Shown in pieces: positions 1 to 64,000 of a stretch of 64,000 nt of DNA (position 1 is the stretch's first letter; every line of letters starts with the position of its first letter). Under the pieces are notes generated by a model that worked only from the letters and a program-made list of their open reading frames with translations, was not told where the DNA came from and searched no databases. The position numbers were made by a program, and so were the translations under genes. Source of the stretch: an uncultured Bacilli bacterium (GTDB taxonomy: Bacteria; Bacillota_I; Bacilli_A; RF39; UBA660); the NCBI GenBank assembly GCA_944350495.1, contig CALVOZ010000002.1:222193-286192 (forward strand), written 5' to 3'.

Positions 1-398
1 TTATTGATATCATCTCTAATTTTTTTACCAATAGTTTCAATATTATCATCTGGATTAATTGGAACCATAACCATTATTTCTTCGCTTTTATCATCAAAAG
101 ATACTTTGGCAACAAAAGAAATAACAATGTCATTATGTTCAAATATATGATGATTTGAAACAAACATATTTAATTTATTACGATTATATAAAACTTTACC
201 TATAGCCGCTAAAAAAGCGTGAAAATAAGTATATTTATAACCTTGCTCTTTTTTATTATTAATATATTTAACTAAGTTTGTAACATCCATTTTTTGATTG
301 ATATATACATCACTATTGCAACGCTCTGGCTTTAGATCAATCATTATTTGTTGCATTCCTGTTATATTTTTAACTCTTTTAGCATTTTGTGTTCCCAT
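1..398 (-). CDS. E2-type acyltransferase catalytic-domain (CAT-like fold) family protein, N-terminal part; 3' end lies outside the window
   Basis: The reverse frame is open from the window edge to the ATG (CAT at 396-398), which is preceded by AGAGGTG. The translation MGTQNAKRVKNITGMQQIMIDLKPERCNSDVYINQKMDVTNLVKYI...YTYFHAFLAAIGKVL resembles the short clostridial proteins annotated as 2-oxo acid dehydrogenase subunit E2. This is from memory and was not searched. Confidence 0.4.
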   Translation of the reverse strand, partial: MGTQNAKRVKNITGMQQIMIDLKPERCNSDVYINQKMDVTNLVKYINNKKEQGYKYTYFHAFLAAIGKVLYNRNKLNMFVSNHHIFEHNDIVISFVAKVSFDDKSEEIMVMVPINPDDNIETIGKKIRDDIN

Positions 399-501
399 AT
401 AACACCTCTATTAATTTTCTATATTATAACATAAATTTTATCAATAAAAAATTGTATTAGGTGATAAATAATGTTAAAATATTTTCAATTGGAGGAATAA
501 T

Positions 502-2445
502 ATGTTTGAATTAGTATCAAAATATCAGCCAAGTGGGGATCAACCAAAGGCTATAAGAAAATTGGTTGAAGGTATAAAAAAAGGAGAAAAACATCAGGTT
601 TTATTAGGAGTAACAGGTAGTGGTAAAACATTCACAATTGCTAATGTAATTAAAGAAGTTAATAAACCTACTTTGGTTTTAGCGCATAATAAAACATTGG
701 CTGGTCAACTATATTCAGAATTTAAGGAGTTATTTCCAAATAATGCGGTCGAATATTTTGTTTCATATTATGATTACTATCAACCAGAGGCTTATGTAGC
801 TAAAACTGATACATATATTGAAAAAGATGCTTCAATAAATGATGAAATCGATGAATTAAGACATTCGGCAACCGCGGCTCTTTTGAGACGCCGAGATGTA
901 ATTATTGTCGCATCTGTTTCATGCATTTATGGTATTGGTGATATAGAAGATTATAAAAGTAAAATGTTAACAATAAATGTTGGTGATAATGTTGAGAGAG
1001 ATGAAATATTAGAAAAATTAATTTCAATGTTATATGAACGTAATAATATGGATTTTAAACGCGGTACCTTTAGAGCTAAAGGCGATATATTAGAGATAAT
1101 TCCTGCAAGTGAACACTCTAAAGGAATTAGGGTTGAATTCTTTGGAGACGAAGTAGATAGAATAAGCGAGTTTGATCCATTGACCGGTGCGATTTTAGTT
1201 AATAAAAAAACTGTTAGTATTTTTCCAGCTAGTCACTTTGTAACATCAGAAGAAAAAATAAAAAAAGCAGTCGAAAATATTAATTTAGAATTAAAAGAAC
1301 AATTAGCTAAATTTAAAAATGAAAATAAATTATTAGAGTATCAAAGATTAGAAGAACGAACAAATTATGATATGGAAATGTTATTGGAAACTGGTTCTTG
1401 TCGTGGAGTGGAAAACTATTCTCGACATCTAGCTCTTAAACAGCCTGGAGAAACTCCTTCGACATTAATAGATTTTTTTGGAGACGATTTTCTTTTAGTA
1501 GTCGATGAATCGCATGTTACAATTCCTCAAGTTCGTGGCATGTATAATGGTGATAAAGCTAGAAAAGAAATTTTAGTTGAATATGGTTTTAGATTGCCAA
1601 GTGCTTTAGATAACAGACCATTGAAATTTACAGAATTCGAAAAAAAATTAAATCAAGTAATTTATATTTCTGCTACTCCAGGTGATTATGAAAAAGAGAA
1701 AAGCAAAAATATTATTGAACAAATTATTAGACCGACAGGATTGTTAGATCCAATAATTGAAGTTCATCCTTCTAATGGTCAAATTGATGATTTAGTTGAA
1801 CAAATTAATATTATGAAAGAAAAAGGGTCTAGAGTTTTAGTTACTACTTTAACAATTAGAATGGCTGAAGAATTAACTAATTATTTAAAGAAATTAGACA
1901 TGAAAGTTGCCTATTTACACTCTGAAGTTAAAACTTTGGAACGTATGGAAATAATTAGAGATTTAAGATTAGGAAAATATGATGTATTAGTAGGTATAAA
2001 TTTACTTAGAGAAGGATTAGATATTCCTGAAGTTGAATTAGTTGCTATTATGGATGCTGATAAGCAAGGATTCCTAAGAAGTACTCGTAGTTTAATTCAG
2101 ACTATTGGTCGTGCTGCTCGTAATGCCAATGGTAAAGTTATTATGTATGCTGATAATGTTAGTGAATCAATGGATGAAGCAATTACTGAAACTAATCGAA
2201 GAAGAACTATTCAGGAAAAATATAATTTAGATAATAATATTGTTCCAAAAACAATAATTAAGGAAGTACGTGAGGTAATTTCTAATACTCAATCTACTAT
2301 TAAAAAACAACAAAAAATTAGCAAGAAAGAAAAGAATGAATTATTAATTAGAATTGAAAGTGAAATGAAAGAAGCGGCGAAGAATCTTGACTTTGAAAGA
2401 GCAATGGAATTAAGAGATGCTTTATTTGAATTAAAAAGTGAATAA
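502..2445 (+). CDS. uvrB: Excinuclease ABC subunit B
   Basis: 647 aa with Walker A GVTGSGKT, helicase motifs ([13 protein letters not shown]) and a C-terminal UVR motif ([10 protein letters not shown]). RBS GGAGG precedes the ATG. Confidence 0.97.
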
Positions 2446-2472
2446 TGGTATAATTGTCAATGGAGATGGACT

Positions 2473-2910
2473 ATGAAGAAGGAAACAATGAAAAAAGAAG
2501 TAGTAGTGAAAAAAGAGAAAATAAATAAATATTTAGATTGGTTTATTCATATGCTTGGATATACATTAGTACTTATTACTGTATCAGTTGTTTTTGATGA
2601 TACTGTATATATAGATAATCAGTTTTTTGGCCTATGGGGGCTATTAGCTATTATTATAGTGTATATATTAAACAGGACAGTAAAGCCAGTTTTAGTATGG
2701 TTAACATTACCTTTAACTGCTCTTACGTTAGGTCTATTTTATCCACTTACTAATGTGTTAGTACTTAAGGTTGCAGATTGGATCTTAGGGGTTCATTTTG
2801 AAATAAACGGAATATTTATGGTGTTTTTTGTATCAATAATTATATCAATTATGAATGCTATTATGGATAATGTTATAATTGATACATTTTTGAAGGAATA
2901 TAAAAAATGA
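2473..2910 (+). CDS. Phage holin family / DUF360 (YvlD-like) membrane protein
   Basis: 145 aa with about 4 TM segments. RTVKPVLVWLTLPLTALTLGLF matches the Phage_holin_4_2 signature. Its stop overlaps the lgt start (ATGA). Confidence 0.75.
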   Translation: MKKETMKKEVVVKKEKINKYLDWFIHMLGYTLVLITVSVVFDDTVYIDNQFFGLWGLLAIIIVYILNRTVKPVLVWLTLPLTALTLGLFYPLTNVLVLKVADWILGVHFEINGIFMVFFVSIIISIMNAIMDNVIIDTFLKEYKK

Positions 2911-3695
2911 GTAATGTATTTTTAAAAATAGGGCCAATTACAATATATTGGTATTCAATCTTTATTTTAACTGCATTTATTTTAGGCTATTTTTTGGCGA
3001 CTAAAGAGTTTAAGCGTCAAAAATTGCCTCTTACATTTTTAAATGACTACTTCTTTTATTTAGTTCCAATTGTTATAATTGGAGCTAGATTATACTATGT
3101 TATTTTTGAATGGGAATTTTATGCTAATAATTTATCGCAAATAATAGCTGTATGGAATGGTGGCTTAGCCATTCATGGCGGAGTATTTGCTGGTCTAATT
3201 TTTACATTTTATTATACAAAGAAGCATTATATAAATACATTAAAATTGATGGATATTGTGGCTCCTGCTCTTATTATCGGTCAAGCAATTGGTCGCTGGG
3301 GTAATTTCTTTAATCAGGAAGCATACGGCCCAGCTACTACATTAGAAACGTTACAAAAATTACCAATTCCACAGTTCATAATTGATGGAATGAATATTGC
3401 TGGTACTTATTATCATCCAACTTTCTTTTATGAGTCTATGGCCTGTTTATTAGGATTTATAATTATGATGGTTGTAAGAAGAAGTAAAAAAATAAAATTA
3501 GGTCAAATATCAGCAATCTACTTTATAATATATGGAATTGCAAGATTTTTTATTGAAGCTTTAAGACAAGACAGTTTAATGCTAGGAAGTATTAAAGTTG
3601 CTCAGTTGGTTTCTATTTTGTTGGTATTAGTTGGTCTTACTTTATTTGTAAGACAATTACATTCAAAAAAATTATATAATGAAAAGAGTGAATAA
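2907..3695 (+). CDS. lgt: Prolipoprotein diacylglyceryl transferase
   Basis: 262-aa polytopic protein with GGLAIHGG and GRWGNFFNQEAYG motifs. Confidence 0.93.
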   Translation: MSNVFLKIGPITIYWYSIFILTAFILGYFLATKEFKRQKLPLTFLNDYFFYLVPIVIIGARLYYVIFEWEFYANNLSQIIAVWNGGLAIHGGVFAGLIFTFYYTKKHYINTLKLMDIVAPALIIGQAIGRWGNFFNQEAYGPATTLETLQKLPIPQFIIDGMNIAGTYYHPTFFYESMACLLGFIIMMVVRRSKKIKLGQISAIYFIIYGIARFFIEALRQDSLMLGSIKVAQLVSILLVLVGLTLFVRQLHSKKLYNEKSE

Positions 3696-4646
3696 ATGAA
3701 TAAAAAAATAGTAGTTCTAGGTGGTGGTACAGGTATGTCTACCTTACTTAGAGGATTAAAACAATTTCCAGTTGATATAACAGCTTTAGTTTCCGTATGT
3801 GATGATGGCGGTAGTACTGGAATTTTAAGAGAAGAGTTTAATATTCCAGCTGTTGGCGATATTAGACGTGTTTTAGTTTCTTTATCTGAAACTGAACCAT
3901 TGGTTATGGACTTATTTAATTACAGATTCAAAACAACAAGTGATTTAAGTGGCCATACGGTAGGAAATTTGTTGTTGACTGCGATGACTGAAATAACTGG
4001 TAATTTATCAGACGGAATTGAATCTTTAAGTAAAGTTTTAAATTTAAAAGGTAAAGTTGTCCCTTTAACTGAAGATAACGTTGTTTTAATGGCTGAAATG
4101 GAAGATGGTTGTATTGTTCAAGGTGAACACAATATTACTGTTGATAAAAGAAAAATTCAAAGAGTATTTTATAAAGACGAACCAGTTCCTACGCAAGAGG
4201 CTGTAAATGCTATAAAAGAAGCAGATTTAATTATATTAAGTATGGGAAGTTTATTTACAAGTGTAATTCCAAATTTAATATGTGATCGAATTGTTGAGAC
4301 TATAGATGAGTCAAATGCTAAAATAATGTATGTATGTAATATGATGACTCAACCTGGTGAAACAGACGATTTTACAGTTACCGATCACGTTAAGATGATG
4401 AATGAATATCTAGGAAAAAGAAAAATAGATGTAGTAATTGCTAATAAAGGAAAAATAGATAGCAAATTAGCAAAAAAATATGAAACTGCAGAACAAAAAG
4501 ATGCTGTTATCTATGATTCAAAAAATTTTAGTCAAATAAGTGCTAAAGTTATTGGTGATGATTTTGTGGCAATTTATAATGACTTAGTAAGACATGATGT
4601 TACAAAACTAGGCTTTCATATTTTCTCATATTTATTAAAAATGTAG
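3696..4646 (+). CDS. yvcK: YvcK-type gluconeogenesis factor (CofD-like fold)
   Basis: N-terminus VVLGGGTGMSTLLRGLK. It lies immediately upstream of whiA, as in Bacillus. Confidence 0.9.
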   Translation: MNKKIVVLGGGTGMSTLLRGLKQFPVDITALVSVCDDGGSTGILREEFNIPAVGDIRRVLVSLSETEPLVMDLFNYRFKTTSDLSGHTVGNLLLTAMTEITGNLSDGIESLSKVLNLKGKVVPLTEDNVVLMAEMEDGCIVQGEHNITVDKRKIQRVFYKDEPVPTQEAVNAIKEADLIILSMGSLFTSVIPNLICDRIVETIDESNAKIMYVCNMMTQPGETDDFTVTDHVKMMNEYLGKRKIDVVIANKGKIDSKLAKKYETAEQKDAVIYDSKNFSQISAKVIGDDFVAIYNDLVRHDVTKLGFHIFSYLLKM

Positions 4647-4654
4647 GTGATAAT

Positions 4655-5569
4655 ATGTCCTTTACAAGTACTGTAAAAAATGAAGTAAGTAAGATTGAAG
4701 AGCAAAAAGTAGAACAAATAGCCGAGTTATCGGCTCTTTTGCGTAATAGCTCTGAAATTAGTGATATTATAAAAATAACAACTGAAAATTCGTCAGTAGC
4801 TAGATTAATATTTAATAGTTTAAAAAGCCTATATGCCGTTACTCCTAAAATTACAGTACGTAATGGCTATAATTATAGTAAAAAATATATTTATATTTTA
4901 GAACTAAGCAAAAAAGTTGAAGAAATTAAAAAAGATTTATGCTTAGATGTTTTAATACCTAAAGACTACCTTATTGATGATGATATAACTAAAAGAGCAT
5001 ATTTAAGAGGAGTATTTTTATCAAGTGGTAGTGTTAATGACCCTAAGAAATCAAGATATCATTTGGAATTCTTTGTAAATGACTCAGAGTATGCATCATT
5101 CATATCTAATTTAATAAATGAATATGATTTAAATAGTAAGGTTATAAAAAAGGACAACAAATATATGATATACGTAAAAGAGGCTGAAAAAATTGGAGAC
5201 TTCTTACGAATGATTCATGCTATTCAGGCATTGTTTTATTATGAAGATATTAGAATTTATAGAGATCATAAAAATATGACTAATCGTCTTAATAACTGTG
5301 AACAAGCTAATGTTGATAAAATTATTGAATCAGCTATGAAACAGGTCGATGATATTGAACTTATTAATAGTGTTGGGGGCTTGGACTTACTTAGTGAAAA
5401 AGAACAAGTAGTAGCTGTTTATCGAATGAAATATAAGGAAGCATCGTTGCAAGAATTAAGTGAGATAATAACACTTGAAACAGGCAATAAAATAACTAAA
5501 TCCGGCTTAAATCATCGTTTTAAAAAAATAAAAGATTTAGCCCTTAAGATAAAAGAGAAGAGTAATTAA
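4655..5569 (+). CDS. whiA: DNA-binding protein WhiA
   Basis: 304 aa with a degenerate LAGLIDADG-type core (RAYLRGVFLSSGSVNDP) and a C-terminal HTH (LQELSEIITLETGNKITKSGLNHRFKKI). Synteny with yvcK supports the call. Confidence 0.92.
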   Translation: MSFTSTVKNEVSKIEEQKVEQIAELSALLRNSSEISDIIKITTENSSVARLIFNSLKSLYAVTPKITVRNGYNYSKKYIYILELSKKVEEIKKDLCLDVLIPKDYLIDDDITKRAYLRGVFLSSGSVNDPKKSRYHLEFFVNDSEYASFISNLINEYDLNSKVIKKDNKYMIYVKEAEKIGDFLRMIHAIQALFYYEDIRIYRDHKNMTNRLNNCEQANVDKIIESAMKQVDDIELINSVGGLDLLSEKEQVVAVYRMKYKEASLQELSEIITLETGNKITKSGLNHRFKKIKDLALKIKEKSN

Positions 5570-5590
5570 CTCTTCTTTTAATTGCTTTTT
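5551..5590 (+). terminator. Putative intrinsic terminator after whiA
   Basis: GAAGAG / CTCTTC stem with AT extensions and loop TAATTAA, followed by a T-rich tract. It overlaps the whiA stop. Confidence 0.45.
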
Positions 5591-5625
5591 TATAGTATAA
5601 TAGTTATGAGACAAGGGGATGATTT

Positions 5626-6600
5626 ATGGATACTTTATTCAATAAATTAAATGAAATTTTTAAAAGCCACAGTAAAATTGTAATTATGGCTCATAATGAT
5701 CCAGACTTAGATGGGATTTCGTCTTCATTAGCTTTAAATTATATTTTAGATAAATTGGAAATTGAAAGTTATGTTTTTCTATCAAAAAAAGAATTTGTGG
5801 AGTATAATAATTCAGTGTCACAATTATTAATGCGTGTTAATAATGCTAATTTTCTATATCCCGATAATTATAAAGATGTAATCGATGAAAATACTGGACT
5901 AGTTATATTAGATGTTCATCAAAGAGAAAGAATAGAATATCCGGATATTTTAGATGATATAAAAAATGTTATTGTATTAGATCATCACATAAAAAATAAT
6001 TGCTATATTAGAGATACAGAATTATTTTATATTGATTCAACTATTTCTAGTATGGCAGAATTTATGGTAAAATATGCTAAAAACTTAAATATTAATTTTA
6101 ATACTTTATTATCAAGTGCGTTATTAGCAGGAATTGAGATAGATACAAATAGTTTTACTTTAAAAACTACTGAGGAAACATTTAAGGCTGCAGCTCATTT
6201 GACTAGTATGGGTGCTGATAGTGTTTTGAAGCAAGAATTGCTAAAAGAAAGTAAAGATGACTATTTAAGAAGAGCTGATTTTATTCGCAGTAGTTATGTC
6301 ATTAACAAAAATATTGCAATATGTCCTCTTACTGTATTAAAAACATCGAAGGAAGAATTAGCCGAAATAGCTGAAGAACTTTTAAAGTTTGAATATATTG
6401 ATGCTTCTTTTGCAATCGGCTTATTAAGTGAAAATGAGGTTGGTGTTAGTGCTCGCTCAATTGGAAATATTAATGTATGTGACATTATGAAAATTTTAGG
6501 TGGCGGTGGACATTTAACAAATGCTGCTTGCCAAATAAGTAATTCAACAGTTAAAGAGATTGAAAGAAAACTTCAAAAAGTATTGGGGGAATTAGAATGA
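5626..6600 (+). CDS. DHH/DHHA1 phosphoesterase, GdpP-like catalytic module only
   Basis: 324 aa with MAHNDPDLDGISSS, VLDHH and a SARSIGNINVCDIMKILGGGGHLTNAACQ tail typical of the GdpP DHHA1 domain. It occupies the gdpP position upstream of rplI-dnaB. Confidence 0.8.
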   Translation: MDTLFNKLNEIFKSHSKIVIMAHNDPDLDGISSSLALNYILDKLEIESYVFLSKKEFVEYNNSVSQLLMRVNNANFLYPDNYKDVIDENTGLVILDVHQRERIEYPDILDDIKNVIVLDHHIKNNCYIRDTELFYIDSTISSMAEFMVKYAKNLNINFNTLLSSALLAGIEIDTNSFTLKTTEETFKAAAHLTSMGADSVLKQELLKESKDDYLRRADFIRSSYVINKNIAICPLTVLKTSKEELAEIAEELLKFEYIDASFAIGLLSENEVGVSARSIGNINVCDIMKILGGGGHLTNAACQISNSTVKEIERKLQKVLGELE

Positions 6601-7034
6601 AAATAATTTTATTAGAAGATGTACGTAAACAAGGAAAAAAAGGAGATATTTTGGAAGTTAAAGATGGGTATGGAACGTTTTTAATTAAGAATAAACAAGC
6701 CGTAGTAGCATCACAAGGGAATTTAACTCATTTAGAAAAAGAAAATGCTGCTAAAGCTGCTTCTTTAGCTCAAGATATTAAAGATGCAGAAAATTTAAAA
6801 AATAAATTAGAAAAACTTGAATTAACTTTTAAAGTTAAAACAGGTGAAGGTGATAAAGTATTTGGTAGTATTAGTCCAAAGCAAATTGCTGAGAAATTAA
6901 AAGAAAACGGTTATACAATTGATAAGAAGCAAGTAAAGACAACAACTACTTTATCTTGCTTAGGCTATCATAATGTTGATATTGAGTTACATAAAAAAGT
7001 AACAGCAACAATTAAAGTATTATTAAATAAATAA
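6597..7034 (+). CDS. rplI: 50S ribosomal protein L9
   Basis: MKIILLEDVRKQGKKGDILEVKDGY N-terminus. The ATGA overlaps the upstream gene. Confidence 0.96.
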   Translation: MKIILLEDVRKQGKKGDILEVKDGYGTFLIKNKQAVVASQGNLTHLEKENAAKAASLAQDIKDAENLKNKLEKLELTFKVKTGEGDKVFGSISPKQIAEKLKENGYTIDKKQVKTTTTLSCLGYHNVDIELHKKVTATIKVLLNK

Positions 7035-7048
7035 AGGCGGTGAGCTTT

Positions 7049-8392
7049 ATGCCAGAAAGAACAATACCTCATAATATTGATGCAGAACAGTCAGTTATTG
7101 GTTCTATGTTCTTAACTAAAAAAGCATTGCAAAAATCATTAGAAATGTTAATGCCAGATGATTTTTATTTAGATTCACACAACAAAATCTTTAGTTGCAT
7201 TAAAAATATTGATGAGCAAAAAAGACCAGTTGATTTAACAACTGTTGCAGAAGAGTTAAATGTTAGAGGTTGGCTAAAACAAATTGGTGATGTTGACTAT
7301 TTAGCTGAAGTTATTAATAGCGTACCGACAACTGCAAATATTGATGAATATATTAAAATAGTTTCAGAAAAATCTTTACTTAGAAAACTGATTGATGAAG
7401 CTACTTCAATTGTTCAAGAAAGTTATAAAGTTGGAGGAAATATTAGTGATTTCTTATATACATCACAAAAGAAGATAGCTGATGTATCACAAGGATTGAG
7501 AAGTGTTGAATTTAAGCCAATTCAAGCTGTATTGACTAAAACTCAATCAGATTTAGAAGCTTTAGCATCTAAAAAAGGTGAAATAACAGGTATTCCAACA
7601 GGATTTTATGATTTGGATAAAATTACATCAGGATTTCATCCACATGAATTAATAATTATTGCTGCTCGCCCTGGTATGGGAAAAACTGCTATTGCTCTTA
7701 ATATTGTTACTAATATGGCTATAAATGCTAAAAAAACAGTAGCTTTATTTAATATGGAAATGGGTGCAGAACAATTAGTAACAAGAATGCTTTCATCAGT
7801 TGGTCAAATTGATGGCGGTAAGTTAAAGACAGGAAATTTAGAACATAATGATTGGAAAAGAATTAATGAGGCAATCAGTAGATTATCAAATACTAAAATT
7901 TTTATAGATGATACGGCCGGGCAAACAGTAGCCGACATTCGTTCTAAATGCCGTCGTTTAAAGAGCTCTGCGAGCGGATTAGATATAGTTATAATTGATT
8001 ATTTAACACTTATTCAAAGCGCTAATAGAGGCGGTGCAACAGGTCAAAATAGGCAACAAGAGGTAGCAGATATTTCTAGAGCATTAAAAACTATGGCTAT
8101 GGAATTAGATGTCCCTATTATAGCTCTTTCACAACTATCACGTGGTATTGAACAACGTACCGATAAAAAACCGATGTTAAGTGACTTAAGAGAATCTGGA
8201 GCTATAGAGCAAGATGCCGATATTGTTGCATTTTTACACTGTTCTGATGAAGAAAAAGAAAAAGAAGATAGTTTAATGGAATTTGTTATTAGAAAACATC
8301 GTAACGGTCCATTAATGGATATTCCACTTATTTTTAAACGAGCAACAAGTTCGTTTGTTAATGTTGCTACGAGTGGTGTATCTGAGGAATAA
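7049..8392 (+). CDS. dnaB: Replicative DNA helicase
   Basis: IPHNIDAEQSVIGSM N-terminus, Walker A ARPGMGKT and SQLSRGIEQR. The ATG at 7049, 8 nt after AAGGCGG, is preferred over the GTG at 7040 in the ORF track. Confidence 0.95.
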   Translation: MPERTIPHNIDAEQSVIGSMFLTKKALQKSLEMLMPDDFYLDSHNKIFSCIKNIDEQKRPVDLTTVAEELNVRGWLKQIGDVDYLAEVINSVPTTANIDEYIKIVSEKSLLRKLIDEATSIVQESYKVGGNISDFLYTSQKKIADVSQGLRSVEFKPIQAVLTKTQSDLEALASKKGEITGIPTGFYDLDKITSGFHPHELIIIAARPGMGKTAIALNIVTNMAINAKKTVALFNMEMGAEQLVTRMLSSVGQIDGGKLKTGNLEHNDWKRINEAISRLSNTKIFIDDTAGQTVADIRSKCRRLKSSASGLDIVIIDYLTLIQSANRGGATGQNRQQEVADISRALKTMAMELDVPIIALSQLSRGIEQRTDKKPMLSDLRESGAIEQDADIVAFLHCSDEEKEKEDSLMEFVIRKHRNGPLMDIPLIFKRATSSFVNVATSGVSEE

Positions 8393-8403
8393 AAGGTGAT
8401 TTA

Positions 8404-10398
8404 GTGAAAAAAATATTATCAATAATCTTTCTTATATTAATTGGCTCTTTCGTATTTTATTTACAATTTAACTATGAAAGAAAGTATCAGCCAGGAAGTT
8501 ATTATCAAGTATATTTAGATGACGAAATTGTTGGTGTTATTGAATCAAAAGATGACTTTGATGAATATGTTTCAAAGCAAGGTCAATTGATAAAAAAGCA
8601 AGTTCAAAAGTATCAGGATAACTTAAAAACTTTAAATGAAATTGATTCTATTATTGAAGATAAGATAAAAAACAGCCAAGAAAAAAGCATCTATTTAAAG
8701 TATCGAGAAGACTATTTAGCGTTATCAAATTTAGTTACAACAAACGGCCAATTTGATGCCACTAATAAATCCGCTGTTGAAGAAATTATTAATAGATATC
8801 CTGCGGAATATACAATAGGGTTAATTATTGGTGATAGTCACATTGATAATTATGCTAATTTTTTAAATTTATTAGAGCAATATCTTGTAAACAAAAAGAC
8901 AGGATATTTAAATTCTATTAATACAAATGCTGATAAGTTAAATTTAAGTGAAAGCCAATTATATTATTTAGATTTATATAATGAATCTAAAGAGTTACAA
9001 GAAATAAGTTATATTAAACAAGCCTATATGATTAATTATGTTGAAGGCAATGAAATATATTTACACACTGATGATATCTATAAGCCATTAGGAGTATCTA
9101 TTCAAAAAGTAACAACTTATTCAGCAGAAATAGACACTGTTGAAGAAGTATATGATTATATTATTTCTAAAAAGGCATGTGCTGTAGAAGTATATCAATT
9201 TAGAATTAAGAAAACACCAAAACAAATTTTATCATTATATGGGACAATTGGTGGTGTTATGCTAGATGACTACAGTAAAATAACTTCAATTAATGCTGAA
9301 GACGTAATTATCTATGTAACAGAACCAGAAGTGTTTGAAGAAGCAGTTGAAAAATTACAATACGTATTTGTTGATGCTGATGTTTTAGATGCCTATAAAT
9401 CAGGAAATCAAAAAGAAATAGAGACAACAGGAGCACAAATTTTAGATATTTATGTTGAAGAAGATATTACTATTAAAAAAGAGAATGTTTCAGTAAGTGA
9501 AAAAATTTATAGTAATGCTGATGAATTATCAAGTTATTTATTATATGGTGAAGAAAAAGATATTCAAAAGGTAAAAGTATCATCAGAAGATACTGTTACA
9601 TCATTAACTTTTGATTATGGAATTAGTGTTGAGGAATTTTTTCTATCTAATCCTGAATTTACTAGTATCAATAATATTTTTTATGATGGTCAAGAGATAA
9701 TAATTGCTAAAACAGATCCTAAAATTAATATGGTAGTTGAGCAATATCTAGTTGAAAAGATGACTATCGAATATGATACCGTTGAAGAATATGATAGTAC
9801 TATTAATCAGGGAATGGAAATTGTTAAGCAAAAAGGTGAAAATGGTGAAGAATTAGTAGGACAAAATGTTCGAAGCGTAAATGGAACTATTACATTCGTT
9901 GAACCGGTTAGTTCAACAACAATTAAGCCAGCTAAAAGTAAAATTGTATCTATAGGAACAAAGATTATTCCAAATGTTGGTAGTTTATCTAGTTGGGGCT
10001 GGCCAACAAACAAAAATTATCGTATTTCTTCATACTTTGGTTGGAGAACAAGTCCAATAACAGGAGGACGTGAAATGCATGCTGGTATTGACATAGCTGG
10101 TACAGGTTATGGTTCTCCAATATATGCTACTAATAATGGAACAATTATGATTATGACTCGTGTTAGCTCATATGGAAATTATATAATTATTAATCACAAT
10201 AACGGTTATTACTCAACATATGCACATATGAAAGGCTTTGCTAAAGGTCTTAAGGTAGGTTCAACTGTATCACGTGGACAAATAATTGGTTATGTTGGAA
10301 CAACAGGATACTCTACTGGACCACATTTACACTTTGAAATAAGAAATTGCCCAAGATATTCTTGTGTTGTTAATCCACTTCCATATTTAAGAAAATAA
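8404..10398 (+). CDS. Membrane-anchored M23 family metallopeptidase with a G5-like domain
   Basis: GTG start after AAAGGTGAT and an N-terminal TM. A G5-like segment is present (EIVKQKGENGEELVGQNVRSVNGTITFVEP). The C-terminal M23 motifs are HAGIDIAG and GPHLHFEI. Confidence 0.85.
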   Translation: MKKILSIIFLILIGSFVFYLQFNYERKYQPGSYYQVYLDDEIVGVIESKDDFDEYVSKQGQLIKKQVQKYQDNLKTLNEIDSIIEDKIKNSQEKSIYLKYREDYLALSNLVTTNGQFDATNKSAVEEIINRYPAEYTIGLIIGDSHIDNYANFLNLLEQYLVNKKTGYLNSINTNADKLNLSESQLYYLDLYNESKELQEISYIKQAYMINYVEGNEIYLHTDDIYKPLGVSIQKVTTYSAEIDTVEEVYDYIISKKACAVEVYQFRIKKTPKQILSLYGTIGGVMLDDYSKITSINAEDVIIYVTEPEVFEEAVEKLQYVFVDADVLDAYKSGNQKEIETTGAQILDIYVEEDITIKKENVSVSEKIYSNADELSSYLLYGEEKDIQKVKVSSEDTVTSLTFDYGISVEEFFLSNPEFTSINNIFYDGQEIIIAKTDPKINMVVEQYLVEKMTIEYDTVEEYDSTINQGMEIVKQKGENGEELVGQNVRSVNGTITFVEPVSSTTIKPAKSKIVSIGTKIIPNVGSLSSWGWPTNKNYRISSYFGWRTSPITGGREMHAGIDIAGTGYGSPIYATNNGTIMIMTRVSSYGNYIIINHNNGYYSTYAHMKGFAKGLKVGSTVSRGQIIGYVGTTGYSTGPHLHFEIRNCPRYSCVVNPLPYLRK

Positions 10399-10400
10399 TA

Positions 10401-11162
10401 ATGAAATTCATTGTATTAGCAAGTGGTAGTAAAGGAAACTGTACCTATGTTGAAACTAAAACAAAAAAAATTTTGATCGACATAGGTACGACTTCACTAC
10501 ATATTGAAAAAAAATTACATGAAAATGGTATAGATCCTAAATCCATTGATGCAATTTTTATTACTCATACACATGTAGATCATGTGTCAGGACTAAAAGT
10601 ATTTAGTAAGAGATATAAACCACAAATATACATGACAGAGAAAATGGAAAGTGAATTAAAAAATAAAGTAGATAATTTATTATATATAACAGATACAGTT
10701 GTTTTAGGAGATTTAAAGATAACTCCAATTAAAATATCTCACGATGTTGCGGATGCTAACGGATATATATTTGAAGATCAAGAATCTTCTTTGGTATATA
10801 TAACAGATACTGGATATGTTAATGAAAAATATCATAACTTATTACAAAATAGAAATGCTTATATTTTTGAAAGTAATCATGATGTTGAAAGATTAATGAA
10901 TAATCAACGGTATCCACATCAAACAAAAATTAGAATACTAAGTGATAAAGGACATTTATCCAATGAGTCTGCTTCATATTATTTAAGTAAGTTTATTGGT
11001 AATAATACTAAATGTATTGTTTTAGCTCATCTTAGTGAAGAAAATAATTGCCCAGCTTTAGCGTATGATACATTAAAACAAACTTTAAAAGACCAGCAAA
11101 TAGATTTTAATAACATTTTAATAGCGCCACAATGTGGTATAGATGAGGTAATAGAGATATGA
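10401..11162 (+). CDS. MBL-fold metallo-hydrolase (YycJ/WalJ-like)
   Basis: 253 aa with FITHTHVDHVSG (HxHxDH). It is followed by rlmH, as in the Bacillus yycJ region. Confidence 0.85.
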   Translation: MKFIVLASGSKGNCTYVETKTKKILIDIGTTSLHIEKKLHENGIDPKSIDAIFITHTHVDHVSGLKVFSKRYKPQIYMTEKMESELKNKVDNLLYITDTVVLGDLKITPIKISHDVADANGYIFEDQESSLVYITDTGYVNEKYHNLLQNRNAYIFESNHDVERLMNNQRYPHQTKIRILSDKGHLSNESASYYLSKFIGNNTKCIVLAHLSEENNCPALAYDTLKQTLKDQQIDFNNILIAPQCGIDEVIEI

Positions 11163-11605
11163 TAAAGATAATCTGCGTTGGCAAGTTGAAGGAAAAATAT
11201 TGGAAAAGTGCAGTTGATGAATATACAAAGAGAATTAGTAAATATAGTAAAATTGAAATAATTGAATGCAATGATTATAGTAATGGTGACATTTTGACGC
11301 AAGAGAAAAATGAAATCTTAAAACATATTGGTGATAGAGATTATGTTATTACTTTAGAAATTGAAGGAACTCAATTAGATTCTCCGAATTTAGCAAAAAA
11401 GATAGATTTGATTTATTTAAATTATTCAAATATTACTTTTATAATTGGTGGTTCATATGGTATCCATGAAGAAATAAAACAAATAGCTAATTATGCTTTA
11501 TCTTTTTCCAAAATGACATTTCCTCATCAAATGTTTAGAGTAATGTTATTAGAACAAATTTATCGTTCATACAAAATTATTAATAATGAATCATATCATA
11601 AATAG
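11159..11605 (+). CDS. rlmH: 23S rRNA (pseudouridine1915-N3)-methyltransferase
   Basis: 148-aa SPOUT fold with MIKIICVGKLKEKYW and IIGGSYG. Confidence 0.92.
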   Translation: MIKIICVGKLKEKYWKSAVDEYTKRISKYSKIEIIECNDYSNGDILTQEKNEILKHIGDRDYVITLEIEGTQLDSPNLAKKIDLIYLNYSNITFIIGGSYGIHEEIKQIANYALSFSKMTFPHQMFRVMLLEQIYRSYKIINNESYHK

Positions 11606-11607
11606 AG

Positions 11608-11634
11608 AATAAAGTTAAAAACTTTATTTTTTTG
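11608..11634 (+). terminator. Intrinsic terminator after rlmH
   Basis: AATAAAGTT / AACTTTATT stem with a 3-nt loop, then a T-run. Confidence 0.55.
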
Positions 11635-11676
11635 TATAGATTAAAAAAAACTAATCATAATAGATTAGGTGATAAA

Positions 11677-12183
11677 ATGAAAAAGATGTTATTAATAATT
11701 ACAATTATATTAGTTTATGTAGGATTTGGTTATGTTGCTGAAAAGAAAAATATTATTCCTAAAGAAGCAATTAGAATAAGAATATTAGCTAATAGTAATT
11801 CTAATTATGATCAAAAACAAAAAATTATAGTTAAAGAAGAGCTAGAAAAATATTTGTATGATTTAATGAGTAATGCTGAAAATATTGAACAAGCAGATAT
11901 TGCTATTAGAAATAATATGAATAGTTTAAAAAATTTAGTATCATCTATTTTTGATGGTGAATTTAAAATAAATTATGGAATGAATTATTTCCCGTCTAAA
12001 GAGTATAAAGGTATTACCTACGATGAAGGTTATTATAAATCATTAGTTGTTAGTTTAGGTAACGGATTAGGAGATAATTGGTGGTGTATATTATTTCCTC
12101 CTCTTTGCATGCTTGATGGAACAGAATTAGATGAGATTGAATATCGTTCAATAGTTAAAGATATTGTTGATAAGTATTTTTGA
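11677..12183 (+). CDS. spoIIR: Stage II sporulation protein R
   Basis: Signal/TM N-terminus, IRIRILANSNSNYDQKQK and GDNWWCILFPPLC motifs. The ATG at 11677 after AGGTGA is preferred to the track start at 11632. Confidence 0.85.
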   Translation: MKKMLLIITIILVYVGFGYVAEKKNIIPKEAIRIRILANSNSNYDQKQKIIVKEELEKYLYDLMSNAENIEQADIAIRNNMNSLKNLVSSIFDGEFKINYGMNYFPSKEYKGITYDEGYYKSLVVSLGNGLGDNWWCILFPPLCMLDGTELDEIEYRSIVKDIVDKYF

Positions 12184-12279
12184 TAATGTAAATCTAGTTG
12201 ACATTGTTTAATCCTTAAAATGCTGAATTACTTGCCTTTTTAAAATAATATATACTATAATTGAGATAGGTGATAATAT

Positions 12280-13140
12280 ATGTTGGAAAATATGAAAAAT
12301 ATGTTAAATAAGGCTAAAGATGGTAAATATGCTGTAGCGCAATTTAACATTAATAATTTAGAGTGGACTAGATTTATTTTAGAAGAATGTCAAGCAAATC
12401 AAAGCCCAGTAATCTTAGGAGTTAGCGAAGGAGCAGCAAAGTATATGGGAGGATATAAGACTGTATTTGCGATGGCAACTAATTTAATGAAATATCTTAA
12501 CATAACTGTTCCAGTTGCTATTCACTTAGATCATGGTAGCAGTTATGAAGCATGTGTTGAAGCAATTGATGCTGGTTTTACTTCAGTAATGATTGATGCT
12601 TCTAAATACGATTTAGCAACGAATATTGAAATAACTAAGAAAGTTGTTGATTATGCTCATTCAAGAAATGTTACAGTGGAAGGAGAGATAGGACATATTG
12701 GAGGCAATGAAGACGGCGTAACAGGTGGAATTTTATATGCAGAGGTTCATGATTGTGTAGAATATTGTAAAGCAACAGGAATAGACTTTTTAGCGCCTGC
12801 TCTAGGTAGTGTTCATGGTCCATATAAAGGAGATCCAGTTTTAGCATTTGATAGAATGGAAGAAATAAAAAATGTAACAGGACTTCCTTTAGTACTTCAT
12901 GGTGGTACAGGAATATATGATGAGCAAATTAGAAAAGCAATTGAATGTGGTATCTGTAAATTAAATATTAATACAGAATTGCAACAAGCATGGACAGCTG
13001 GCGTAAGAGAGAAACTTAAAAATGATGCTGAGGTATATGATCCTAGAAAGGTTATTAAAGCGGGGGAGGAAAATATTAAAGCTGCTATTAAAGCCAAAGT
13101 TGAATTATTAAGGTCAGTAAATGTTGCATCTAATAATTAA
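12280..13140 (+). CDS. fba: Class II fructose-bisphosphate aldolase
   Basis: 286 aa with YAVAQFNINNLEW, HLDHG and GSVHG motifs. Confidence 0.95.
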   Translation: MLENMKNMLNKAKDGKYAVAQFNINNLEWTRFILEECQANQSPVILGVSEGAAKYMGGYKTVFAMATNLMKYLNITVPVAIHLDHGSSYEACVEAIDAGFTSVMIDASKYDLATNIEITKKVVDYAHSRNVTVEGEIGHIGGNEDGVTGGILYAEVHDCVEYCKATGIDFLAPALGSVHGPYKGDPVLAFDRMEEIKNVTGLPLVLHGGTGIYDEQIRKAIECGICKLNINTELQQAWTAGVREKLKNDAEVYDPRKVIKAGEENIKAAIKAKVELLRSVNVASNN

Positions 13141-13181
13141 CACATCTAGGTATTCAACATATAGTAGTATTGGAGGTAAAT

Positions 13182-14435
13182 ATGAAGAGGATTAAAATAG
13201 AAGGTGGTCATAAACTTACTGGTAGTATTAAAATAAGTGGCGCTAAGAATAGTGCTGTAGCGCTTATTCCTGCCTCAATATTATCTGATGGCGAAGTTAC
13301 TATCGATAATATTCCAAATATATCAGATATAGACTCTTTAAATGAAATATTAGAGTATTTAGGAGCTAAAGTAGCAAAAGATGGATTGGTAATGAAGATA
13401 GACTCTTCTAGTATTGTTAATAAAGAGATACCAGAAGATATTTCAAAAAAATTACGTGCTTCATATTATTTTATGTCATCATTACTTGGAAAATATAAAA
13501 AGGTAGAGATGTATTTTCCAGGTGGATGTTCAATTGGCGCAAGACCAATTGATCAAACTTTAAAAGGATATCGTGCGTTAGGTGCGACGGTCATTGAAGA
13601 AGGAAATAAATATACTGTGTTTGCAGATGAATTAAAAGGTGCGGAAGTCTATTTGGATATGCCAAGTGTAGGTGCGACAGTAAATACAATTTTAGTTGCT
13701 GTTAGAGCTAAAGGTGTTACCACAATTGAAAATGCTGCTAAAGAACCAGAAATAGTAAATGTAGCAACATTCTTAAACAATATGGGTGCTAAAATAGTTG
13801 GAGCAGGAACAAGTACAATTAAAATAACTGGTGTTGACCATTTAGGTGGATGTTATACGGAGGTTATTCCAGATAGAATTGAAACAGGAACTTATATTAT
13901 AGCAGGGGCTCTATGTGGTGATAAATTAAGAGTAGAAAACATTATTCCTGAACATGTTGACGCATTAATTAATAAATTAAAAGAGATGGGTGTTTCCATA
14001 AAAGAAGAAAGTGATGCAGTGGAAATAACTGCCACTGATAATATTAAAAGGGTAAATATAAAAACATTGGGATATCCTGGATTTCCAACCGATTTACAAC
14101 AACCAATTACACCATTATTAACACAATGTAATGGTAAATCAATATTAGAGGAAACAATTTATGAAAATAGATTCCAAAATGTGCCATATTTAAATGATAT
14201 GGGCGCTAATATTGAAATTGATCAAAGAAAAATATATATTAATGGACCTACAAAATTAGTTGGAAAAGAAGTAACTGCAACCGATTTAAGAGCTGGTGCA
14301 TGTCTTGTTCTTGCAGGTTTAAAGGCAGATGGTATTACAACTATTGATAATGTTGAACATATTTTGAGAGGATATGAAAATATTATTGGTAAATTAAGTA
14401 ATGTAGGTGCTAAAATCGAATTAGATGAAATATAA
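13182..14435 (+). CDS. murA: UDP-N-acetylglucosamine 1-carboxyvinyltransferase
   Basis: KISGAKNSAVALIPA and the catalytic-loop context GGCSIGARPID. The ATG lies 6 nt after GGAGG. The track start at 13170 sits inside the RBS. Confidence 0.95.
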   Translation: MKRIKIEGGHKLTGSIKISGAKNSAVALIPASILSDGEVTIDNIPNISDIDSLNEILEYLGAKVAKDGLVMKIDSSSIVNKEIPEDISKKLRASYYFMSSLLGKYKKVEMYFPGGCSIGARPIDQTLKGYRALGATVIEEGNKYTVFADELKGAEVYLDMPSVGATVNTILVAVRAKGVTTIENAAKEPEIVNVATFLNNMGAKIVGAGTSTIKITGVDHLGGCYTEVIPDRIETGTYIIAGALCGDKLRVENIIPEHVDALINKLKEMGVSIKEESDAVEITATDNIKRVNIKTLGYPGFPTDLQQPITPLLTQCNGKSILEETIYENRFQNVPYLNDMGANIEIDQRKIYINGPTKLVGKEVTATDLRAGACLVLAGLKADGITTIDNVEHILRGYENIIGKLSNVGAKIELDEI

Positions 14436-14436
14436 T

Positions 14437-14460
14437 AAAGTAGCTTAGGCTACTTTTTTT
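14437..14460 (+). terminator. Intrinsic terminator after murA
   Basis: AAAGTAGC / GCTACTTT stem, loop TTAG, then a T-run. Confidence 0.7.
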
Positions 14461-14469
14461 GGTGATAAA

Positions 14470-14907
14470 ATGAAAAAATTATTTTGTATATTATGTATTT
14501 TTATTGCGATAATTATGATTTATGTCACAAGTTACCATAAATCCACTTTAAAATTTGCAATTGGGTTGAATACTTTTGATGTTAATTATAATCCTGATAA
14601 TTATCGTATTACGGATATAATAATGGATATAGATAATAATATAACTATTGGTAAGTATAATATTCAAAATTTATTAGTAAGTTCTAGTGAAATTATAATT
14701 AATTTAAATAAATATTTAAATTGTAATGATTATTATAGCATTATAGAAAACATTAAAGATTTAGAGACATTAATATTAACAATTAGAAAGTATAGTAAAG
14801 AACAAATAATATTTAAACTTTTAAATGAAGATAATATTCTTACTGAATATGCTAATAAAAAAATTATTATACTGGCTAAAAAGTATGATATAATGGTTTT
14901 GAGGTGA
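14470..14907 (+). CDS. Hypothetical membrane-anchored protein
   Basis: 145 aa with one N-terminal TM (LFCILCIFIAIIMIYV) and RBS GGTGAT. I recognise no family. Confidence 0.5.
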   Translation: MKKLFCILCIFIAIIMIYVTSYHKSTLKFAIGLNTFDVNYNPDNYRITDIIMDIDNNITIGKYNIQNLLVSSSEIIINLNKYLNCNDYYSIIENIKDLETLILTIRKYSKEQIIFKLLNEDNILTEYANKKIIILAKKYDIMVLR

Positions 14908-14910
14908 ATT

Positions 14911-15552
14911 ATGAATAAAGTATTATCAAAAGTATTCTTGTGGTTGTTTGTTGGGTTAGCTTTAACTTTTGGAGTTGGCTATTATGTATCAACAAATGAA
15001 ACAATGCTATACAATATATTTAGTGATGGAAAATTTTTAATATTTGCTATTGTAGAAATTGTTTTAGCAATTATTTTAGCTGCTAGAATTCATAAACTAT
15101 CGACTATGAGTGCGACAATTATATATTTATTATATACAGGATTTTCAGGATTAACATTTTCATCAATCTTTGTTGTATATGAAATAACATCTATAATCTT
15201 TGTATTTGGAATCACAGCAGTTGTATGCTTATTATTTGGTTTAATTGGTTATTTTACAAAGATTGATTTATCTAAATTTGGAACATTTTTATTTATGGCT
15301 GTATTTGGTCTTATTTTAGCTTATGTTGCTAATATTTTCATTGGAAGTGCAGAATTTGATTTTGTTTTAACTGCTATTGGCATTGTTATCTTTTTAGCAT
15401 ATACTGCATATGATATTCAAGCTATTAAAAGAAATTTATATGGTGTTGAAGATGAAGATAATCAAGCAATTATTGGAGCATTAAATCTATATATTGACTT
15501 TATAAATGTCTTTATATACTTATTAAAATTATTTGGAAACTCAAAAGATTAG
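14911..15552 (+). CDS. Bax inhibitor-1/YccA family membrane protein
   Basis: 213 aa with 7 predicted TM segments and a typical C-terminus (ALNLYIDFINVFIYLLKLFG). Confidence 0.85.
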   Translation: MNKVLSKVFLWLFVGLALTFGVGYYVSTNETMLYNIFSDGKFLIFAIVEIVLAIILAARIHKLSTMSATIIYLLYTGFSGLTFSSIFVVYEITSIIFVFGITAVVCLLFGLIGYFTKIDLSKFGTFLFMAVFGLILAYVANIFIGSAEFDFVLTAIGIVIFLAYTAYDIQAIKRNLYGVEDEDNQAIIGALNLYIDFINVFIYLLKLFGNSKD

Positions 15553-15568
15553 TAAAACTAATCTTTTT
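15544..15568 (+). terminator. Intrinsic terminator after the BI-1 gene
   Basis: AAAGATTAG / CTAATCTTT stem, loop TAAAA, then Ts. Confidence 0.6.
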
Positions 15569-15571
15569 AGT

Positions 15572-15600
15572 TGCAATTATTTTAAATATTTGTTACAATA
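15572..15600 (+). promoter_or_regulatory. Sigma-A type promoter of rpmE
   Basis: TTGCAA, a 17-nt spacer, then TACAAT. Confidence 0.6.
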
Positions 15601-15654
15601 TGGTGGTATCAAATTACTATGACTAAATTTGTCATGGCGGAAGGAGAGAAAAGA

Positions 15655-15879
15655 ATGAAGAAGAATATTCATCCAAATTATATGGAAACTGAAGTAACTT
15701 GTGCTTGTGGAAATACATTTACAGTTATGTCAAATAAACCAAGTTTACATATTGAAGCATGCGATAAATGTCATCCATTCTACAATGGTACAAAAGACAA
15801 TGCTGGATCTTCAAAAACTGGACGTGTTGAAAAATTCAATCGTAAATATGGATTAAATTCAGAAAAAAAAGATGCTTAG
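15655..15879 (+). CDS. rpmE: 50S ribosomal protein L31 (Zn-binding form)
   Basis: MKKNIHPNYMETEVTCACGNTF...CDKCHPFY. RBS GGAAGGAGAG. The track start at 15619 is rejected. Confidence 0.93.
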   Translation: MKKNIHPNYMETEVTCACGNTFTVMSNKPSLHIEACDKCHPFYNGTKDNAGSSKTGRVEKFNRKYGLNSEKKDA

Positions 15880-15892
15880 TAGCATCTTTTTT
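15871..15892 (+). terminator. Intrinsic terminator after rpmE
   Basis: GATGCT / AGCATC stem followed by TTTTTT. It overlaps the stop codon. Confidence 0.7.
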
Positions 15893-15935
15893 GTATAAAT
15901 AAATAAATAATATAAATAATAATAGTGGTGATTAT

Positions 15936-16637
15936 ATGAATACAGCCCACTTTTTTCCAGTTCTATATCGTAGTCTAATATCATTATTAACGCTATTTTT
16001 AGTAGCTAAGTTAGTTGGAAAAAAACAGATATCTGAACTTAGTTTATTTGATTATGTAATTGGTATATCAATTGGTAACTTTGCTGCTGAGATGACTATT
16101 AATTTGGAATCTCCAGAATTTGACGGAATATTGGCAGTAATTATCTTTGGATTCATTGCTTATACGGTCTCTTTGTTGTGTATGAAAAGTATTTGGTTAC
16201 GAAAGGTAATAATGGGAACACCTACAATTATAATAAATGAAGGTAAGATAATTAAAAAAAATATGAAAAAAGTTCGACTTGACATAAATGATTTACTAGA
16301 AGAAGCTAGAATTAAGGGATATTTTGATTTATCAGAAATACAATATGGAATTATGGAAGCTAATGGAGAAATGAGTTTTTTACCATTTTCTAAATATCAG
16401 CCTTTAACAAAAGAAGATATGAACAAAAGTGTGCAAAAAAAAGCATTGGCAATCTCTTTAATAATCGATGGCAAAATAATAAAAGATAACTTAAAAAAAA
16501 TAAATAAAAATATAGATTGGTTATTAAAGGATATTAGTAGTAAAAATTATTCACTTAATGATATAATGCTTTGTACATATGATAAAAAATTAACGTATTA
16601 TTTAGATGATAATTCATTTGACTATCATAATAATTAG
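15936..16637 (+). CDS. DUF421 (YetF-like) membrane protein
   Basis: GKKQISELSLFDYVIGISIGNFAA N-terminal membrane domain plus a soluble C-terminal domain. Confidence 0.8.
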   Translation: MNTAHFFPVLYRSLISLLTLFLVAKLVGKKQISELSLFDYVIGISIGNFAAEMTINLESPEFDGILAVIIFGFIAYTVSLLCMKSIWLRKVIMGTPTIIINEGKIIKKNMKKVRLDINDLLEEARIKGYFDLSEIQYGIMEANGEMSFLPFSKYQPLTKEDMNKSVQKKALAISLIIDGKIIKDNLKKINKNIDWLLKDISSKNYSLNDIMLCTYDKKLTYYLDDNSFDYHNN

Positions 16638-16690
16638 AATAGACAATTATACAAAAGTTTGCTATAATTTCACTAGAGTGGTGATAGTAA

Positions 16691-17341
16691 ATGAACGATT
16701 ATTTTTCAATAATATTAACAATGATGACTATTTTTATTCCTGTATTTGCAACTATTTATACAGGGCATATAAGAATTAAAAATGAAAATAAAGAAGGCCA
16801 TAAGCCTTATCTTGTTTTAGGAGCAATAGAAAAAATTGCAACAGTTAATCGTTTTGCTTATTTTTTAGCTATTTTAGGTGATAAGATAAAAAAAATATCA
16901 GCTGATGAAGTAGATGAATTAAGTAAACAACAGTCTAACGTTAATATATCTTTAGCACTTAAAAATATTGGATATGGTGTTGCAAGTAATATTAAATTTT
17001 ATGACTTAGAGGTGGCTAGACAAATTATTGGCTTACAAGATTATTCAACGACAATGAATCAAAAAAGATTTACCACTTTTGATATTCCAAAAGATTGTGA
17101 AAAAAAAGTTCAAACATGTTTAATTAGTGATAAGGACTTTATAAGTGAAGATAGTTATATTATTCTATGTGTATATCAAGATTTAAATCAAAATATTTAT
17201 GATTTTATTATTGGTATAGATGTTAAAGAAGGCGGAGCATATGATTTTTATGCATTTCAAAGAAGCAGCCACAGTTATAACAAATTTGTCAAAAACTATA
17301 AAAAGAATTATAAAATGATTTTAAATGAATATAAAAAATAG
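16691..17341 (+). CDS. Hypothetical protein with an N-terminal TM anchor
   Basis: 216 aa with RBS GGTGAT and TM IILTMMTIFIPVFATIY. The LALKNIGYGVASNIKF segment hints at a beta-sandwich domain. No family is recognised. Confidence 0.5.
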   Translation: MNDYFSIILTMMTIFIPVFATIYTGHIRIKNENKEGHKPYLVLGAIEKIATVNRFAYFLAILGDKIKKISADEVDELSKQQSNVNISLALKNIGYGVASNIKFYDLEVARQIIGLQDYSTTMNQKRFTTFDIPKDCEKKVQTCLISDKDFISEDSYIILCVYQDLNQNIYDFIIGIDVKEGGAYDFYAFQRSSHSYNKFVKNYKKNYKMILNEYKK

Positions 17342-17367
17342 TAATCATTAATTACTATTTTTTTTTA
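17333..17367. terminator. Bidirectional terminator between convergent genes
   Basis: AATAGTAAT / ATTACTATT stem flanked by an A-run and a T-run. It overlaps both stop codons. Confidence 0.6.
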
Positions 17368-18007
17368 ATTTTTTTAATTTTTTTTTAAGTCTTTTAATAA
17401 TAATTTTTCTTCCTTTTTTACTATATATAAATATTATAAGTAAAATAATTATAAAAATTATGACTAAATATTGATTATACTCTTTATTATGTACTTCATT
17501 GTTTGGTGTTTTTATTTGATTATCTTCAACTGAAGTAGAATTTAATGACCAGATTCCAATTTTCTTTTTTTTAACTTTATCTTGAATTTTTTCTAACTGT
17601 GATGTGTATTTATAATCATTATATAGATAGGCTACTTCGGCATATCCCACTTCAATTAATTCTTCTTGCAACAACTTACCATCGGTAAATATCCAAACTA
17701 AGTATCGACCATATTTGTCAGTTTTATCACTGTTATCATCGAATTCTAAAATAATTTCTTTGGCTTGTTTTAATTTATTGCATGTAAAATCACTAGCTTC
17801 TTTTCCATATTCTTCTTCCTTAATGGTAGGATGTACAGATTCTGGAGTATCAATTGCTAAAAAACGTGCAGTTATTTCTTCATTATTATAAATAAACCTT
17901 GCAGTGTCACCGTCAACACATTTACTAAACTTTACTTTAATGCTTTCGGCTGAAACATAATTAATATTTAAAAAAAATAAAAAAAGAATTAAAAGCATTT
18001 TTTTCAT
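17348..18007 (-). CDS. Secreted/membrane-anchored thermonuclease (SNase family)
   Basis: Signal peptide MKKMLLILFLFFLNINYVSA, CVDGDTARF...ARFLAIDTPE and GRYLVWIF motifs, a C-terminal TM (YLVIIFIIILLIIFIY) and a lysine-rich tail. Confidence 0.88.
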   Translation of the reverse strand: MKKMLLILFLFFLNINYVSAESIKVKFSKCVDGDTARFIYNNEEITARFLAIDTPESVHPTIKEEEYGKEASDFTCNKLKQAKEIILEFDDNSDKTDKYGRYLVWIFTDGKLLQEELIEVGYAEVAYLYNDYKYTSQLEKIQDKVKKKKIGIWSLNSTSVEDNQIKTPNNEVHNKEYNQYLVIIFIIILLIIFIYSKKGRKIIIKRLKKKLKKLKKNSN

Positions 18008-18087
18008 ATTACCACCTGTTATTATAATTATAAAATATTTTAGTTTTAAATAAAATATATTTTTATAAAATAAAAATGAACTTTACG

Positions 18088-18098
18088 TGTGATATAAT
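18088..18098 (+). promoter_or_regulatory. Extended -10 promoter of the 1396-aa ORF
   Basis: TGTGATATAAT lies about 25 nt upstream of the RBS AGGTGAT. Confidence 0.45.
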
Positions 18099-18121
18099 GA
18101 ATGCATAATAGGTGATAAAAT

Positions 18122-21100
18122 ATGAATTTAACAGTAGAAATAATAAATGGAATTAAAGATCTTATTAATGCAAATGATTCACTAGATGATGAAAGCAAAA
18201 AATTTTATTTGGGACAGCTTGATAGTGGAGATAATACAAATGTTTTGAATTCTGTGGAAAGATTTATAATATCTATTTCTAATTCTCCGGTGATAAAAAA
18301 AATATGGTCTAATCATAATATTATTGATATTATATTTATATGTGTTCATGATAAAGAAGACGAATATAGTGTGAAAAAGAGTTTAGTGTTTCAAAATTTA
18401 GGTTCACAAATTGATTTAAATGAATTCTTTTCTAATGATTATGTAATTGAAAAAATAAGGAAAGAAGGAATAACTGACTTCAATAAAATATTTAATGGAT
18501 TTTTAGATTTCTTTCCAGAACCTTTAAAAAGTGAATTTGTTGAACAACACATAAATGAAGCTGGAAAGTCGTTACGCGAATTAAGTAGATTACCGGAATC
18601 ATATTTTAAAAGAGAACTTAGCAAGCAAGAAACTTTTAATGCCATTTTTGAAGAGTTAAAAAAAGATGTTTACTGTTTTGAAATCAATGAAACAAATGAA
18701 AGAATAATTTGGAATACTTATAAAGAGAAAATAAGTGAAATGTCACTTAGTTATAAACTTCGCTTCTTTCAAAAAGTAGAAAATAAAGAATTAAAGCAAG
18801 AAATATTTTCATATTTATCGTTAAATAATGAAATAGAAAATGTCGATGACTATACAGCTAGAATATTAGTTAAATACATCTCTCAAGAAGATATATATAA
18901 TTTATTTTTAAAGTGTACTAAAGAGTCAGAATATGACAAATATTTAGGTAGTATGGATTCTGAACATCAACTAAAAGCTTTAAAATTTTTGATTAGTAAG
19001 AAAATTAATGTATTTAAACCTGTTGTTTTTAGTGCGCTAAATACAAATGTTAAAGAAAGACTGATTGAACTAAATCCTGGTTTTGCTAGTATTGAACAAC
19101 TTTATGAATTATATAAAGACACAAAAGATGTTAAATTTATGCAACAAATTAAAGAAAAGTTAATGGAAGAAGATCAAATTTTGGTATCACAAGTTTTATT
19201 TGAAGATGATTTTATTCGCTTTTGCTCTCCTCAAGAATTAGATGTATTTATAAGTAAAATTAATGGGCTTAAATTTTTGAATTTTCCAGAAGATAATTTA
19301 ATTAATTATAATGATGCTTTTTTAAAAAAGTATATTGAACAAATAGTTAACTTTTGTCAAAATAATCCCAATGAATTAATTATTGTTCATTTTGATAAAT
19401 ATAAAAAATATTTTACAGATGCCCAACAGGATATAATAATTAATAATATTAAATTGGATAATTGGTTAAGCGAAGTTTTAAATAATTCGGAAATTTTTAA
19501 CTTTTTTGTTTCATTGTTAAAGAAAAAGCCAGAAATTCTTAATAAATTTGATTTAAAGGGTATATCTTTATCTATATCTATTAAAGATGAGTTAGTTAAT
19601 CGTATAGATGAATTATTAATTTATTTTAGTGAAGATAATTTGGAGCTTTTTTATTCAGATGAAGTATTAGCAGCAAATGAGAAATTAAGAAATAAATTTT
19701 TAGAAAGTGCTAAAAATAATCCAAATTTAATTAATAGTAAACAAAAGTTTAGATTGTTTAGTATTGAAGAACGTAGAAAGTTAATTATGACTTTACCAGT
19801 AAAAATAATTTTAAGTCTTTTAAATGATAATAATCCAGAATTTGATTATATCGCTATTGTAAGTAAGAGACTCAAAGATATTATTGATTACTTTAATGAT
19901 CAAAATTTATATCACATTAACAATTTGATAAGTGACGTATATATTCGGTTAACAAGTGAAGAACAAGAATATTTTGTTAATCATTTAACAAATTTAAATG
20001 TATTAGATGCCTTATTTAAATTTTTATCACATGAAGAAAAGCAAGTGGAAAAGGAATTTGTTTTATCTCGCATCATTAGTACAAATCGTGCTAATATGAT
20101 GAAATATATTTATAATAAATCACAAGATTATTTTAGAACTAATAGTAATAGGCTTGATATTAAAGAATATAGGAATGAAGATTTGCAAATGTTAATTGAT
20201 AAGGCTGATATTACAATGCTTATGTATATATTAACTTATTATAATAGTGATGCCATTATAAAAAGAATAGTAGAACTTACCCGTGAGAATTATAAAAATT
20301 TATTAAATCCTGAAATACTATCAATTTTGACAAATTCGTTAGCAAAATTCCCTGATCAATTAAAAAGAGAAATGGAACAACGATATGAGCAAATAGTTAA
20401 TGAAAATGAATTATATTTAAGTGTTGTAAAGCCTAAGGCTAAAAATTTATCTCTACTTGAAAATTTAAAGTTTATGTACTTGTTTGAAAACAATCAATTA
20501 ATAGGCTTTAAATTAGAAATGTTTAAAAAATTATTAAATAAAAATCCATTTGTTTTAACAACGTTAAATCCTATTTTGTTTGAAGATAATATTGCTTTAA
20601 TGGATGAACATTTTATAGATAAAACATCTAAGTATGAAATTTTACAATTACAGTTAGAAATGATAGTGAAATCTAATACAGGATTATCATCATTTTTAAA
20701 AAAAGCTTCTGATTATTTATTGAAAAATGAACACTATGAAGCCGTATATGATAAAAAAATATCTATGTTAATTACCTATTTAGCTAATGATAAAAGTAAA
20801 CTAAAAGATTATGACTTTACTCAATTAGATAATTTAGAAGATTTAATTAATTATATTTTACATGATTATACAAATACTGAGTCTGTCTATATTTATGGTA
20901 AACCTGATGAATACTTTGATTACAAGCGAATCGAGGAAACAAATAATTTTGCAATATACGATTTTACTAATCAAAGAATTAGTAAATGTGACGAATTATT
21001 CTATGCTTCAAAAGATTTAAATGAAATGAAGAATATGTACTTTAATAAATTTTTATCAATATCTTTATATGATGCTGTTAAGTTTAAAAAAAAGTATATG

Positions 21101-22312
21101 GTTCATTATGATAAAGTAAAAGAATATTCTACAAGTGATGCTCCTTTAACTTTTTTAGAAATTATAGATACAGTTCTTAGTATAGATGATCCAAGATTGA
21201 TGAAAGAAATATATGAAAAATCTACTAAAAGATATTCTTTAGGAGACTATTTGACAATAGAGTCAATAATTCAAGATAGTTATACTAGTGAGATTGCAAA
21301 ATCATACATCGGTAGACAAAAAGGCAATTTAGTTTCTAAAACATATAAAGACAAAGAAGGAAACGATGTTAATATAGAATTAACTGAATTATTTAATGAC
21401 TTTGGAATACTAGTTCATAGTACTTGTGCTTATGGTGAAATGCCATTGTTAGATAATGATTATTTTATTTCATGGAACAATAATCCTAATACAACTAATC
21501 ATGGTATTTGTTGTTCTTATATTACTAATTCTAGTTATGGAACAGCTAGTGTAAAAGGTAATGGAGTTATGTTTGGCTTTTTAAATATTAATTCACATTC
21601 TATAGCTACATATTCCCCATACGATTTAGCAACTGTTAATAATGGATATAACATTACTAGTCAATATGTGCCACATTATGTAACATTAGAAGATATGCCT
21701 AATTTTACACGACATACTCATAATGAAGTAGATTTGGAGCGTAGAAATGATACTTTAGAGAATAGATTTAATTGTATTCAACCTGATTGCATTATTATTT
21801 TAGAAGAAATGTCAGATGAAATTAAAGCAAATAGTCTTAAAGCTTATGAAGATTTTAAAAAACATGGAGTGGATTTAAAACTTTTCTATTTTGATAGAAC
21901 AAAAAATTCTCTAAATGAAGCTGAAAAGATAAAGACAATGATGATGGAATATTATGGTACTTATGATTTTAATAAATTAGCAGAATTAATTAACATCTAT
22001 GAATCTAATTTATGTAGTTGTACTTTTATAGATGGTATAGATAAAGATGAAACATTTATGACTTTATCTATGGAAAAATTATTGGCTGATACTATAAGTT
22101 TTATTGCTTCAACCCCTATTCGAACTGATAGAATAAAATTAGCACAAAGCTTAGAGGAAGTATTAGATAGAGAACAATATAAATTTAATTTATTAAATGA
22201 TCGAAATAAAAAAAGAGCTCGAAAATTCGAATTATATACTCCGGTGATTAGAGAACAAATAAGAATGTTAAAAGGCGAAGGAACTAATTTAGAGAGCAGA
22301 AAGGTAATGTAA
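18122..22312 (+). CDS. Giant hypothetical protein: about 1090 aa of helical repeats plus a Cys/His-rich C-terminal globular domain
   Basis: Uninterrupted 4.19-kb ORF in about 25-30% GC DNA. It has no signal peptide, TM or Walker A. A [KN]NP[ENG] motif recurs. The C-terminal domain is FGILVHSTCAYGEMPLLDNDYF...NHGICCSYI...HNEVDLERR. Confidence 0.85.
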   Translation: MNLTVEIINGIKDLINANDSLDDESKKFYLGQLDSGDNTNVLNSVERFIISISNSPVIKKIWSNHNIIDIIFICVHDKEDEYSVKKSLVFQNLGSQIDLNEFFSNDYVIEKIRKEGITDFNKIFNGFLDFFPEPLKSEFVEQHINEAGKSLRELSRLPESYFKRELSKQETFNAIFEELKKDVYCFEINETNERIIWNTYKEKISEMSLSYKLRFFQKVENKELKQEIFSYLSLNNEIENVDDYTARILVKYISQEDIYNLFLKCTKESEYDKYLGSMDSEHQLKALKFLISKKINVFKPVVFSALNTNVKERLIELNPGFASIEQLYELYKDTKDVKFMQQIKEKLMEEDQILVSQVLFEDDFIRFCSPQELDVFISKINGLKFLNFPEDNLINYNDAFLKKYIEQIVNFCQNNPNELIIVHFDKYKKYFTDAQQDIIINNIKLDNWLSEVLNNSEIFNFFVSLLKKKPEILNKFDLKGISLSISIKDELVNRIDELLIYFSEDNLELFYSDEVLAANEKLRNKFLESAKNNPNLINSKQKFRLFSIEERRKLIMTLPVKIILSLLNDNNPEFDYIAIVSKRLKDIIDYFNDQNLYHINNLISDVYIRLTSEEQEYFVNHLTNLNVLDALFKFLSHEEKQVEKEFVLSRIISTNRANMMKYIYNKSQDYFRTNSNRLDIKEYRNEDLQMLIDKADITMLMYILTYYNSDAIIKRIVELTRENYKNLLNPEILSILTNSLAKFPDQLKREMEQRYEQIVNENELYLSVVKPKAKNLSLLENLKFMYLFENNQLIGFKLEMFKKLLNKNPFVLTTLNPILFEDNIALMDEHFIDKTSKYEILQLQLEMIVKSNTGLSSFLKKASDYLLKNEHYEAVYDKKISMLITYLANDKSKLKDYDFTQLDNLEDLINYILHDYTNTESVYIYGKPDEYFDYKRIEETNNFAIYDFTNQRISKCDELFYASKDLNEMKNMYFNKFLSISLYDAVKFKKKYMVHYDKVKEYSTSDAPLTFLEIIDTVLSIDDPRLMKEIYEKSTKRYSLGDYLTIESIIQDSYTSEIAKSYIGRQKGNLVSKTYKDKEGNDVNIELTELFNDFGILVHSTCAYGEMPLLDNDYFISWNNNPNTTNHGICCSYITNSSYGTASVKGNGVMFGFLNINSHSIATYSPYDLATVNNGYNITSQYVPHYVTLEDMPNFTRHTHNEVDLERRNDTLENRFNCIQPDCIIILEEMSDEIKANSLKAYEDFKKHGVDLKLFYFDRTKNSLNEAEKIKTMMMEYYGTYDFNKLAELINIYESNLCSCTFIDGIDKDETFMTLSMEKLLADTISFIASTPIRTDRIKLAQSLEEVLDREQYKFNLLNDRNKKRARKFELYTPVIREQIRMLKGEGTNLESRKVM

Positions 22313-22313
22313 T

Positions 22314-22709
22314 ATGAATCAAAAAGATGAATTAAATGAAAGATTAAAAGAAACAACAGTATTTTTAAATGATATAATGAATCAACTTGTTACTTGTAAT
22401 TTTATATTTATTTATGATAATAAAGTTATCTTAAAAAATATTGATAGGTCATTTCCAACTATTAATATATTAAAAAAAGATTTACATGAAGATATAATTA
22501 CAGCAAAAATTAATAAAGAGTTAAATGTTCCAATTTCCAAAGTAAATATATTACCTTTTGAAACTACTAATGACTCTGATATTAGGATATATAAAATAGA
22601 GATATCCCCAAATGACTTTATAAATATAAATGATAAATATAAATTTTATTTAATAGATTCCATTGATAATGAATATGTCTTAAACATTTTAGAAAATTTA
22701 TTTAAGTAA
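22314..22709 (+). CDS. Hypothetical 131-aa protein translationally coupled to the giant ORF
   Basis: Its ATG starts 1 nt after the upstream TAA. It is soluble, has one Cys and no His, and shows no recognisable motif. Confidence 0.6.
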   Translation: MNQKDELNERLKETTVFLNDIMNQLVTCNFIFIYDNKVILKNIDRSFPTINILKKDLHEDIITAKINKELNVPISKVNILPFETTNDSDIRIYKIEISPNDFININDKYKFYLIDSIDNEYVLNILENLFK

Positions 22710-22712
22710 AGA

Positions 22713-22737
22713 AATTAGTTTTATACTAATTTTTTTG
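22713..22737 (+). terminator. Intrinsic terminator after the two-gene module
   Basis: AAATTAGT / ACTAATTT stem, then TTTT. Confidence 0.5.
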
Positions 22738-22742
22738 AGCTC

Positions 22743-22771
22743 TTTACATCTTTTAAGAGTTGTGCTATAAT
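22743..22771 (+). promoter_or_regulatory. Sigma-A promoter of typA
   Basis: TTTACA, a 17-nt spacer, then TATAAT. Confidence 0.6.
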
Positions 22772-22800
22772 CACGAAGTGAAAAAAAGGAGTAGTTGTTT

Positions 22801-24609
22801 ATGAATAAAAGAAATATTGCGATTATAGCCCATGTTGACCATGGTAAAACAACTTTAGTAGATAAACTTTTACAATCATCAGGAACTTTTAGAGATAATG
22901 AAGTAGTTCAAGAACGTGCAATGGATTCTAACGACATTGAAAGGGAAAGAGGAATTACAATTTTAGCTAAAACGACTGCTATTAATTATAAAGGATATCG
23001 TATTAATATTCTTGATACTCCAGGACATGCTGATTTTGGCGGCGAAGTGGAAAGAATTATGAATATGGTTGATGGTGTAATTCTTGTTGTTGATGCTTAT
23101 GAAGGAACAATGCCTCAAACCAGATTTGTATTGAAGAAAGCGATGGAAGCAGGAGTAAAACCTATTGTTCTAGTAAATAAGATTGACAAACCATCTGCAA
23201 GACCTAAAGAAGTAGTCGATGAAGTTATGGATTTATTTATTGAATTAGGTGCTGACATTGAAGATTTAGATTTCCCTGTTGCGTATTGTTCAGCTCTTAA
23301 TAATACATCTTCTTTAAGTGCTGATATAAGTACACAAGAAGATGGTATGCAAAAGATTCTTGATATGATTATTGAGTATATTCCAGAACCAAATGTTAGT
23401 TTAGAAGGTTCTTTACAATTCCAACCCGCATTATTAGATTATAATGACTTTGTAGGACGTATTGGAATTGGTTTAATTAAAAGAGGAAAAGTTCATATTA
23501 ATGAAATGGTTAGCTGTGTAAGATTAGATGGTACTATTAAGCAATTTAGAGTTGCAAAACTATATGGCTTTTTAGGTCTTAAGAGAGTTGAAATAGAAGA
23601 AGCAAGCGCTGGCGATATCGTTGCTATGGCTGGATTACCTGATATTTCAGTTGGAGAAACTGTTTGTACAGTTAATCAGGAAGAAGCTTTACCAATTTTA
23701 CATATAGATGAACCTACATTACAAATGACATTTGGAGTTAATACAAGCCCATTTTGTGGTAAAGAGGGAAAAATAGTTACTGCAAGAAAAATTGAGGAAA
23801 GATTAATGAAAGAAACTGAAAAAGATGTTTCCTTAAAGGTTGAACCAAATGATTCAGAATCATTTATTGTATCTGGTCGTGGAGAACTTCATTTATCAAT
23901 ATTAATTGAGAATATGCGTCGTGAAGGTTTTGAATTACAAGTATCTAAACCTCAAATAATTTTAAAAGAGATTAATGGTGAAATATGTGAACCTTTTGAA
24001 GATGTTCAAATTGATGTACCAGACGAATATGTTGGATCTGTAATTGAAGCATTAGGAAATCGTGAAGGTGTTATGGAAAATATGATAACTCATGAAGGTC
24101 AAACTAAATTATTGTATGTTTTACCTACTAGAGGATTAATTGGATTTGCAACAGAATTTATGACTATGACTAAAGGCTATGGTATTATGAATCACACTTA
24201 TAAAGAATATCGTAAACAAGTAGGTTCAACTGTTGGGTCACGTAAAAATGGAGTATTAGTTTCAATGGAAAACGGAAAATCTACAGCTTATGCTTTAGGT
24301 GGACTAGAAGAACGCGGTGTCATGTTTATTGAACCTGGTGTCGATGTATATGAAGGAATGATTGTAGGTGAGAACAATCATGATAACGATTTAGCTGTAA
24401 ATGTTGTAAAAGGAAAAAATTTAACAAATACAAGAAGTGCTGGAAAAGATCACACTGTTGTTCTAAAAAGGCCTCGTTTAATGAGTCTAGAGACATGTTT
24501 AGACTACATTAATAAAGATGAATTAGTAGAAGTTACACCAATTAGTTTTAGGATGAGAAAGAAAATTTTAAATACAAATGAGAGAAAAAAAGTTGATAGT
24601 AAAAATTAA
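22801..24609 (+). CDS. typA: Translational GTPase TypA/BipA
   Basis: [31 protein letters not shown] and NKID motifs. The ATG at 22801 follows AAAGGAG. Confidence 0.96.
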
Positions 24610-24674
24610 TTGCTATCTTTTTTATTGAAAATTAAGAATATTTAAAAAAAATTAAAAAAATTTTAAAAAAAGTG

Positions 24675-24703
24675 TTGCATTATTAAAAAAATGTTGTTAT
24701 AAT
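24675..24703 (+). promoter_or_regulatory. Sigma-A promoter driving the structured RNA
   Basis: TTGCAT, a 17-nt spacer, then TATAAT, preceded by an A/T-tract UP-like region. Confidence 0.6.
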
Positions 24704-24709
24704 AAAATT

Positions 24710-25070
24710 ACTTAATAGAACAGTAGAGAGAAATCATATTACAAAACAAAAAATTTTTGTGGAGCATTTCAAATGCGATGAAGGAAAAGTTTGGAGTTAG
24801 TATATATGAATTTCTTAAAGATGATTAAAATAATATAAATTAATATTTATATTAATAATAAATCATTGTCTACTATTTTCATTAAATAATTAGTATATAA
24901 AAATATATTAATGTAATGAAAATTTAAAAGAACAACTCCAAAAGAGTCTTATCATCTATTAAGTATATAGCTATGTGGGGAAAGAAAACCCCTGATGAGC
25001 AATTCTATCTAGTGACTTGGTATAGAATTGGTTCTAAACTAGAACAACGATTAGTCAACGTTGTTTTTTT
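24710..25070 (+). ncRNA. Unclassified structured RNA of about 360 nt (stand-alone sRNA or cis-leader)
   Basis: Bounded by a consensus promoter and a terminator (AACAACG / CGTTGTT plus T5, 25043-25070). It contains at least 6 hairpins and a long-range helix (24790-98 with 24934-42). No convincing ORF or RBS is present. Confidence 0.5.
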
Positions 25071-25080
25071 GTTGTTTTTC

Positions 25081-25109
25081 TTTACAAAGAATTATGATTA
25101 TATTATAAT
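25081..25109 (+). promoter_or_regulatory. Candidate second sigma-A promoter, for the 657-aa ORF
   Basis: TTTACA, a 17-nt spacer, then TATAAT, located between the RNA terminator and the RBS AAGAGGTG. Confidence 0.45.
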
Positions 25110-25132
25110 AAACGCCAAAAGAGGTGTTGTTT

Positions 25133-27106
25133 ATGGATGAACCAAGTAGAATGATGATAGCTAGTGACTTACTTGATGAAGCTTATGAATTGACTCAAGA
25201 TTATGAAGGTATAGAAAAAATTAATATTATATATAAGTTTTTAATTGGAGCTAAAAGCGACGTTTCAGGTCTTAATGAATCGATATGTTCAAGTCATGTA
25301 ATTAGTCAAGAACTGTTAAATGTTTATAAAAGAGATGCAATGGTTGTGTTATTTGCAAATGGTTATGAATATTTAAGATATCTTGATAAAGAAAATGAAA
25401 TTTACGACGAAGAACGCCAACTATTAAATGATTTAGACAAATTATCGTTTACATTTACACATTTATTTGACTATTTTACTTCTCCAAAAAATTACGATAA
25501 AGTTATACGGCTTTTAGTAAGACATTATGAATACATATCGAAAAGTAATAAAATTATAAATGAATGTCAAGATTACAGTTTTGACAATCAAACACCATTT
25601 AGAAACGCTATTGTTGATTATTTATCTAACGTTGAAGCATTAGATTTTGTTTGCATGTTGTTTGATGAGCTAGATGAAAAATATCAAGGCCAAATAAATT
25701 TTGTAGTTTCTGGCGAAGAAGAAGTTGATGATGATGAAAAAATAATGTTAGAAGAGGAATGGGACGAAGAAGAGTTTGTTGAGGAAGATTTTGATGAAGA
25801 AGCATACCAAGAATCTATTGATGAATTGTTTAATGATCATAGTGAAGCAGTTCATCAGATTTTATTGAACTTTCAAGTTGAGTTCCATGATAAATTGATG
25901 GACTGGTTGGAGAATTATTTTGGAGATAAGTTTGAAAGTGACAATTTTTTTGGTTTTTTAGCAAGTTATTTATATAAGTTTTTATTAGATACTAAAAAAA
26001 ATGGGAGATTGTTAGAAGAAGAAAAACAATTATTAGATTTATATGAAAGGCCAGATACGCAAGCTGATATATTAATTCAAAGTTTTTATGATAATCCAAA
26101 GTATGCTTTTGAAGCTATTGAGTCATTAAGTAGACATTATTATGATTATCATACTGATATCCTAACAATGCGTGATCGAGAAGAAGACGATTTTGTAGCG
26201 TCTAAAATTCGAATGTTAGATGAATATTATCCAACCAACAAATTAACTAGCAAAGTTATATTGCGTTCTACTGAGATTTATGAGATATGCGATATGATAT
26301 TTATGAAATATAAAATAGATTATCCAAACGATTACCTTGAAAGATTATATACGGTGCTGATTCAAAACTCAGATTTTGAGCCAATTTTTTATGAGTTAGA
26401 TATGGGTGAAGATGCTTTATATTGTCGGATTATTTTAATTAGATATTTTTGCCGAATATTTATTAGTTCTATTTCTATTGCTGATTTAAGTAGTATTACT
26501 TCCGATGAATACCCTGCTTTTGAACAAATTATGGGGCAAGAAGCAACTAATTATAACTTAGCTAAAATTTTTAGTAAATACGGGTTAGAGATTCTAAAAA
26601 GGTACGAATTAACTTTAAATTTAGAAATTAAGAATGAGAGAGAAAACATTAGAAAAAATAAAAAAAGCGGTGTTTTAAAAAGAATGTTTTTAATTGATCC
26701 TATGATTGTTGGCGATTCAACTTTCTATCGAGCACTAACTGATTCAAAAATATATCAATATATTGAGCAAAATGGTATAGCAAAAGCAAATTCATATTTG
26801 CATACTTTAGCTAAAGAAGATTATATTGAAGCACGGGATATGTTGAATGAAATATTGGTTTCAATATATATGAACGCAGAAAGTAAGCAAGAATTAAATG
26901 CAATAGAAAGAATGGTAATGTCCTCTTTTGATATGAAAAAAGATGATTTTGATTTTTTTATCAAAGCAGCACTAGATGATTTAGTTGTTTTATTACAATT
27001 ATTAGAACAATATTATGAAAATGAAAAAGACGAAGATTATCCATTAAAATTTGAAGAACGATTAGTTCAATTACCAAAGGTAAAAGAAAAATTATATCCT
27101 CTATAG
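25133..27106 (+). CDS. Hypothetical acidic helical protein with internal repeats
   Basis: 657 aa from the ATG at 25133. It has an acidic tract (EEEVDDDEKIMLEEEWDEEEFVEEDFDEE) and a repeated E-x-QLL...[NS]PK.Y...RHY.Y module. No TM is present and no family is recognised. Confidence 0.75.
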   Translation: MDEPSRMMIASDLLDEAYELTQDYEGIEKINIIYKFLIGAKSDVSGLNESICSSHVISQELLNVYKRDAMVVLFANGYEYLRYLDKENEIYDEERQLLNDLDKLSFTFTHLFDYFTSPKNYDKVIRLLVRHYEYISKSNKIINECQDYSFDNQTPFRNAIVDYLSNVEALDFVCMLFDELDEKYQGQINFVVSGEEEVDDDEKIMLEEEWDEEEFVEEDFDEEAYQESIDELFNDHSEAVHQILLNFQVEFHDKLMDWLENYFGDKFESDNFFGFLASYLYKFLLDTKKNGRLLEEEKQLLDLYERPDTQADILIQSFYDNPKYAFEAIESLSRHYYDYHTDILTMRDREEDDFVASKIRMLDEYYPTNKLTSKVILRSTEIYEICDMIFMKYKIDYPNDYLERLYTVLIQNSDFEPIFYELDMGEDALYCRIILIRYFCRIFISSISIADLSSITSDEYPAFEQIMGQEATNYNLAKIFSKYGLEILKRYELTLNLEIKNERENIRKNKKSGVLKRMFLIDPMIVGDSTFYRALTDSKIYQYIEQNGIAKANSYLHTLAKEDYIEARDMLNEILVSIYMNAESKQELNAIERMVMSSFDMKKDDFDFFIKAALDDLVVLLQLLEQYYENEKDEDYPLKFEERLVQLPKVKEKLYPL

Positions 27107-27194
27107 TTGCTAAAAACAAAGTTATGATTTTATAGATTTATGATTCTAAATGTGTTAAAATGGATATGTAAACAATTAAAGATAGGTGAAGAAA

Positions 27195-27980
27195 ATGGGA
27201 AAGATTATAGCATTTGTTAATCAAAAAGGTGGAGTTGGTAAAACAACTTCAAGTATTAATTTAGCAGCCTCATTGGGTTTACTTGGAAAAAAAACTCTTT
27301 TAGTTGACTTGGATCCACAAGGAAATGCCACTACTGGTGTTGGAATTGTTAAAAGTGAAGTAAAAGATAGTGTTTATGAATTACTAACAGAAAAAGCAGA
27401 AGTAAAAGATGTTATTATAAAAACTAAATTTAAAAATTTATATACAATACCAGCTTCTATTAACTTAGCTGGTGTAGACATGGAATTAATGGAGATGTCT
27501 AGAAACAATAGAGAATTTATTGCACAATTACAATTAAAAAAAGCTTTAGAAGATGGAGCAAAAATATTCGATTATATTATTTTAGATTGTCCACCTTCAT
27601 TGGGATTAATTACAACTAATGCTTTAGCAGCTTCAAATTCGGTTATTATTCCGGTACAATGTGAATTTTTTGCACTTGAAGGAATTATGCAACTTTTAAA
27701 TTCTATTATGATTGCACAAAAAAAATTAAATCCTGAATTAGTTATTGAGGGCGTTTTGTTGACTATGCTTGATAATCGTACTAATTTAGGTCTTGAAGTT
27801 GTAGAAGAAATTAAGAGTTACTTTAAAGAAAAAGTTTATGATACAATTATTCCACGTTTAGTTAGGTTATCAGAAGCACCAAGCCATGGTAAACCAATTC
27901 ATGCATATGACCCTAAGAGCAGGGGTACAGAGGCATATTTAAATTTGGCAAAAGAGGTGATTGAGAGAAATGGAAATTAA
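27195..27980 (+). CDS. parA: Chromosome partitioning ATPase ParA/Soj
   Basis: KIIAFVNQKGGVGKTT deviant Walker A and DCPPSLG. Confidence 0.95.
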   Translation: MGKIIAFVNQKGGVGKTTSSINLAASLGLLGKKTLLVDLDPQGNATTGVGIVKSEVKDSVYELLTEKAEVKDVIIKTKFKNLYTIPASINLAGVDMELMEMSRNNREFIAQLQLKKALEDGAKIFDYIILDCPPSLGLITTNALAASNSVIIPVQCEFFALEGIMQLLNSIMIAQKKLNPELVIEGVLLTMLDNRTNLGLEVVEEIKSYFKEKVYDTIIPRLVRLSEAPSHGKPIHAYDPKSRGTEAYLNLAKEVIERNGN

Positions 27981-28848
27981 AAAAAGAGCTCTAGGAAAAG
28001 GTTTAGAGCAATTATTTAACACTGAAAATTTAGATTTAGATAGTTTCGAAAAGAGTGTATATGAGACAGCTACTAAAGAGGAAATTATTGAAATTGATTT
28101 ATCTGAATTAAGAGCTAATCCATATCAACCAAGACGAATATTTAATGATGAATCATTAAGAGAATTAACTGAATCAATTAAAGAACATGGTGTTTTTCAA
28201 CCAATTATCGTAAAAAAAAGTATTAAAGGCTATGAAATTATTGCTGGTGAACGAAGAGTACGTGCTAGTAAAATGGCTGGTTTGACAACTATTCCGGCAA
28301 TTGTTCGTAATTTAAATGATGAACAAATGATGGAAATAGCGCTTTTAGAAAACTTGCAAAGAGAAAATTTATCAGCTATTGAAGAAGCAATTGCTTATCG
28401 TGCAATGATTGAAAAATTAAATTTAACACAAGACGAGTTGAGTGCTAAAGTAGGTAAGAGTAGAAGTCATATTACTAATATTTTAGGACTTTTAAGATTG
28501 CCTGCTGAAGTTCAAGATATGGTTAATAGAAACGAACTTAGTATGGCACATGCTAGAGTCTTATCTAAATTAGATGATGATGCTAAAATCATTGAAATGG
28601 CACATGACATTATTGAAAATAAAATACCAGTTCGTAAATTAGAATATCAAGCAGGTTCCCTTGGTAAAAAGAATAAAAGTGAGAAAATTAAAACAACTGA
28701 TAAAAGTACAGAGTTCAGATATGCTGAAGATTTACTTCGTGAAAAGTTAGATACTAAAGTAAAAATTCGTGAAAATAAAATTGAAATTAGCTTTACAAAT
28801 GTTGCAGATTTAAATAGGATTTTAGATACTATTAATGTTAAAGGATAA
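27970..28848 (+). CDS. parB: Chromosome partitioning protein ParB/Spo0J
   Basis: ALGKGLEQL, NPYQPRRIF, IIAGERRVRASK and an HTH (LTQDELSAKVGKSRSHITN). It overlaps the parA end. Confidence 0.95.
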   Translation: MEIKKRALGKGLEQLFNTENLDLDSFEKSVYETATKEEIIEIDLSELRANPYQPRRIFNDESLRELTESIKEHGVFQPIIVKKSIKGYEIIAGERRVRASKMAGLTTIPAIVRNLNDEQMMEIALLENLQRENLSAIEEAIAYRAMIEKLNLTQDELSAKVGKSRSHITNILGLLRLPAEVQDMVNRNELSMAHARVLSKLDDDAKIIEMAHDIIENKIPVRKLEYQAGSLGKKNKSEKIKTTDKSTEFRYAEDLLREKLDTKVKIRENKIEISFTNVADLNRILDTINVKG

Positions 28849-28850
28849 TT

Positions 28851-29639
28851 ATGTTAGAAAAGATACTTATTAAAGAGGTTGTAGCGCCTGTATTAATTAT
28901 TTTTTTTAGTTTTGTTATCTACTTTGTCGCATCTAAAATTGTAAAAAAATTAGTAAAAATTGATAGTAAACGTATTAATGAACGTAAGAAAAAGATGATT
29001 GTTACGGCTGTTAATACTGTTCTTAAAGTATTTATTTTTCTTGTAGCATTAATGATGATATTAGAGATATTTGGAATTGATACTAAATCTTTGGTTACTT
29101 CGTTAGGTGCAATAAGTGTTGTTGTTGGTTTAGCTTTTCAAGATTTATTAAAAGATTTTATTTCAGGATTTACAATTTTATTTGAAGATCAATTTTCAGT
29201 TGGTGATGTAGTAACAATTGATGGTTTTACTGGTACTGTTATTGAAGCTGGGCTAAAATCTACACGAATTAAAGCATATACTGGTGAGGTAAAAATTATA
29301 TCTAATCGTAACATTTTAACAGTTATTAATCATAAGTTGGATACTAACGTTCAACTACTTGATGTATCAGTTAGTTATGATTCCGATATTAATTTAGTTA
29401 AAGAAACATTGACATCAGTTTGCGAAAAATTAACTGATGAGTTAAAACTACCGGTTCCTGCAAACTGTTTAGGAGTTGAAAAATTAAGCGACAGTTCTAT
29501 TGTTTTCCGTATTGAAATTTCAGCATTATATGATGATAAGTTTGGTTTTGCTAGAATTTTTAGAGCTAGGGTTAAGGAAGAATTTGATGCACGAGGAATT
29601 AAGATTCCTTATCCACAAGTGGTGGTTCACAATGAATAA
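28851..29639 (+). CDS. Small-conductance mechanosensitive channel (MscS family)
   Basis: 3 TM segments plus FEDQFSVGDVVTIDGFTGTVIEAGLKSTRIK. Confidence 0.9.
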   Translation: MLEKILIKEVVAPVLIIFFSFVIYFVASKIVKKLVKIDSKRINERKKKMIVTAVNTVLKVFIFLVALMMILEIFGIDTKSLVTSLGAISVVVGLAFQDLLKDFISGFTILFEDQFSVGDVVTIDGFTGTVIEAGLKSTRIKAYTGEVKIISNRNILTVINHKLDTNVQLLDVSVSYDSDINLVKETLTSVCEKLTDELKLPVPANCLGVEKLSDSSIVFRIEISALYDDKFGFARIFRARVKEEFDARGIKIPYPQVVVHNE

Positions 29640-29817
29640 TGAATATAAATTAAATAGTATTGTCATGATGAAAAAAGAACACCCATGTGGTAGTAATGAA
29701 TGGATTATTACGCGAATAGGCGCAGATATTAAGATTAAATGTCAAAAGTGTGGACGTTCAATTATGATGCCTAGAATTGAGTTTAATAAAAAAATGAAGA
29801 AAGTTATTTCTTTATAG
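29632..29817 (+). CDS. DUF951 (YyzM-like) small protein
   Basis: 61 aa: MNNEYKLNSIVMMKKEHPCGSNEWIITRIGADIKIKCQKCGRSIMMPR. The ATG at 29632 is used. The longer track ORF from 29500 would overlap mscS. Confidence 0.85.
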   Translation: MNNEYKLNSIVMMKKEHPCGSNEWIITRIGADIKIKCQKCGRSIMMPRIEFNKKMKKVISL

Positions 29818-29826
29818 GAGGAAAGT

Positions 29827-31329
29827 ATGGCAATAAGGCGTGTTCGAAACAAGAAAACGCTTGGACCGATTGTTATTATGATTCTTATCAGTTTAGGAAT
29901 TATGGTGGCTAGTTTTTTGCTAAATAAATTAGGTCTTCAAGCAGTTTTAACAGAAGTAGGCACTTCTGAAACGACTATAGTTACAGTAAATAATATATTT
30001 AGTAAAGAAGGTATACAATATATTTTTGGTAGCGCGGTTAGTAATTTTAGAACTATTGAACCGTTAATTTATATTGCTATATCACTAATTGCTGTTTCAA
30101 TTTTGGAAGCAAGTGGTTTACTAAAACACTTATTTAGTTATTTTAAAAAATTAAGGCCTTCTTTTGTGACATTTTTAGTATTTTTTATAAGTATTATTTC
30201 AACAGTAGCACTTGATTATGGTTATGCAGTGTTATTTCCTTTGACTGCAGTTTTATATAAAAATTTAAATCGTGATCCAAAATTAGGTATAATGACTGTG
30301 TTTATTGGAATTACAGCCGGTTATGGGGCTGGATTCTTATATAATTATCAAGATATCGCCCTTGGTGCCTTAACAGAGGCTTCAGCTGTCGGAATTATTG
30401 GAGATTTTAAATTTGATCGTTGGTCAATGGCCTTTATTACAACTGCTGCAACTGTTATTTTATCAATTGTTGGTACTATAGCAGTTGAAAAGTTTTTAGC
30501 AAAAAAGACCAAGAAACTTGAAACCGATGAACTTATTATTTCCACTAAAGCTCTTCAAACTACTGGTTTAGTATTTTTAGTATTATTAGCTTTATCAATT
30601 TATGCAATTATTCCTAGTTTACCATTATCTGGATTCTTACTTGATCCAAACGACGTTGGATATATGGATAAGTTATTTGGCCCAGAATCGCCATTTAAAG
30701 AGGGATTTTTAGTATTATTTGTCGTTATTTCTCTTATTTGTGGCTATGTATATGGAAAAATATCACGTAATATTAAAAATGCACGTGAGTATAACAGTTC
30801 AATCTCGGTAGCATTTGAAGGAACTGGTTTCATATTTGCTGGATTGTTCTTTGCTTCAATAATGTTAGGAATACTTGAATGGACTAATATAAGTACGGTT
30901 CTTTCTTTAAAAATTATTAATATATTTAATAATCTTCAAATGACAGGTTTATTCTTAATTGTACTTATGTTTATTGTATTTACAATTATTACTATATTAA
31001 ATCCTACAACTATTGCTAATTGGACTTTAATATCACCCGTATTTATTCCGCTAGGTATACGTGCTAATATATCGCCATCATTTACACAAATGATATTTAA
31101 GGCTTCTGATTCTATTGGTAAATGCTTAACACCGTTTTATGTATATTTGATTGTTATGTTAGGTTTTTTATATAAATATGATACAGATGGTGAAGAATTA
31201 GAATTATTTGGAACAATGCGTAAAATATTACCGGTAATTATTTGGATGGCTTTAGCTTGGATAATTATAATAGTATGTTGGAATTTATTAGGACTCAGTA
31301 TGGGTGTAGGTGTATATCCTACATTATAA
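29827..31329 (+). CDS. AbgT/MtrF family transporter
   Basis: 500-aa polytopic protein. VSNFRTIEPLI, LEASGLLKHL, GYAVLFPLTAVLY and SDSIGKCLTP match blocks of MtrF/AbgT as I recall them. Confidence 0.8.
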   Translation: MAIRRVRNKKTLGPIVIMILISLGIMVASFLLNKLGLQAVLTEVGTSETTIVTVNNIFSKEGIQYIFGSAVSNFRTIEPLIYIAISLIAVSILEASGLLKHLFSYFKKLRPSFVTFLVFFISIISTVALDYGYAVLFPLTAVLYKNLNRDPKLGIMTVFIGITAGYGAGFLYNYQDIALGALTEASAVGIIGDFKFDRWSMAFITTAATVILSIVGTIAVEKFLAKKTKKLETDELIISTKALQTTGLVFLVLLALSIYAIIPSLPLSGFLLDPNDVGYMDKLFGPESPFKEGFLVLFVVISLICGYVYGKISRNIKNAREYNSSISVAFEGTGFIFAGLFFASIMLGILEWTNISTVLSLKIINIFNNLQMTGLFLIVLMFIVFTIITILNPTTIANWTLISPVFIPLGIRANISPSFTQMIFKASDSIGKCLTPFYVYLIVMLGFLYKYDTDGEELELFGTMRKILPVIIWMALAWIIIIVCWNLLGLSMGVGVYPTL

Positions 31330-31404
31330 AAGCACGATTTAAAAGTGCTTTTTTCTTGCAAATTAGTTGATATTATAGTACACTTGACTTGTTGAGGTGA
31401 AATT

Positions 31405-32505
31405 ATGAGTTTAACAGCAGGAATTGTTGGATTACCTAATGTTGGTAAATCAACCTTATTTAATGCAATAACAAAGAAAAATATTTTAGCAGCTAATTAC
31501 CCTTTTGCGACAATAGACCCAAACGTTGGAATCGTTACAGTACCAGATAAAAGACTAGATTTTTTAAATAACTTATATAAGCCAGTTAGTTTAGTACCAA
31601 CTGCATTTGAATTTACTGATATTGCGGGATTAGTTAAGGGGGCATCTACTGGTGAGGGATTAGGGAATAAATTTTTATCACATATCAGAGAAGTTGATGC
31701 AATTGTTGAAGTTGTAAGATGCTTCGATGATAAAAATATTATTCATGTTGAAAACGTTGTTGATCCAATTCGTGATATAGAAATCATTGAGGTGGAATTA
31801 ATTTTAGCTGACTTAGAAATTATTGAGAATAGATTTAATAAAATTGGTAAAAAAGCTGCTCTTTCAAAAGACAAGGATGTTAAGAAAGAGGCAGAATTAT
31901 TAGAAAAACTTCAAAAAGCTTTAGAGGCTAATATTGCAATTAGAAAACTAGAATTAGATGAAGATGAAAAGAAAATGATTAAGCCATTTAATTTATTAAC
32001 CGCTAAGCCAATTATTTATATGGCTAACGTTTCTGAAGATGATATCTTAAAGGGAACTAATGAATATGTAAAGAAAGTTCAGGAATATGCTAAAAAAGAG
32101 AAATCAGGTGTTATCGTAGTATGTGCGAAAATAGAATCTGAATTAAGTGATTTATCAGATGAAGAAAAAAATACTTTCTTAAAGGAATTAGGTATTGAAG
32201 AAAGTGGCTTGGATAAATTAATTAAAGCAACATATTCATTATTAGGTTTAAAAACATTTTTTACGGCTGGTTCTGATGAAGTTCGTGCTTGGACTTTTAA
32301 AGATGGTATGAAGGCACCACAATGTGCGGGTATTATTCATACTGATTTTGAAAGAGGATTCATTAAAGCTGAAATTATGAGTTATGATGATTTGGTTGAT
32401 TGTGGTAATGAAAAATTAGTTAAAGAAGCTGGTAAAATGCGTCTTGAAGGAAAAGACTATATAATGCAGGATGGAGATATTTGCTATTTTAGATTTAATG
32501 TATAA
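31405..32505 (+). CDS. ychF: Ribosome-binding ATPase YchF
   Basis: GIVGLPNVGKSTLFNA, DIAGLVKGAS and a C-terminal TGS-like domain. Confidence 0.96.
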   Translation: MSLTAGIVGLPNVGKSTLFNAITKKNILAANYPFATIDPNVGIVTVPDKRLDFLNNLYKPVSLVPTAFEFTDIAGLVKGASTGEGLGNKFLSHIREVDAIVEVVRCFDDKNIIHVENVVDPIRDIEIIEVELILADLEIIENRFNKIGKKAALSKDKDVKKEAELLEKLQKALEANIAIRKLELDEDEKKMIKPFNLLTAKPIIYMANVSEDDILKGTNEYVKKVQEYAKKEKSGVIVVCAKIESELSDLSDEEKNTFLKELGIEESGLDKLIKATYSLLGLKTFFTAGSDEVRAWTFKDGMKAPQCAGIIHTDFERGFIKAEIMSYDDLVDCGNEKLVKEAGKMRLEGKDYIMQDGDICYFRFNV

Positions 32506-32511
32506 AAAAGA

Positions 32512-32540
32512 GAGAACATTAATTAATGTTCTCCTTTTTA
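32512..32540. terminator. Bidirectional terminator between ychF and the convergent ORF
   Basis: GAGAACATT / AATGTTCTC stem, loop AATT, flanked by A- and T-runs. Confidence 0.7.
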
Positions 32541-33092
32541 ATATTTTCTCCTCTTATGACCTTGATTGCTTTTCTTTTTAGAATAATTTTTTCCAGTTTG
32601 AAAATCTAATTCTTCATGTTTAAATTTTCCATCAATATTAGATTCTAAAACTAATATCGAAGGAGATTTAAAAGAAATAGAACTACAGTCTATTTGTGGA
32701 GCCATTTTATTTAAAAAGGCTATAACACGGTTAATAGACTCTTTATCTTCTTGAACTAAATGTATTCCGATTTCTTTTTTATTTCCAAATTTTATGATAT
32801 CTACCATGAATGTTGCATCAGTTATTTCGATACATATAGATAAACCATTTTGTAATGTAACTAATACATTTTGAAATATTATTGATGGTGAATATGAATT
32901 TCGTCTTTGTAATGAAATCTTACCATCTGTTAATATCTTTTCTTTAACTAACTGTCCATTATATGTGCCAATTCCAAGATCGGTTTCACGATTTATATCG
33001 TGTTCAAATATACTATATTCTGGATGCACAACCTCTAATTCTTTTTTTAAAATATATAAATGGTCACAACTTGCTATTACTTGTTTTCCCAT
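32538..33092 (-). CDS. Hypothetical protein with a basic C-terminal tail
   Basis: 184-aa ORF on the opposite strand, inserted between ychF and rpsF. The tail is KKKSNQGHKRRKY. No family is recognised. Confidence 0.55.
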   Translation of the reverse strand: MGKQVIASCDHLYILKKELEVVHPEYSIFEHDINRETDLGIGTYNGQLVKEKILTDGKISLQRRNSYSPSIIFQNVLVTLQNGLSICIEITDATFMVDIIKFGNKKEIGIHLVQEDKESINRVIAFLNKMAPQIDCSSISFKSPSILVLESNIDGKFKHEELDFQTGKNYSKKKSNQGHKRRKY

Positions 33093-33154
33093 AAAATCAC
33101 CCGTAGACAGTATTTTATCAAATTGCTATTTTATAATCAAGTTAAAATTTATTA

Positions 33155-33183
33155 TTTACAAATCATATTATATTTGTTATAAT
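33155..33183 (+). promoter_or_regulatory. Sigma-A promoter of the rpsF-ssb-rpsR operon
   Basis: TTTACA, a 17-nt spacer, then TATAAT. Confidence 0.65.
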
Positions 33184-33246
33184 CTATGTCGAGTATGAAT
33201 TTACTCCTTGCCTGAAGAAGGCTTTTAACCATGAGGAGGTGTGAGA
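33184..33246 (+). promoter_or_regulatory. rpsF 5' leader (candidate S6:S18 autoregulatory element)
   Basis: About 60-nt leader with a GCCT/AGGC hairpin directly upstream of GAGGAGG. Firmicute rpsF leaders are known to bind S6:S18. I did not check the fit to the covariance model. Confidence 0.35.
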
Positions 33247-33549
33247 ATGAGAAATTATGAAATTATGTTCATTGTTAAGCCAACACTAGCTGAAGCAGAA
33301 ATTAGTAAAGTAGCTGAAGATTTAAAGAAGACTTTAGAATCATATGGTAGTAAAGTTACAAGTGTTGACGCTTGGGGACAAAGAACACTAGCTTATGAAA
33401 TTAAGAAACGTTCAGAAGTATTCAAAAGCGGATATTATTATGTATACCAAGTTGAAGCTAATGATGATTTAGGAGTTAAAGAGTTCGATCGTTTAGCTGG
33501 TATTAGTGCTGATATAATCAGACATTTAATCATTAGAAAAGAAGACTAA
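33247..33549 (+). CDS. rpsF: 30S ribosomal protein S6
   Basis: MRNYEIMFIVKP. The ATG lies 8 nt after GAGGAGG. Confidence 0.95.
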   Translation: MRNYEIMFIVKPTLAEAEISKVAEDLKKTLESYGSKVTSVDAWGQRTLAYEIKKRSEVFKSGYYYVYQVEANDDLGVKEFDRLAGISADIIRHLIIRKED

Positions 33550-33563
33550 GAGAGAGGTATTAC

Positions 33564-34019
33564 ATGAATAAAGTATTATTGGTTGGTAGATTAACTGCAA
33601 AACCTGAATTAAGGTATACTAACGGGAATACTGCATTTTTAAGATTTACTGTTGCTGTTAATAGAAACTTTACAAATAGCGATGGTAAAAGAGAAGCTGA
33701 TTTTATCAATGTTGTAGCTTGGAGAAAACAAGCTGAAACTATAGCTAAATTTTTTGATAAAGGAAATTTAATTGCTGTAGAAGGAAGATTACAAACGGGA
33801 AGTTACGATGATAGAGATGGCAATAAGAGATATACAACTGACGTTGCGTTAGATAATTTTGAATTTGTTGAAGGAAAAAATAGTAGATCTCAAAGTGATG
33901 ATTTTGAATCATCTCAACCAAGCCCATATGATTATCAAAACAATAGTGTTAGTGTTGAAAATGATCCATTTGCAGAATATGGAGATTCTGTTTCAATTGA
34001 TGATAACTTCCTAGACTAA
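33564..34019 (+). CDS. ssb: Single-stranded DNA-binding protein
   Basis: [21 protein letters not shown] fold and an acidic tail ending DDNFLD. Confidence 0.95.
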
Positions 34020-34033
34020 AGGAGGAATTAAAA

Positions 34034-34252
34034 ATGGCTGAATTTTTTAGAAAAAAGAAAAAAGTATGCCAAATGTGTACTGGTAAAGATGTAGACTACA
34101 AAAACATCGAAGTTATTAAAAAATATGTTAGTGCTGATAAAGGTAAAATCTTACCAAGAAGAATTACTGGTAATTGCGCTAAACATCAAAGATATGTAGC
34201 TACTCAAGTTAAATATGCACGTTTTATGGCACTTATTCCATTTACAAAATAA
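34034..34252 (+). CDS. rpsR: 30S ribosomal protein S18
   Basis: KKVCQMC...IDYKN...LKKYVS...[10 protein letters not shown]. Confidence 0.95.
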
Positions 34253-34283
34253 AAAAAGATTGATAGTTATCAATCTTTTTTTT
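34252..34283. terminator. Bidirectional terminator after rpsR
   Basis: AGATTGATA / TATCAATCT stem flanked by an A-run and a T-run. Confidence 0.75.
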
Positions 34284-34299
34284 AACAAAAGAAATGCTT

Positions 34300-34623
34300 T
34301 TATTTTTTTATTTGACCCACTACTTTAGTAAGTGGTGCATTACAATATTCACAAACTTCAACATTATCTGTTAGTGATGCACCACAATTAGGACATTTTA
34401 GGGATTTATATTCGGGATTCATTTCTTTGGCCATATTAACTGCAACTTTTCCCATTACAGTAGCCATCTTTTCCATTTGTTCAATATTTTGATTACTTGT
34501 TAAATCATTCATCATTTGCTGAGTAGGATTTTTACTAGTCATTACTTTAAATATCATAAAGAAAGTTAGAGCAAACACGGCTATGGCCATAACAAGAACA
34601 ATTATAAATACGAAATCGAACAT
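34300..34623 (-). CDS. Membrane-anchored zinc-ribbon protein
   Basis: N-terminal TM (FVFIIVLVMAIAVFALTFFMIF) and C-terminal CPNCGA...CEYCNA. The ATG at 34623 follows GAGAGG. Confidence 0.6.
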   Translation of the reverse strand: MFDFVFIIVLVMAIAVFALTFFMIFKVMTSKNPTQQMMNDLTSNQNIEQMEKMATVMGKVAVNMAKEMNPEYKSLKCPNCGASLTDNVEVCEYCNAPLTKVVGQIKK

Positions 34624-34712
34624 TTTACCAACCTCTCTCATAATGTTTTATATATAATTTAATTTTATAATCAATTACATTTATTGTCAAATAAAAAGAC
34701 TAATTACAGTCT

Positions 34713-35687
34713 TTAAATTTTTTCAATTAAGAAAGTTAATAAATCTTCTGGCACTTTATCACCATATATAATATCATATATTAAATTAATAATTGGCATT
34801 TTCACTTGTTTATCATCTAGTAACTTATAAATTGATTTTAAAGTGTATAAACCTTCTATTGTGGTTGTTTCAATGTATCTATCTATTTCATTTTGAGAAG
34901 CTTTTTTGCCTAATAGTTGTCCAAATGAAAAGTTTCTAGATTTTGTACTAGTACAGGTTAATAATAAGTCACCAAATCCTGCAAAAGATAAAATAGTTGT
35001 TTTTCTACCACCTAAAGCATCAATTAATTCTTTAATATCGTTTAATGATTCAGTAATCATCATTGCTTGTGTAGAAATTGGTAATTGCATTCCGTCTAAC
35101 ATACCATTAGCAATTGCAATAACGTTTTTGATTGAACCACATATTTCAATACCTAAAACATCATCAGTTGGTCTTAATTTTACATGGCTGTTTTCTAGGG
35201 CTGTTTGAATAATTTTCATAGTTTCAATGTTTTTAGTTCCTAATGATAAACCAACTGGAACTTTATTTGCTACGTCAATAGCAAATGTTGGCCCTGAGAT
35301 AACGCCAATTTTATCTGTATCGATATTTTCAGTTACAACATCAGATACAAATCTACATGTATCTCTTTCTATACCTTTAGAGGCAATACATATATGTTGA
35401 TTATCTTTTATGTAATTTGCTAACTCTTTCGATACATTATCAACAAAAGCAGCAGGTACTGCAATTAAAATTAAATCAGCCCCTTCGACTGTCGCTTTAA
35501 AATCAGTTGATATTTTTATCTCATCGTCAATAATAATATTTTTTAAGTTTGGGCTTGTTCTAGTTTGCGACAAATAATTTGCTTCTTCTTCAAACTTTGT
35601 CCACATTTCTACTTTATGTCCGTTTTCATTTAAAATAAGTGCTAAAGAAACACCATATGCTCCGGTTCCTAGTACTCCTACTTTCAT
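34713..35687 (-). CDS. gpsA: NAD(P)H-dependent glycerol-3-phosphate dehydrogenase
   Basis: MKVGVLGTGAYG Rossmann N-terminus and GSIKNVIAIA. The internal Met at 35687 is used as the start. Confidence 0.93.
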   Translation of the reverse strand: MKVGVLGTGAYGVSLALILNENGHKVEMWTKFEEEANYLSQTRTSPNLKNIIIDDEIKISTDFKATVEGADLILIAVPAAFVDNVSKELANYIKDNQHICIASKGIERDTCRFVSDVVTENIDTDKIGVISGPTFAIDVANKVPVGLSLGTKNIETMKIIQTALENSHVKLRPTDDVLGIEICGSIKNVIAIANGMLDGMQLPISTQAMMITESLNDIKELIDALGGRKTTILSFAGFGDLLLTCTSTKSRNFSFGQLLGKKASQNEIDRYIETTTIEGLYTLKSIYKLLDDKQVKMPIINLIYDIIYGDKVPEDLLTFLIEKI

Positions 35688-35808
35688 AACATCACCACTA
35701 TAATTATAACATAGCATTAATAAATTAATTATAAAATATTATTAAATCCTTTTTTTGGCTATATAAATATATTAAAATTATTATAGGTTAAGATTGTGAT
35801 GTGATAAT

Positions 35809-36230
35809 TTGAAAAAAGTTCTAAAATTACTTGTAAGTAAGTACGCCGTAGAAGAATTTGATTGGATGCACTTTAAGATTACCGAAGAAAATCCCTTAAC
35901 TTATCATCATATAAAGAAAAAAGAATTTGGTGGGAAAAAACAATTGAAAATGGTGCACCTTTAACAGTTGATGCTCAAAGCTACTTGCATTATATTGAGA
36001 AGAAGGATATCAATGCCTATAATCGAATCAATGCGATTTTAAGAAAAATAAATCGTCAAGGATTTGCACCAACTCCTGAATAATACAAGAAGATAGAACT
36101 TTTAATGATTGATTTTGAAATAACTCGCTTAACAGCTTTACAAAAACAGCGTAATAAAGCACATGAAAATATTAAACCACATGCCGCTCGTAAAAATCGT
36201 CGGCAAGGCAGTCAAAAAGTGAAAAAATAA
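35809..36230 (+). pseudogene. Disrupted small HNH endonuclease gene
   Basis: Frame 1 gives ...PLTYHHIKKKEFGGKK and then stops. Restoring one A in the A6 run (35935-35940) gives ...GGKKTIENGAPLTVDAQSYLHYIEKK, an HNH core. An in-frame TAA follows at 36081-36083, after which the same frame stays open for a further 48 K/R-rich codons. Confidence 0.6.
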
Positions 36231-36249
36231 AAAAAAGTTCAAAAAAGTG

Positions 36250-36278
36250 TTGATTTTTCAATGCTTTTTTAGTATACT
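36250..36278 (+). promoter_or_regulatory. Sigma-A promoter of the S10 operon
   Basis: TTGATT, a 17-nt spacer, then TATACT. Confidence 0.55.
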
Positions 36279-36412
36279 TTTGAATGTGTGGCATGCTAGG
36301 ATGTGTGAGGTTGCCGATACACCAGGTTAAGTTGATATGAAATTTAAATTGAAAATCGGGTTTTCACACGGAGCAAGTCTATACAGAGATATAGGCGAAG
36401 GGAGGACACAAA
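36279..36412 (+). promoter_or_regulatory. Structured 5' leader of the S10 operon
   Basis: About 130-nt untranslated leader with long-range GTGTGA/TCACAC pairing and a CTATA/TATAG hairpin next to the RBS GGGAGG. Any regulatory role is inferred. Confidence 0.35.
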
Positions 36413-36721
36413 ATGTCAAAAGTTAAAATTCGTATCAAATTAAAAGCTTTCGAACATAAGAGTTTAGATAAAGCTTGTGCGAAAATCGTTGAAACTGTTA
36501 AGAGAAATGGTGGAGAAGTTAGTGGACCAATTCCACTTCCAACTGAAGTTGAAAAAATCACTATCTTAAGAGCTGTTCACAAAGATAAAGATTCACGTGA
36601 GCAATTTGAAAAAAGAACACACAAAAGACTTATTGATATTATTAACCCAACAAAGGAAACTATTGAGGCATTAACTCATTTAGAAGTACCAAGTGGTGTA
36701 AATATCAAAATTAGTAAATAA
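36413..36721 (+). CDS. rpsJ: 30S ribosomal protein S10
   Basis: [15 protein letters not shown]; first gene of the S10 cluster. Confidence 0.97.
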
Positions 36722-36740
36722 TTAATAGGAGGAAAAGTAT

Positions 36741-37478
36741 ATGAAAGGAATCTTAGGTCGTAAAATTGGAATGACTCAAGTATTTACTGAATCTGGGAAA
36801 TTGATTCCTGTAACTGTTGTTGAAGTTGAGCCAAATATAGTAACTCAAATCAAAACTAAAGAAAACGATGGTTATGAAGCTATTCAATTAGGATTCGATA
36901 CAAAGAGAGAAAAGCTAGCGACTAAAGCTTCAGCTGGACATACAGCTAAAGCTAATACTACACCTAAGCGCTTCTTTAGAGAAATAAAGGGTGTAGATAT
37001 CAATGATTATACTGTTGGACAAGAAGTTAAAGTTGACTTATTTGCACCAGGTGAAGTTGTTGATGTTACTGGAACTACTAAAGGTAAAGGGTTCCAAGGC
37101 GTAATTAAGAGACATGGACAATCAAGAGGCCCTATGGGACATGGTTCTCACTATCATAGAAGACCAGGTTCAATGGGAACTATGAGACCAATGCGTGTTT
37201 TCAAAGGAAAAAAATTACCAGGACATATGGGTACACTTACAGTTACAATTCAAAATCTTGAAGTAGTTGCTGTTGATTTAGAAAATAATGTAATATTAAT
37301 CAAAGGAAATATTCCTGGTCCTAAAAAAGGGTTAGTTATTATTAAGAGTGCTGTTAAAAACTTAGGTAAAGTTAATGAAACAGAAAACTTAGTAAACTAT
37401 GCTCCTGTTGAAACTGCAGAGGTTGAAGAAGTTGTTACTGAAGAAGTAGCTACTGAAACTACTACTGAAGAAAACTAG
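36741..37478 (+). CDS. rplC: 50S ribosomal protein L3 (with an acidic C-terminal tail)
   Basis: [15 protein letters not shown] and FQGVIKRHG. About 35 extra C-terminal residues are rich in E/T/V. Confidence 0.96.
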
Positions 37479-37496
37479 TAGGGAGGATAAAAACTT

Positions 37497-38123
37497 ATGA
37501 AGAAAATTGATGTATTAAATGTACAAGGTAAAAAAGTTAAAGATATTACATTAAACGAATCAGTATTTGGTATTGAACCAAATGATGCTGTTATCTACGA
37601 TGCAATTAGATTAGCAACAGCAAACGCAAGACAAGGTACACATAGTGTTAAAACACGTTCAGAAGTTTCTGGCGGTGGAAGAAAACCATGGAGACAAAAA
37701 GGTACAGGACGTGCTCGTCAAGGATCAACTCGTGCTCCACACTGGATTCACGGTGGTGTAGTATTTGGTCCACAAACAGAAAAGAATTACACATTAAAAA
37801 TGAATCGTAAAGAAAGAAGATTAGCTTTAAAATCTGCTTTATCTTATAAAGTGTTAGATAATGAGTTAATCGTTCTTGATGAATTAAAATTAGCAAGTGC
37901 TAAAACAAAAGAAATGAAAGATATTTTAGCAAACTTAAATGTCGAAAGAAACATTTTAGTTGTTGTTGATGAATTAGATGAAAATTTAATTTTAGCAGCT
38001 AGAAATTTAGAAAATGTATTATTATTACAAGCTAACGAAATCAATACAATGGATATTGTATCTGCTCATGTATTAATAGCTACAGAGGCTGCAATTAAAT
38101 CAGTAGAGGAGGCTTTAGCATAA
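37497..38123 (+). CDS. rplD: 50S ribosomal protein L4
   Basis: [19 protein letters not shown]. Confidence 0.96.
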
Positions 38124-38404
38124 TGAGTAACTATAGAGATATTATTAAAGAGCCAATTGTTACTGAAAAGACTGCTACTTTAGCAAAAGATAAAAACACA
38201 ATCGTGTTTAGTGTTGATCCAAAAGCTAACAAAACTCAAATTAAACAAGCAGTTGAAAAAGTATTCGATGTTAAAGTTGAAAGTGTTAATACAGTTAATG
38301 CTACAACTAAGAAAAAAAGAGTTGGTCGCTACACTGGTAGAACTAACAAGAGAAAAAAAGCTATTGTTAAATTAGCTGAAGGTAGTTCAATCGAACTAAA
38401 CTAA
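38123..38404 (+). CDS. rplW: 50S ribosomal protein L23
   Basis: [11 protein letters not shown]...[17 protein letters not shown]. Confidence 0.95.
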
Positions 38405-38424
38405 TCTAAAGGAGGATTATACGT

Positions 38425-39258
38425 ATGGCAATCAAAAGTTATAAGTCAACAACTAATGGTAGACGTGGTATGACTACTTTAGATAATGGTGAATTAACTA
38501 AAGTACAACCAGAGAAATCATTATTAGTTACAAAAAAGAAAAATGGTGGGCGTAATAATCAAGGTAGAATCACTGTAAGACACCAAGGTGGTGGAGAAAA
38601 GAGAAAATACCGTATTATTGATTTTAAAAGAGATAAAGACGGAATTCCTGGAACTGTTGCTTCTATCGAATACGATCCAAACAGAAGTTCAAACATTGCT
38701 CTTATAAATTATGTTGATGGAGAAAAAAGATATATTATTGCTCCAAAAGGCTTAAAAGTAGGAGACAAAGTTGAAAGTGGTATTAACGCTGACATTAAAG
38801 TTGGTAACTGTTTACCATTAGAGAATATTCCAGAAGGTACTGTTGTTCACAACGTTGAGTTAAAAGCTGGAAAAGGTGGACAATTAGCTCGTTCTGCTGG
38901 TTCTTCAGTTCAAATATTAGGACGTGAAGGAAAATATACATTACTTCGTTTAACTAGCGGTGAAGTTCGTAAAGTATTAAGTACTTGCAGAGCAACAATC
39001 GGAGAAGTAGGAAATGAAGATTATGAATTAGTAAGTTTAGGAAAAGCTGGTCGTAAAAGACATATGGGTATCAGACCTACAGTTCGCGGATCAGTTATGA
39101 ATCCTAACGATCACCCACATGGTGGTGGTGAAGGTCGTGCGCCAATTGGACGTAAAGGACCTGTTACTCCTTGGGGTAAACCTGCACTTGGTTATAAAAC
39201 TCGTAAGGGTAAAAAACAATCTGATGGCTTAATTATTCGTCGTCGTAACACTAAATAA
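38425..39258 (+). CDS. rplB: 50S ribosomal protein L2
   Basis: [16 protein letters not shown] and [13 protein letters not shown]. Confidence 0.97.
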
Positions 39259-39277
39259 TAGGGAAAGGATGGTTTAG

Positions 39278-39550
39278 ATGGCAAGAAGTCTTAAAAAAGG
39301 ACCTTTTGTAGACGAAAGTTTAATGAAAAAGGTTAGAAAAAATAATGAATCTGAGAAAAAAGAAGTTATTAAAACTTGGTCACGCCGTTCAACAATTTTC
39401 CCAGAATTTATAGGAAACACATTTGCTGTTCATAGCGGTAAGGAATTCGTTCCGGTTTATGTAACAGAAGATATGGTAGGACATAAATTAGGAGAATTTG
39501 TTCCAACACGTAAATTCGGTGGTCATGGCGAAAACAAGGAAAGTAAATAA
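39278..39550 (+). CDS. rpsS: 30S ribosomal protein S19
   Basis: [12 protein letters not shown] and GHKLGEF. Confidence 0.96.
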
Positions 39551-39575
39551 TTGAAGTTAAGGAAGGAGGACTAAA

Positions 39576-39911
39576 ATGGAAGCAAAAGCGATAGCAAAAG
39601 GAGTTAGAATTCCTGCACGTAAAGCTCGTTTAGTAATAGATTTAATACGTGGTAAAAACGTATCAGACGCAGATAAAATTTTAAATAATTTAAATAAAGA
39701 AGCTGCAAGATTAATTCGTAAAGTCTTAACTTCAGCTGTTGCAAATGCTGAAAACAATTTAAGTTTAGATAAATCTAAATTATATGTTAAAGAAGCATTT
39801 GTTAATGAAGGTCAAACCTTAAAAAGAATGAGATTTGGTTCTCGTGGTCACGTAGATCCAATTAAGAAAAGAACAAGTCACATTACTATTGTAGTAAGTG
39901 AAAGAAACTAA
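39576..39911 (+). CDS. rplV: 50S ribosomal protein L22
   Basis: [18 protein letters not shown]. Confidence 0.95.
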
Positions 39912-39929
39912 AGTAAAGGAGGAACACTT

Positions 39930-40607
39930 GTGGGTCAAAAAGTTAGTCCAATAGGACTTAGAGTTGGTATCAATAAAGGTTGGGAATCTACTTGGTATGC
40001 TGAAAAACAAGATTTTGCAAAATTTTTAGCTAATGATAACAAGATTCGTAAGTATTTAACTAAAAAGTTAAAAGATGCTTCAGTTTCAAGCGTTCTTATT
40101 GAAAGAAACGATAAAAGAACAGAAGTAATCATTAATACTGCTAAACCAGGTGTTGTAATTGGACACGGTGGAGACGAAATTGAAAAGTTAAAAGCAGAAT
40201 TATCAAAATTAGTTAATGAAAACGTTCAAATTTCTATTAAAGAAGTTAAGAACCCAGACTTAGATGCAGCATTAGTTGCTGAAAATATTGCTCGTCAAAT
40301 TGAAGGACGTGTGTCTTTCAGAATTGCCCAAAAAAGAGCAGTAAGAAATACAATGAAAGCCGGAGCGAAAGGAATTAAAACTGCCGTTTCTGGTCGTTTA
40401 GGTGGAGCTGATATGGCTCGTACTGAGGGATATATCGAGGGAATTATTCCACTACATACTTTAAGAGCAGACATTGATTACGCTCATAAAGAAGCAGATA
40501 CAGCTTATGGAAAAATTGGTGTTAAAGTATGGATTTGTAAAGGTGAAATACTTCCTGAGAAAAATAAGGGAGGTAATGAAGATGGCCGTAATACCAAAAA
40601 GAACTAA
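39930..40607 (+). CDS. rpsC: 30S ribosomal protein S3
   Basis: GTG start after AAGGAGG, then [13 protein letters not shown]. Confidence 0.96.
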
Positions 40608-41010
40608 ATACCGTAATCCTCATCGCTTACCTTATGATGGAAAAGCAAGAGGAAACACTGAATTACATTTAGGTGAATACGGATTAATGGCAATGGAAGG
40701 CGCTTGGATTACAGAACGTCAAATTGAAGCAGCCAGAGTTGCTATGACACGTTTTACAAAACGTGGTGGTAGAGTATATAAAAATATTTTCCCACATTTA
40801 TCATTAACAAAGAAACCACTAGAAACTCGTCAAGGTAAAGGTAAAGGTTCTCATGATGCATGGGTAGCAGTAGTTAAAGAAGGAAAGATTATGTTTGAAA
40901 TGTCAGGAGTTGATGAAGCAACAGCTCGTGAAGCATTACGTCTTGCTAGTCATAAACTTCCTATCAAATGTAAATTTGTTAAGAAAGAAAGCGGTGTAAA
41001 TAATGACTAA
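40582..41010 (+). CDS. rplP: 50S ribosomal protein L16
   Basis: [12 protein letters not shown]. The ATG lies 8 nt after AAGGGAGG and overlaps the rpsC end. The track start at 40474 is rejected. Confidence 0.93.
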
Positions 41011-41200
41011 TAAAGAAATTAGAGAATTATCAAACGAAGAAATACTTTCAAAAATCGAAGAATATAAAGCAGAATTATTTAATTTACGTTTTTCACAAGC
41101 TACAGGATCTTTAGAAAAACCTTCAAGAATAAAAGAATTAAGAAAGTTAGTTGCACGTATGAAAACAATTCTACGTGAAAGAGAACTATCTAGTAAATAA
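41003..41200 (+). CDS. rpmC: 50S ribosomal protein L29
   Basis: [25 protein letters not shown]. Confidence 0.94.
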
Positions 41201-41213
41201 TTAGGAGGATAAT

Positions 41214-41474
41214 ATGGAAGAAAAAAGAACTCGTGAATTAGTAGGTAAAGTTATTAGCGATGCTAATGATAAAACTGTTACTGTTTTAGTAGAAACATAC
41301 AAAAAAGATAGCTTATATGGAAAAAGAGTTAAATATTCTAAAAAATATGCTGCACATGACGAAAAGAATGAGGCTAAAAAAGGTGATACTGTAAGAATCA
41401 CTGAAACTAGACCATTATCTAAAACTAAACATTTCCGTGTTGTGGAAATAGTAGAAAAAGCAGTTATTCTATAA
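41214..41474 (+). CDS. rpsQ: 30S ribosomal protein S17
   Basis: [17 protein letters not shown]...YGKRVK. Confidence 0.95.
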
Positions 41475-41503
41475 TTGCAATTTGACGAAGGAGGAATTAA
41501 TAT

Positions 41504-41872
41504 ATGATTCAACAAGAAAGCCGTTTAAAAGTAGCTGACAATTCAGGTGCAAAAGAATTATTAGTAATTCGTGTACTTGGTGGGTCAAAAGTTAAAACTG
41601 GTAATATTGGTGATGTAGTGGTTGCAACTGTTAAAAGCGCACTACCTAACGGGACTGTTCAAAAGGGTAAAGTTGTAAAAGCAGTAATTGTTAGAAGTAA
41701 ATTTGGTCTTAGAAGAGAAGATGGATCTTATATTAAATTTGATGATAACGCTGCAGTTATTATTAAAGATGATAAGAGTCCAGTTGGAACTCGTGTATTT
41801 GGACCAGTAGCACGTGAATTACGTGACAAAAATTTTATGAAAATTATATCACTTGCTAAAGAAGTGTTATAA
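41504..41872 (+). CDS. rplN: 50S ribosomal protein L14
   Basis: [19 protein letters not shown]. Confidence 0.97.
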
Positions 41873-41890
41873 AAGTTTGGAGGAATGAAA

Positions 41891-42199
41891 ATGAACTTTA
41901 AAACTGGAGATAAAGTAGTTGTCATTGCTGGAAAAGATAAAGGTAAAGAAGGAAAAATTTCACACGTATTACGTGCTGAAAACAAAGTTGTTGTTGAAGG
42001 TGTTAACGTTGCAAAAAAACACGTTAAAGGAAACGGACAAACTGCTGGTAGTATCGTTGAAGTAGAAGCTCCAATTCATGCTTCTAACGTAATGATTGTT
42101 GATCCTAAAACCGGAAAAAGAACCAGAATAGGACATTCTACAGATAAAAAAGGCAATAAAATTAGAATTACTAAAAAATCTAATGAAAGTCTTAATTAA
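41891..42199 (+). CDS. rplX: 50S ribosomal protein L24
   Basis: [21 protein letters not shown]. The ATG lies 7 nt after GGAGG. Confidence 0.94.
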
Positions 42200-42216
42200 T
42201 TGGAAGGAGGGTATAT

Positions 42217-42756
42217 ATGAACCGCCTAAAAGAAAAATACGAAAAAGAAATCGTATCTAGTTTAAGAGAAAAATATAATTACAAAAATGTTATGGAAGTA
42301 CCAAAACTTGATAAAATCGTAGTTAATATTGGTTGTGGTGATGCAACTGGTAATTCAAAATTATTAGAAGCAGCTATGAAAGACCTTGAGTTAATAACTG
42401 GTCAAAAACCAATTGCTACAAAATCAAAAAAATCAATTGCTGGATTTAAATTAAGAGAAGGACAAGCAATTGGTTGTAAAGTAACTCTTCGTGGTGAAAA
42501 TATGTATAACTTCTTAGATAAATTAATTAGTATTACATTACCACGTGTAAGAGACTTTAGAGGTATATCTAATAAATCATTTGATGGTAGAGGAAACTAT
42601 ACATTAGGGCTTACAGAACAATTAATCTTCTCAGAAATAGAGTTTGATAATATTGTTAAAGTTCGTGGTATGGATATTGTATTCGTAACTACAGCTAAAA
42701 CTAATGAAGAAGCTCTTGATCTCTTAAAAGGTTTCGGTATGCCATTTAAGAAATAA
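42217..42756 (+). CDS. rplE: 50S ribosomal protein L5
   Basis: [13 protein letters not shown] and [10 protein letters not shown]. Confidence 0.96.
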
Positions 42757-42773
42757 TTACTTAGGAGGAAAAT

Positions 42774-42959
42774 ATGGCTAAGAAAAGTATGAAAATTAAA
42801 GCTAGCCGTGAGCCAAAATTCGAAGTACGTAGATATACTCGTTGTACTCGTTGTGGAAGACCACATGCTGTATTAAAAAAATACGGTATTTGTAGAATTT
42901 GTTTTCGTGAACTAGCTTATAAAGGACAAATCCCAGGAATGAAAAAATCTAGTTGGTAG
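42774..42959 (+). CDS. rpsZ: 30S ribosomal protein S14 type Z (Zn-ribbon)
   Basis: 61 aa with [23 protein letters not shown]. Confidence 0.95.
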
Positions 42960-42975
42960 AAAAGGAGGGAAGTAT

Positions 42976-43371
42976 ATGGTAACAGATCCAATAGCTGATA
43001 TGCTTACAAGAATTCGTAATGCAAATCAGATGAGAAATAAAGAAGTAGAAATTCCTGCTTCAAAAATGAAAGTTGAAATTGCTAGAATCCTAAAAGAAGA
43101 AGGATTTATAGTAGACTATAAAACTAAGAAAAACAATGTTCAAGATATTTTAGTGTTAACTCTAAAATATACTGAAAATAAAGAGCGTGTAATCACTGGA
43201 TTAAAGAGAATTTCTAAACCAGGTTTACGTGCATATGTTAAGGCTGACGAAGTACCAAAAGTATTAAATGGTCTAGGTATTGCTATTATATCTACCTCAA
43301 AAGGTTTAATGACTGATAGAAGCGCTAGACAACAATCACTTGGTGGAGAAGTTTTAGCTTACATTTGGTAG
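42976..43371 (+). CDS. rpsH: 30S ribosomal protein S8
   Basis: [14 protein letters not shown]. Confidence 0.96.
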
Positions 43372-43387
43372 AAAGGATTGAGATTTA

Positions 43388-43921
43388 ATGAGTCGTGTTG
43401 GAAATAGAACAATTATTATTCCAGCTGGTGTAACGGTTTCTGTTGATGGCAACATCGTTACAGTAAAAGGTCCTAAAGGTGAACTTTCTACTGAAGTTAA
43501 TAAAAATTTAACTGTTGTAGTAACAGAAACAGAAGTTAAAATAACTAGAGATAATGATAATTATAAACAATTTCATGGAACTGCTAATGCTAATATTAAT
43601 AATATGATTATTGGTGTTACAACAGGATATGAAAAGAAATTAGAGTGTGTCGGTGTAGGTTATCGTTTCCAATTAAAGGGAAAAGAATTAGTAATTTCTG
43701 CCGGACATTCTCACAATTGGACTCCAGCAATTCCTGATGGAATTACTGTTGAAGTACCAAGCAATACTGAATTATTAATTAAAGGTATTGATAAACAATT
43801 AGTTGGAGAATTCGCAGCTAATATAAGAAAAATAAGAAAGCCTGAACCTTATAAAGGAAAAGGAATTCGTTATGCTGATGAACAAGTTCAACGTAAAGAA
43901 GGAAAGAAAGCTTCTAAATAG
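43388..43921 (+). CDS. rplF: 50S ribosomal protein L6
   Basis: MSRVGNRTIIIPAGV and PEPYKGKGIRY. Confidence 0.96.
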   Translation: MSRVGNRTIIIPAGVTVSVDGNIVTVKGPKGELSTEVNKNLTVVVTETEVKITRDNDNYKQFHGTANANINNMIIGVTTGYEKKLECVGVGYRFQLKGKELVISAGHSHNWTPAIPDGITVEVPSNTELLIKGIDKQLVGEFAANIRKIRKPEPYKGKGIRYADEQVQRKEGKKASK

Positions 43922-43939
43922 TAGAAAAGGAGAGAAACT

Positions 43940-44302
43940 ATGATAAAAAAAGTAGCTCGTAATGAAGCACGTCAAGCAAGACATAGTCGTGTAAGAGCAA
44001 AAGTATCTGGTACTGCTAGTGTACCAAGATTAAATGTTTTTAGATCAAATAGTAATATTTTTGCACAAATTATTGATGATGAAAAAGCTGTTACTTTAGT
44101 TAGTGCCTCTTCTATTGATAAAGAGTTAAAGCTTGAAAATGGTAGCAACGTTGAAGCAGCAACTAAAGTAGGAGAATTATTAGCTAAGAGGGCTAAAGAA
44201 GCAAAAATAACAAAAGTAGTTTTCGATAGAGGTGGATACCAATATCATGGACGTGTTAAAGCATTAGCAGATGCTGCACGTGAAAACGGACTAGAATTCT
44301 AA
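43940..44302 (+). CDS. rplR: 50S ribosomal protein L18
   Basis: [19 protein letters not shown] and [14 protein letters not shown]. Confidence 0.95.
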
Positions 44303-44311
44303 AGGAGGGTA

Positions 44312-44920
44312 ATGATGGAACAAGAAGTAGAAAAAGTTGAAGAAGTTCAATCAACTGAAACAGTTGAATCAACTGGTAAAGCTGGAAAAAGAGATTCTCG
44401 TAAGTCAGACAGAAAACCAAGAGAACCAAGAGCTAAACAACCAAAACTTTATGAAGAAGAAGTAATTTCTATCGGTCGTGTTACTAAAGTTACGAAAGGT
44501 GGACGTCATTTCCGTTTTTCTGCCGTTGTAGTAGTAGGAGATAGAAAAGGTAGAGTTGGTCTTGGAACTGGTAAGGCTAACGAAGTACCAGATGCTATTA
44601 AGAAAGCTAGTCAAGCTGCTGCTAAGAATGTTGTTAAAGTTGCTATCGTTGACGATAGAACTATTTCACATGAAGCAATCGGTGTTGAAGGAGCTAGTAA
44701 AGTTATGTTAAGACCTGCTGCAAAAGGTACAGGAGTAAAAGCTGGTGGACCAGTTCGTTCAGTATTAGAGATGGCAGGCGTTAAAGACATTTTATCTAAA
44801 TCATTAGGTTCAAGTACAAAAATTAATATGGCATATGCAACCCTTAATGCATTAAAATCACAAAAAACATTAGAAGAAGTTGCAAAACTTCGTGGTAAGA
44901 AAGTTGAGGACTTGATGTAA
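44312..44920 (+). CDS. rpsE: 30S ribosomal protein S5 with an N-terminal charged extension
   Basis: The core is [27 protein letters not shown]. About 45 residues ([43 protein letters not shown]) precede it. Confidence 0.94.
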
Positions 44921-45363
44921 TGAAATTATATGAAATTAATCAACCAGAAGGAGCTATTAAAAAACGTAAAAGAGTAGGACGTGGAGTTGCTACTGGTAAC
45001 GGTAAAACAAGTGGTAAAGGACATAAGGGACAAAATGCTAGAAGTGGTGGAGGAGTAAGACCTGGTTTTGAAGGTGGACAATTACCATTATTCAGAAGAT
45101 TACCAAAAAGAGGATTTACAAATGCTCCATTTAAAACTGAATATGCAACAATTAATTTAAGTGATTTAGAAAAATTTGAAGATGGAGCTGTAGTAACTCC
45201 AGAATTATTAAAAGAAATGGGAATTGTTAAGAAACAATTAGCTGGAATTAAAGTATTAGGTAACGGTGAATTAACTAAGAAAGTTACAGTTAAAGCTTCT
45301 AAATTTTCAAAAACTGCTGTAGAAAAAATAGAAAAATTAGGTGGAAAAGCTGAGGTGATTTAA
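44920..45363 (+). CDS. rplO: 50S ribosomal protein L15
   Basis: [19 protein letters not shown]. The start overlaps the rpsE stop (TAATG), so no rpmD lies between them. Confidence 0.95.
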
Positions 45364-45364
45364 T

Positions 45365-46624
45365 ATGTTTGCAACTTTAAAGCAAATATTTAATCCAAAG
45401 AATAGAGATATTCAAAAGAAAATCCTATTTACTTTTGCTGCCTTATTTATTTTTAAACTAGGAACTGCAATTACTGTACCAGGAATTAACCTAGATACAA
45501 CTAATTTAGAGTTCTTAGAGATAGTCAATGCAATGAGTGGTGGTGCGTTTGAACGTGCTTCAATCTTTGCATTAGGTGTTATGCCTTATATCTCTGCTTC
45601 AATTATTATTCAATTGTTATCTATGGATATCATTCCATATTTATCTGAATTGAGTAAACAAGGCGGAGTAGGACGTAATAAATTAAATCAAATTACTAGA
45701 GTAACTGGAATAATTTTGGCATTCGTTCAAGGATATATGTATTCATTTTCGTATATTAAAAACGGAAGTGCCATGGATTACATGTCTTACTCATTAGTAT
45801 TAACTGCAGGTACTGCGTTAGTATTATGGATCGGTGATCAAATAACTCAAAAAGGAATAGGTAACGGGGTTTCAATGATAATTATGGCTGGTATTATAGC
45901 TACTTTACCATCAATGTTCTCTAGTTTATGGACAGAGTTAGTTAATGGTGGTAATGGTTTTATTGGAATTTTAACTTTTGCTTTATTCATTTTAGTATTT
46001 TTAGCAATTATAATTGGTGTTATCTTTGTTGAGAATGCAGAACGTAGAATACCAATTCAATATGCTAACAAATCAACAAGTACCTTAGGAAAACAAAATT
46101 ATATTCCATTTAAATTGAATAGTGCTGGTGTAATGCCTGTTATCTTCGCATCAGCTGTTATTTCAATTCCACAAATCATCGCTTCATTTGTGAAAAATGC
46201 TGATTTATCATTATTTATTACTAAGTATATTAGTTATACAGCAGTAACAGGTTTTATATTATATATGTTATTAATTATTGCTTTTGCATATATTTATACA
46301 TTTATGCAATTAAAACCAAAGGAATTATCTGAAAATTTAGGTAAGAATGGTGGATATATTCCAGGAGTTAGACCAGGAAGCGAAACCGAAGAATATATCA
46401 GTAAAATATTAAAGAGGATAACAATTGTTGGTGCTTGCTTTTTAGCACTACTTGCTGCACTTCCAATTCTATTTAGCGAGTTCTCAACACTACAAACAAG
46501 TATCACTATAAGTGGTACTGGACTTTTAATCGTTGTTGGTGTTGCTTTAGAGACATATAAACAATTAGAAAGTCAATTAGTTAGTAGAACATACACTAAA
46601 GGAAGAAAAGGGAGAAGAAGATAA
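45365..46624 (+). CDS. secY: Preprotein translocase subunit SecY
   Basis: 419 aa with 10 TM segments and GVMPYISASIIIQLL. Confidence 0.96.
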   Translation: MFATLKQIFNPKNRDIQKKILFTFAALFIFKLGTAITVPGINLDTTNLEFLEIVNAMSGGAFERASIFALGVMPYISASIIIQLLSMDIIPYLSELSKQGGVGRNKLNQITRVTGIILAFVQGYMYSFSYIKNGSAMDYMSYSLVLTAGTALVLWIGDQITQKGIGNGVSMIIMAGIIATLPSMFSSLWTELVNGGNGFIGILTFALFILVFLAIIIGVIFVENAERRIPIQYANKSTSTLGKQNYIPFKLNSAGVMPVIFASAVISIPQIIASFVKNADLSLFITKYISYTAVTGFILYMLLIIAFAYIYTFMQLKPKELSENLGKNGGYIPGVRPGSETEEYISKILKRITIVGACFLALLAALPILFSEFSTLQTSITISGTGLLIVVGVALETYKQLESQLVSRTYTKGRKGRRR

Positions 46625-47286
46625 TGAAAAGTATAATACTTATTGCGCCACCGGCGGCAGGAAAAGGAACAGAAGCTGAACAAATTAGAGTTGATTATAA
46701 TATTCCTAGTATTTCAACAGGAGATCTACTAAGAGATGTTATTAAAGGAAATGATGAAAAAGCTTTAATGATTAAAGATATTTTAAATAGTGGAGCTTTA
46801 GTTCCTGATGATATAGTATTGGAGCTTTTAAAAAATAGAATTTTACAATCAGATTGTGAAAACGGTTATATATTAGACGGATTTCCAAGAACTGTGTCAC
46901 AAGCTGAGGCTTATGACAAAATGCTAGAAGAGTTAAATAGAGATACTGGCCTAGTAATTGTCTTAGATATAGATAAGGAAATTGCAAAATCACGTATAAG
47001 TGGTAGATTTACATGTCCATCATGTAAAAGAATTTATAATGTAAATACAGGAGATATGAAACCAATGCAATCAGGGTTATGTGATGATTGTATGGTTGAA
47101 CTTATTCAACGTAGTGATGACAATCCTGAAACTTATGATGAGAGATATAATACATATCTTGAAAAGACAGCGCCTCTAATATCATTCTATGATAAAAAGG
47201 GAATTGTTTATCACGTAGATTCTTCAAAAAGCCCAAGTATTACTCATGCCCAAGTTATAGAAATATTGGAAAAACATAATGATTAA
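46624..47286 (+). CDS. adk: Adenylate kinase (Zn-lid form)
   Basis: APPAAGKGT P-loop and lid CPSCKRIYN...CDDC. Confidence 0.95.
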   Translation: MKSIILIAPPAAGKGTEAEQIRVDYNIPSISTGDLLRDVIKGNDEKALMIKDILNSGALVPDDIVLELLKNRILQSDCENGYILDGFPRTVSQAEAYDKMLEELNRDTGLVIVLDIDKEIAKSRISGRFTCPSCKRIYNVNTGDMKPMQSGLCDDCMVELIQRSDDNPETYDERYNTYLEKTAPLISFYDKKGIVYHVDSSKSPSITHAQVIEILEKHND

Positions 47287-48025
47287 CATTAAAACATCAA
47301 GAGAAATAGAATTAATGAGCGTAGCTGGTGAAATAGTAGGAGATACTCATAAGTATCTTAAACCTTACTTAAAACCAGGAATAACAACAGCTGAGATAGA
47401 TTCACTAGCTCGCGATTACATTATAAGTAGAGGTGCAACTCCATCTTGTTATCATTATGAAGGATATCCAGCTAATATATGCATTTCAATAAATGAAGAA
47501 GTTGTTCATGGTATTGCTTCTAATCGTAAACTTAAAGACGGTGATATCGTTACTTTAGATATTTGTGCATGTTATAAAGGATATCATGGAGATTCAGCTT
47601 GGAGTTATGGCGTGGGCAATATTTCTGATGAGAAGAAGTATTTGTTAGAACACACAGAAAAAGCATTATATGAAGGTTTAAACGTGATTAAAGAAGGTGC
47701 TAGAGTTGGTGATATTGGATATGCTGTTGAGACATATGCTTTAAAACATAACTTAGGAGTTGTTAAAGAACTTGTAGGTCATGGTGTTGGCAGTAGTCTT
47801 CATGAAGATCCAGAAGTACCAAACTATGGTAAAAAAGGAACAGGTCCTTTGTTAAAAGCGGGAATGGTAATTGCCGTTGAACCTATGCTTAACTTAGGAA
47901 CTGCAGATGTCTATTTATTAGATGATGATTGGACAGTAATAACTGCTGACGGTTGTCCATCTGCTCACTTTGAACATACGATATTAGTTACGAAAGATGG
48001 TTATACAATATTGACGAAGAGGTGA
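47279..48025 (+). CDS. map: Type I methionine aminopeptidase
   Basis: [23 protein letters not shown] and EPM motifs. Confidence 0.95.
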
Positions 48026-48029
48026 TAAA

Positions 48030-48245
48030 ATGGCGAAGCAAGATGTTATAGAAGTTGAAGGTAAAGTACTTGAAGTTTTACCGGGATATTCTTTTAAAGT
48101 AGAATTGTCTAATAAACATGTTATAACGGCACATGTATCAGGTAAAATGCGAATGAACATGATTCGTATTTTAGCTGGAGATACGGTAATGGTTGAATTA
48201 TCGACTTACGATTTATCACATGGTCGTATAACTTACCGAAAGTAG
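48030..48245 (+). CDS. infA: Translation initiation factor IF-1
   Basis: [17 protein letters not shown]...[12 protein letters not shown]. Confidence 0.96.
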
Positions 48246-48255
48246 GAGGGATTTT

Positions 48256-48369
48256 ATGAAAGTTAGAGCATCAGTAAAACCTATGTGTGAAAAATGCAAG
48301 GTTATAAGAAGAAAAGGCAAAGTTAGGGTAGTATGTACTAATCCTAAACATAAACAAAGACAAGGTTAA
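48256..48369 (+). CDS. rpmJ: 50S ribosomal protein L36
   Basis: Not in the ORF track because it is under 60 aa. My translation is [46 protein letters not shown] lies 5 nt upstream. Confidence 0.93.
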
Positions 48370-48384
48370 TATAGGAGGTGTTTT

Positions 48385-48750
48385 ATGGCACGTATTAAGG
48401 GTGTAGATATACCAAATAATAAGAGAATCGAAGTTTCATTAACTTATATTTATGGTATTGGAAGAAGTTTATCTAATGAAATTTTAAATAATGTTCACGT
48501 AGATAAAGATAAAAGAGCAGGAGATTTATCAAACGATGAATTAAATCTAATTCGTGATGAAGTTAACAAATACATGACTGAAGGAGATTTACGTCGTGAA
48601 GTTAACATGAATATTAAAACTAAAATGGAAATTAATTCTTATCAAGGAACTCGTCATAAAAAAGGTTTACCTGTAAGAGGACAAAGAACAAATAGAAATG
48701 CTCGTACTCGTAAAGGTAAAGGAAAAGTAGTTGCTAATAAGAAAAAATAG
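48385..48750 (+). CDS. rpsM: 30S ribosomal protein S13
   Basis: [26 protein letters not shown]. Confidence 0.96.
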
Positions 48751-48774
48751 TTGTAACTAAAGGAGGTTATAAAA

Positions 48775-49158
48775 ATGGCGTATAAAGCAAGAAAAAGAAA
48801 AGTTAAAAAGTCTGTACCAGAAGGTAGAGCTTATATCCATTCAACATTCAATAATACAATTGTTACTATTACAGACGCTGATGGTAATGCAATTAGTTGG
48901 GCTTCAGCTGGAACATTAGGATTTAAAGGTTCTAAGAAGTCAACTCCATTCGCTGCTGGTATGTCAGCAGAAGCAACTGGTAAGGCAGCTTATGACATGG
49001 GAATGAGAAAAGTTGAAGTATTTGTTAAAGGTTTAGGATCAGGAAGAGAGACAGCAGTTCGTTCACTTCAAACAGCAGGTTTAGAAATTACATCTATAAC
49101 TGATGTTACACCTATACCACATAATGGATGTCGTGCACCAAAACGTCCACGTGGATAA
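48775..49158 (+). CDS. rpsK: 30S ribosomal protein S11
   Basis: [14 protein letters not shown] and TPIPHNGCR. Confidence 0.96.
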
Positions 49159-49179
49159 TTTAAGAAAAGGAGTGGGGAA

Positions 49180-50130
49180 ATGTTAAATTTTGAAAAACCA
49201 ACATATAAAATTACAGAATATGTTGAAAATAAAAATTATGGTAAATTTGAATTAGAACCTTTAGAGAGAGGTTTTGGAACAACTTTAGGTAATGCTTTAA
49301 GAAGAATTATGCTATCTAGCATGCCAGGAAGTGCTATCGTTGCTGTTAAAATTGACGGAGTTATGCATGAATTTCAAACAATTGAAGGAATTGTTGAAGA
49401 TGTTACTACTATCATTTTAAATTTAAAAAATGTTGTAGTTAAAAATAATACTCAAGAAGCTAAAATTGTAAAATTATATGCTGACAAAGAGGGAGTAGTT
49501 ACTGCTGCTGATATCGAGTCAGATGCTGATGTTGAAGTAATTTCTAAAGATCAAGTTATTGCTACACTTGCTAAAGGTGGAAAACTTGATATGGAACTTA
49601 TGATTGCAAACGGTAGAGGATATGTTCCATCAAATGAAAATAAATCATTTGTGGACAACGAGAAAAAAGGGTTCATTCCAATTGATGCGATTTACTCACC
49701 AATTGAAAGAGTTAGCTACGAGACTGAAAGCGCACGTGTTGGACAAGACGCTAACTATGACAAATTAATAATGGAAGTTTATACAAATGGTTCTCTTCGC
49801 CCTGAAGAGGCTATGGCTTTAGCAGCTAAAATCATGATTGAACATTTAAATATTGTAACTAATTTAAGTGAAATTGCCGATATTACAGGTATCATGAATG
49901 CTAAACAAGAAGATAATAAATTAAAGAAATTAGAAACATCTATTGATGATTTAGATTTCTCAGTCAGAGCGTATAACTGCTTAAAGAGGGCAGGAGTTAA
50001 TACTTTAGGTGATTTAACTTCTAAATCTGAATTAGAAATGATGAAAATTCGTAATTTAGGTAAAAAGTCTTTAAAAGAAGTAATCGACAAGATTAAAGAA
50101 ATGGGACTTAAATTCCGTGAAGACGATTAG
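49180..50130 (+). CDS. rpoA: DNA-directed RNA polymerase subunit alpha
   Basis: [20 protein letters not shown] and C-terminal domain [22 protein letters not shown]. Confidence 0.97.
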
Positions 50131-50147
50131 TAGGAAGGAGTTTAGTT

Positions 50148-50504
50148 ATGGCTTATAGAAAATTAGGACGTACAAATAAACATAGAAGAAGTATGCTTGC
50201 TAACTTAACTAAAGCAGTTATCAATAATGAAAGAATTGAAACTACTGAACCAAGAGCTAAAGAAGTTCGTAATATGGTAGACAAAATGATTTCTTATGGT
50301 AAAGATGGTTCTTTAGTAGCAAGAAGAAAAGCATTAGCTTTCTTACATAATGACGTAGATACTGTTAAGAAAGTATTTGATGTTTTAGCACCACGTTACG
50401 CTAATCGTAATGGTGGATATACTAGAATTTTAAAATTAAATGAACGTCGTGGAGACGATGCATTAACTGTAATTTTAGAATTAGTTGAAGGAGATGCTGA
50501 GTAA
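50148..50504 (+). CDS. rplQ: 50S ribosomal protein L17
   Basis: [20 protein letters not shown]. Confidence 0.96.
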
Positions 50505-50517
50505 GCATCTTTTTTTT
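50493..50517 (+). terminator. Intrinsic terminator closing the ribosomal cluster
   Basis: GATGCT / AGCATC stem followed by T8. It overlaps the rplQ stop. Confidence 0.7.
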
Positions 50518-50561
50518 ATCCAAAAATTGACTATTTATGATATAATTTAGAAGGTGGTAGT

Positions 50562-51155
50562 ATGTATAAGATAATCGATGAGAAGACAACTTATATAGAT
50601 GATACAGTAGTTATTGAGGATGGGTGTATTATTTATCCTAATACGACTATCATTGGTCATTCACGGATTGGTGCAAATACTATTGTTTATCCTAGTACAG
50701 TAATTGAAGATTCAATTATTGGAATGAATAATATTATTTATACTTCATACGTAGTTAAAAGTGAAATAGGTAATAATAATGTTATTGGGCCATATGCCCA
50801 TATAAGACCTAGTTGTAAGATTAATAATAATAATAAAATAGGGTCTTTCGTTGAGGTAAAGAATAGCAAGATTGAAAATTGCGTTAAAATCCCGCATTTA
50901 AGCTATGTAGGAGATGCAATTGTTGAAAATAATGTAAATATAGGTGCTGGTGTAAAAACCGCTAATTATAACGGTAAAAATAAATATAAAACCAACATTG
51001 AAGATGGTGTATTCATAGGCTGTAATGCAGTTTTAGTCGCACCAGTTACGTTGCATAAAAATAGTTTTATTGCAGCAGGTTCAACAATTACAAATGATGT
51101 TCCAGCTAACGCATTAGCAATCGCAAGAGAAAGGCAAGTTAACAAAGAAAAATAA
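50562..51155 (+). CDS. Stand-alone left-handed beta-helix acetyltransferase equivalent to the GlmU C-terminal domain
   Basis: 197 aa, co-linear with the Bacillus GlmU/GcaD C-terminal half: IGPYAHIRP, KIPHLSYVGDA, NYNGKNKYKT.IEDGVFIGCN..LVAPVT and ALAIARERQVNK. It has its own RBS (AAGGTGG), and no uridyltransferase domain lies upstream. Confidence 0.8.
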   Translation: MYKIIDEKTTYIDDTVVIEDGCIIYPNTTIIGHSRIGANTIVYPSTVIEDSIIGMNNIIYTSYVVKSEIGNNNVIGPYAHIRPSCKINNNNKIGSFVEVKNSKIENCVKIPHLSYVGDAIVENNVNIGAGVKTANYNGKNKYKTNIEDGVFIGCNAVLVAPVTLHKNSFIAAGSTITNDVPANALAIARERQVNKEK

Positions 51156-51194
51156 TTTGCCTTTTTTATTATATAAAAGGATATGGAGGTATTT

Positions 51195-51890
51195 ATGAAT
51201 ATTGTTATTTGCGAAGATGACAATTGTTGTAGAAGTATAGAAGTAAAAATTGTAAAAGAATATATGAATGAAGTTAATGAAGAATATAAAATAATAGAAT
51301 TTAACGACTATGATTCTAGGTTTCGAAAAATAATTAATACTAAGTGTAAAAAGATATACATCTTAGATATAGAAACACCCTCGGCATCTGGTATTGATAT
51401 TGCTCGTGACATTAGGAAGAATGATACTGAAAGTGTTATTATTTTTATAACTGGTCATGATGAATATGGAAAATTAGTCTTAAAAAGAAATATATCTTGT
51501 TTAACTTTTATAAATAAGTTTGATAATTTAAAAGTAGAATTAAGAGATGCTTTAAAAGATGCCTGTCATTATTTAAAAAATGATATGGTTATTAAGATAA
51601 TTGATTCTAGTGTTACTTATAACATTAGATTAAATAGGGTGTTATATATCACTAAAGATAGTATTGAAAGACGTACTATTGTAAAATTAGATAATACTGA
51701 ATATAGACTAAATATGCCACTTCGGAATGTAAAAGATTTATTTGGTAGTAAATTTATTCAAACTCATCGGAGTTGTTTTGTTAATAAATCGAGGATTTCA
51801 ATAATAGATCATAAAAAGAAAACTATTACTTTTGATAATGGTAATATAATTGATTTATTATCAGCAACTTATGAAAGAGAGTTACGCTAA
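51195..51890 (+). CDS. LytTR-family response regulator
   Basis: Receiver domain (ICEDD, ILDIETP, IIFITGH) plus a LytTR domain (FIQTHRSCFVNKSRI). Confidence 0.9.
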   Translation: MNIVICEDDNCCRSIEVKIVKEYMNEVNEEYKIIEFNDYDSRFRKIINTKCKKIYILDIETPSASGIDIARDIRKNDTESVIIFITGHDEYGKLVLKRNISCLTFINKFDNLKVELRDALKDACHYLKNDMVIKIIDSSVTYNIRLNRVLYITKDSIERRTIVKLDNTEYRLNMPLRNVKDLFGSKFIQTHRSCFVNKSRISIIDHKKKTITFDNGNIIDLLSATYERELR

Positions 51891-52625
51891 ATGAATTATT
51901 TATTATTATTTTTAATATGTTTAATTTTATTAATTATTATAGTATTTACTATTTTATATATTATATTTAAAATTTATTTAAAAAAATATAATTGTTTAAT
52001 TAAGACAATTAAAGATTATGATGATTTAATTTGTACTAATAATACAAATAATCATGAAATAAAAAATCAATTATTAACGATTAGAAATATGTCTAAAAAT
52101 AAAAAAGTAATTAGCTATATTGATTCGATTTTAAATAATCAAGATTTAGATGATAGAAATATATTGAAAAAAGTAATAAAAATTCCCTGTGGAGGTTTAC
52201 GCGGTTTAATTTATTCAAAATTATTAGTTATGCAAAATAATAATATTAATTATGAATTATATATAGATAAGAAAGTATGTACTAAAAATATTAATAAGAT
52301 TAGTTCTAATGATATGGTTGATTTGTGTAAAATTATAGGTGTATTTTTAGATAATTCAATAGATGCAGTAATACCGCTTAAAAAGAAAAATATTGTTATT
52401 GAAATATACGTTGATTGTGCAGACTTAGTTATTTCAATAACGAATAATTATGATGGTTTTATTGATATTAATAAGTTAGGCAATAGTGGCTTTACTACTA
52501 AATCTAAGGGTCATGGCTATGGTTTAAAACTAGTGAGAGATATCCTAAGTAAGAATAAAAAATTAGAAAATACTAAAGAGTTTTATAATGACTATTTTAC
52601 GCAAAATATAAAGGTAAAATTATAA
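51891..52625 (+). CDS. HPK10 (AgrC/ComD-type) GHKL histidine kinase with only one TM segment
   Basis: 244 aa with a single N-terminal TM, H-box NNHEIKNQLLTI at about residue 55, N-box FLDNSIDAV and G-box GHGYGLKLV. Confidence 0.85.
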   Translation: MNYLLLFLICLILLIIIVFTILYIIFKIYLKKYNCLIKTIKDYDDLICTNNTNNHEIKNQLLTIRNMSKNKKVISYIDSILNNQDLDDRNILKKVIKIPCGGLRGLIYSKLLVMQNNNINYELYIDKKVCTKNINKISSNDMVDLCKIIGVFLDNSIDAVIPLKKKNIVIEIYVDCADLVISITNNYDGFIDINKLGNSGFTTKSKGHGYGLKLVRDILSKNKKLENTKEFYNDYFTQNIKVKL

Positions 52626-52816
52626 TGTCTCAAACCAATACAAAATTGCTTGAATTAATAAATTTTTATAAAAACTTATTTCAAGCAAAAATTTGATAGT
52701 TTCGTACAAAAATTATTTAATGAATTTTTGAGATATGATATTATCTAAATTATCCGCAGGTCATAAGGCGGAGTAGTAGGAGTGATGTAGTATAGAGTAG
52801 AAGGGAGATGTTATTT

Positions 52817-53032
52817 GTGCTTACTGGTAAAGTAAAGTGGTTCAATAACGAAAAGGGATACGGCTTTATCGAATATAATGATATGGAAGATATTTTCGTA
52901 CATTATTCAACAATCTTGTCTGACGGCTATAAAACATTAGTTGAGGGTCAATATGTAACCTTTGAATTAGTAAGAACTGATAAAGGATTACAGGCCAAAA
53001 ATGTAGTAGAAAACAAAGCTGCGTTAGTATAA
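52817..53032 (+). CDS. Cold-shock protein (CspA family)
   Basis: [17 protein letters not shown] and VHYS RNP motifs. The GTG at 52817 lies 9 nt after AAGGGAG. The track ATG at 52808 abuts the RBS. Confidence 0.9.
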
Positions 53033-53046
53033 GCAGTTTTTATTTT
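53015..53046 (+). terminator. Putative terminator after csp
   Basis: AAAGCTGC / GCAGTTTT stem (one G-U pair), then a T-rich tract. Confidence 0.4.
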
Positions 53047-53133
53047 GCATAAAATAAGGTATTATTTTCAAAAAATCATTTGACAGTTAATTGATAATAT
53101 ATAAGGTTATGGTATAATTAAATAGAGGTAACT

Positions 53134-54339
53134 ATGAAGAAGAAAATAATAATAAGTACACTAATTTTAACAATTTTTTTATTATTTTTAACTGTAATTA
53201 TTATTGAAAATAATGAGAAAAAGAGAAAAGAAAAAGCTACTATTGAAGTAGTTTTAAAAGATGATTTAAGTACAAGTTTTTTAGAACAAAAAAAAGTATC
53301 TGATTACATTACCAGTATCAATGGTAAAATTGTAAATGATTATGAAATAGATACAACAAAATTAGGAACTCAAGATATTAATTTTGAATTTATTAATAAC
53401 GATGGTATCAAATTAAATTACGATTTTCAAATTGAGGTTAAAGATACTAAATCACCTTTAGCATTTGTAAATAGTACATATTATATAAAAAAAGGTGGTT
53501 CTAAAAATTTTTATAAAAGTATTTTTTGTGGTGATGATTATGATCCTAACCCTAAATGTTATATTGAAGGTGAATATGATACCAAAAAAGTAGGAACTTA
53601 TCCAGTTAAGTTTATAGCTGAAGATTCTAGTGGTAATAGATATACAAAGGATATAAACATAGTTGTGTATAATCCTAGTCATAGTAGTGGTGGTGGCTCT
53701 TCAGTTAACAAAAAGAAAACATATTTTAATGATGTTTATGAAAAGTATAAAAGTAATAATACTAAAATAGGAATTGATGTATCAAAATGGCAAGGTGAAA
53801 TAGATTTTGATCAATTAAAAGAAGCTGGAGTTGAATTCATTATTATTCGGGTTGGCTGGGGATATTTAGGAGAATATACAATTGATGAAAATTTTAAACG
53901 CAACATTAGTGAGGCTAACCGTGTTGGTATTCCAGTCGGTGTATATTTTTATTCATATGCGAGTAGTCGAAATGAATCAATTCAAGATGCTTTATGGGTT
54001 GTAGAGCAACTAAAAGGTTATCAAGTTGATTTACCAATTGCTTTTGACTGGGAAGATTGGGGAGACTTTAATGACTATAATGTAAGTTTTTATAGTTTAT
54101 CGGAAGTAGCTAGAGTGTTTCTAGATGTTGTAGGTCTATATGGATATGATGGTATGTTATATGGTAGTAAAAATTATTTAGAAAAAATATGGCTAGATAT
54201 TGGTTATGATATTTGGTTAGCCCATTATACAAATAAGACTGATTATCAAGGCGATTATACATTTTGGCAACTATGTCAAGACGGTAGAGTATCAGGTATT
54301 AAAGGTGATGTCGATATTAATATTTGGTATTTGGATTAA
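53134..54339 (+). CDS. Membrane-anchored GH25 muramidase with an N-terminal Ig-like region
   Basis: N-terminal TM, a Ser/Gly linker (SHSSGGGSS) and a GH25 core (IGIDVSKWQGEIDFDQLKEAGVEFIIIRVG...FDWE). Confidence 0.88.
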   Translation: MKKKIIISTLILTIFLLFLTVIIIENNEKKRKEKATIEVVLKDDLSTSFLEQKKVSDYITSINGKIVNDYEIDTTKLGTQDINFEFINNDGIKLNYDFQIEVKDTKSPLAFVNSTYYIKKGGSKNFYKSIFCGDDYDPNPKCYIEGEYDTKKVGTYPVKFIAEDSSGNRYTKDINIVVYNPSHSSGGGSSVNKKKTYFNDVYEKYKSNNTKIGIDVSKWQGEIDFDQLKEAGVEFIIIRVGWGYLGEYTIDENFKRNISEANRVGIPVGVYFYSYASSRNESIQDALWVVEQLKGYQVDLPIAFDWEDWGDFNDYNVSFYSLSEVARVFLDVVGLYGYDGMLYGSKNYLEKIWLDIGYDIWLAHYTNKTDYQGDYTFWQLCQDGRVSGIKGDVDINIWYLD

Positions 54340-54406
54340 CTCTTAATTATTTTTAATTTGTAATTGTATAATTTTATGATATAATGAAAATGGAGAGGAT
54401 GATCTT

Positions 54407-54934
54407 ATGAAATTTAATATTCATGGCAAAAAAGTCGAAGTTACAGAGCCAATTAAAAATTATATTGAAGAAAAAATTGGTCGACTAGACAAGTACTTTG
54501 CAAACCCTGATGACGTTACTGCAACAGTTGTCATAAGAATAAGAGGGATTGAACAAATAGTAGAAGTAACTATTCCAATCTACAAAATTATTCTACGTGG
54601 AGAAGAAAGCCACAGCGATTTATATGCTGCAATCGATATTGTTTCGGAAAAGTTAGATAGGCAAATTAGAAAAAATAAGACACGTATGAGTAAAAGAGTG
54701 AAGGAAGAGCCAATCGGATTTGATCTTTCATTTGAAGATTATAGAGATGAAGATGAAACATCAATTGTTAAAAGAAAAGTAATAGAAATGAAGCCAATGA
54801 GTGAGGAAGAAGCAATCCTACAAATGAATATGTTAGGACATGAATTTTTTGTATTTAAAAATATGGAAACTGGCGAAGTAGATGTTTTATATAAGAGAAA
54901 AGACGGAAATTACGGAATTATTGAAACAAAATAG
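54407..54934 (+). CDS. hpf: Ribosome hibernation promoting factor (long form)
   Basis: 175 aa with MKFNIHGKKVEVTEPIKNYIEEKIGRLDKYF and a C-terminal dimerisation domain. Confidence 0.93.
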   Translation: MKFNIHGKKVEVTEPIKNYIEEKIGRLDKYFANPDDVTATVVIRIRGIEQIVEVTIPIYKIILRGEESHSDLYAAIDIVSEKLDRQIRKNKTRMSKRVKEEPIGFDLSFEDYRDEDETSIVKRKVIEMKPMSEEEAILQMNMLGHEFFVFKNMETGEVDVLYKRKDGNYGIIETK

Positions 54935-54953
54935 GCTTTAAGCCTATTTTTTT
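54931..54953 (+). terminator. Intrinsic terminator after hpf
   Basis: ATAGGC / GCCTAT stem, then a T-run. Confidence 0.65.
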
Positions 54954-55041
54954 ATTAAATTTTATGAAAAATTAAATGTTAAACTGTTATTTTAAGGTAA
55001 TTTTTGATATCATATTATATGAGCACAAAGGAGAATGAAAC

Positions 55042-57528
55042 ATGAATTTTTTTAAAAAATTATTTGATCATGAATATAAAGAACTAACTAAATTTAAAAC
55101 AATAGCTGATCAAGTTATGGCACTTGATGAGGAATATAGCAAGTTATCAGATCAAGAGTTAAAAAATAAGACTAAAGAATTCAAAGAACGTTTGACTAAT
55201 GGTGAGACATTAGAGGATATAAAAGTAGAAGCATTTGCTACTGCTCGTGAAGCCGCATTTCGTGTAATTGGTGAAAAACCATATTATGTACAAATTATTG
55301 GTGGTTTAGCAATTCACTATGGAAATATTGCTGAAATGAAAACAGGTGAAGGTAAAACTTTAACATCAACAATGCCAGCATATTTAAATGCTTTAACAGG
55401 TGAAGGTGTTCATATAATTACTGTAAATGAATATTTAGCAGGTCGTGATGCAGGTTGGATGGGAGAAATTTATCGTTTCCTAGGTTTATCGGTTGGTGTA
55501 AACTATCGTGAATTAACCCCAACTGAAAAAAGAGAAGCATACAATTGTGATATTTTATATTCAACAAACAATGAAATCGGTTTTGACTATTTAAGAGATA
55601 ATATGGTCATAAGAGCAAGTGATCGTGTTGCTCGACCATATAACTTTGCAATTATAGACGAAGTTGACTCAGTATTAATTGATGAAGCAAGAACTCCATT
55701 AATTATTTCAGGTGGTCATATGAAGTCTGCCAATTTATATATTCAAACTGATAAGTTTGTTAAAACTTTAAAAGAAAAAGATGGATATATTTATGATGAG
55801 CAAACTAAAGCTGTTACATTAGACCAAACAGGTATAACAAAAGCAGAAAAAACTTTTAATGTAAATAATTTATATGACATTGAAAATACTAATTTAGTTC
55901 ATTTTATTAATCAAGCTTTAAAAGCAAATTTTGCGATGAAAAGAGATTTTGATTATGTCGTTCAAGATGATAAAGTTGTAATTGTTGATTCATTTACTGG
56001 ACGTTTAATGCAAGGTCGTTCATATTCTGATGGATTACACCAAGCTATTGAAGCTAAAGAGGGTGTAACAATCAATGAAGAGACTAAGACTTTAGCAACT
56101 ATAACATTTCAAAACTTATTCCGCATGTATAAGAAATTAGCTGGTATGACAGGTACTGCTAAAACTGAAGAAGAAGAGTTTAGAGATATTTATAATATGT
56201 ACGTTATTTGTATTCCAACTAACAAACCAGTAATTCGTCAAGATTTTGGTGACTTGTTATTTGCAACGGCTGAAGGAAAATATAACGCTATTGTTAATGA
56301 AATTAAGGAAAGACATAAAAAAGGACAACCAGTATTAGTTGGTACTGTAGCTGTAGAAACAAGTGAGTTGATTAGTGAAAAATTAAAGAAGGCTAAAATA
56401 CCTCATGAAGTATTAAACGCTAAAAATCATGCTCGTGAAGCAGAAATAATTGCTAAAGCCGGTGAAAAAGGTGCAGTTACAATTGCTACTAATATGGCTG
56501 GACGTGGTACTGATATTAAACTTACAGATGAAGTAAAAGAGCTTGGTGGATTATGCGTTATTGGTACAGAGAGACACGAGTCAAGACGTATTGATAATCA
56601 ATTACGTGGGCGTGCAGGACGCCAAGGTGACCCTGGATTTAGTCAATTTTGTGTATCATTTGAGGATGATTTAATGGTACGCTTTGGAACTGATAGAGCT
56701 AAAGGGTTGCTTGCTCGTTTAGGTTTTGATGGTGAAGCAGCTATTAGAAATAAGATGTTATCTAATTCAATAGAATCAGCTCAAAAGAGAGTTGAAGGTA
56801 ACAATTTTGATATTCGTAAAACATTGCTTGAATATGATAATGTAATTAACGAACAACGTGAGATTATTTACGAAAAAAGAAACTCCATATTAGATCAAGA
56901 ATCAATTCATGAATCAGTATTGAGAACTTTTCATGACTTTGTAGAAGATGTTATTTATGAACATACTGAAGATGGTAATTTTAGTACATGTGATAAAAAT
57001 GAAATTATTGAATACTTTGACGGATTATTAAAGAAAAAATTAACGTCTGAGGAATTAGAAGTCAAAAATGAACATGAAGCAATTGAAATTATTTATACAA
57101 GATTAGTAGAAGAGTATGAAAGTAAAATAAGAGATATTCCAGAAGAAGTAGCAAATGAATTTGAAAAAGCTATCACACTTAGAGTGATAGATACTTATTG
57201 GATGGAGCATATTAATACAATGTCTCATTTAAGAGAGGGAATTCATTTACGTGGATATGCTCAAGAAAATCCATTACGTGCTTACAAGAGTGAAGGATAT
57301 GAAATGTTTGATGAACTATTATCGCGTATTGATAAACAAACAGCTACATATTTATTAAAAGCTGAAATAAGACAAAATATTGAACGTAAGAAAGTAGCTG
57401 AAGGAGTTGCTAATAACGATTCAAACAAAGTAAAGAAAGCAGAACCAAAGAGAGTTAGTAAGATAGGACGTAATGATAAATGTCCATGTGGCTCAGGGAA
57501 GAAATATAAACAATGTTGTGGAAAGTAG
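55042..57528 (+). CDS. secA: Preprotein translocase ATPase SecA
   Basis: 828 aa with MKTGEGKTL, DEVDSVLIDEARTPLIISG and a C-terminal Zn motif (CPCGSGKKYKQCCG). Confidence 0.97.
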   Translation: MNFFKKLFDHEYKELTKFKTIADQVMALDEEYSKLSDQELKNKTKEFKERLTNGETLEDIKVEAFATAREAAFRVIGEKPYYVQIIGGLAIHYGNIAEMKTGEGKTLTSTMPAYLNALTGEGVHIITVNEYLAGRDAGWMGEIYRFLGLSVGVNYRELTPTEKREAYNCDILYSTNNEIGFDYLRDNMVIRASDRVARPYNFAIIDEVDSVLIDEARTPLIISGGHMKSANLYIQTDKFVKTLKEKDGYIYDEQTKAVTLDQTGITKAEKTFNVNNLYDIENTNLVHFINQALKANFAMKRDFDYVVQDDKVVIVDSFTGRLMQGRSYSDGLHQAIEAKEGVTINEETKTLATITFQNLFRMYKKLAGMTGTAKTEEEEFRDIYNMYVICIPTNKPVIRQDFGDLLFATAEGKYNAIVNEIKERHKKGQPVLVGTVAVETSELISEKLKKAKIPHEVLNAKNHAREAEIIAKAGEKGAVTIATNMAGRGTDIKLTDEVKELGGLCVIGTERHESRRIDNQLRGRAGRQGDPGFSQFCVSFEDDLMVRFGTDRAKGLLARLGFDGEAAIRNKMLSNSIESAQKRVEGNNFDIRKTLLEYDNVINEQREIIYEKRNSILDQESIHESVLRTFHDFVEDVIYEHTEDGNFSTCDKNEIIEYFDGLLKKKLTSEELEVKNEHEAIEIIYTRLVEEYESKIRDIPEEVANEFEKAITLRVIDTYWMEHINTMSHLREGIHLRGYAQENPLRAYKSEGYEMFDELLSRIDKQTATYLLKAEIRQNIERKKVAEGVANNDSNKVKKAEPKRVSKIGRNDKCPCGSGKKYKQCCGK

Positions 57529-57987
57529 ATACAACTATGTAAACTGACTTTATCGGTGAAAAAACATGAGATTAAAATCTATAAGGAATAATTTGTTATA
57601 ATATTATGTTTAGATATTACGGCTTGTAGGACAAAATACATAGTTAGTAATAATGCTGAGCTTAATGAAAGTTGAAGACGTTATTATGACGGTTGAATAT
57701 AGAACGCTCATATTAATTAAGCTTGTTATAGTCCAGAAGTTCACATTTATGGTGAGAAACTTTATATAAGAAAAAATAAATAGTGAGCGGGCTAATGTTA
57801 AAACAATACATGTTGTTTCTAGTTTTAATGGTTTAAGGTATATGGTGGATAAAGTGAATATCGTCTTGTACAATATACTTTTAAAAATAATAATATTTAT
57901 GTAACTGAAGATGATTATTTATATTTTTTAGTTGAACTTATAATAAAATAATGAATAAAAAACCAAATAGGTTTTTTTATTTTTTAA

Positions 57988-58329
57988 AATAAAAAAACTA
58001 TCATATATGATATAATTAATTTAACTGATAATTTTCACTTAATATATAGTGATATACTTAAGTATTGTAAAGATTATAATAAAACAATTGTTATAGATTG
58101 CGCTCAATTTCATTGTATAAAAAATATAAATTTACTAAAAGGTAAAATAATTGTCATTAGAACTGATGTTGATACATGTTATCAAAGAATCATTGATAGG
58201 TGGTTAACAAAACATAGTCATATCGGGTATAGTGAAGAAGAATGGAATAAATATCAAAAAAGAAAAAAGGGTATTTGTACTTGGTATAAAGAAACTAATA
58301 AATTTATTGATAATAGAGATAAATTATAA
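57988..58329 (+). pseudogene. 5'-truncated P-loop kinase/ATPase remnant
   Basis: A 113-codon open frame with no ATG, GTG or TTG start and no Walker A. The translation ...TIVIDCAQFHCIKNINLLKGKIIVIRTDVDTCYQRIIDRWL... looks like the C-terminal two-thirds of an AAA_33/zeta-like nucleotide kinase. Confidence 0.45.
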
Positions 58330-58360
58330 TTTAGTACATTAAAATGGATGGTGGTTGAAA

Positions 58361-59215
58361 ATGAGAAGTAATGATACTAAAGGACATTTTGGTGGTGTTG
58401 TTGTTGCTAGTGTATTAGGATTTGTTTATATTTTAGTTTTATATTTAATGTGGGGAGATAGACCTTTTAATAATGAAAATGTGAATAGCTTTATTAGTGA
58501 AAATATAATAATAGTGATACTAGCAGTATTTTTTACTTTTACAGTTTTATATAGTTGGTATCGATTTATTGCTAATTACGTTATTAAGCCCAAAAAAAGT
58601 ATTTTATATTTGAAAAAAGCAAATGGAAAAATTTATTATTTTTTTGATGCTAAAGGTAATAAATATCTATATATTGATTATTTTAATGATTTTATGCCTA
58701 ATGCTTATTATGAAGTATTAAAAACTAAACACGATATAAAAGAAGTAATAGGGATAACTAAAAATACATTTACTTTGAGCAGAGAGAAGATTAATTTTTT
58801 CTTTAATTTTTATACTCCATTTTTTAGAAGTGAAAATAGCAACATACTTTTAATTGTATACTTGATTTTTATTGTAAGCTTTATTTATTTTATGAAAGAA
58901 GGTAGCTCTCAAAACCCGTTTTCTTCAATTATTACAATGTCATTGTCTTTTTTTCTTATTATATATGATATGATGTATAAATTAAAAGAAGCTCCATTTT
59001 TAAAAAAAATTATAAATTTAAAGAAAGATAAACATTTACAAAATATCGATGTAGATGCAATAAAATTAAGAAATGCTAAAATAAAAGAGTTATTATTACA
59101 TATTAAAACAATATTTGAACTGCTTTTTAGAGTGCTAATTTTATCATTTTTTGCCTATATATTTGGACTTGTAAGTTTTGGTAAAGAAATTGAACCAGCT
59201 AGAATAATTTTTTAA
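58361..59215 (+). CDS. Hypothetical polytopic membrane protein (apparently stop-interrupted)
   Basis: ATG after GGATGGTGG and several TM segments. See the in-frame continuation at 59216-59503. Confidence 0.6.
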   Translation: MRSNDTKGHFGGVVVASVLGFVYILVLYLMWGDRPFNNENVNSFISENIIIVILAVFFTFTVLYSWYRFIANYVIKPKKSILYLKKANGKIYYFFDAKGNKYLYIDYFNDFMPNAYYEVLKTKHDIKEVIGITKNTFTLSREKINFFFNFYTPFFRSENSNILLIVYLIFIVSFIYFMKEGSSQNPFSSIITMSLSFFLIIYDMMYKLKEAPFLKKIINLKKDKHLQNIDVDAIKLRNAKIKELLLHIKTIFELLFRVLILSFFAYIFGLVSFGKEIEPARIIF

Positions 59216-59503
59216 CCTTTATTTTTTTTCATTATTATACTCATTATATATCAACTTGTTATATTATTTAATTATCTAAATAATTTCTTCTTCTCTAAAT
59301 CTGAAACAATAAATAATAAAAATATTAATATCAAAAAATATTATAATTTATACATAATATTTTTCTTGATTTTTTGGTTTTCTTTTTTAACGTTTTGGTG
59401 TTTTTCGGTATTACAATCTGGGGACTTTCTTGCATTAATAATTACAATTCCTTTTTGGTGTGCTGGTATATTTTTAGGATATAAAAAGTTGAGTAAAAAA
59501 TAA
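59216..59503 (+). pseudogene. In-frame continuation of the upstream membrane protein beyond a TAA
   Basis: The same reading frame stays open for 95 more codons after TAA 59213-59215. It encodes TM-like sequence (PLFFFIIILIIYQLVILF...LIFWFSFLTFWCFSVL...LALIITIPFWCAGIFLGY). No start codon or RBS of its own is evident. Confidence 0.5.
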
Positions 59504-59678
59504 TTTTTCTTATTTGATATAATAATCAATAAAGAAAGATTATAAAAGACTGTAATAAATAACAAGAAATAAAATGGTATAATTAATTTCCATCATTGTA
59601 AAATTTTATTTTAATTTAATTATTTAATAATGATATCTAAATTATTTTGAAGAACTTTTTTGAAGTGGAGGATTAAAG

Positions 59679-60443
59679 ATGATACTAAAATTGAATATAA
59701 ATGACAGAGCTGCTATAGCAATTAAAGAAGGTCGTAAAAAAGTAGAAATTAGAGCTGATAAAAGAAATGAAAAACATAATTATGAGGCTTTAAAAAGAGG
59801 AGATATTATAGAATTTTGCAGTGATGAATTAGGTATTTTTTATGTTGAAGTTGAAGAGGTAATTCATTATAAAAATCTAGAAGAGTTGTTTATTTTAGAG
59901 GGGACTAAATATACAACATCATCAACTGATGATAAAGAACAAGCAATAATAAATGTTAATAAACTTGATGGATATGAACAAGCTATAAAGAAAAATGGTG
60001 TGTATGCAATTCATATAAAATACTTGTATTCAAAAAATACTATATGGGAAGAATTATATGAAAAAGCAAGAAATGCTATATATGATAGAAAGATATCTAA
60101 TATGATAGATGCTGGTGGTGTAGGTGCGGCTATTTTAACTGACAATCATCATATATATATTGGTGTATGTATAGATACTGCTTGTTCGCTAGGAATGTGT
60201 GCTGAGCGTAATGCTATTGCTAATATGATAACAAATGGAGATAAAGTAATTACTAAATTGGTTTGCGTTGATTCACGTGGAGAATTTGTTTTTCCTTGTG
60301 GAGCGTGTAGAGAATTTTTAATGCAATTGGATAAGCGTTCCAAAGACATAGAAATTTTATTAGATGATACGACATATGAAATAGCTACAATGAAAGAATT
60401 AGTTCCAAATTGGTGGGGTGAAGATAGATTTAATAATCAGTAA
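59679..60443 (+). CDS. ASCH domain - cytidine deaminase (CDA/blasticidin-S deaminase type) fusion protein
   Basis: The N-terminus is AIAIKEGRKKVEIRADKRNEKH...LKRGDIIEF (ASCH-like). The C-terminus has CAERNAI and PCGACREFL zinc motifs of the homotetrameric cytidine deaminase family. RBS GGAGG. Confidence 0.8.
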   Translation: MILKLNINDRAAIAIKEGRKKVEIRADKRNEKHNYEALKRGDIIEFCSDELGIFYVEVEEVIHYKNLEELFILEGTKYTTSSTDDKEQAIINVNKLDGYEQAIKKNGVYAIHIKYLYSKNTIWEELYEKARNAIYDRKISNMIDAGGVGAAILTDNHHIYIGVCIDTACSLGMCAERNAIANMITNGDKVITKLVCVDSRGEFVFPCGACREFLMQLDKRSKDIEILLDDTTYEIATMKELVPNWWGEDRFNNQ

Positions 60444-60789
60444 GTTAATTAAAATTTAAATACGAAATAATATACAAATAACTATCAAAATTAAGTGTAG
60501 CAAAGTGTTACTAAATGAAAAAAAGTATTGATTTAAGAGGAAAAATGCAATTAAATGAATGGAACCTAACAAAAGTTTATATGGGATTTAGGAAAGAAAA
60601 AATAAACAATGCTGTGGTAACATAAAGCCCTTGTTTACGAGCTTTTTTGATATCGTAAAATATTTTAGATATAAAGAACTTGTATTTAGTTGAAAGTTTA
60701 TTCAAAATTCGTTGAAAAAATATATGCTCTTTTCCGCTAGTATTTTAGTAAGAAACTTTTATAGTATAATTATAAGGAGGTGTTTGAAA

Positions 60790-61632
60790 GTGGATAAGGA
60801 TAAATATATAGACTATGCTAAAAAAACTTTTAATGGGAAAGCTTTAGAATTGGTTTTAAGAAATATTGAACTTTTTTATAATAATGCTGAAAAAATTAAT
60901 AAAACCAAATATAAAATAGGTGAGGATGTTATCTTAAAAAAAGGAACTTTTTTACATGGTATACCAGGATTATTAGATAATTTTGATTGGATAGTTGAAA
61001 ACGGTTTTATTGCTGCTGATTTTACTGGAAATAGTGAAGGAAAAAATAAAATAAAAAATAGCATAGGTATGTGGAATATAAAAGAAGACTGTCTATTAAA
61101 AGATTATGTATATAATTATAGTGGAATAACATTAACATATACTATTGGAAGGGGACCAGAAGCAAAAACTGAATCAAAATTAATTCCATATCATAAATTT
61201 GATATTGAAACAGAAAAAATTAATAATAATGATAAAATATGGACTTATTGGGGTGAAAAGACAAAGGAAGTAACATTTTTGCCAAGTTTAGTTTCAAATA
61301 AAAGACAAATAGCTTTTATATTAAATATGGATAATCTTTTGGCAAAGCAAATGATTGTTGCAGATGTATGGAATATAGATTTAGACGCTGAAACATTAAC
61401 TGAATTTTTAGATTATAGATATTATCCTAAATTTTTAGAACTCAGATTTAATAAAGATGCATCTACTACAGATAGAGAATCAGCTATTATATTTGGTTTA
61501 CCTTCAAGATTAATAGAAGGAGTTTTAGTAGGTAGAAAAATAGAATACGATCAAAAAAGTTTAAATTACATAAAAGCAAAATTACCAGACTGCTATATTT
61601 GTAATATTGATGGAAAAGTAATTATTGAATAA
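60790..61632 (+). CDS. Hypothetical protein; candidate H-Y-E (PARP/diphtheria-toxin-like) ADP-ribosyltransferase fold
   Basis: The GTG at 60790 lies 7 nt after AAGGAGGTG, so the track TTG at 60712 is rejected. FLHGIPGLLDNFDWIVENGFIAA resembles the PARP HGS...NF..I..G motif. Candidate catalytic residues are GMWNI, YVYNYS and DRESAIIF. The function is inference only. Confidence 0.55.
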   Translation: MDKDKYIDYAKKTFNGKALELVLRNIELFYNNAEKINKTKYKIGEDVILKKGTFLHGIPGLLDNFDWIVENGFIAADFTGNSEGKNKIKNSIGMWNIKEDCLLKDYVYNYSGITLTYTIGRGPEAKTESKLIPYHKFDIETEKINNNDKIWTYWGEKTKEVTFLPSLVSNKRQIAFILNMDNLLAKQMIVADVWNIDLDAETLTEFLDYRYYPKFLELRFNKDASTTDRESAIIFGLPSRLIEGVLVGRKIEYDQKSLNYIKAKLPDCYICNIDGKVIIE

Positions 61633-62069
61633 TTTAAATATTACTTTAGACCTAAATTTACATATAATTGAAGTACTATTATACTTACTATCGTTTTATT
61701 AATGAAAAAAATTTATTTAGAAAATGTCAGCAAAACCCTATACAATATGTATACGAAATATGTCATTTAAACATTTAGCATTAAATTGAGAATTAGGTTC
61801 TAATAGAATAATTAAGAAGCTGAAGGAAAATTCCTATTATATTGAGGAAGTAATGACAAGGCTCATTTTTATATTAAACAGTAAAAATAATAATATTAAG
61901 TAAATATAAATTGATTAATTACAAAAACATTATCTCAATTTGATTTAAAGGAAGTTAAAAAAATTTTTACATTGAAAAAATAAAGGGAAAAGTTATAACT
62001 GAAAAGCCTTCTAGAACCTTACTTTTCTTAAAAAAGAATATGTTATAATTAGTTGGAGGAGGGTATCTT

Positions 62070-62567
62070 ATGGAGCTTTTAGCGCTTTTTGATGACGAAA
62101 ATAGAGTCTTGAATAAATCTATTCCAAGACCAAATAAATTTGATGTCAAAGATGGGGAATACTTTAAAATTATTTTACTTTTTATCATTAATTCTAAGAA
62201 TCAATATTTGATTCAAAAATCATCAAATGAAAATAAATATGCAACAACAGGTGGACATGTGACATATGGTGATGATGATATTATTACAACGATTAAAGAA
62301 GCAAGAGAAGAGTTGGGCTTAACTTTAATAAAATCTAATTTTAAAAAGTTTGAAACGATAAAAACACCTAAAGCATTTGTTGAATGTTTCTACATGCAAA
62401 GAGATATACCACTTGATAGTTTAAAACTACAAGAGGAAGAAGTTGAATCTGTTAGTTATTTAACTGTTAATGAAATAAAAAAATTAATGGAAGAAGGGCT
62501 CTTTAATTGTATACATTATGAAGCGTTTATAGATTTAGAAGAAAAACGTAAAAATAATGATTTATAA
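62070..62567 (+). CDS. Nudix hydrolase
   Basis: The Nudix box GHVTYGDDDIITTIKEAREELGL follows G-x5-[E>D]-x7-[R>K]-E-x2-EE-x-G. RBS GGAGGAGGG. Confidence 0.85.
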   Translation: MELLALFDDENRVLNKSIPRPNKFDVKDGEYFKIILLFIINSKNQYLIQKSSNENKYATTGGHVTYGDDDIITTIKEAREELGLTLIKSNFKKFETIKTPKAFVECFYMQRDIPLDSLKLQEEEVESVSYLTVNEIKKLMEEGLFNCIHYEAFIDLEEKRKNNDL

Positions 62568-62750
62568 TTACGGAAAGATTTTATGGAATATAAATAATTT
62601 TGATAGTTAATATGAAAAAATATGATGTCAAATTTGTTGACGATTAGTAGAAATCTAAAAACTGAATGACAATTATAATAAGAATCATTATTGGTAAAGA
62701 AAGTGGTAAATTGTATTTTGAATATTGTATTCTTTATAGAAGAAGGGACT

Positions 62751-63386
62751 ATGTTAAATAATAAAATAGTATTTGGTACAACAAACGAAAGAAAGGTTGA
62801 AGATTTAAAAAATGTAATAATGAGTCTTGGTTTAAATTTTCAAGTTCTTAGTTTGAATGATATAAAATGGGATCGTGGAGAAATAGAGGAAAATGGTATA
62901 ACTATTGAAGAAAACTCACTAATTAAGGCAAAGGCAATACATAATTTTTGTCTAGATCATGATTATCAATATATAATAATAACGGATGATGCCGGTTTAT
63001 TTTGCGAATCATTAAATGGAGAGCCAGGAATATATACTGCGCGCTATGCAGATGATGAAATTTTAGCATCTGCTGAGGAATTGCCAAAATATCAATGTGT
63101 TATAAAACTATTGAGAAATTTAGAAGGTATAGAAAACAGAAAAGCTTCATATAGGAATGCTGTTACTTGTATGATGCCTGATGGTAGTTATTTTCAAGTA
63201 GAAGGAAAAAGCGATGGCTATATTGCTGATAGAATAGTGGGAGAATTAAAAAAACCATATTTCTATTCAGTGTTTATACTTGAAGGCTATAATAAGTCAT
63301 TTAGTGAGTTAGATGAATCTGAATTAAAAGAAACTTATAGATATTCATCGTTATCAAAGACTTTATGTAAAATTAAGCATAATTAA
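62751..63386 (+). CDS. Divergent HAM1/RdgB-family non-canonical NTP pyrophosphatase
   Basis: FGTTNERKVEDL, ENGITIEENSLIKAKA and ITDDAGLFCESLNGEPGIYTARYA fit the family. The usual FGYDP and SHR motifs are replaced by PYFYSVF and YRYSS. Confidence 0.7.
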   Translation: MLNNKIVFGTTNERKVEDLKNVIMSLGLNFQVLSLNDIKWDRGEIEENGITIEENSLIKAKAIHNFCLDHDYQYIIITDDAGLFCESLNGEPGIYTARYADDEILASAEELPKYQCVIKLLRNLEGIENRKASYRNAVTCMMPDGSYFQVEGKSDGYIADRIVGELKKPYFYSVFILEGYNKSFSELDESELKETYRYSSLSKTLCKIKHN

Positions 63387-63858
63387 TTAGATTTAAGTAT
63401 AATTAAGCTGTTGAAAATTATTGAAAAAGAACTAAGAATTAGAAAAATATTTTATAGTTTAAAACTAGACAAAGTTGAATATTGAATTTTATATAGTCGA
63501 GCTTAGGTGTTACGTTGTATTTATCAAGATAAAGGAGACTTATATATTGCTGTAATAAAATATATTTATAAATTATGGTAGAGAAAAAAGTTTTATACTG
63601 ATAATGATAGCAATTTCTATAACTAAAAAAAACAAATAGCGATATTGTAGTTTGTCAAATCATTTTAAAGAGGTTGATATTTATACAAATATTTTGTGAT
63701 CTTTAGTTATTTGACTTAAGGAAAAACAATTGCGTAAATGAATATATGCATAATGGGCGTTGAAAAATTTGTAATTTAGCAATATTAACCAATAATTCAA
63801 TTGGCATATAAACATAAATAAATCTTTTATTAGATAATTATGGAAGGAGTTGCTAATC

Positions 63859-64000
63859 TTGGATAAAAAATATTTAAAAGTAATGTTTGATAATAAGGGG
63901 GTAAATTATGAATATAAAATTGGTGAAGTTAATATAGCCAATAACTGGAATCCAAATGCAAAAACAGGAAAAGAATTTGGCGGTTTTAATTATGCAAATG
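63859..64000 (+). CDS. Hypothetical protein, N-terminal fragment (continues beyond the window)
   Basis: TTG lies 9 nt after GGAAGGAG. The translation LDKKYLKVMFDNKGVNYEYKIGEVNIANNWNPNAKTGKEFGGFNYAN is not assigned to a family. Confidence 0.4.
   Translation, partial: MDKKYLKVMFDNKGVNYEYKIGEVNIANNWNPNAKTGKEFGGFNYAN

What the first reader, a model, noticed from the sequence alone, without database searches (positions are those of the whole stretch)
24675..25070. Promoter-to-terminator structured RNA of about 360 nt that fits no class I can assign
A consensus promoter (TTGCAT-17-TATAAT, 24675-24703) leads about 360 nt later to a hairpin plus T5 terminator (25043-25070). No credible ORF lies between them. 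Visible structure includes the following elements.
- Hairpin GCATT/AATGC (24764-76).
- Long-range helix TTTGGAGTT (24790-98) with AACTCCAAA (24934-42), extended by GATGA/TCATC. It encloses two perfect AT-rich hairpins: TAATATAAAT/ATTTATATTA at 24841-64, and ATTTTCATT/AATGAAAAT at 24885-24923.
- Hairpin GGGG-N8-CCCC (24977-92).
- A 9-bp hairpin CAATTCTAT/ATAGAATTG (25000-30).
- Hairpin GTTCTA-AAC-TAGAAC (25031-45), which shares 3 nt with the 5' arm of the terminator. The two are mutually exclusive, as in an attenuator.
UGCGAUGAAGGAAAAGU resembles the base of T-box stem I (glyQS UUGCGAUGAGAAGAAGAGUA). It also loosely resembles RNase P CR-I, but the defining cores of both are missing. A second good promoter (25081-25109) lies after the terminator. 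The RNA may therefore be a stand-alone sRNA rather than a leader of the 657-aa ORF.
Basis: seen in the sequence. Interest (0 to 1): 0.7.

Follow-up and report, generated by a model that had tools for sequence, protein, structure and literature searches.

The report
Orphan 360-nt structured RNA gene
Between the typA gene and an unknown 657-aa gene lies a real, separately transcribed, roughly 360-nt folded RNA that matches no catalogued RNA family; its last 145 nt are strongly conserved, it occurs only in a narrow group of uncultured AT-rich spore-forming Firmicutes, and its function is unknown.

Summary
The stretch folds far better than shuffles (z = -5.05).

The same promoter-RNA-terminator module follows typA in seven further distinct metagenomic sequences. 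Three close relatives lack it through a clean indel and keep the downstream gene's own promoter. It is therefore a stand-alone RNA gene and not a leader.

Covariation supports a shared architecture:
- a 12-nt invariant 5' tail;
- a fast-evolving 5' domain, with a K-turn-like hairpin in the window's clade;
- a long AT hairpin;
- a conserved 3' four-way-junction core (24929-25035);
- the terminator.

On an unfitted alignment, 26 pairs change on both sides, against 12.3 ± 2.2 in shuffles.

The proposed attenuator hairpin is weak and not conserved.

Two further contacts are inferred only: the 5' tail with an invariant 10-nt complement inside the core, and the P9 loop with the terminator loop.

Rfam gives nothing at curated thresholds. 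The only near-hit is the PGK motif (31.7 bits against a cut-off of 50.8), and the most divergent homolog loses it. T-box, RNase P and tmRNA are excluded.

Best reading: a new orphan structured RNA, probably a protein-binding stable RNA acting in trans.

The parts
24640..24703 (+). Promoter of the RNA. It consists of an A/T-rich UP-like tract (24640-24672), a -35 TTGCAT (24675-80), a 17-nt spacer, a TG extension (24695-96) and a -10 TATAAT (24698-24703).
   Evidence: Sequence. The arrangement is conserved in L001, L008, L010, L015 and L017, where the -35 is TTGCCA or TTGCAA and TGnTATAAT is kept. The scan did not list it because the window's -35 matches at only 3 of 6 positions.
24710..25070 (+). 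The RNA itself: 361 nt in the window and 344-378 nt in homologs. The start is inferred from the -10 box and the end from the terminator T-run.
   Evidence: MFE z = -5.05. Seven further distinct homologous sequences were found, five of them full-length. For the whole-RNA structure, 90.6% of cells are paired against about 45% in slid controls, and 26 pairs change on both sides against 12.3 ± 2.2 in shuffles. The ends are inferred; no expression data are available.
24710..24721 (+). 5' tail ACUUAAUAGAAC. The first 9 nt are invariant in all homologs. Nt 1-10 are the exact reverse complement of UCUAUUAAGU at 24955-24964.
   Evidence: invariance. The chance of a complement of at least 10 nt is about 0.004 in 5000 shuffles. 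The pairing itself is inferred and has no covariation, because both sides are invariant.
24722..24874 (+). Variable 5' domain. P2 (AGUAG 24722-26 with CUACU 24870-74) encloses a long irregular arm and a second AT-rich hairpin arm (24820-24867). The long arm consists of P3 (24728-34 with 24810-16) and P4 (24751-58 with 24785-92).
   Evidence: The same three-way topology comes out of independent folds of all six full-length sequences, including L017. P3, P4, UAC/GUA and AAC/GUU show compensatory changes (helices 2-4).
24761..24782 (+). K-turn-like element at the tip of the long arm: GGA, then the C-stem hairpin GCAUU-UCA-AAUGC (24764-76), then the bulge GAU and GAA.
   Evidence: By inspection it fits the K-turn consensus: GA 5' of the C-stem, a 3-nt bulge, then GA. 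GGAG and GAUGAA are invariant, and the C-stem covaries, in window, L001, L008, L010 and L006 (helix 4). The element is absent in L015, L016 and L017. Folding as a K-turn is inferred.
24876..24922 (+). P6, a long AT-rich hairpin: UUUUCAUU/AAUGAAAA, an internal loop, then AUUAGUAUAU/UAUAUUAAU.
   Evidence: Present in all homologs, with variable tip length and sequence (helices 7-8).
24929..25035 (+). Conserved 3' core, a four-way junction. Its helices are P1b (AGAAC 24929-33 with GUUCU 25031-35), Pa (ACUC-CAAAA-GAGU, 24935-47), P7 (CUUAUC 24948-53 with GAUGAG 24994-99) and P9 (25000-25030). P7 holds an invariant 23-nt internal strand and hairpin P8 (GGGG-AAAGAAAA-CCCC, 24977-92).
   Evidence: Alignment A4. 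99.1% of cells are paired, and 10 pairs change on both sides against 2.6 ± 1.1 in shuffles, 0 of 500. The MFE of the isolated domain reproduces the junction in window, L001 and L006. Nucleotide identity is 0.77-0.86, against 0.60-0.65 at typA third codon positions.
24955..24976 (+). Invariant internal strand UCUAUUAAGUAUAUAGCUAUGU. It contains the complement of the 5' tail and the palindrome UAUAGCUAUA. It can alternatively form a small hairpin, CUAU-UAAGUAU-AUAG.
   Evidence: The strand is invariant in all nine sequences except for one G/A change. No covariation is possible, so which pairing forms remains untested.
25041..25070 (+). Intrinsic terminator: AGAACAACG, loop AUUAGUCAA, CGUUGUUUU, ending in a T7 run. 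The loop AGUCA (25053-57) is complementary to the P9 loop UGACU (25013-17).
   Evidence: The stem is 100% paired with compensatory and G-U changes (helix 7). Stability is -7.3 to -12.5 kcal/mol. The loop cores GACU and AGUC(A) are invariant while neighbouring loop bases vary. The kissing contact is inferred.
25081..25109 (+). Separate promoter of the 657-aa ORF: TTTACA, a 17-nt spacer, TATAAT.
   Evidence: It matches the consensus at 11 of 12 positions. It is conserved in all loci, including L018, L019 and L021, which lack the RNA.
25133..27106 (+). 657-aa orphan ORF downstream. It is not part of the RNA and is listed only as context.
   Evidence: No Pfam or NCBIfam family. Only 7 clusters in the protein collection. 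The model is all-alpha (pLDDT 72) and has no PDB match by sequence or fold.

Best explanation
This is an independent gene for a structured, non-coding, probably abundant and stable RNA of about 345-378 nt.

Transcription: it starts from its own extended -10 promoter with an upstream A/T tract and ends at its own intrinsic terminator.

Functional part: this is the conserved 3' core of 107 nt, a four-way junction of P1b, Pa, P7/P8 and P9. It carries invariant single-stranded segments: UCUAUUAAGUAUAUAGCUAUGU, the A-rich loops CAAAA and AAAGAAAA, and the P9 loop GACU.

Proposed compaction of the fold: I propose two long-range contacts. The invariant 5' tail would dock on its 10-nt complement inside the core. 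The P9 loop would kiss the terminator loop, which would make the terminator hairpin part of the mature RNA.

5' two-thirds: this part evolves fast in sequence but keeps its helices, like a structural scaffold. In the window's clade it also carries a K-turn-like element that could recruit an L7Ae-family protein.

Most likely mode of action: the RNA acts in trans as a protein-binding RNA or RNP scaffold. It does not regulate the adjacent gene in cis.

Shown: conservation, selection on the core, the secondary structure, single copy, and independence from the neighbouring genes.

Inferred: the transcript ends, the two tertiary contacts, the K-turn, and the trans/protein-binding role.
For: - Structure: z = -5.05.
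- Conservation: the module of promoter, RNA, terminator and separate ORF promoter is conserved in L001/L002/L005, L006, L008, L009, L010, L015, L016 and L017.
- Covariation: in the core, 10 pairs change on both sides against 2.6 ± 1.1 in shuffles, with 99.1% of cells paired. For the whole RNA on an unfitted MAFFT alignment, 26 pairs change on both sides against 12.3 ± 2.2, and 90.6% of cells are paired against about 45% when partners are slid.
- Selection: the core is 77-86% identical, while typA third codon positions are 60-65% identical and the ORF protein is 26-47% identical.
- Strand: the many G-U pairs fit the + strand only. The covariance model scores 130-181 bits on the + strand and at most 17.6 bits on the - strand.
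- Independence from the ORF: there is a conserved promoter between the terminator and the ORF. L017 has about 330 nt extra between them. L018, L019/L020 and L021 lack the RNA through a clean indel but keep the ORF and its promoter.
- Terminator: it is strong (-7.3 to -12.5 kcal/mol), while the only candidate competitor hairpin is worth 0 to -3.0 kcal/mol.
- 5' tail complement: P is about 0.004, and both sides are invariant.
- Coding: no conserved ORF.
Against: - There are no expression data of any kind, so the ends, abundance and stability are inferred from sequence.
- Only eight distinct sequences are available, all from one narrow lineage. Covariation counts come from few independent events, and the structure was derived from the same sequences.
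- The two proposed tertiary contacts and P7a involve invariant bases, so they cannot be tested by covariation.
- GUUCU has three possible partners: AGAAC/AGAAU (the choice made here), the 5' tail UAGAAC, and the downstream UAGAAC/UAGAGC. Alternative conformers are therefore possible.
- No partner protein is identified. The K-turn-like element is missing in L015, L016 and L017.
- The presence/absence pattern on a typA tree is not monophyletic. The RNA is therefore dispensable or mobile within the group, or it sits elsewhere in those genomes.
- Read-through into the ORF cannot be excluded.
Confidence: 0.6

Rival explanations
1. Riboswitch or attenuator. The 3' four-way junction would be a ligand- or factor-binding aptamer, and the terminator its expression platform. 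When P1b is open, GUUCUA would pair with UAGAAC/UAGAGC (25031-45) and destabilise the terminator. Transcription would then read through into the 657-aa ORF and parAB.
For: - A conserved aptamer-sized junction lies directly 5' of a terminator and upstream of a co-oriented gene.
- GUUCUA is shared between P1b and a hairpin that overlaps 5 of the 9 terminator pairs.
- The invariant junction strand and loops look like a binding pocket.
- The closest Rfam near-hit, PGK, is classed as cis-regulatory.
Against: - The competitor hairpin is worth only -3.0 kcal/mol, -1.6 in L015/L016, and does not form in L010 or L017. The terminators are worth -7.3 to -12.5 kcal/mol.
- A conserved near-consensus promoter sits between the terminator and the ORF.
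- L017 has about 330 nt, including possible opposite-strand small ORFs, between the RNA and the ORF.
- Relatives express the ORF from the same promoter with no RNA upstream.
- The terminator loop is itself conserved and complementary to the P9 loop. That fits a structural role.
- A variable domain of about 220 nt 5' of an aptamer is atypical.
Confidence: 0.15
2. Base-pairing regulatory sRNA. The invariant 5' tail ACUUAAUAG, or another invariant loop, would be a seed that pairs with target mRNAs. The internal complement UCUAUUAAGU would mask the seed.
For: - The 5' tail is invariant even in L017, where the rest of the 5' domain has only 53% identity.
- It has its own promoter and terminator and is single copy.
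- L017 carries an extra local complement (UCCUAUUAA) to the tail.
Against: - At 345-378 nt with a conserved multi-helix core, it is much larger and more structured than typical seed-type sRNAs.
- No target could be searched for, because only fragments of the genomes are available.
- No conserved complementarity to the neighbouring ORF's ribosome-binding site was seen by inspection (window, L001).
- The tail may be conserved simply because it is part of the fold.
Confidence: 0.12
3. Divergent, extended member of the Rfam PGK motif family (RF03040). The P7/P8 element would be homologous to PGK RNA, here embedded in a larger RNA.
For: - cmscan gives 31.7 bits, E = 0.078 (window), and 28.0 bits, E = 0.25 (L015).
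- The P1 sequence CUUAUC/GAUAAG is identical.
- The 5' internal strand has the same 23-nt length.
- The 8-nt hairpin loop AAAGAAAA is identical (alignment).
Against: - Both scores are far below the curated cut-off of 50.8 bits.
- There is no hit at all in L017, the most divergent homolog, although its helices are kept.
- Only about 3 of the 9 strongly conserved internal-loop positions of the model match (alignment).
- The model's second hairpin is aligned to the wrong bases of P9.
- The context differs: there is no pgk gene downstream, and the element lies inside a terminated RNA.
- AT-rich sequences make short matches easy.
Confidence: 0.1
4. A highly divergent housekeeping RNA of similar size, such as RNase P RNA, tmRNA, SRP RNA or 6S RNA.
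For: The size of about 360 nt, the strong promoter, the possible pairing of the 5' end with the 3' region, and the GGAAAAGU string in the window that recalls CR-I.
Against: - No Rfam hit to any of these families, even at E<=10.
- ARAGORN finds no tmRNA.
- GGAAAAGU is not conserved in homologs.
- There is no ACAGAA..GGCUUA and no tag reading frame.
- Close relatives lack the gene at this locus. That would be unexpected for an essential RNA, unless it has moved.
Confidence: 0.03

Closest known systems
PGK RNA motif (Rfam RF03040, a cis-regulatory candidate of unknown function)
   Same: It has a 6-bp closing helix CUUAUC/GAUAAG, a 23-nt 5' internal strand, a short G/C hairpin with the loop AAAGAAAA, and a following hairpin (alignment).
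   Different: - The score is 31.7 or 28.0 bits against the 50.8 cut-off, and L017 gives no hit.
- Most conserved internal-loop bases differ.
- Here the element is one arm of a four-way junction inside a 360-nt RNA that is terminated and separately promoted.
- It is not upstream of pgk. The pgk association is taken from the family name and my recollection, and was not verified.
Large orphan structured ncRNAs of Firmicutes (OLE, raiA motif, ROOL, GOLLD)
   Same: They are long, multi-helix, stand-alone RNAs with their own promoter and terminator, strongly conserved unpaired segments, and unknown or only partly known function. The features of those classes are from general knowledge.
   Different: - There is no match to any of their Rfam models.
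- This RNA is smaller, and only its 3' 145 nt are strongly conserved.
- It is known from a single narrow lineage and eight distinct sequences, and it is absent at this locus from some close relatives.
SAM-I (S-box) riboswitch and T-box leaders
   Same: They share a K-turn-type GAUGA element, a four-way junction (SAM-I), a CUUAUC...GAUAAG helix like a typical S-box P1, and a following intrinsic terminator. The features of these classes are from general knowledge.
   Different: - No Rfam hit.
- None of the conserved cores is present: no T-box 14-mer, no specifier loop and no SAM-I GC-rich core.
- The K-turn-like motif is in the variable 5' domain and not in the junction.
- There is no credible antiterminator.
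- The downstream gene has its own promoter.
RNase P RNA and tmRNA
   Same: Similar length, and possible pairing of the 5' end with the 3' region.
   Different: No CR-I/CR-V or P4, no tRNA-like end, no tag ORF, and no hits from Rfam or ARAGORN.

Membership tests
PGK RNA motif (RF03040) | Covariance-model score at or above the curated gathering score (50.8 bits). | tested here: not met
   31.7 bits (window), 28.0 bits (L015) and no hit at E<=10 in L017. No hit in gathering mode.
PGK RNA motif (RF03040) | The model's secondary structure: a 6-bp P1, a 23-nt internal strand, a hairpin with an 8-nt A-rich loop, and a second hairpin. | tested here: inconclusive
   P1, the strand length and the loop AAAGAAAA match (alignment). 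Most conserved internal-loop bases do not match, and the second hairpin is mis-registered relative to the covarying P9.
PGK RNA motif (RF03040) | Position in the 5' UTR of the gene it is named after. The family is typed Cis-reg. The pgk association is from the name and my recollection only. | tested here: not met
   The downstream gene is an orphan 657-aa ORF with its own promoter. No pgk was found among the window ORFs scanned. The ribosomal operon ORFs were not scanned.
T-box leader (RF00230) | Stem I with a specifier loop, the conserved T-box sequence with a UGGN bulge in an antiterminator, and a downstream aminoacyl-tRNA synthetase or amino-acid gene. | tested here: not met
   No T-box hit at E<=10. 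The GAUGA string belongs to a K-turn-like hairpin that is absent in L015-L017. No conserved antiterminator. The downstream gene is an orphan.
Bacterial RNase P RNA (RF00010/RF00011) | CR-I GAGGAAAGUCC and CR-V ACAGAA..GGCUUA forming P4. | tested here: not met
   No hit at E<=10. The window's GGAAAAGU is replaced by UAUUUAU in homologs.
tmRNA | A tRNA-like domain formed by the two ends, plus a tag reading frame. | tested here: not met
   ARAGORN found no tRNA or tmRNA in the 64-kb window. No Rfam hit.
Transcription-terminating riboswitch or attenuator (generic) | Conserved, energetically competitive, mutually exclusive antiterminator and terminator, with the regulated gene transcribed only through the element. 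| tested here: not met
   The competitor hairpin is worth 0 to -3.0 kcal/mol against terminators of -7.3 to -12.5 kcal/mol. The ORF has an independent conserved promoter. RNA-less relatives exist.
Stand-alone bacterial ncRNA gene | Its own promoter and intrinsic terminator conserved together with the RNA, no conserved ORF, and structure supported by covariation. | tested here: met
   promoter and terminator conserved; no conserved ORF; covariation.
Stand-alone bacterial ncRNA gene | A discrete transcript of the predicted size is detected. | not testable with these tools
Kink-turn (K-turn) motif | A C-stem, a 3-nt bulge, tandem sheared G-A pairs (GA after the bulge, and GA 5' of the C-stem on the other strand), then the NC stem. 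| tested here: inconclusive
   The sequence pattern UGGA-[GCAUU..AAUGC]-GAU-GA-A fits. It is invariant and its C-stem covaries in 5 of 8 sequences. It is absent in L015, L016 and L017. Actual kinking or protein binding cannot be tested here.

The most novel reading that the evidence does not exclude
This may be the first example of a new class of large, compactly folded bacterial RNA: a four-way-junction core locked by a 5'-tail pseudoknot and a kiss between the P9 loop and the terminator loop. Like OLE, raiA, ROOL or GOLLD, such an RNA would do something beyond base-pairing regulation. It might form an RNP, bind a ligand, or self-assemble through its invariant palindrome UAUAGCUAUA.
Probability: 0.15. 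Interest if true: 0.8.

Novelty: new variant of a known kind. Interest (0 to 1): 0.55.

Why it matters
Long bacterial RNAs with complex, conserved folds and no known function are rare. They have repeatedly turned out to be ribozymes, riboswitches or unusual RNPs.

This one is well defined. It has clear ends, a covariation-supported four-way-junction core under stronger constraint than the neighbouring protein genes, and testable tertiary contacts. It also has a natural presence/absence polymorphism among close relatives, which could be used to infer what it does.

Its impact is limited by the very narrow known distribution, the uncultured hosts and the lack of any functional clue.

Tried and rejected
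- Rfam at curated thresholds over the whole window gave only the S10 and L31 leaders.
- The permissive Rfam search gave only the sub-threshold PGK hit. The other weak hits to eukaryotic snoRNA/miRNA and bacterial sRNA families were treated as noise.
- tRNA/tmRNA scan: none found.
- Exact 21-mer core search (GTGGGGAAAGAAAACCCCTGA) in GTDB genomes and JGI metagenomes gave only chance matches inside coding sequences, in a Dorea MAG and in viral-like polymerase genes. The 21-mer later proved not to be invariant: L015/L016 and L017 differ. Absence from those collections is therefore not shown.
- Viral contigs, phage records and plasmids gave no real match. A looser P7/P8 pattern in viral contigs gave only coding-sequence chance hits.
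The homologous positions (UUUAGAGUU / AUCCUCAAA) do not pair.
- Attenuator model: see the first rival explanation.
- Small-protein gene rejected. The M-W-G-K-K-T-P-D frame and the 11-codon M-E-L-I-I-S-D-E frame are each absent or broken in L015/L016 and have no Shine-Dalgarno sequence.
- ORF657 as a recognisable RNA-binding partner: no family, no PDB sequence match and no fold match.
- Literature search for the PGK motif found no text.
- Naming the organism failed. The only label seen is 'Bacilli bacterium', on an 84%-identical TypA.
Full report
**What is in the window**

The region lies in a 28% G+C genome. It sits between typA/bipA (22795-24609) and a 657-aa ORF (25133-27106) that has no Pfam or NCBIfam family. 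That ORF is followed by parA, parB, mscS, abgT and ychF.

Elsewhere the window encodes SpoIIR, a MurA-type EPSP-synthase-family enzyme, WhiA, DnaB and the S10-spc-alpha ribosomal operons. The host is therefore an AT-rich, spore-forming Firmicute and not a mollicute. The only taxon label I could obtain is 'Bacilli bacterium', on an 84%-identical TypA.

**Checking the observation**

Folded from 24710 to 25072, the RNA has an MFE of -80.1 kcal/mol. One hundred dinucleotide-preserving shuffles give -56.0 ± 4.8, so z = -5.05.

The promoter is not strictly 'consensus'.
- The -35 TTGCAT matches TTGACA at 3 of 6 positions, so the simple scan skipped it.
- The -10 is a perfect TATAAT with a TG extension, and an A/T tract lies upstream.

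The scan also skipped the terminator, because its loop is 9 nt. The second promoter (25081-25109) matches at 11 of 12 positions.

**Known families**

- Rfam 15 at curated thresholds finds only an L31 leader (15617-46) and an S10 leader (36290-398) in the window.
- A permissive search of 24550-25200 finds no T-box, RNase P, tmRNA, SRP, 6S or riboswitch family.
- Its only notable hit is the PGK motif (RF03040) at 24941-25020: 31.7 bits against a gathering score of 50.8, E = 0.078.
- ARAGORN finds no tRNA or tmRNA.

**Homologs**

The downstream ORF has only seven clusters of relatives in the 5.8-billion-protein collection. Their contigs, and contigs carrying close TypA homologs, gave the comparison set.

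The RNA is present directly downstream of typA in the following loci.
- L001/L002/L005, which are identical.
- L006, which is cut at its 5' end.
- L008.
- L009, which holds the 3' part only.
- L010.
- L015 and L016, which differ from each other at 5 positions.
- L017.

Together with the window these make eight distinct sequences, six of them full-length.

In all of them the -35/-10 boxes, the first bases ACUUAAUAG, the terminator and the ORF's own promoter are conserved.

Three other close relatives have typA followed within about 65 nt by the ORF homolog: L018, L019/L020 and L021, whose TypA is 86-89% identical to the window's. Alignment shows a clean indel. In these loci the typA terminator abuts the same CTTTAC...TATTATAAT ORF promoter that follows the RNA's terminator in the window.

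In L017 an extra stretch of about 330 nt separates the RNA terminator from the ORF promoter.

Together these facts show that the RNA is its own transcription unit and that the ORF does not depend on it.

On a TypA neighbour-joining tree the RNA-bearing genomes are not monophyletic. The tree rests on a single protein and is weakly resolved. Loss, relocation or transfer has probably occurred.

**Selection**

Between the window and L001, L015 and L017, typA third codon positions are 60-65% identical, which is essentially saturated. The ORF protein is 26-47% identical across L008, L010, L015 and L017. The last 145 nt of the RNA are 77-86% identical, and the 5' part is 53-76% identical.

No reading frame on either strand is conserved across the set.

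**Secondary structure**

For the 3' 145 nt (alignment A4, nine sequences) I wrote down a four-way junction plus terminator.
- P1b: AGAAC/AGAAU with GUUCU.
- Pa: ACUC or UCCU with GAGU or AGGA, loop CAAAA.
- P7: CUUAUC with GAUGAG/GAUAAG. P7 encloses a 23-nt strand and hairpin P8 (GGGG-AAAGAAAA-CCCC, which is GAAG...CUUC in L017).
- P9: 7-10 bp, with UCC/GGA, UUC/GAA and UUU/AAA variants.
- The junction strands are 0-1 nt long.

Counts for this structure:

| Measure | Observed | Control |
|---|---|---|
| Cells paired | 99.1% | 37-53% when partners are slid |
| Pairs changed on both sides | 10 | 2.6 ± 1.1 in shuffles (0 of 500 reach 10) |

MFE folding of the isolated domain returns the same junction for window, L001 and L006.

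For the whole RNA I transferred a structure from L008 onto the unfitted MAFFT alignment A3.
- Cells paired: 90.6%, against about 45% when slid.
- Pairs changed on both sides: 26, against 12.3 ± 2.2 (0 of 500).

The 5' domain keeps the same topology in every full-length sequence, including L017. A closing helix P2 encloses a long irregular arm and a second hairpin, and the long AT hairpin P6 follows. This holds even though L017's sequence there is near-neutral in divergence.

Caveats: the set holds only eight sequences, they are related by descent, and the structure was derived from them.

- Supported: the GCAUU/AAUGC hairpin (in the window's clade), both AT-rich hairpins, GGGG/CCCC, the 9-bp P9 hairpin and the terminator.
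- Not supported: the 9-bp long-range helix. The homologous bases UUUAGAGUU / AUCCUCAAA do not pair.
- Not supported: the GUUCUA-AAC-UAGAAC 'attenuator' hairpin. It is worth -3.0 kcal/mol at best and does not form in L010 or L017. The terminators are worth -7.3 to -12.5 kcal/mol.
- GUUCU is better explained as the 3' strand of P1b. The L017 changes (AUUCC with GGAAU) and the window's C-G in place of U-G are compensatory there.
- The 5' tail UAGAAC is also complementary to GUUCUA, and L017 has one compensatory change there (GGAU/AUUC). An alternative closing helix cannot be excluded.

**Source of the T-box and RNase P resemblance**

The string UGCGAUGAAGG belongs to UGGA-[GCAUU-UCA-AAUGC]-GAU-GA-A. 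Read by eye, this fits the K-turn consensus: GA 5' of the C-stem, a 3-nt bulge, GA, then a regular stem.

GGAG and GAUGAA are invariant, and the C-stem covaries, in window, L001, L008, L010 and L006. The motif is missing in L015, L016 and L017. The 'GGAAAAGU' that recalled RNase P CR-I is not conserved at all.

**Inferred tertiary contacts**

1. Nt 1-10 (ACUUAAUAGA) are the exact reverse complement of UCUAUUAAGU (24955-64), which lies in the invariant strand inside P7.
   - A match this long between the first 12 nt and the rest occurs in about 0.4% of shuffles.
   - Both segments are invariant in all homologs, apart from A10 to G in L017, which still allows a G-U pair.
   - This pairing would be a pseudoknot. 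It excludes the small invariant hairpin CUAU-UAAGUAU-AUAG.
2. The P9 loop UGACU (25013-17) is complementary to the terminator loop AGUCA (25053-57).
   - The invariant loop bases are exactly GACU and AGUC(A).
   - In L017 the flanking pair moves to the other side, giving GACUA with UAGUC.
   - A conserved terminator loop suggests that the terminator hairpin is part of the mature fold.

Neither contact can be tested by covariation, because the bases do not vary.

**Copy number and wider searches**

A covariance model of the 3' domain (R1) finds one copy per RNA-bearing locus at 130-181 bits. Truncated copies in L003, L004 and L009 score less. It finds nothing else in the window or in the RNA-less loci. 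The best other score is 17.6 bits, on the opposite strand.

Searches of GTDB genomes and JGI metagenomes with a 21-nt core gave only chance hits within coding sequences. That 21-mer later proved variable (L015, L017), so these negatives say little. Viral contigs, phages and plasmids gave nothing.

**The PGK near-hit**

The model and the RNA share four features: the P1 sequence, the 23-nt internal-strand length, the AAAGAAAA loop and a following hairpin.

Against homology:
- The scores are 19-23 bits below the cut-off.
- L017 gives no hit although its helices are retained.
- Most of the model's conserved internal-loop bases differ.
- The genomic context differs.

I treat PGK as the closest catalogued relative or look-alike. 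I do not treat this RNA as a member of that family. I could not retrieve any description of the family.

**Interpretation**

The best-supported reading is a stand-alone, non-coding, structured RNA gene. Its conserved 3' four-way-junction core is the functional part. Its 5' two-thirds is a fast-evolving scaffold.

I think it most likely acts in trans as a protein-binding RNA or RNP component. The reasons are its size, the invariant unpaired strands and loops, the K-turn-like element, and the integration of the terminator into the fold. This step is inference.

| Rival | Confidence |
|---|---|
| Terminating riboswitch for the ORF-parAB genes | 0.15 |
| Seed-type sRNA using the invariant 5' tail | 0.12 |
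| Extended PGK-family member | 0.10 |
| Divergent housekeeping RNA | 0.03 |

The downstream ORF gives no clue. It is an all-alpha orphan (pLDDT 72) with no match by sequence or fold in the PDB.

**Verdict**

It is a new RNA family of a familiar general kind. It is notable for its size and well-supported fold, and limited by a narrow known distribution and no functional lead. Interest 0.55.

Noticed in passing
window 25133-27106 (homologs in L001, L006-L010, L015-L021): A 657-aa, acidic, all-alpha orphan protein always sits between typA and parA-parB. It has only 7 clusters in the 5.8-billion-protein collection and no Pfam, NCBIfam or PDB match by sequence or fold. It evolves very fast: 26-47% identity where TypA is 87-93% identical.
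   Followed up: partly
window 18122-22709: Two orphan ORFs (1396 aa and 131 aa, no Pfam or NCBIfam family) lie between the SNase-like nuclease gene (17348-18007, minus strand) and typA. In L001, L015 and L018 the nuclease gene directly precedes typA, so this 4.6-kb block looks like an insertion specific to the window's genome.
   Followed up: no
window 15617-15646 and 36290-36398: These are the only Rfam hits at curated thresholds: an L31-Firmicutes leader (33.7 bits) upstream of rpmE and an S10-Clostridia leader (41.7 bits) upstream of the S10 operon. The L31 leader is also present in L001 (1020-1049).
   Followed up: no
L001 5894-6004 / 6001-7872: The ORF657 homolog is split into a 36-aa piece and a 623-aa piece by a frameshift in an A/T run (ATATATAATTTTTGA). 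The same split occurs in several independent assemblies (L001-L005), so it may be real and not an assembly error.
   Followed up: no
L017 6241-6575: About 330 nt extra lie between the RNA terminator and the ORF promoter, with possible small hydrophobic ORFs on the opposite strand (48 and 69 codons). This may be a remnant or a small membrane-protein gene. The RNA terminator could then act in both directions.
   Followed up: partly
window 24757-24798; L008 1753-1788: A mini reading frame overlaps the K-turn-like hairpin: GUG/AUG-GAG...GAU-GAA..., 11-13 codons, for example MELIISDEIFI. It is kept in the window's clade but has no Shine-Dalgarno sequence and is absent in L015-L017. The sequence GGAGCUUAU occurs both here and at the start of P7, which hints at an internal duplication.
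   Followed up: partly
window 11632-12183, 13170-14435: SpoIIR and a MurA-type EPSP-synthase-family gene show that this 28% G+C genome belongs to a walled, spore-forming Firmicute. The only database label seen for a relative was 'Bacilli bacterium'.
   Followed up: no
window 52626-53133 and 57529-58354: These are long stretches of about 510 and 830 nt without an ORF of 90 aa or more, upstream of a GH25 lysozyme gene and downstream of secA. Rfam gave no hit at E<=1. They were not examined further.
   Followed up: no
L018, L019/L020, L021 (5810-5875): Close relatives (TypA 86-89% identical to the window's) lack the RNA at this site, while L017 (TypA 87% identical to the window's) has it. The presence/absence pattern does not follow the TypA tree.
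   Followed up: partly
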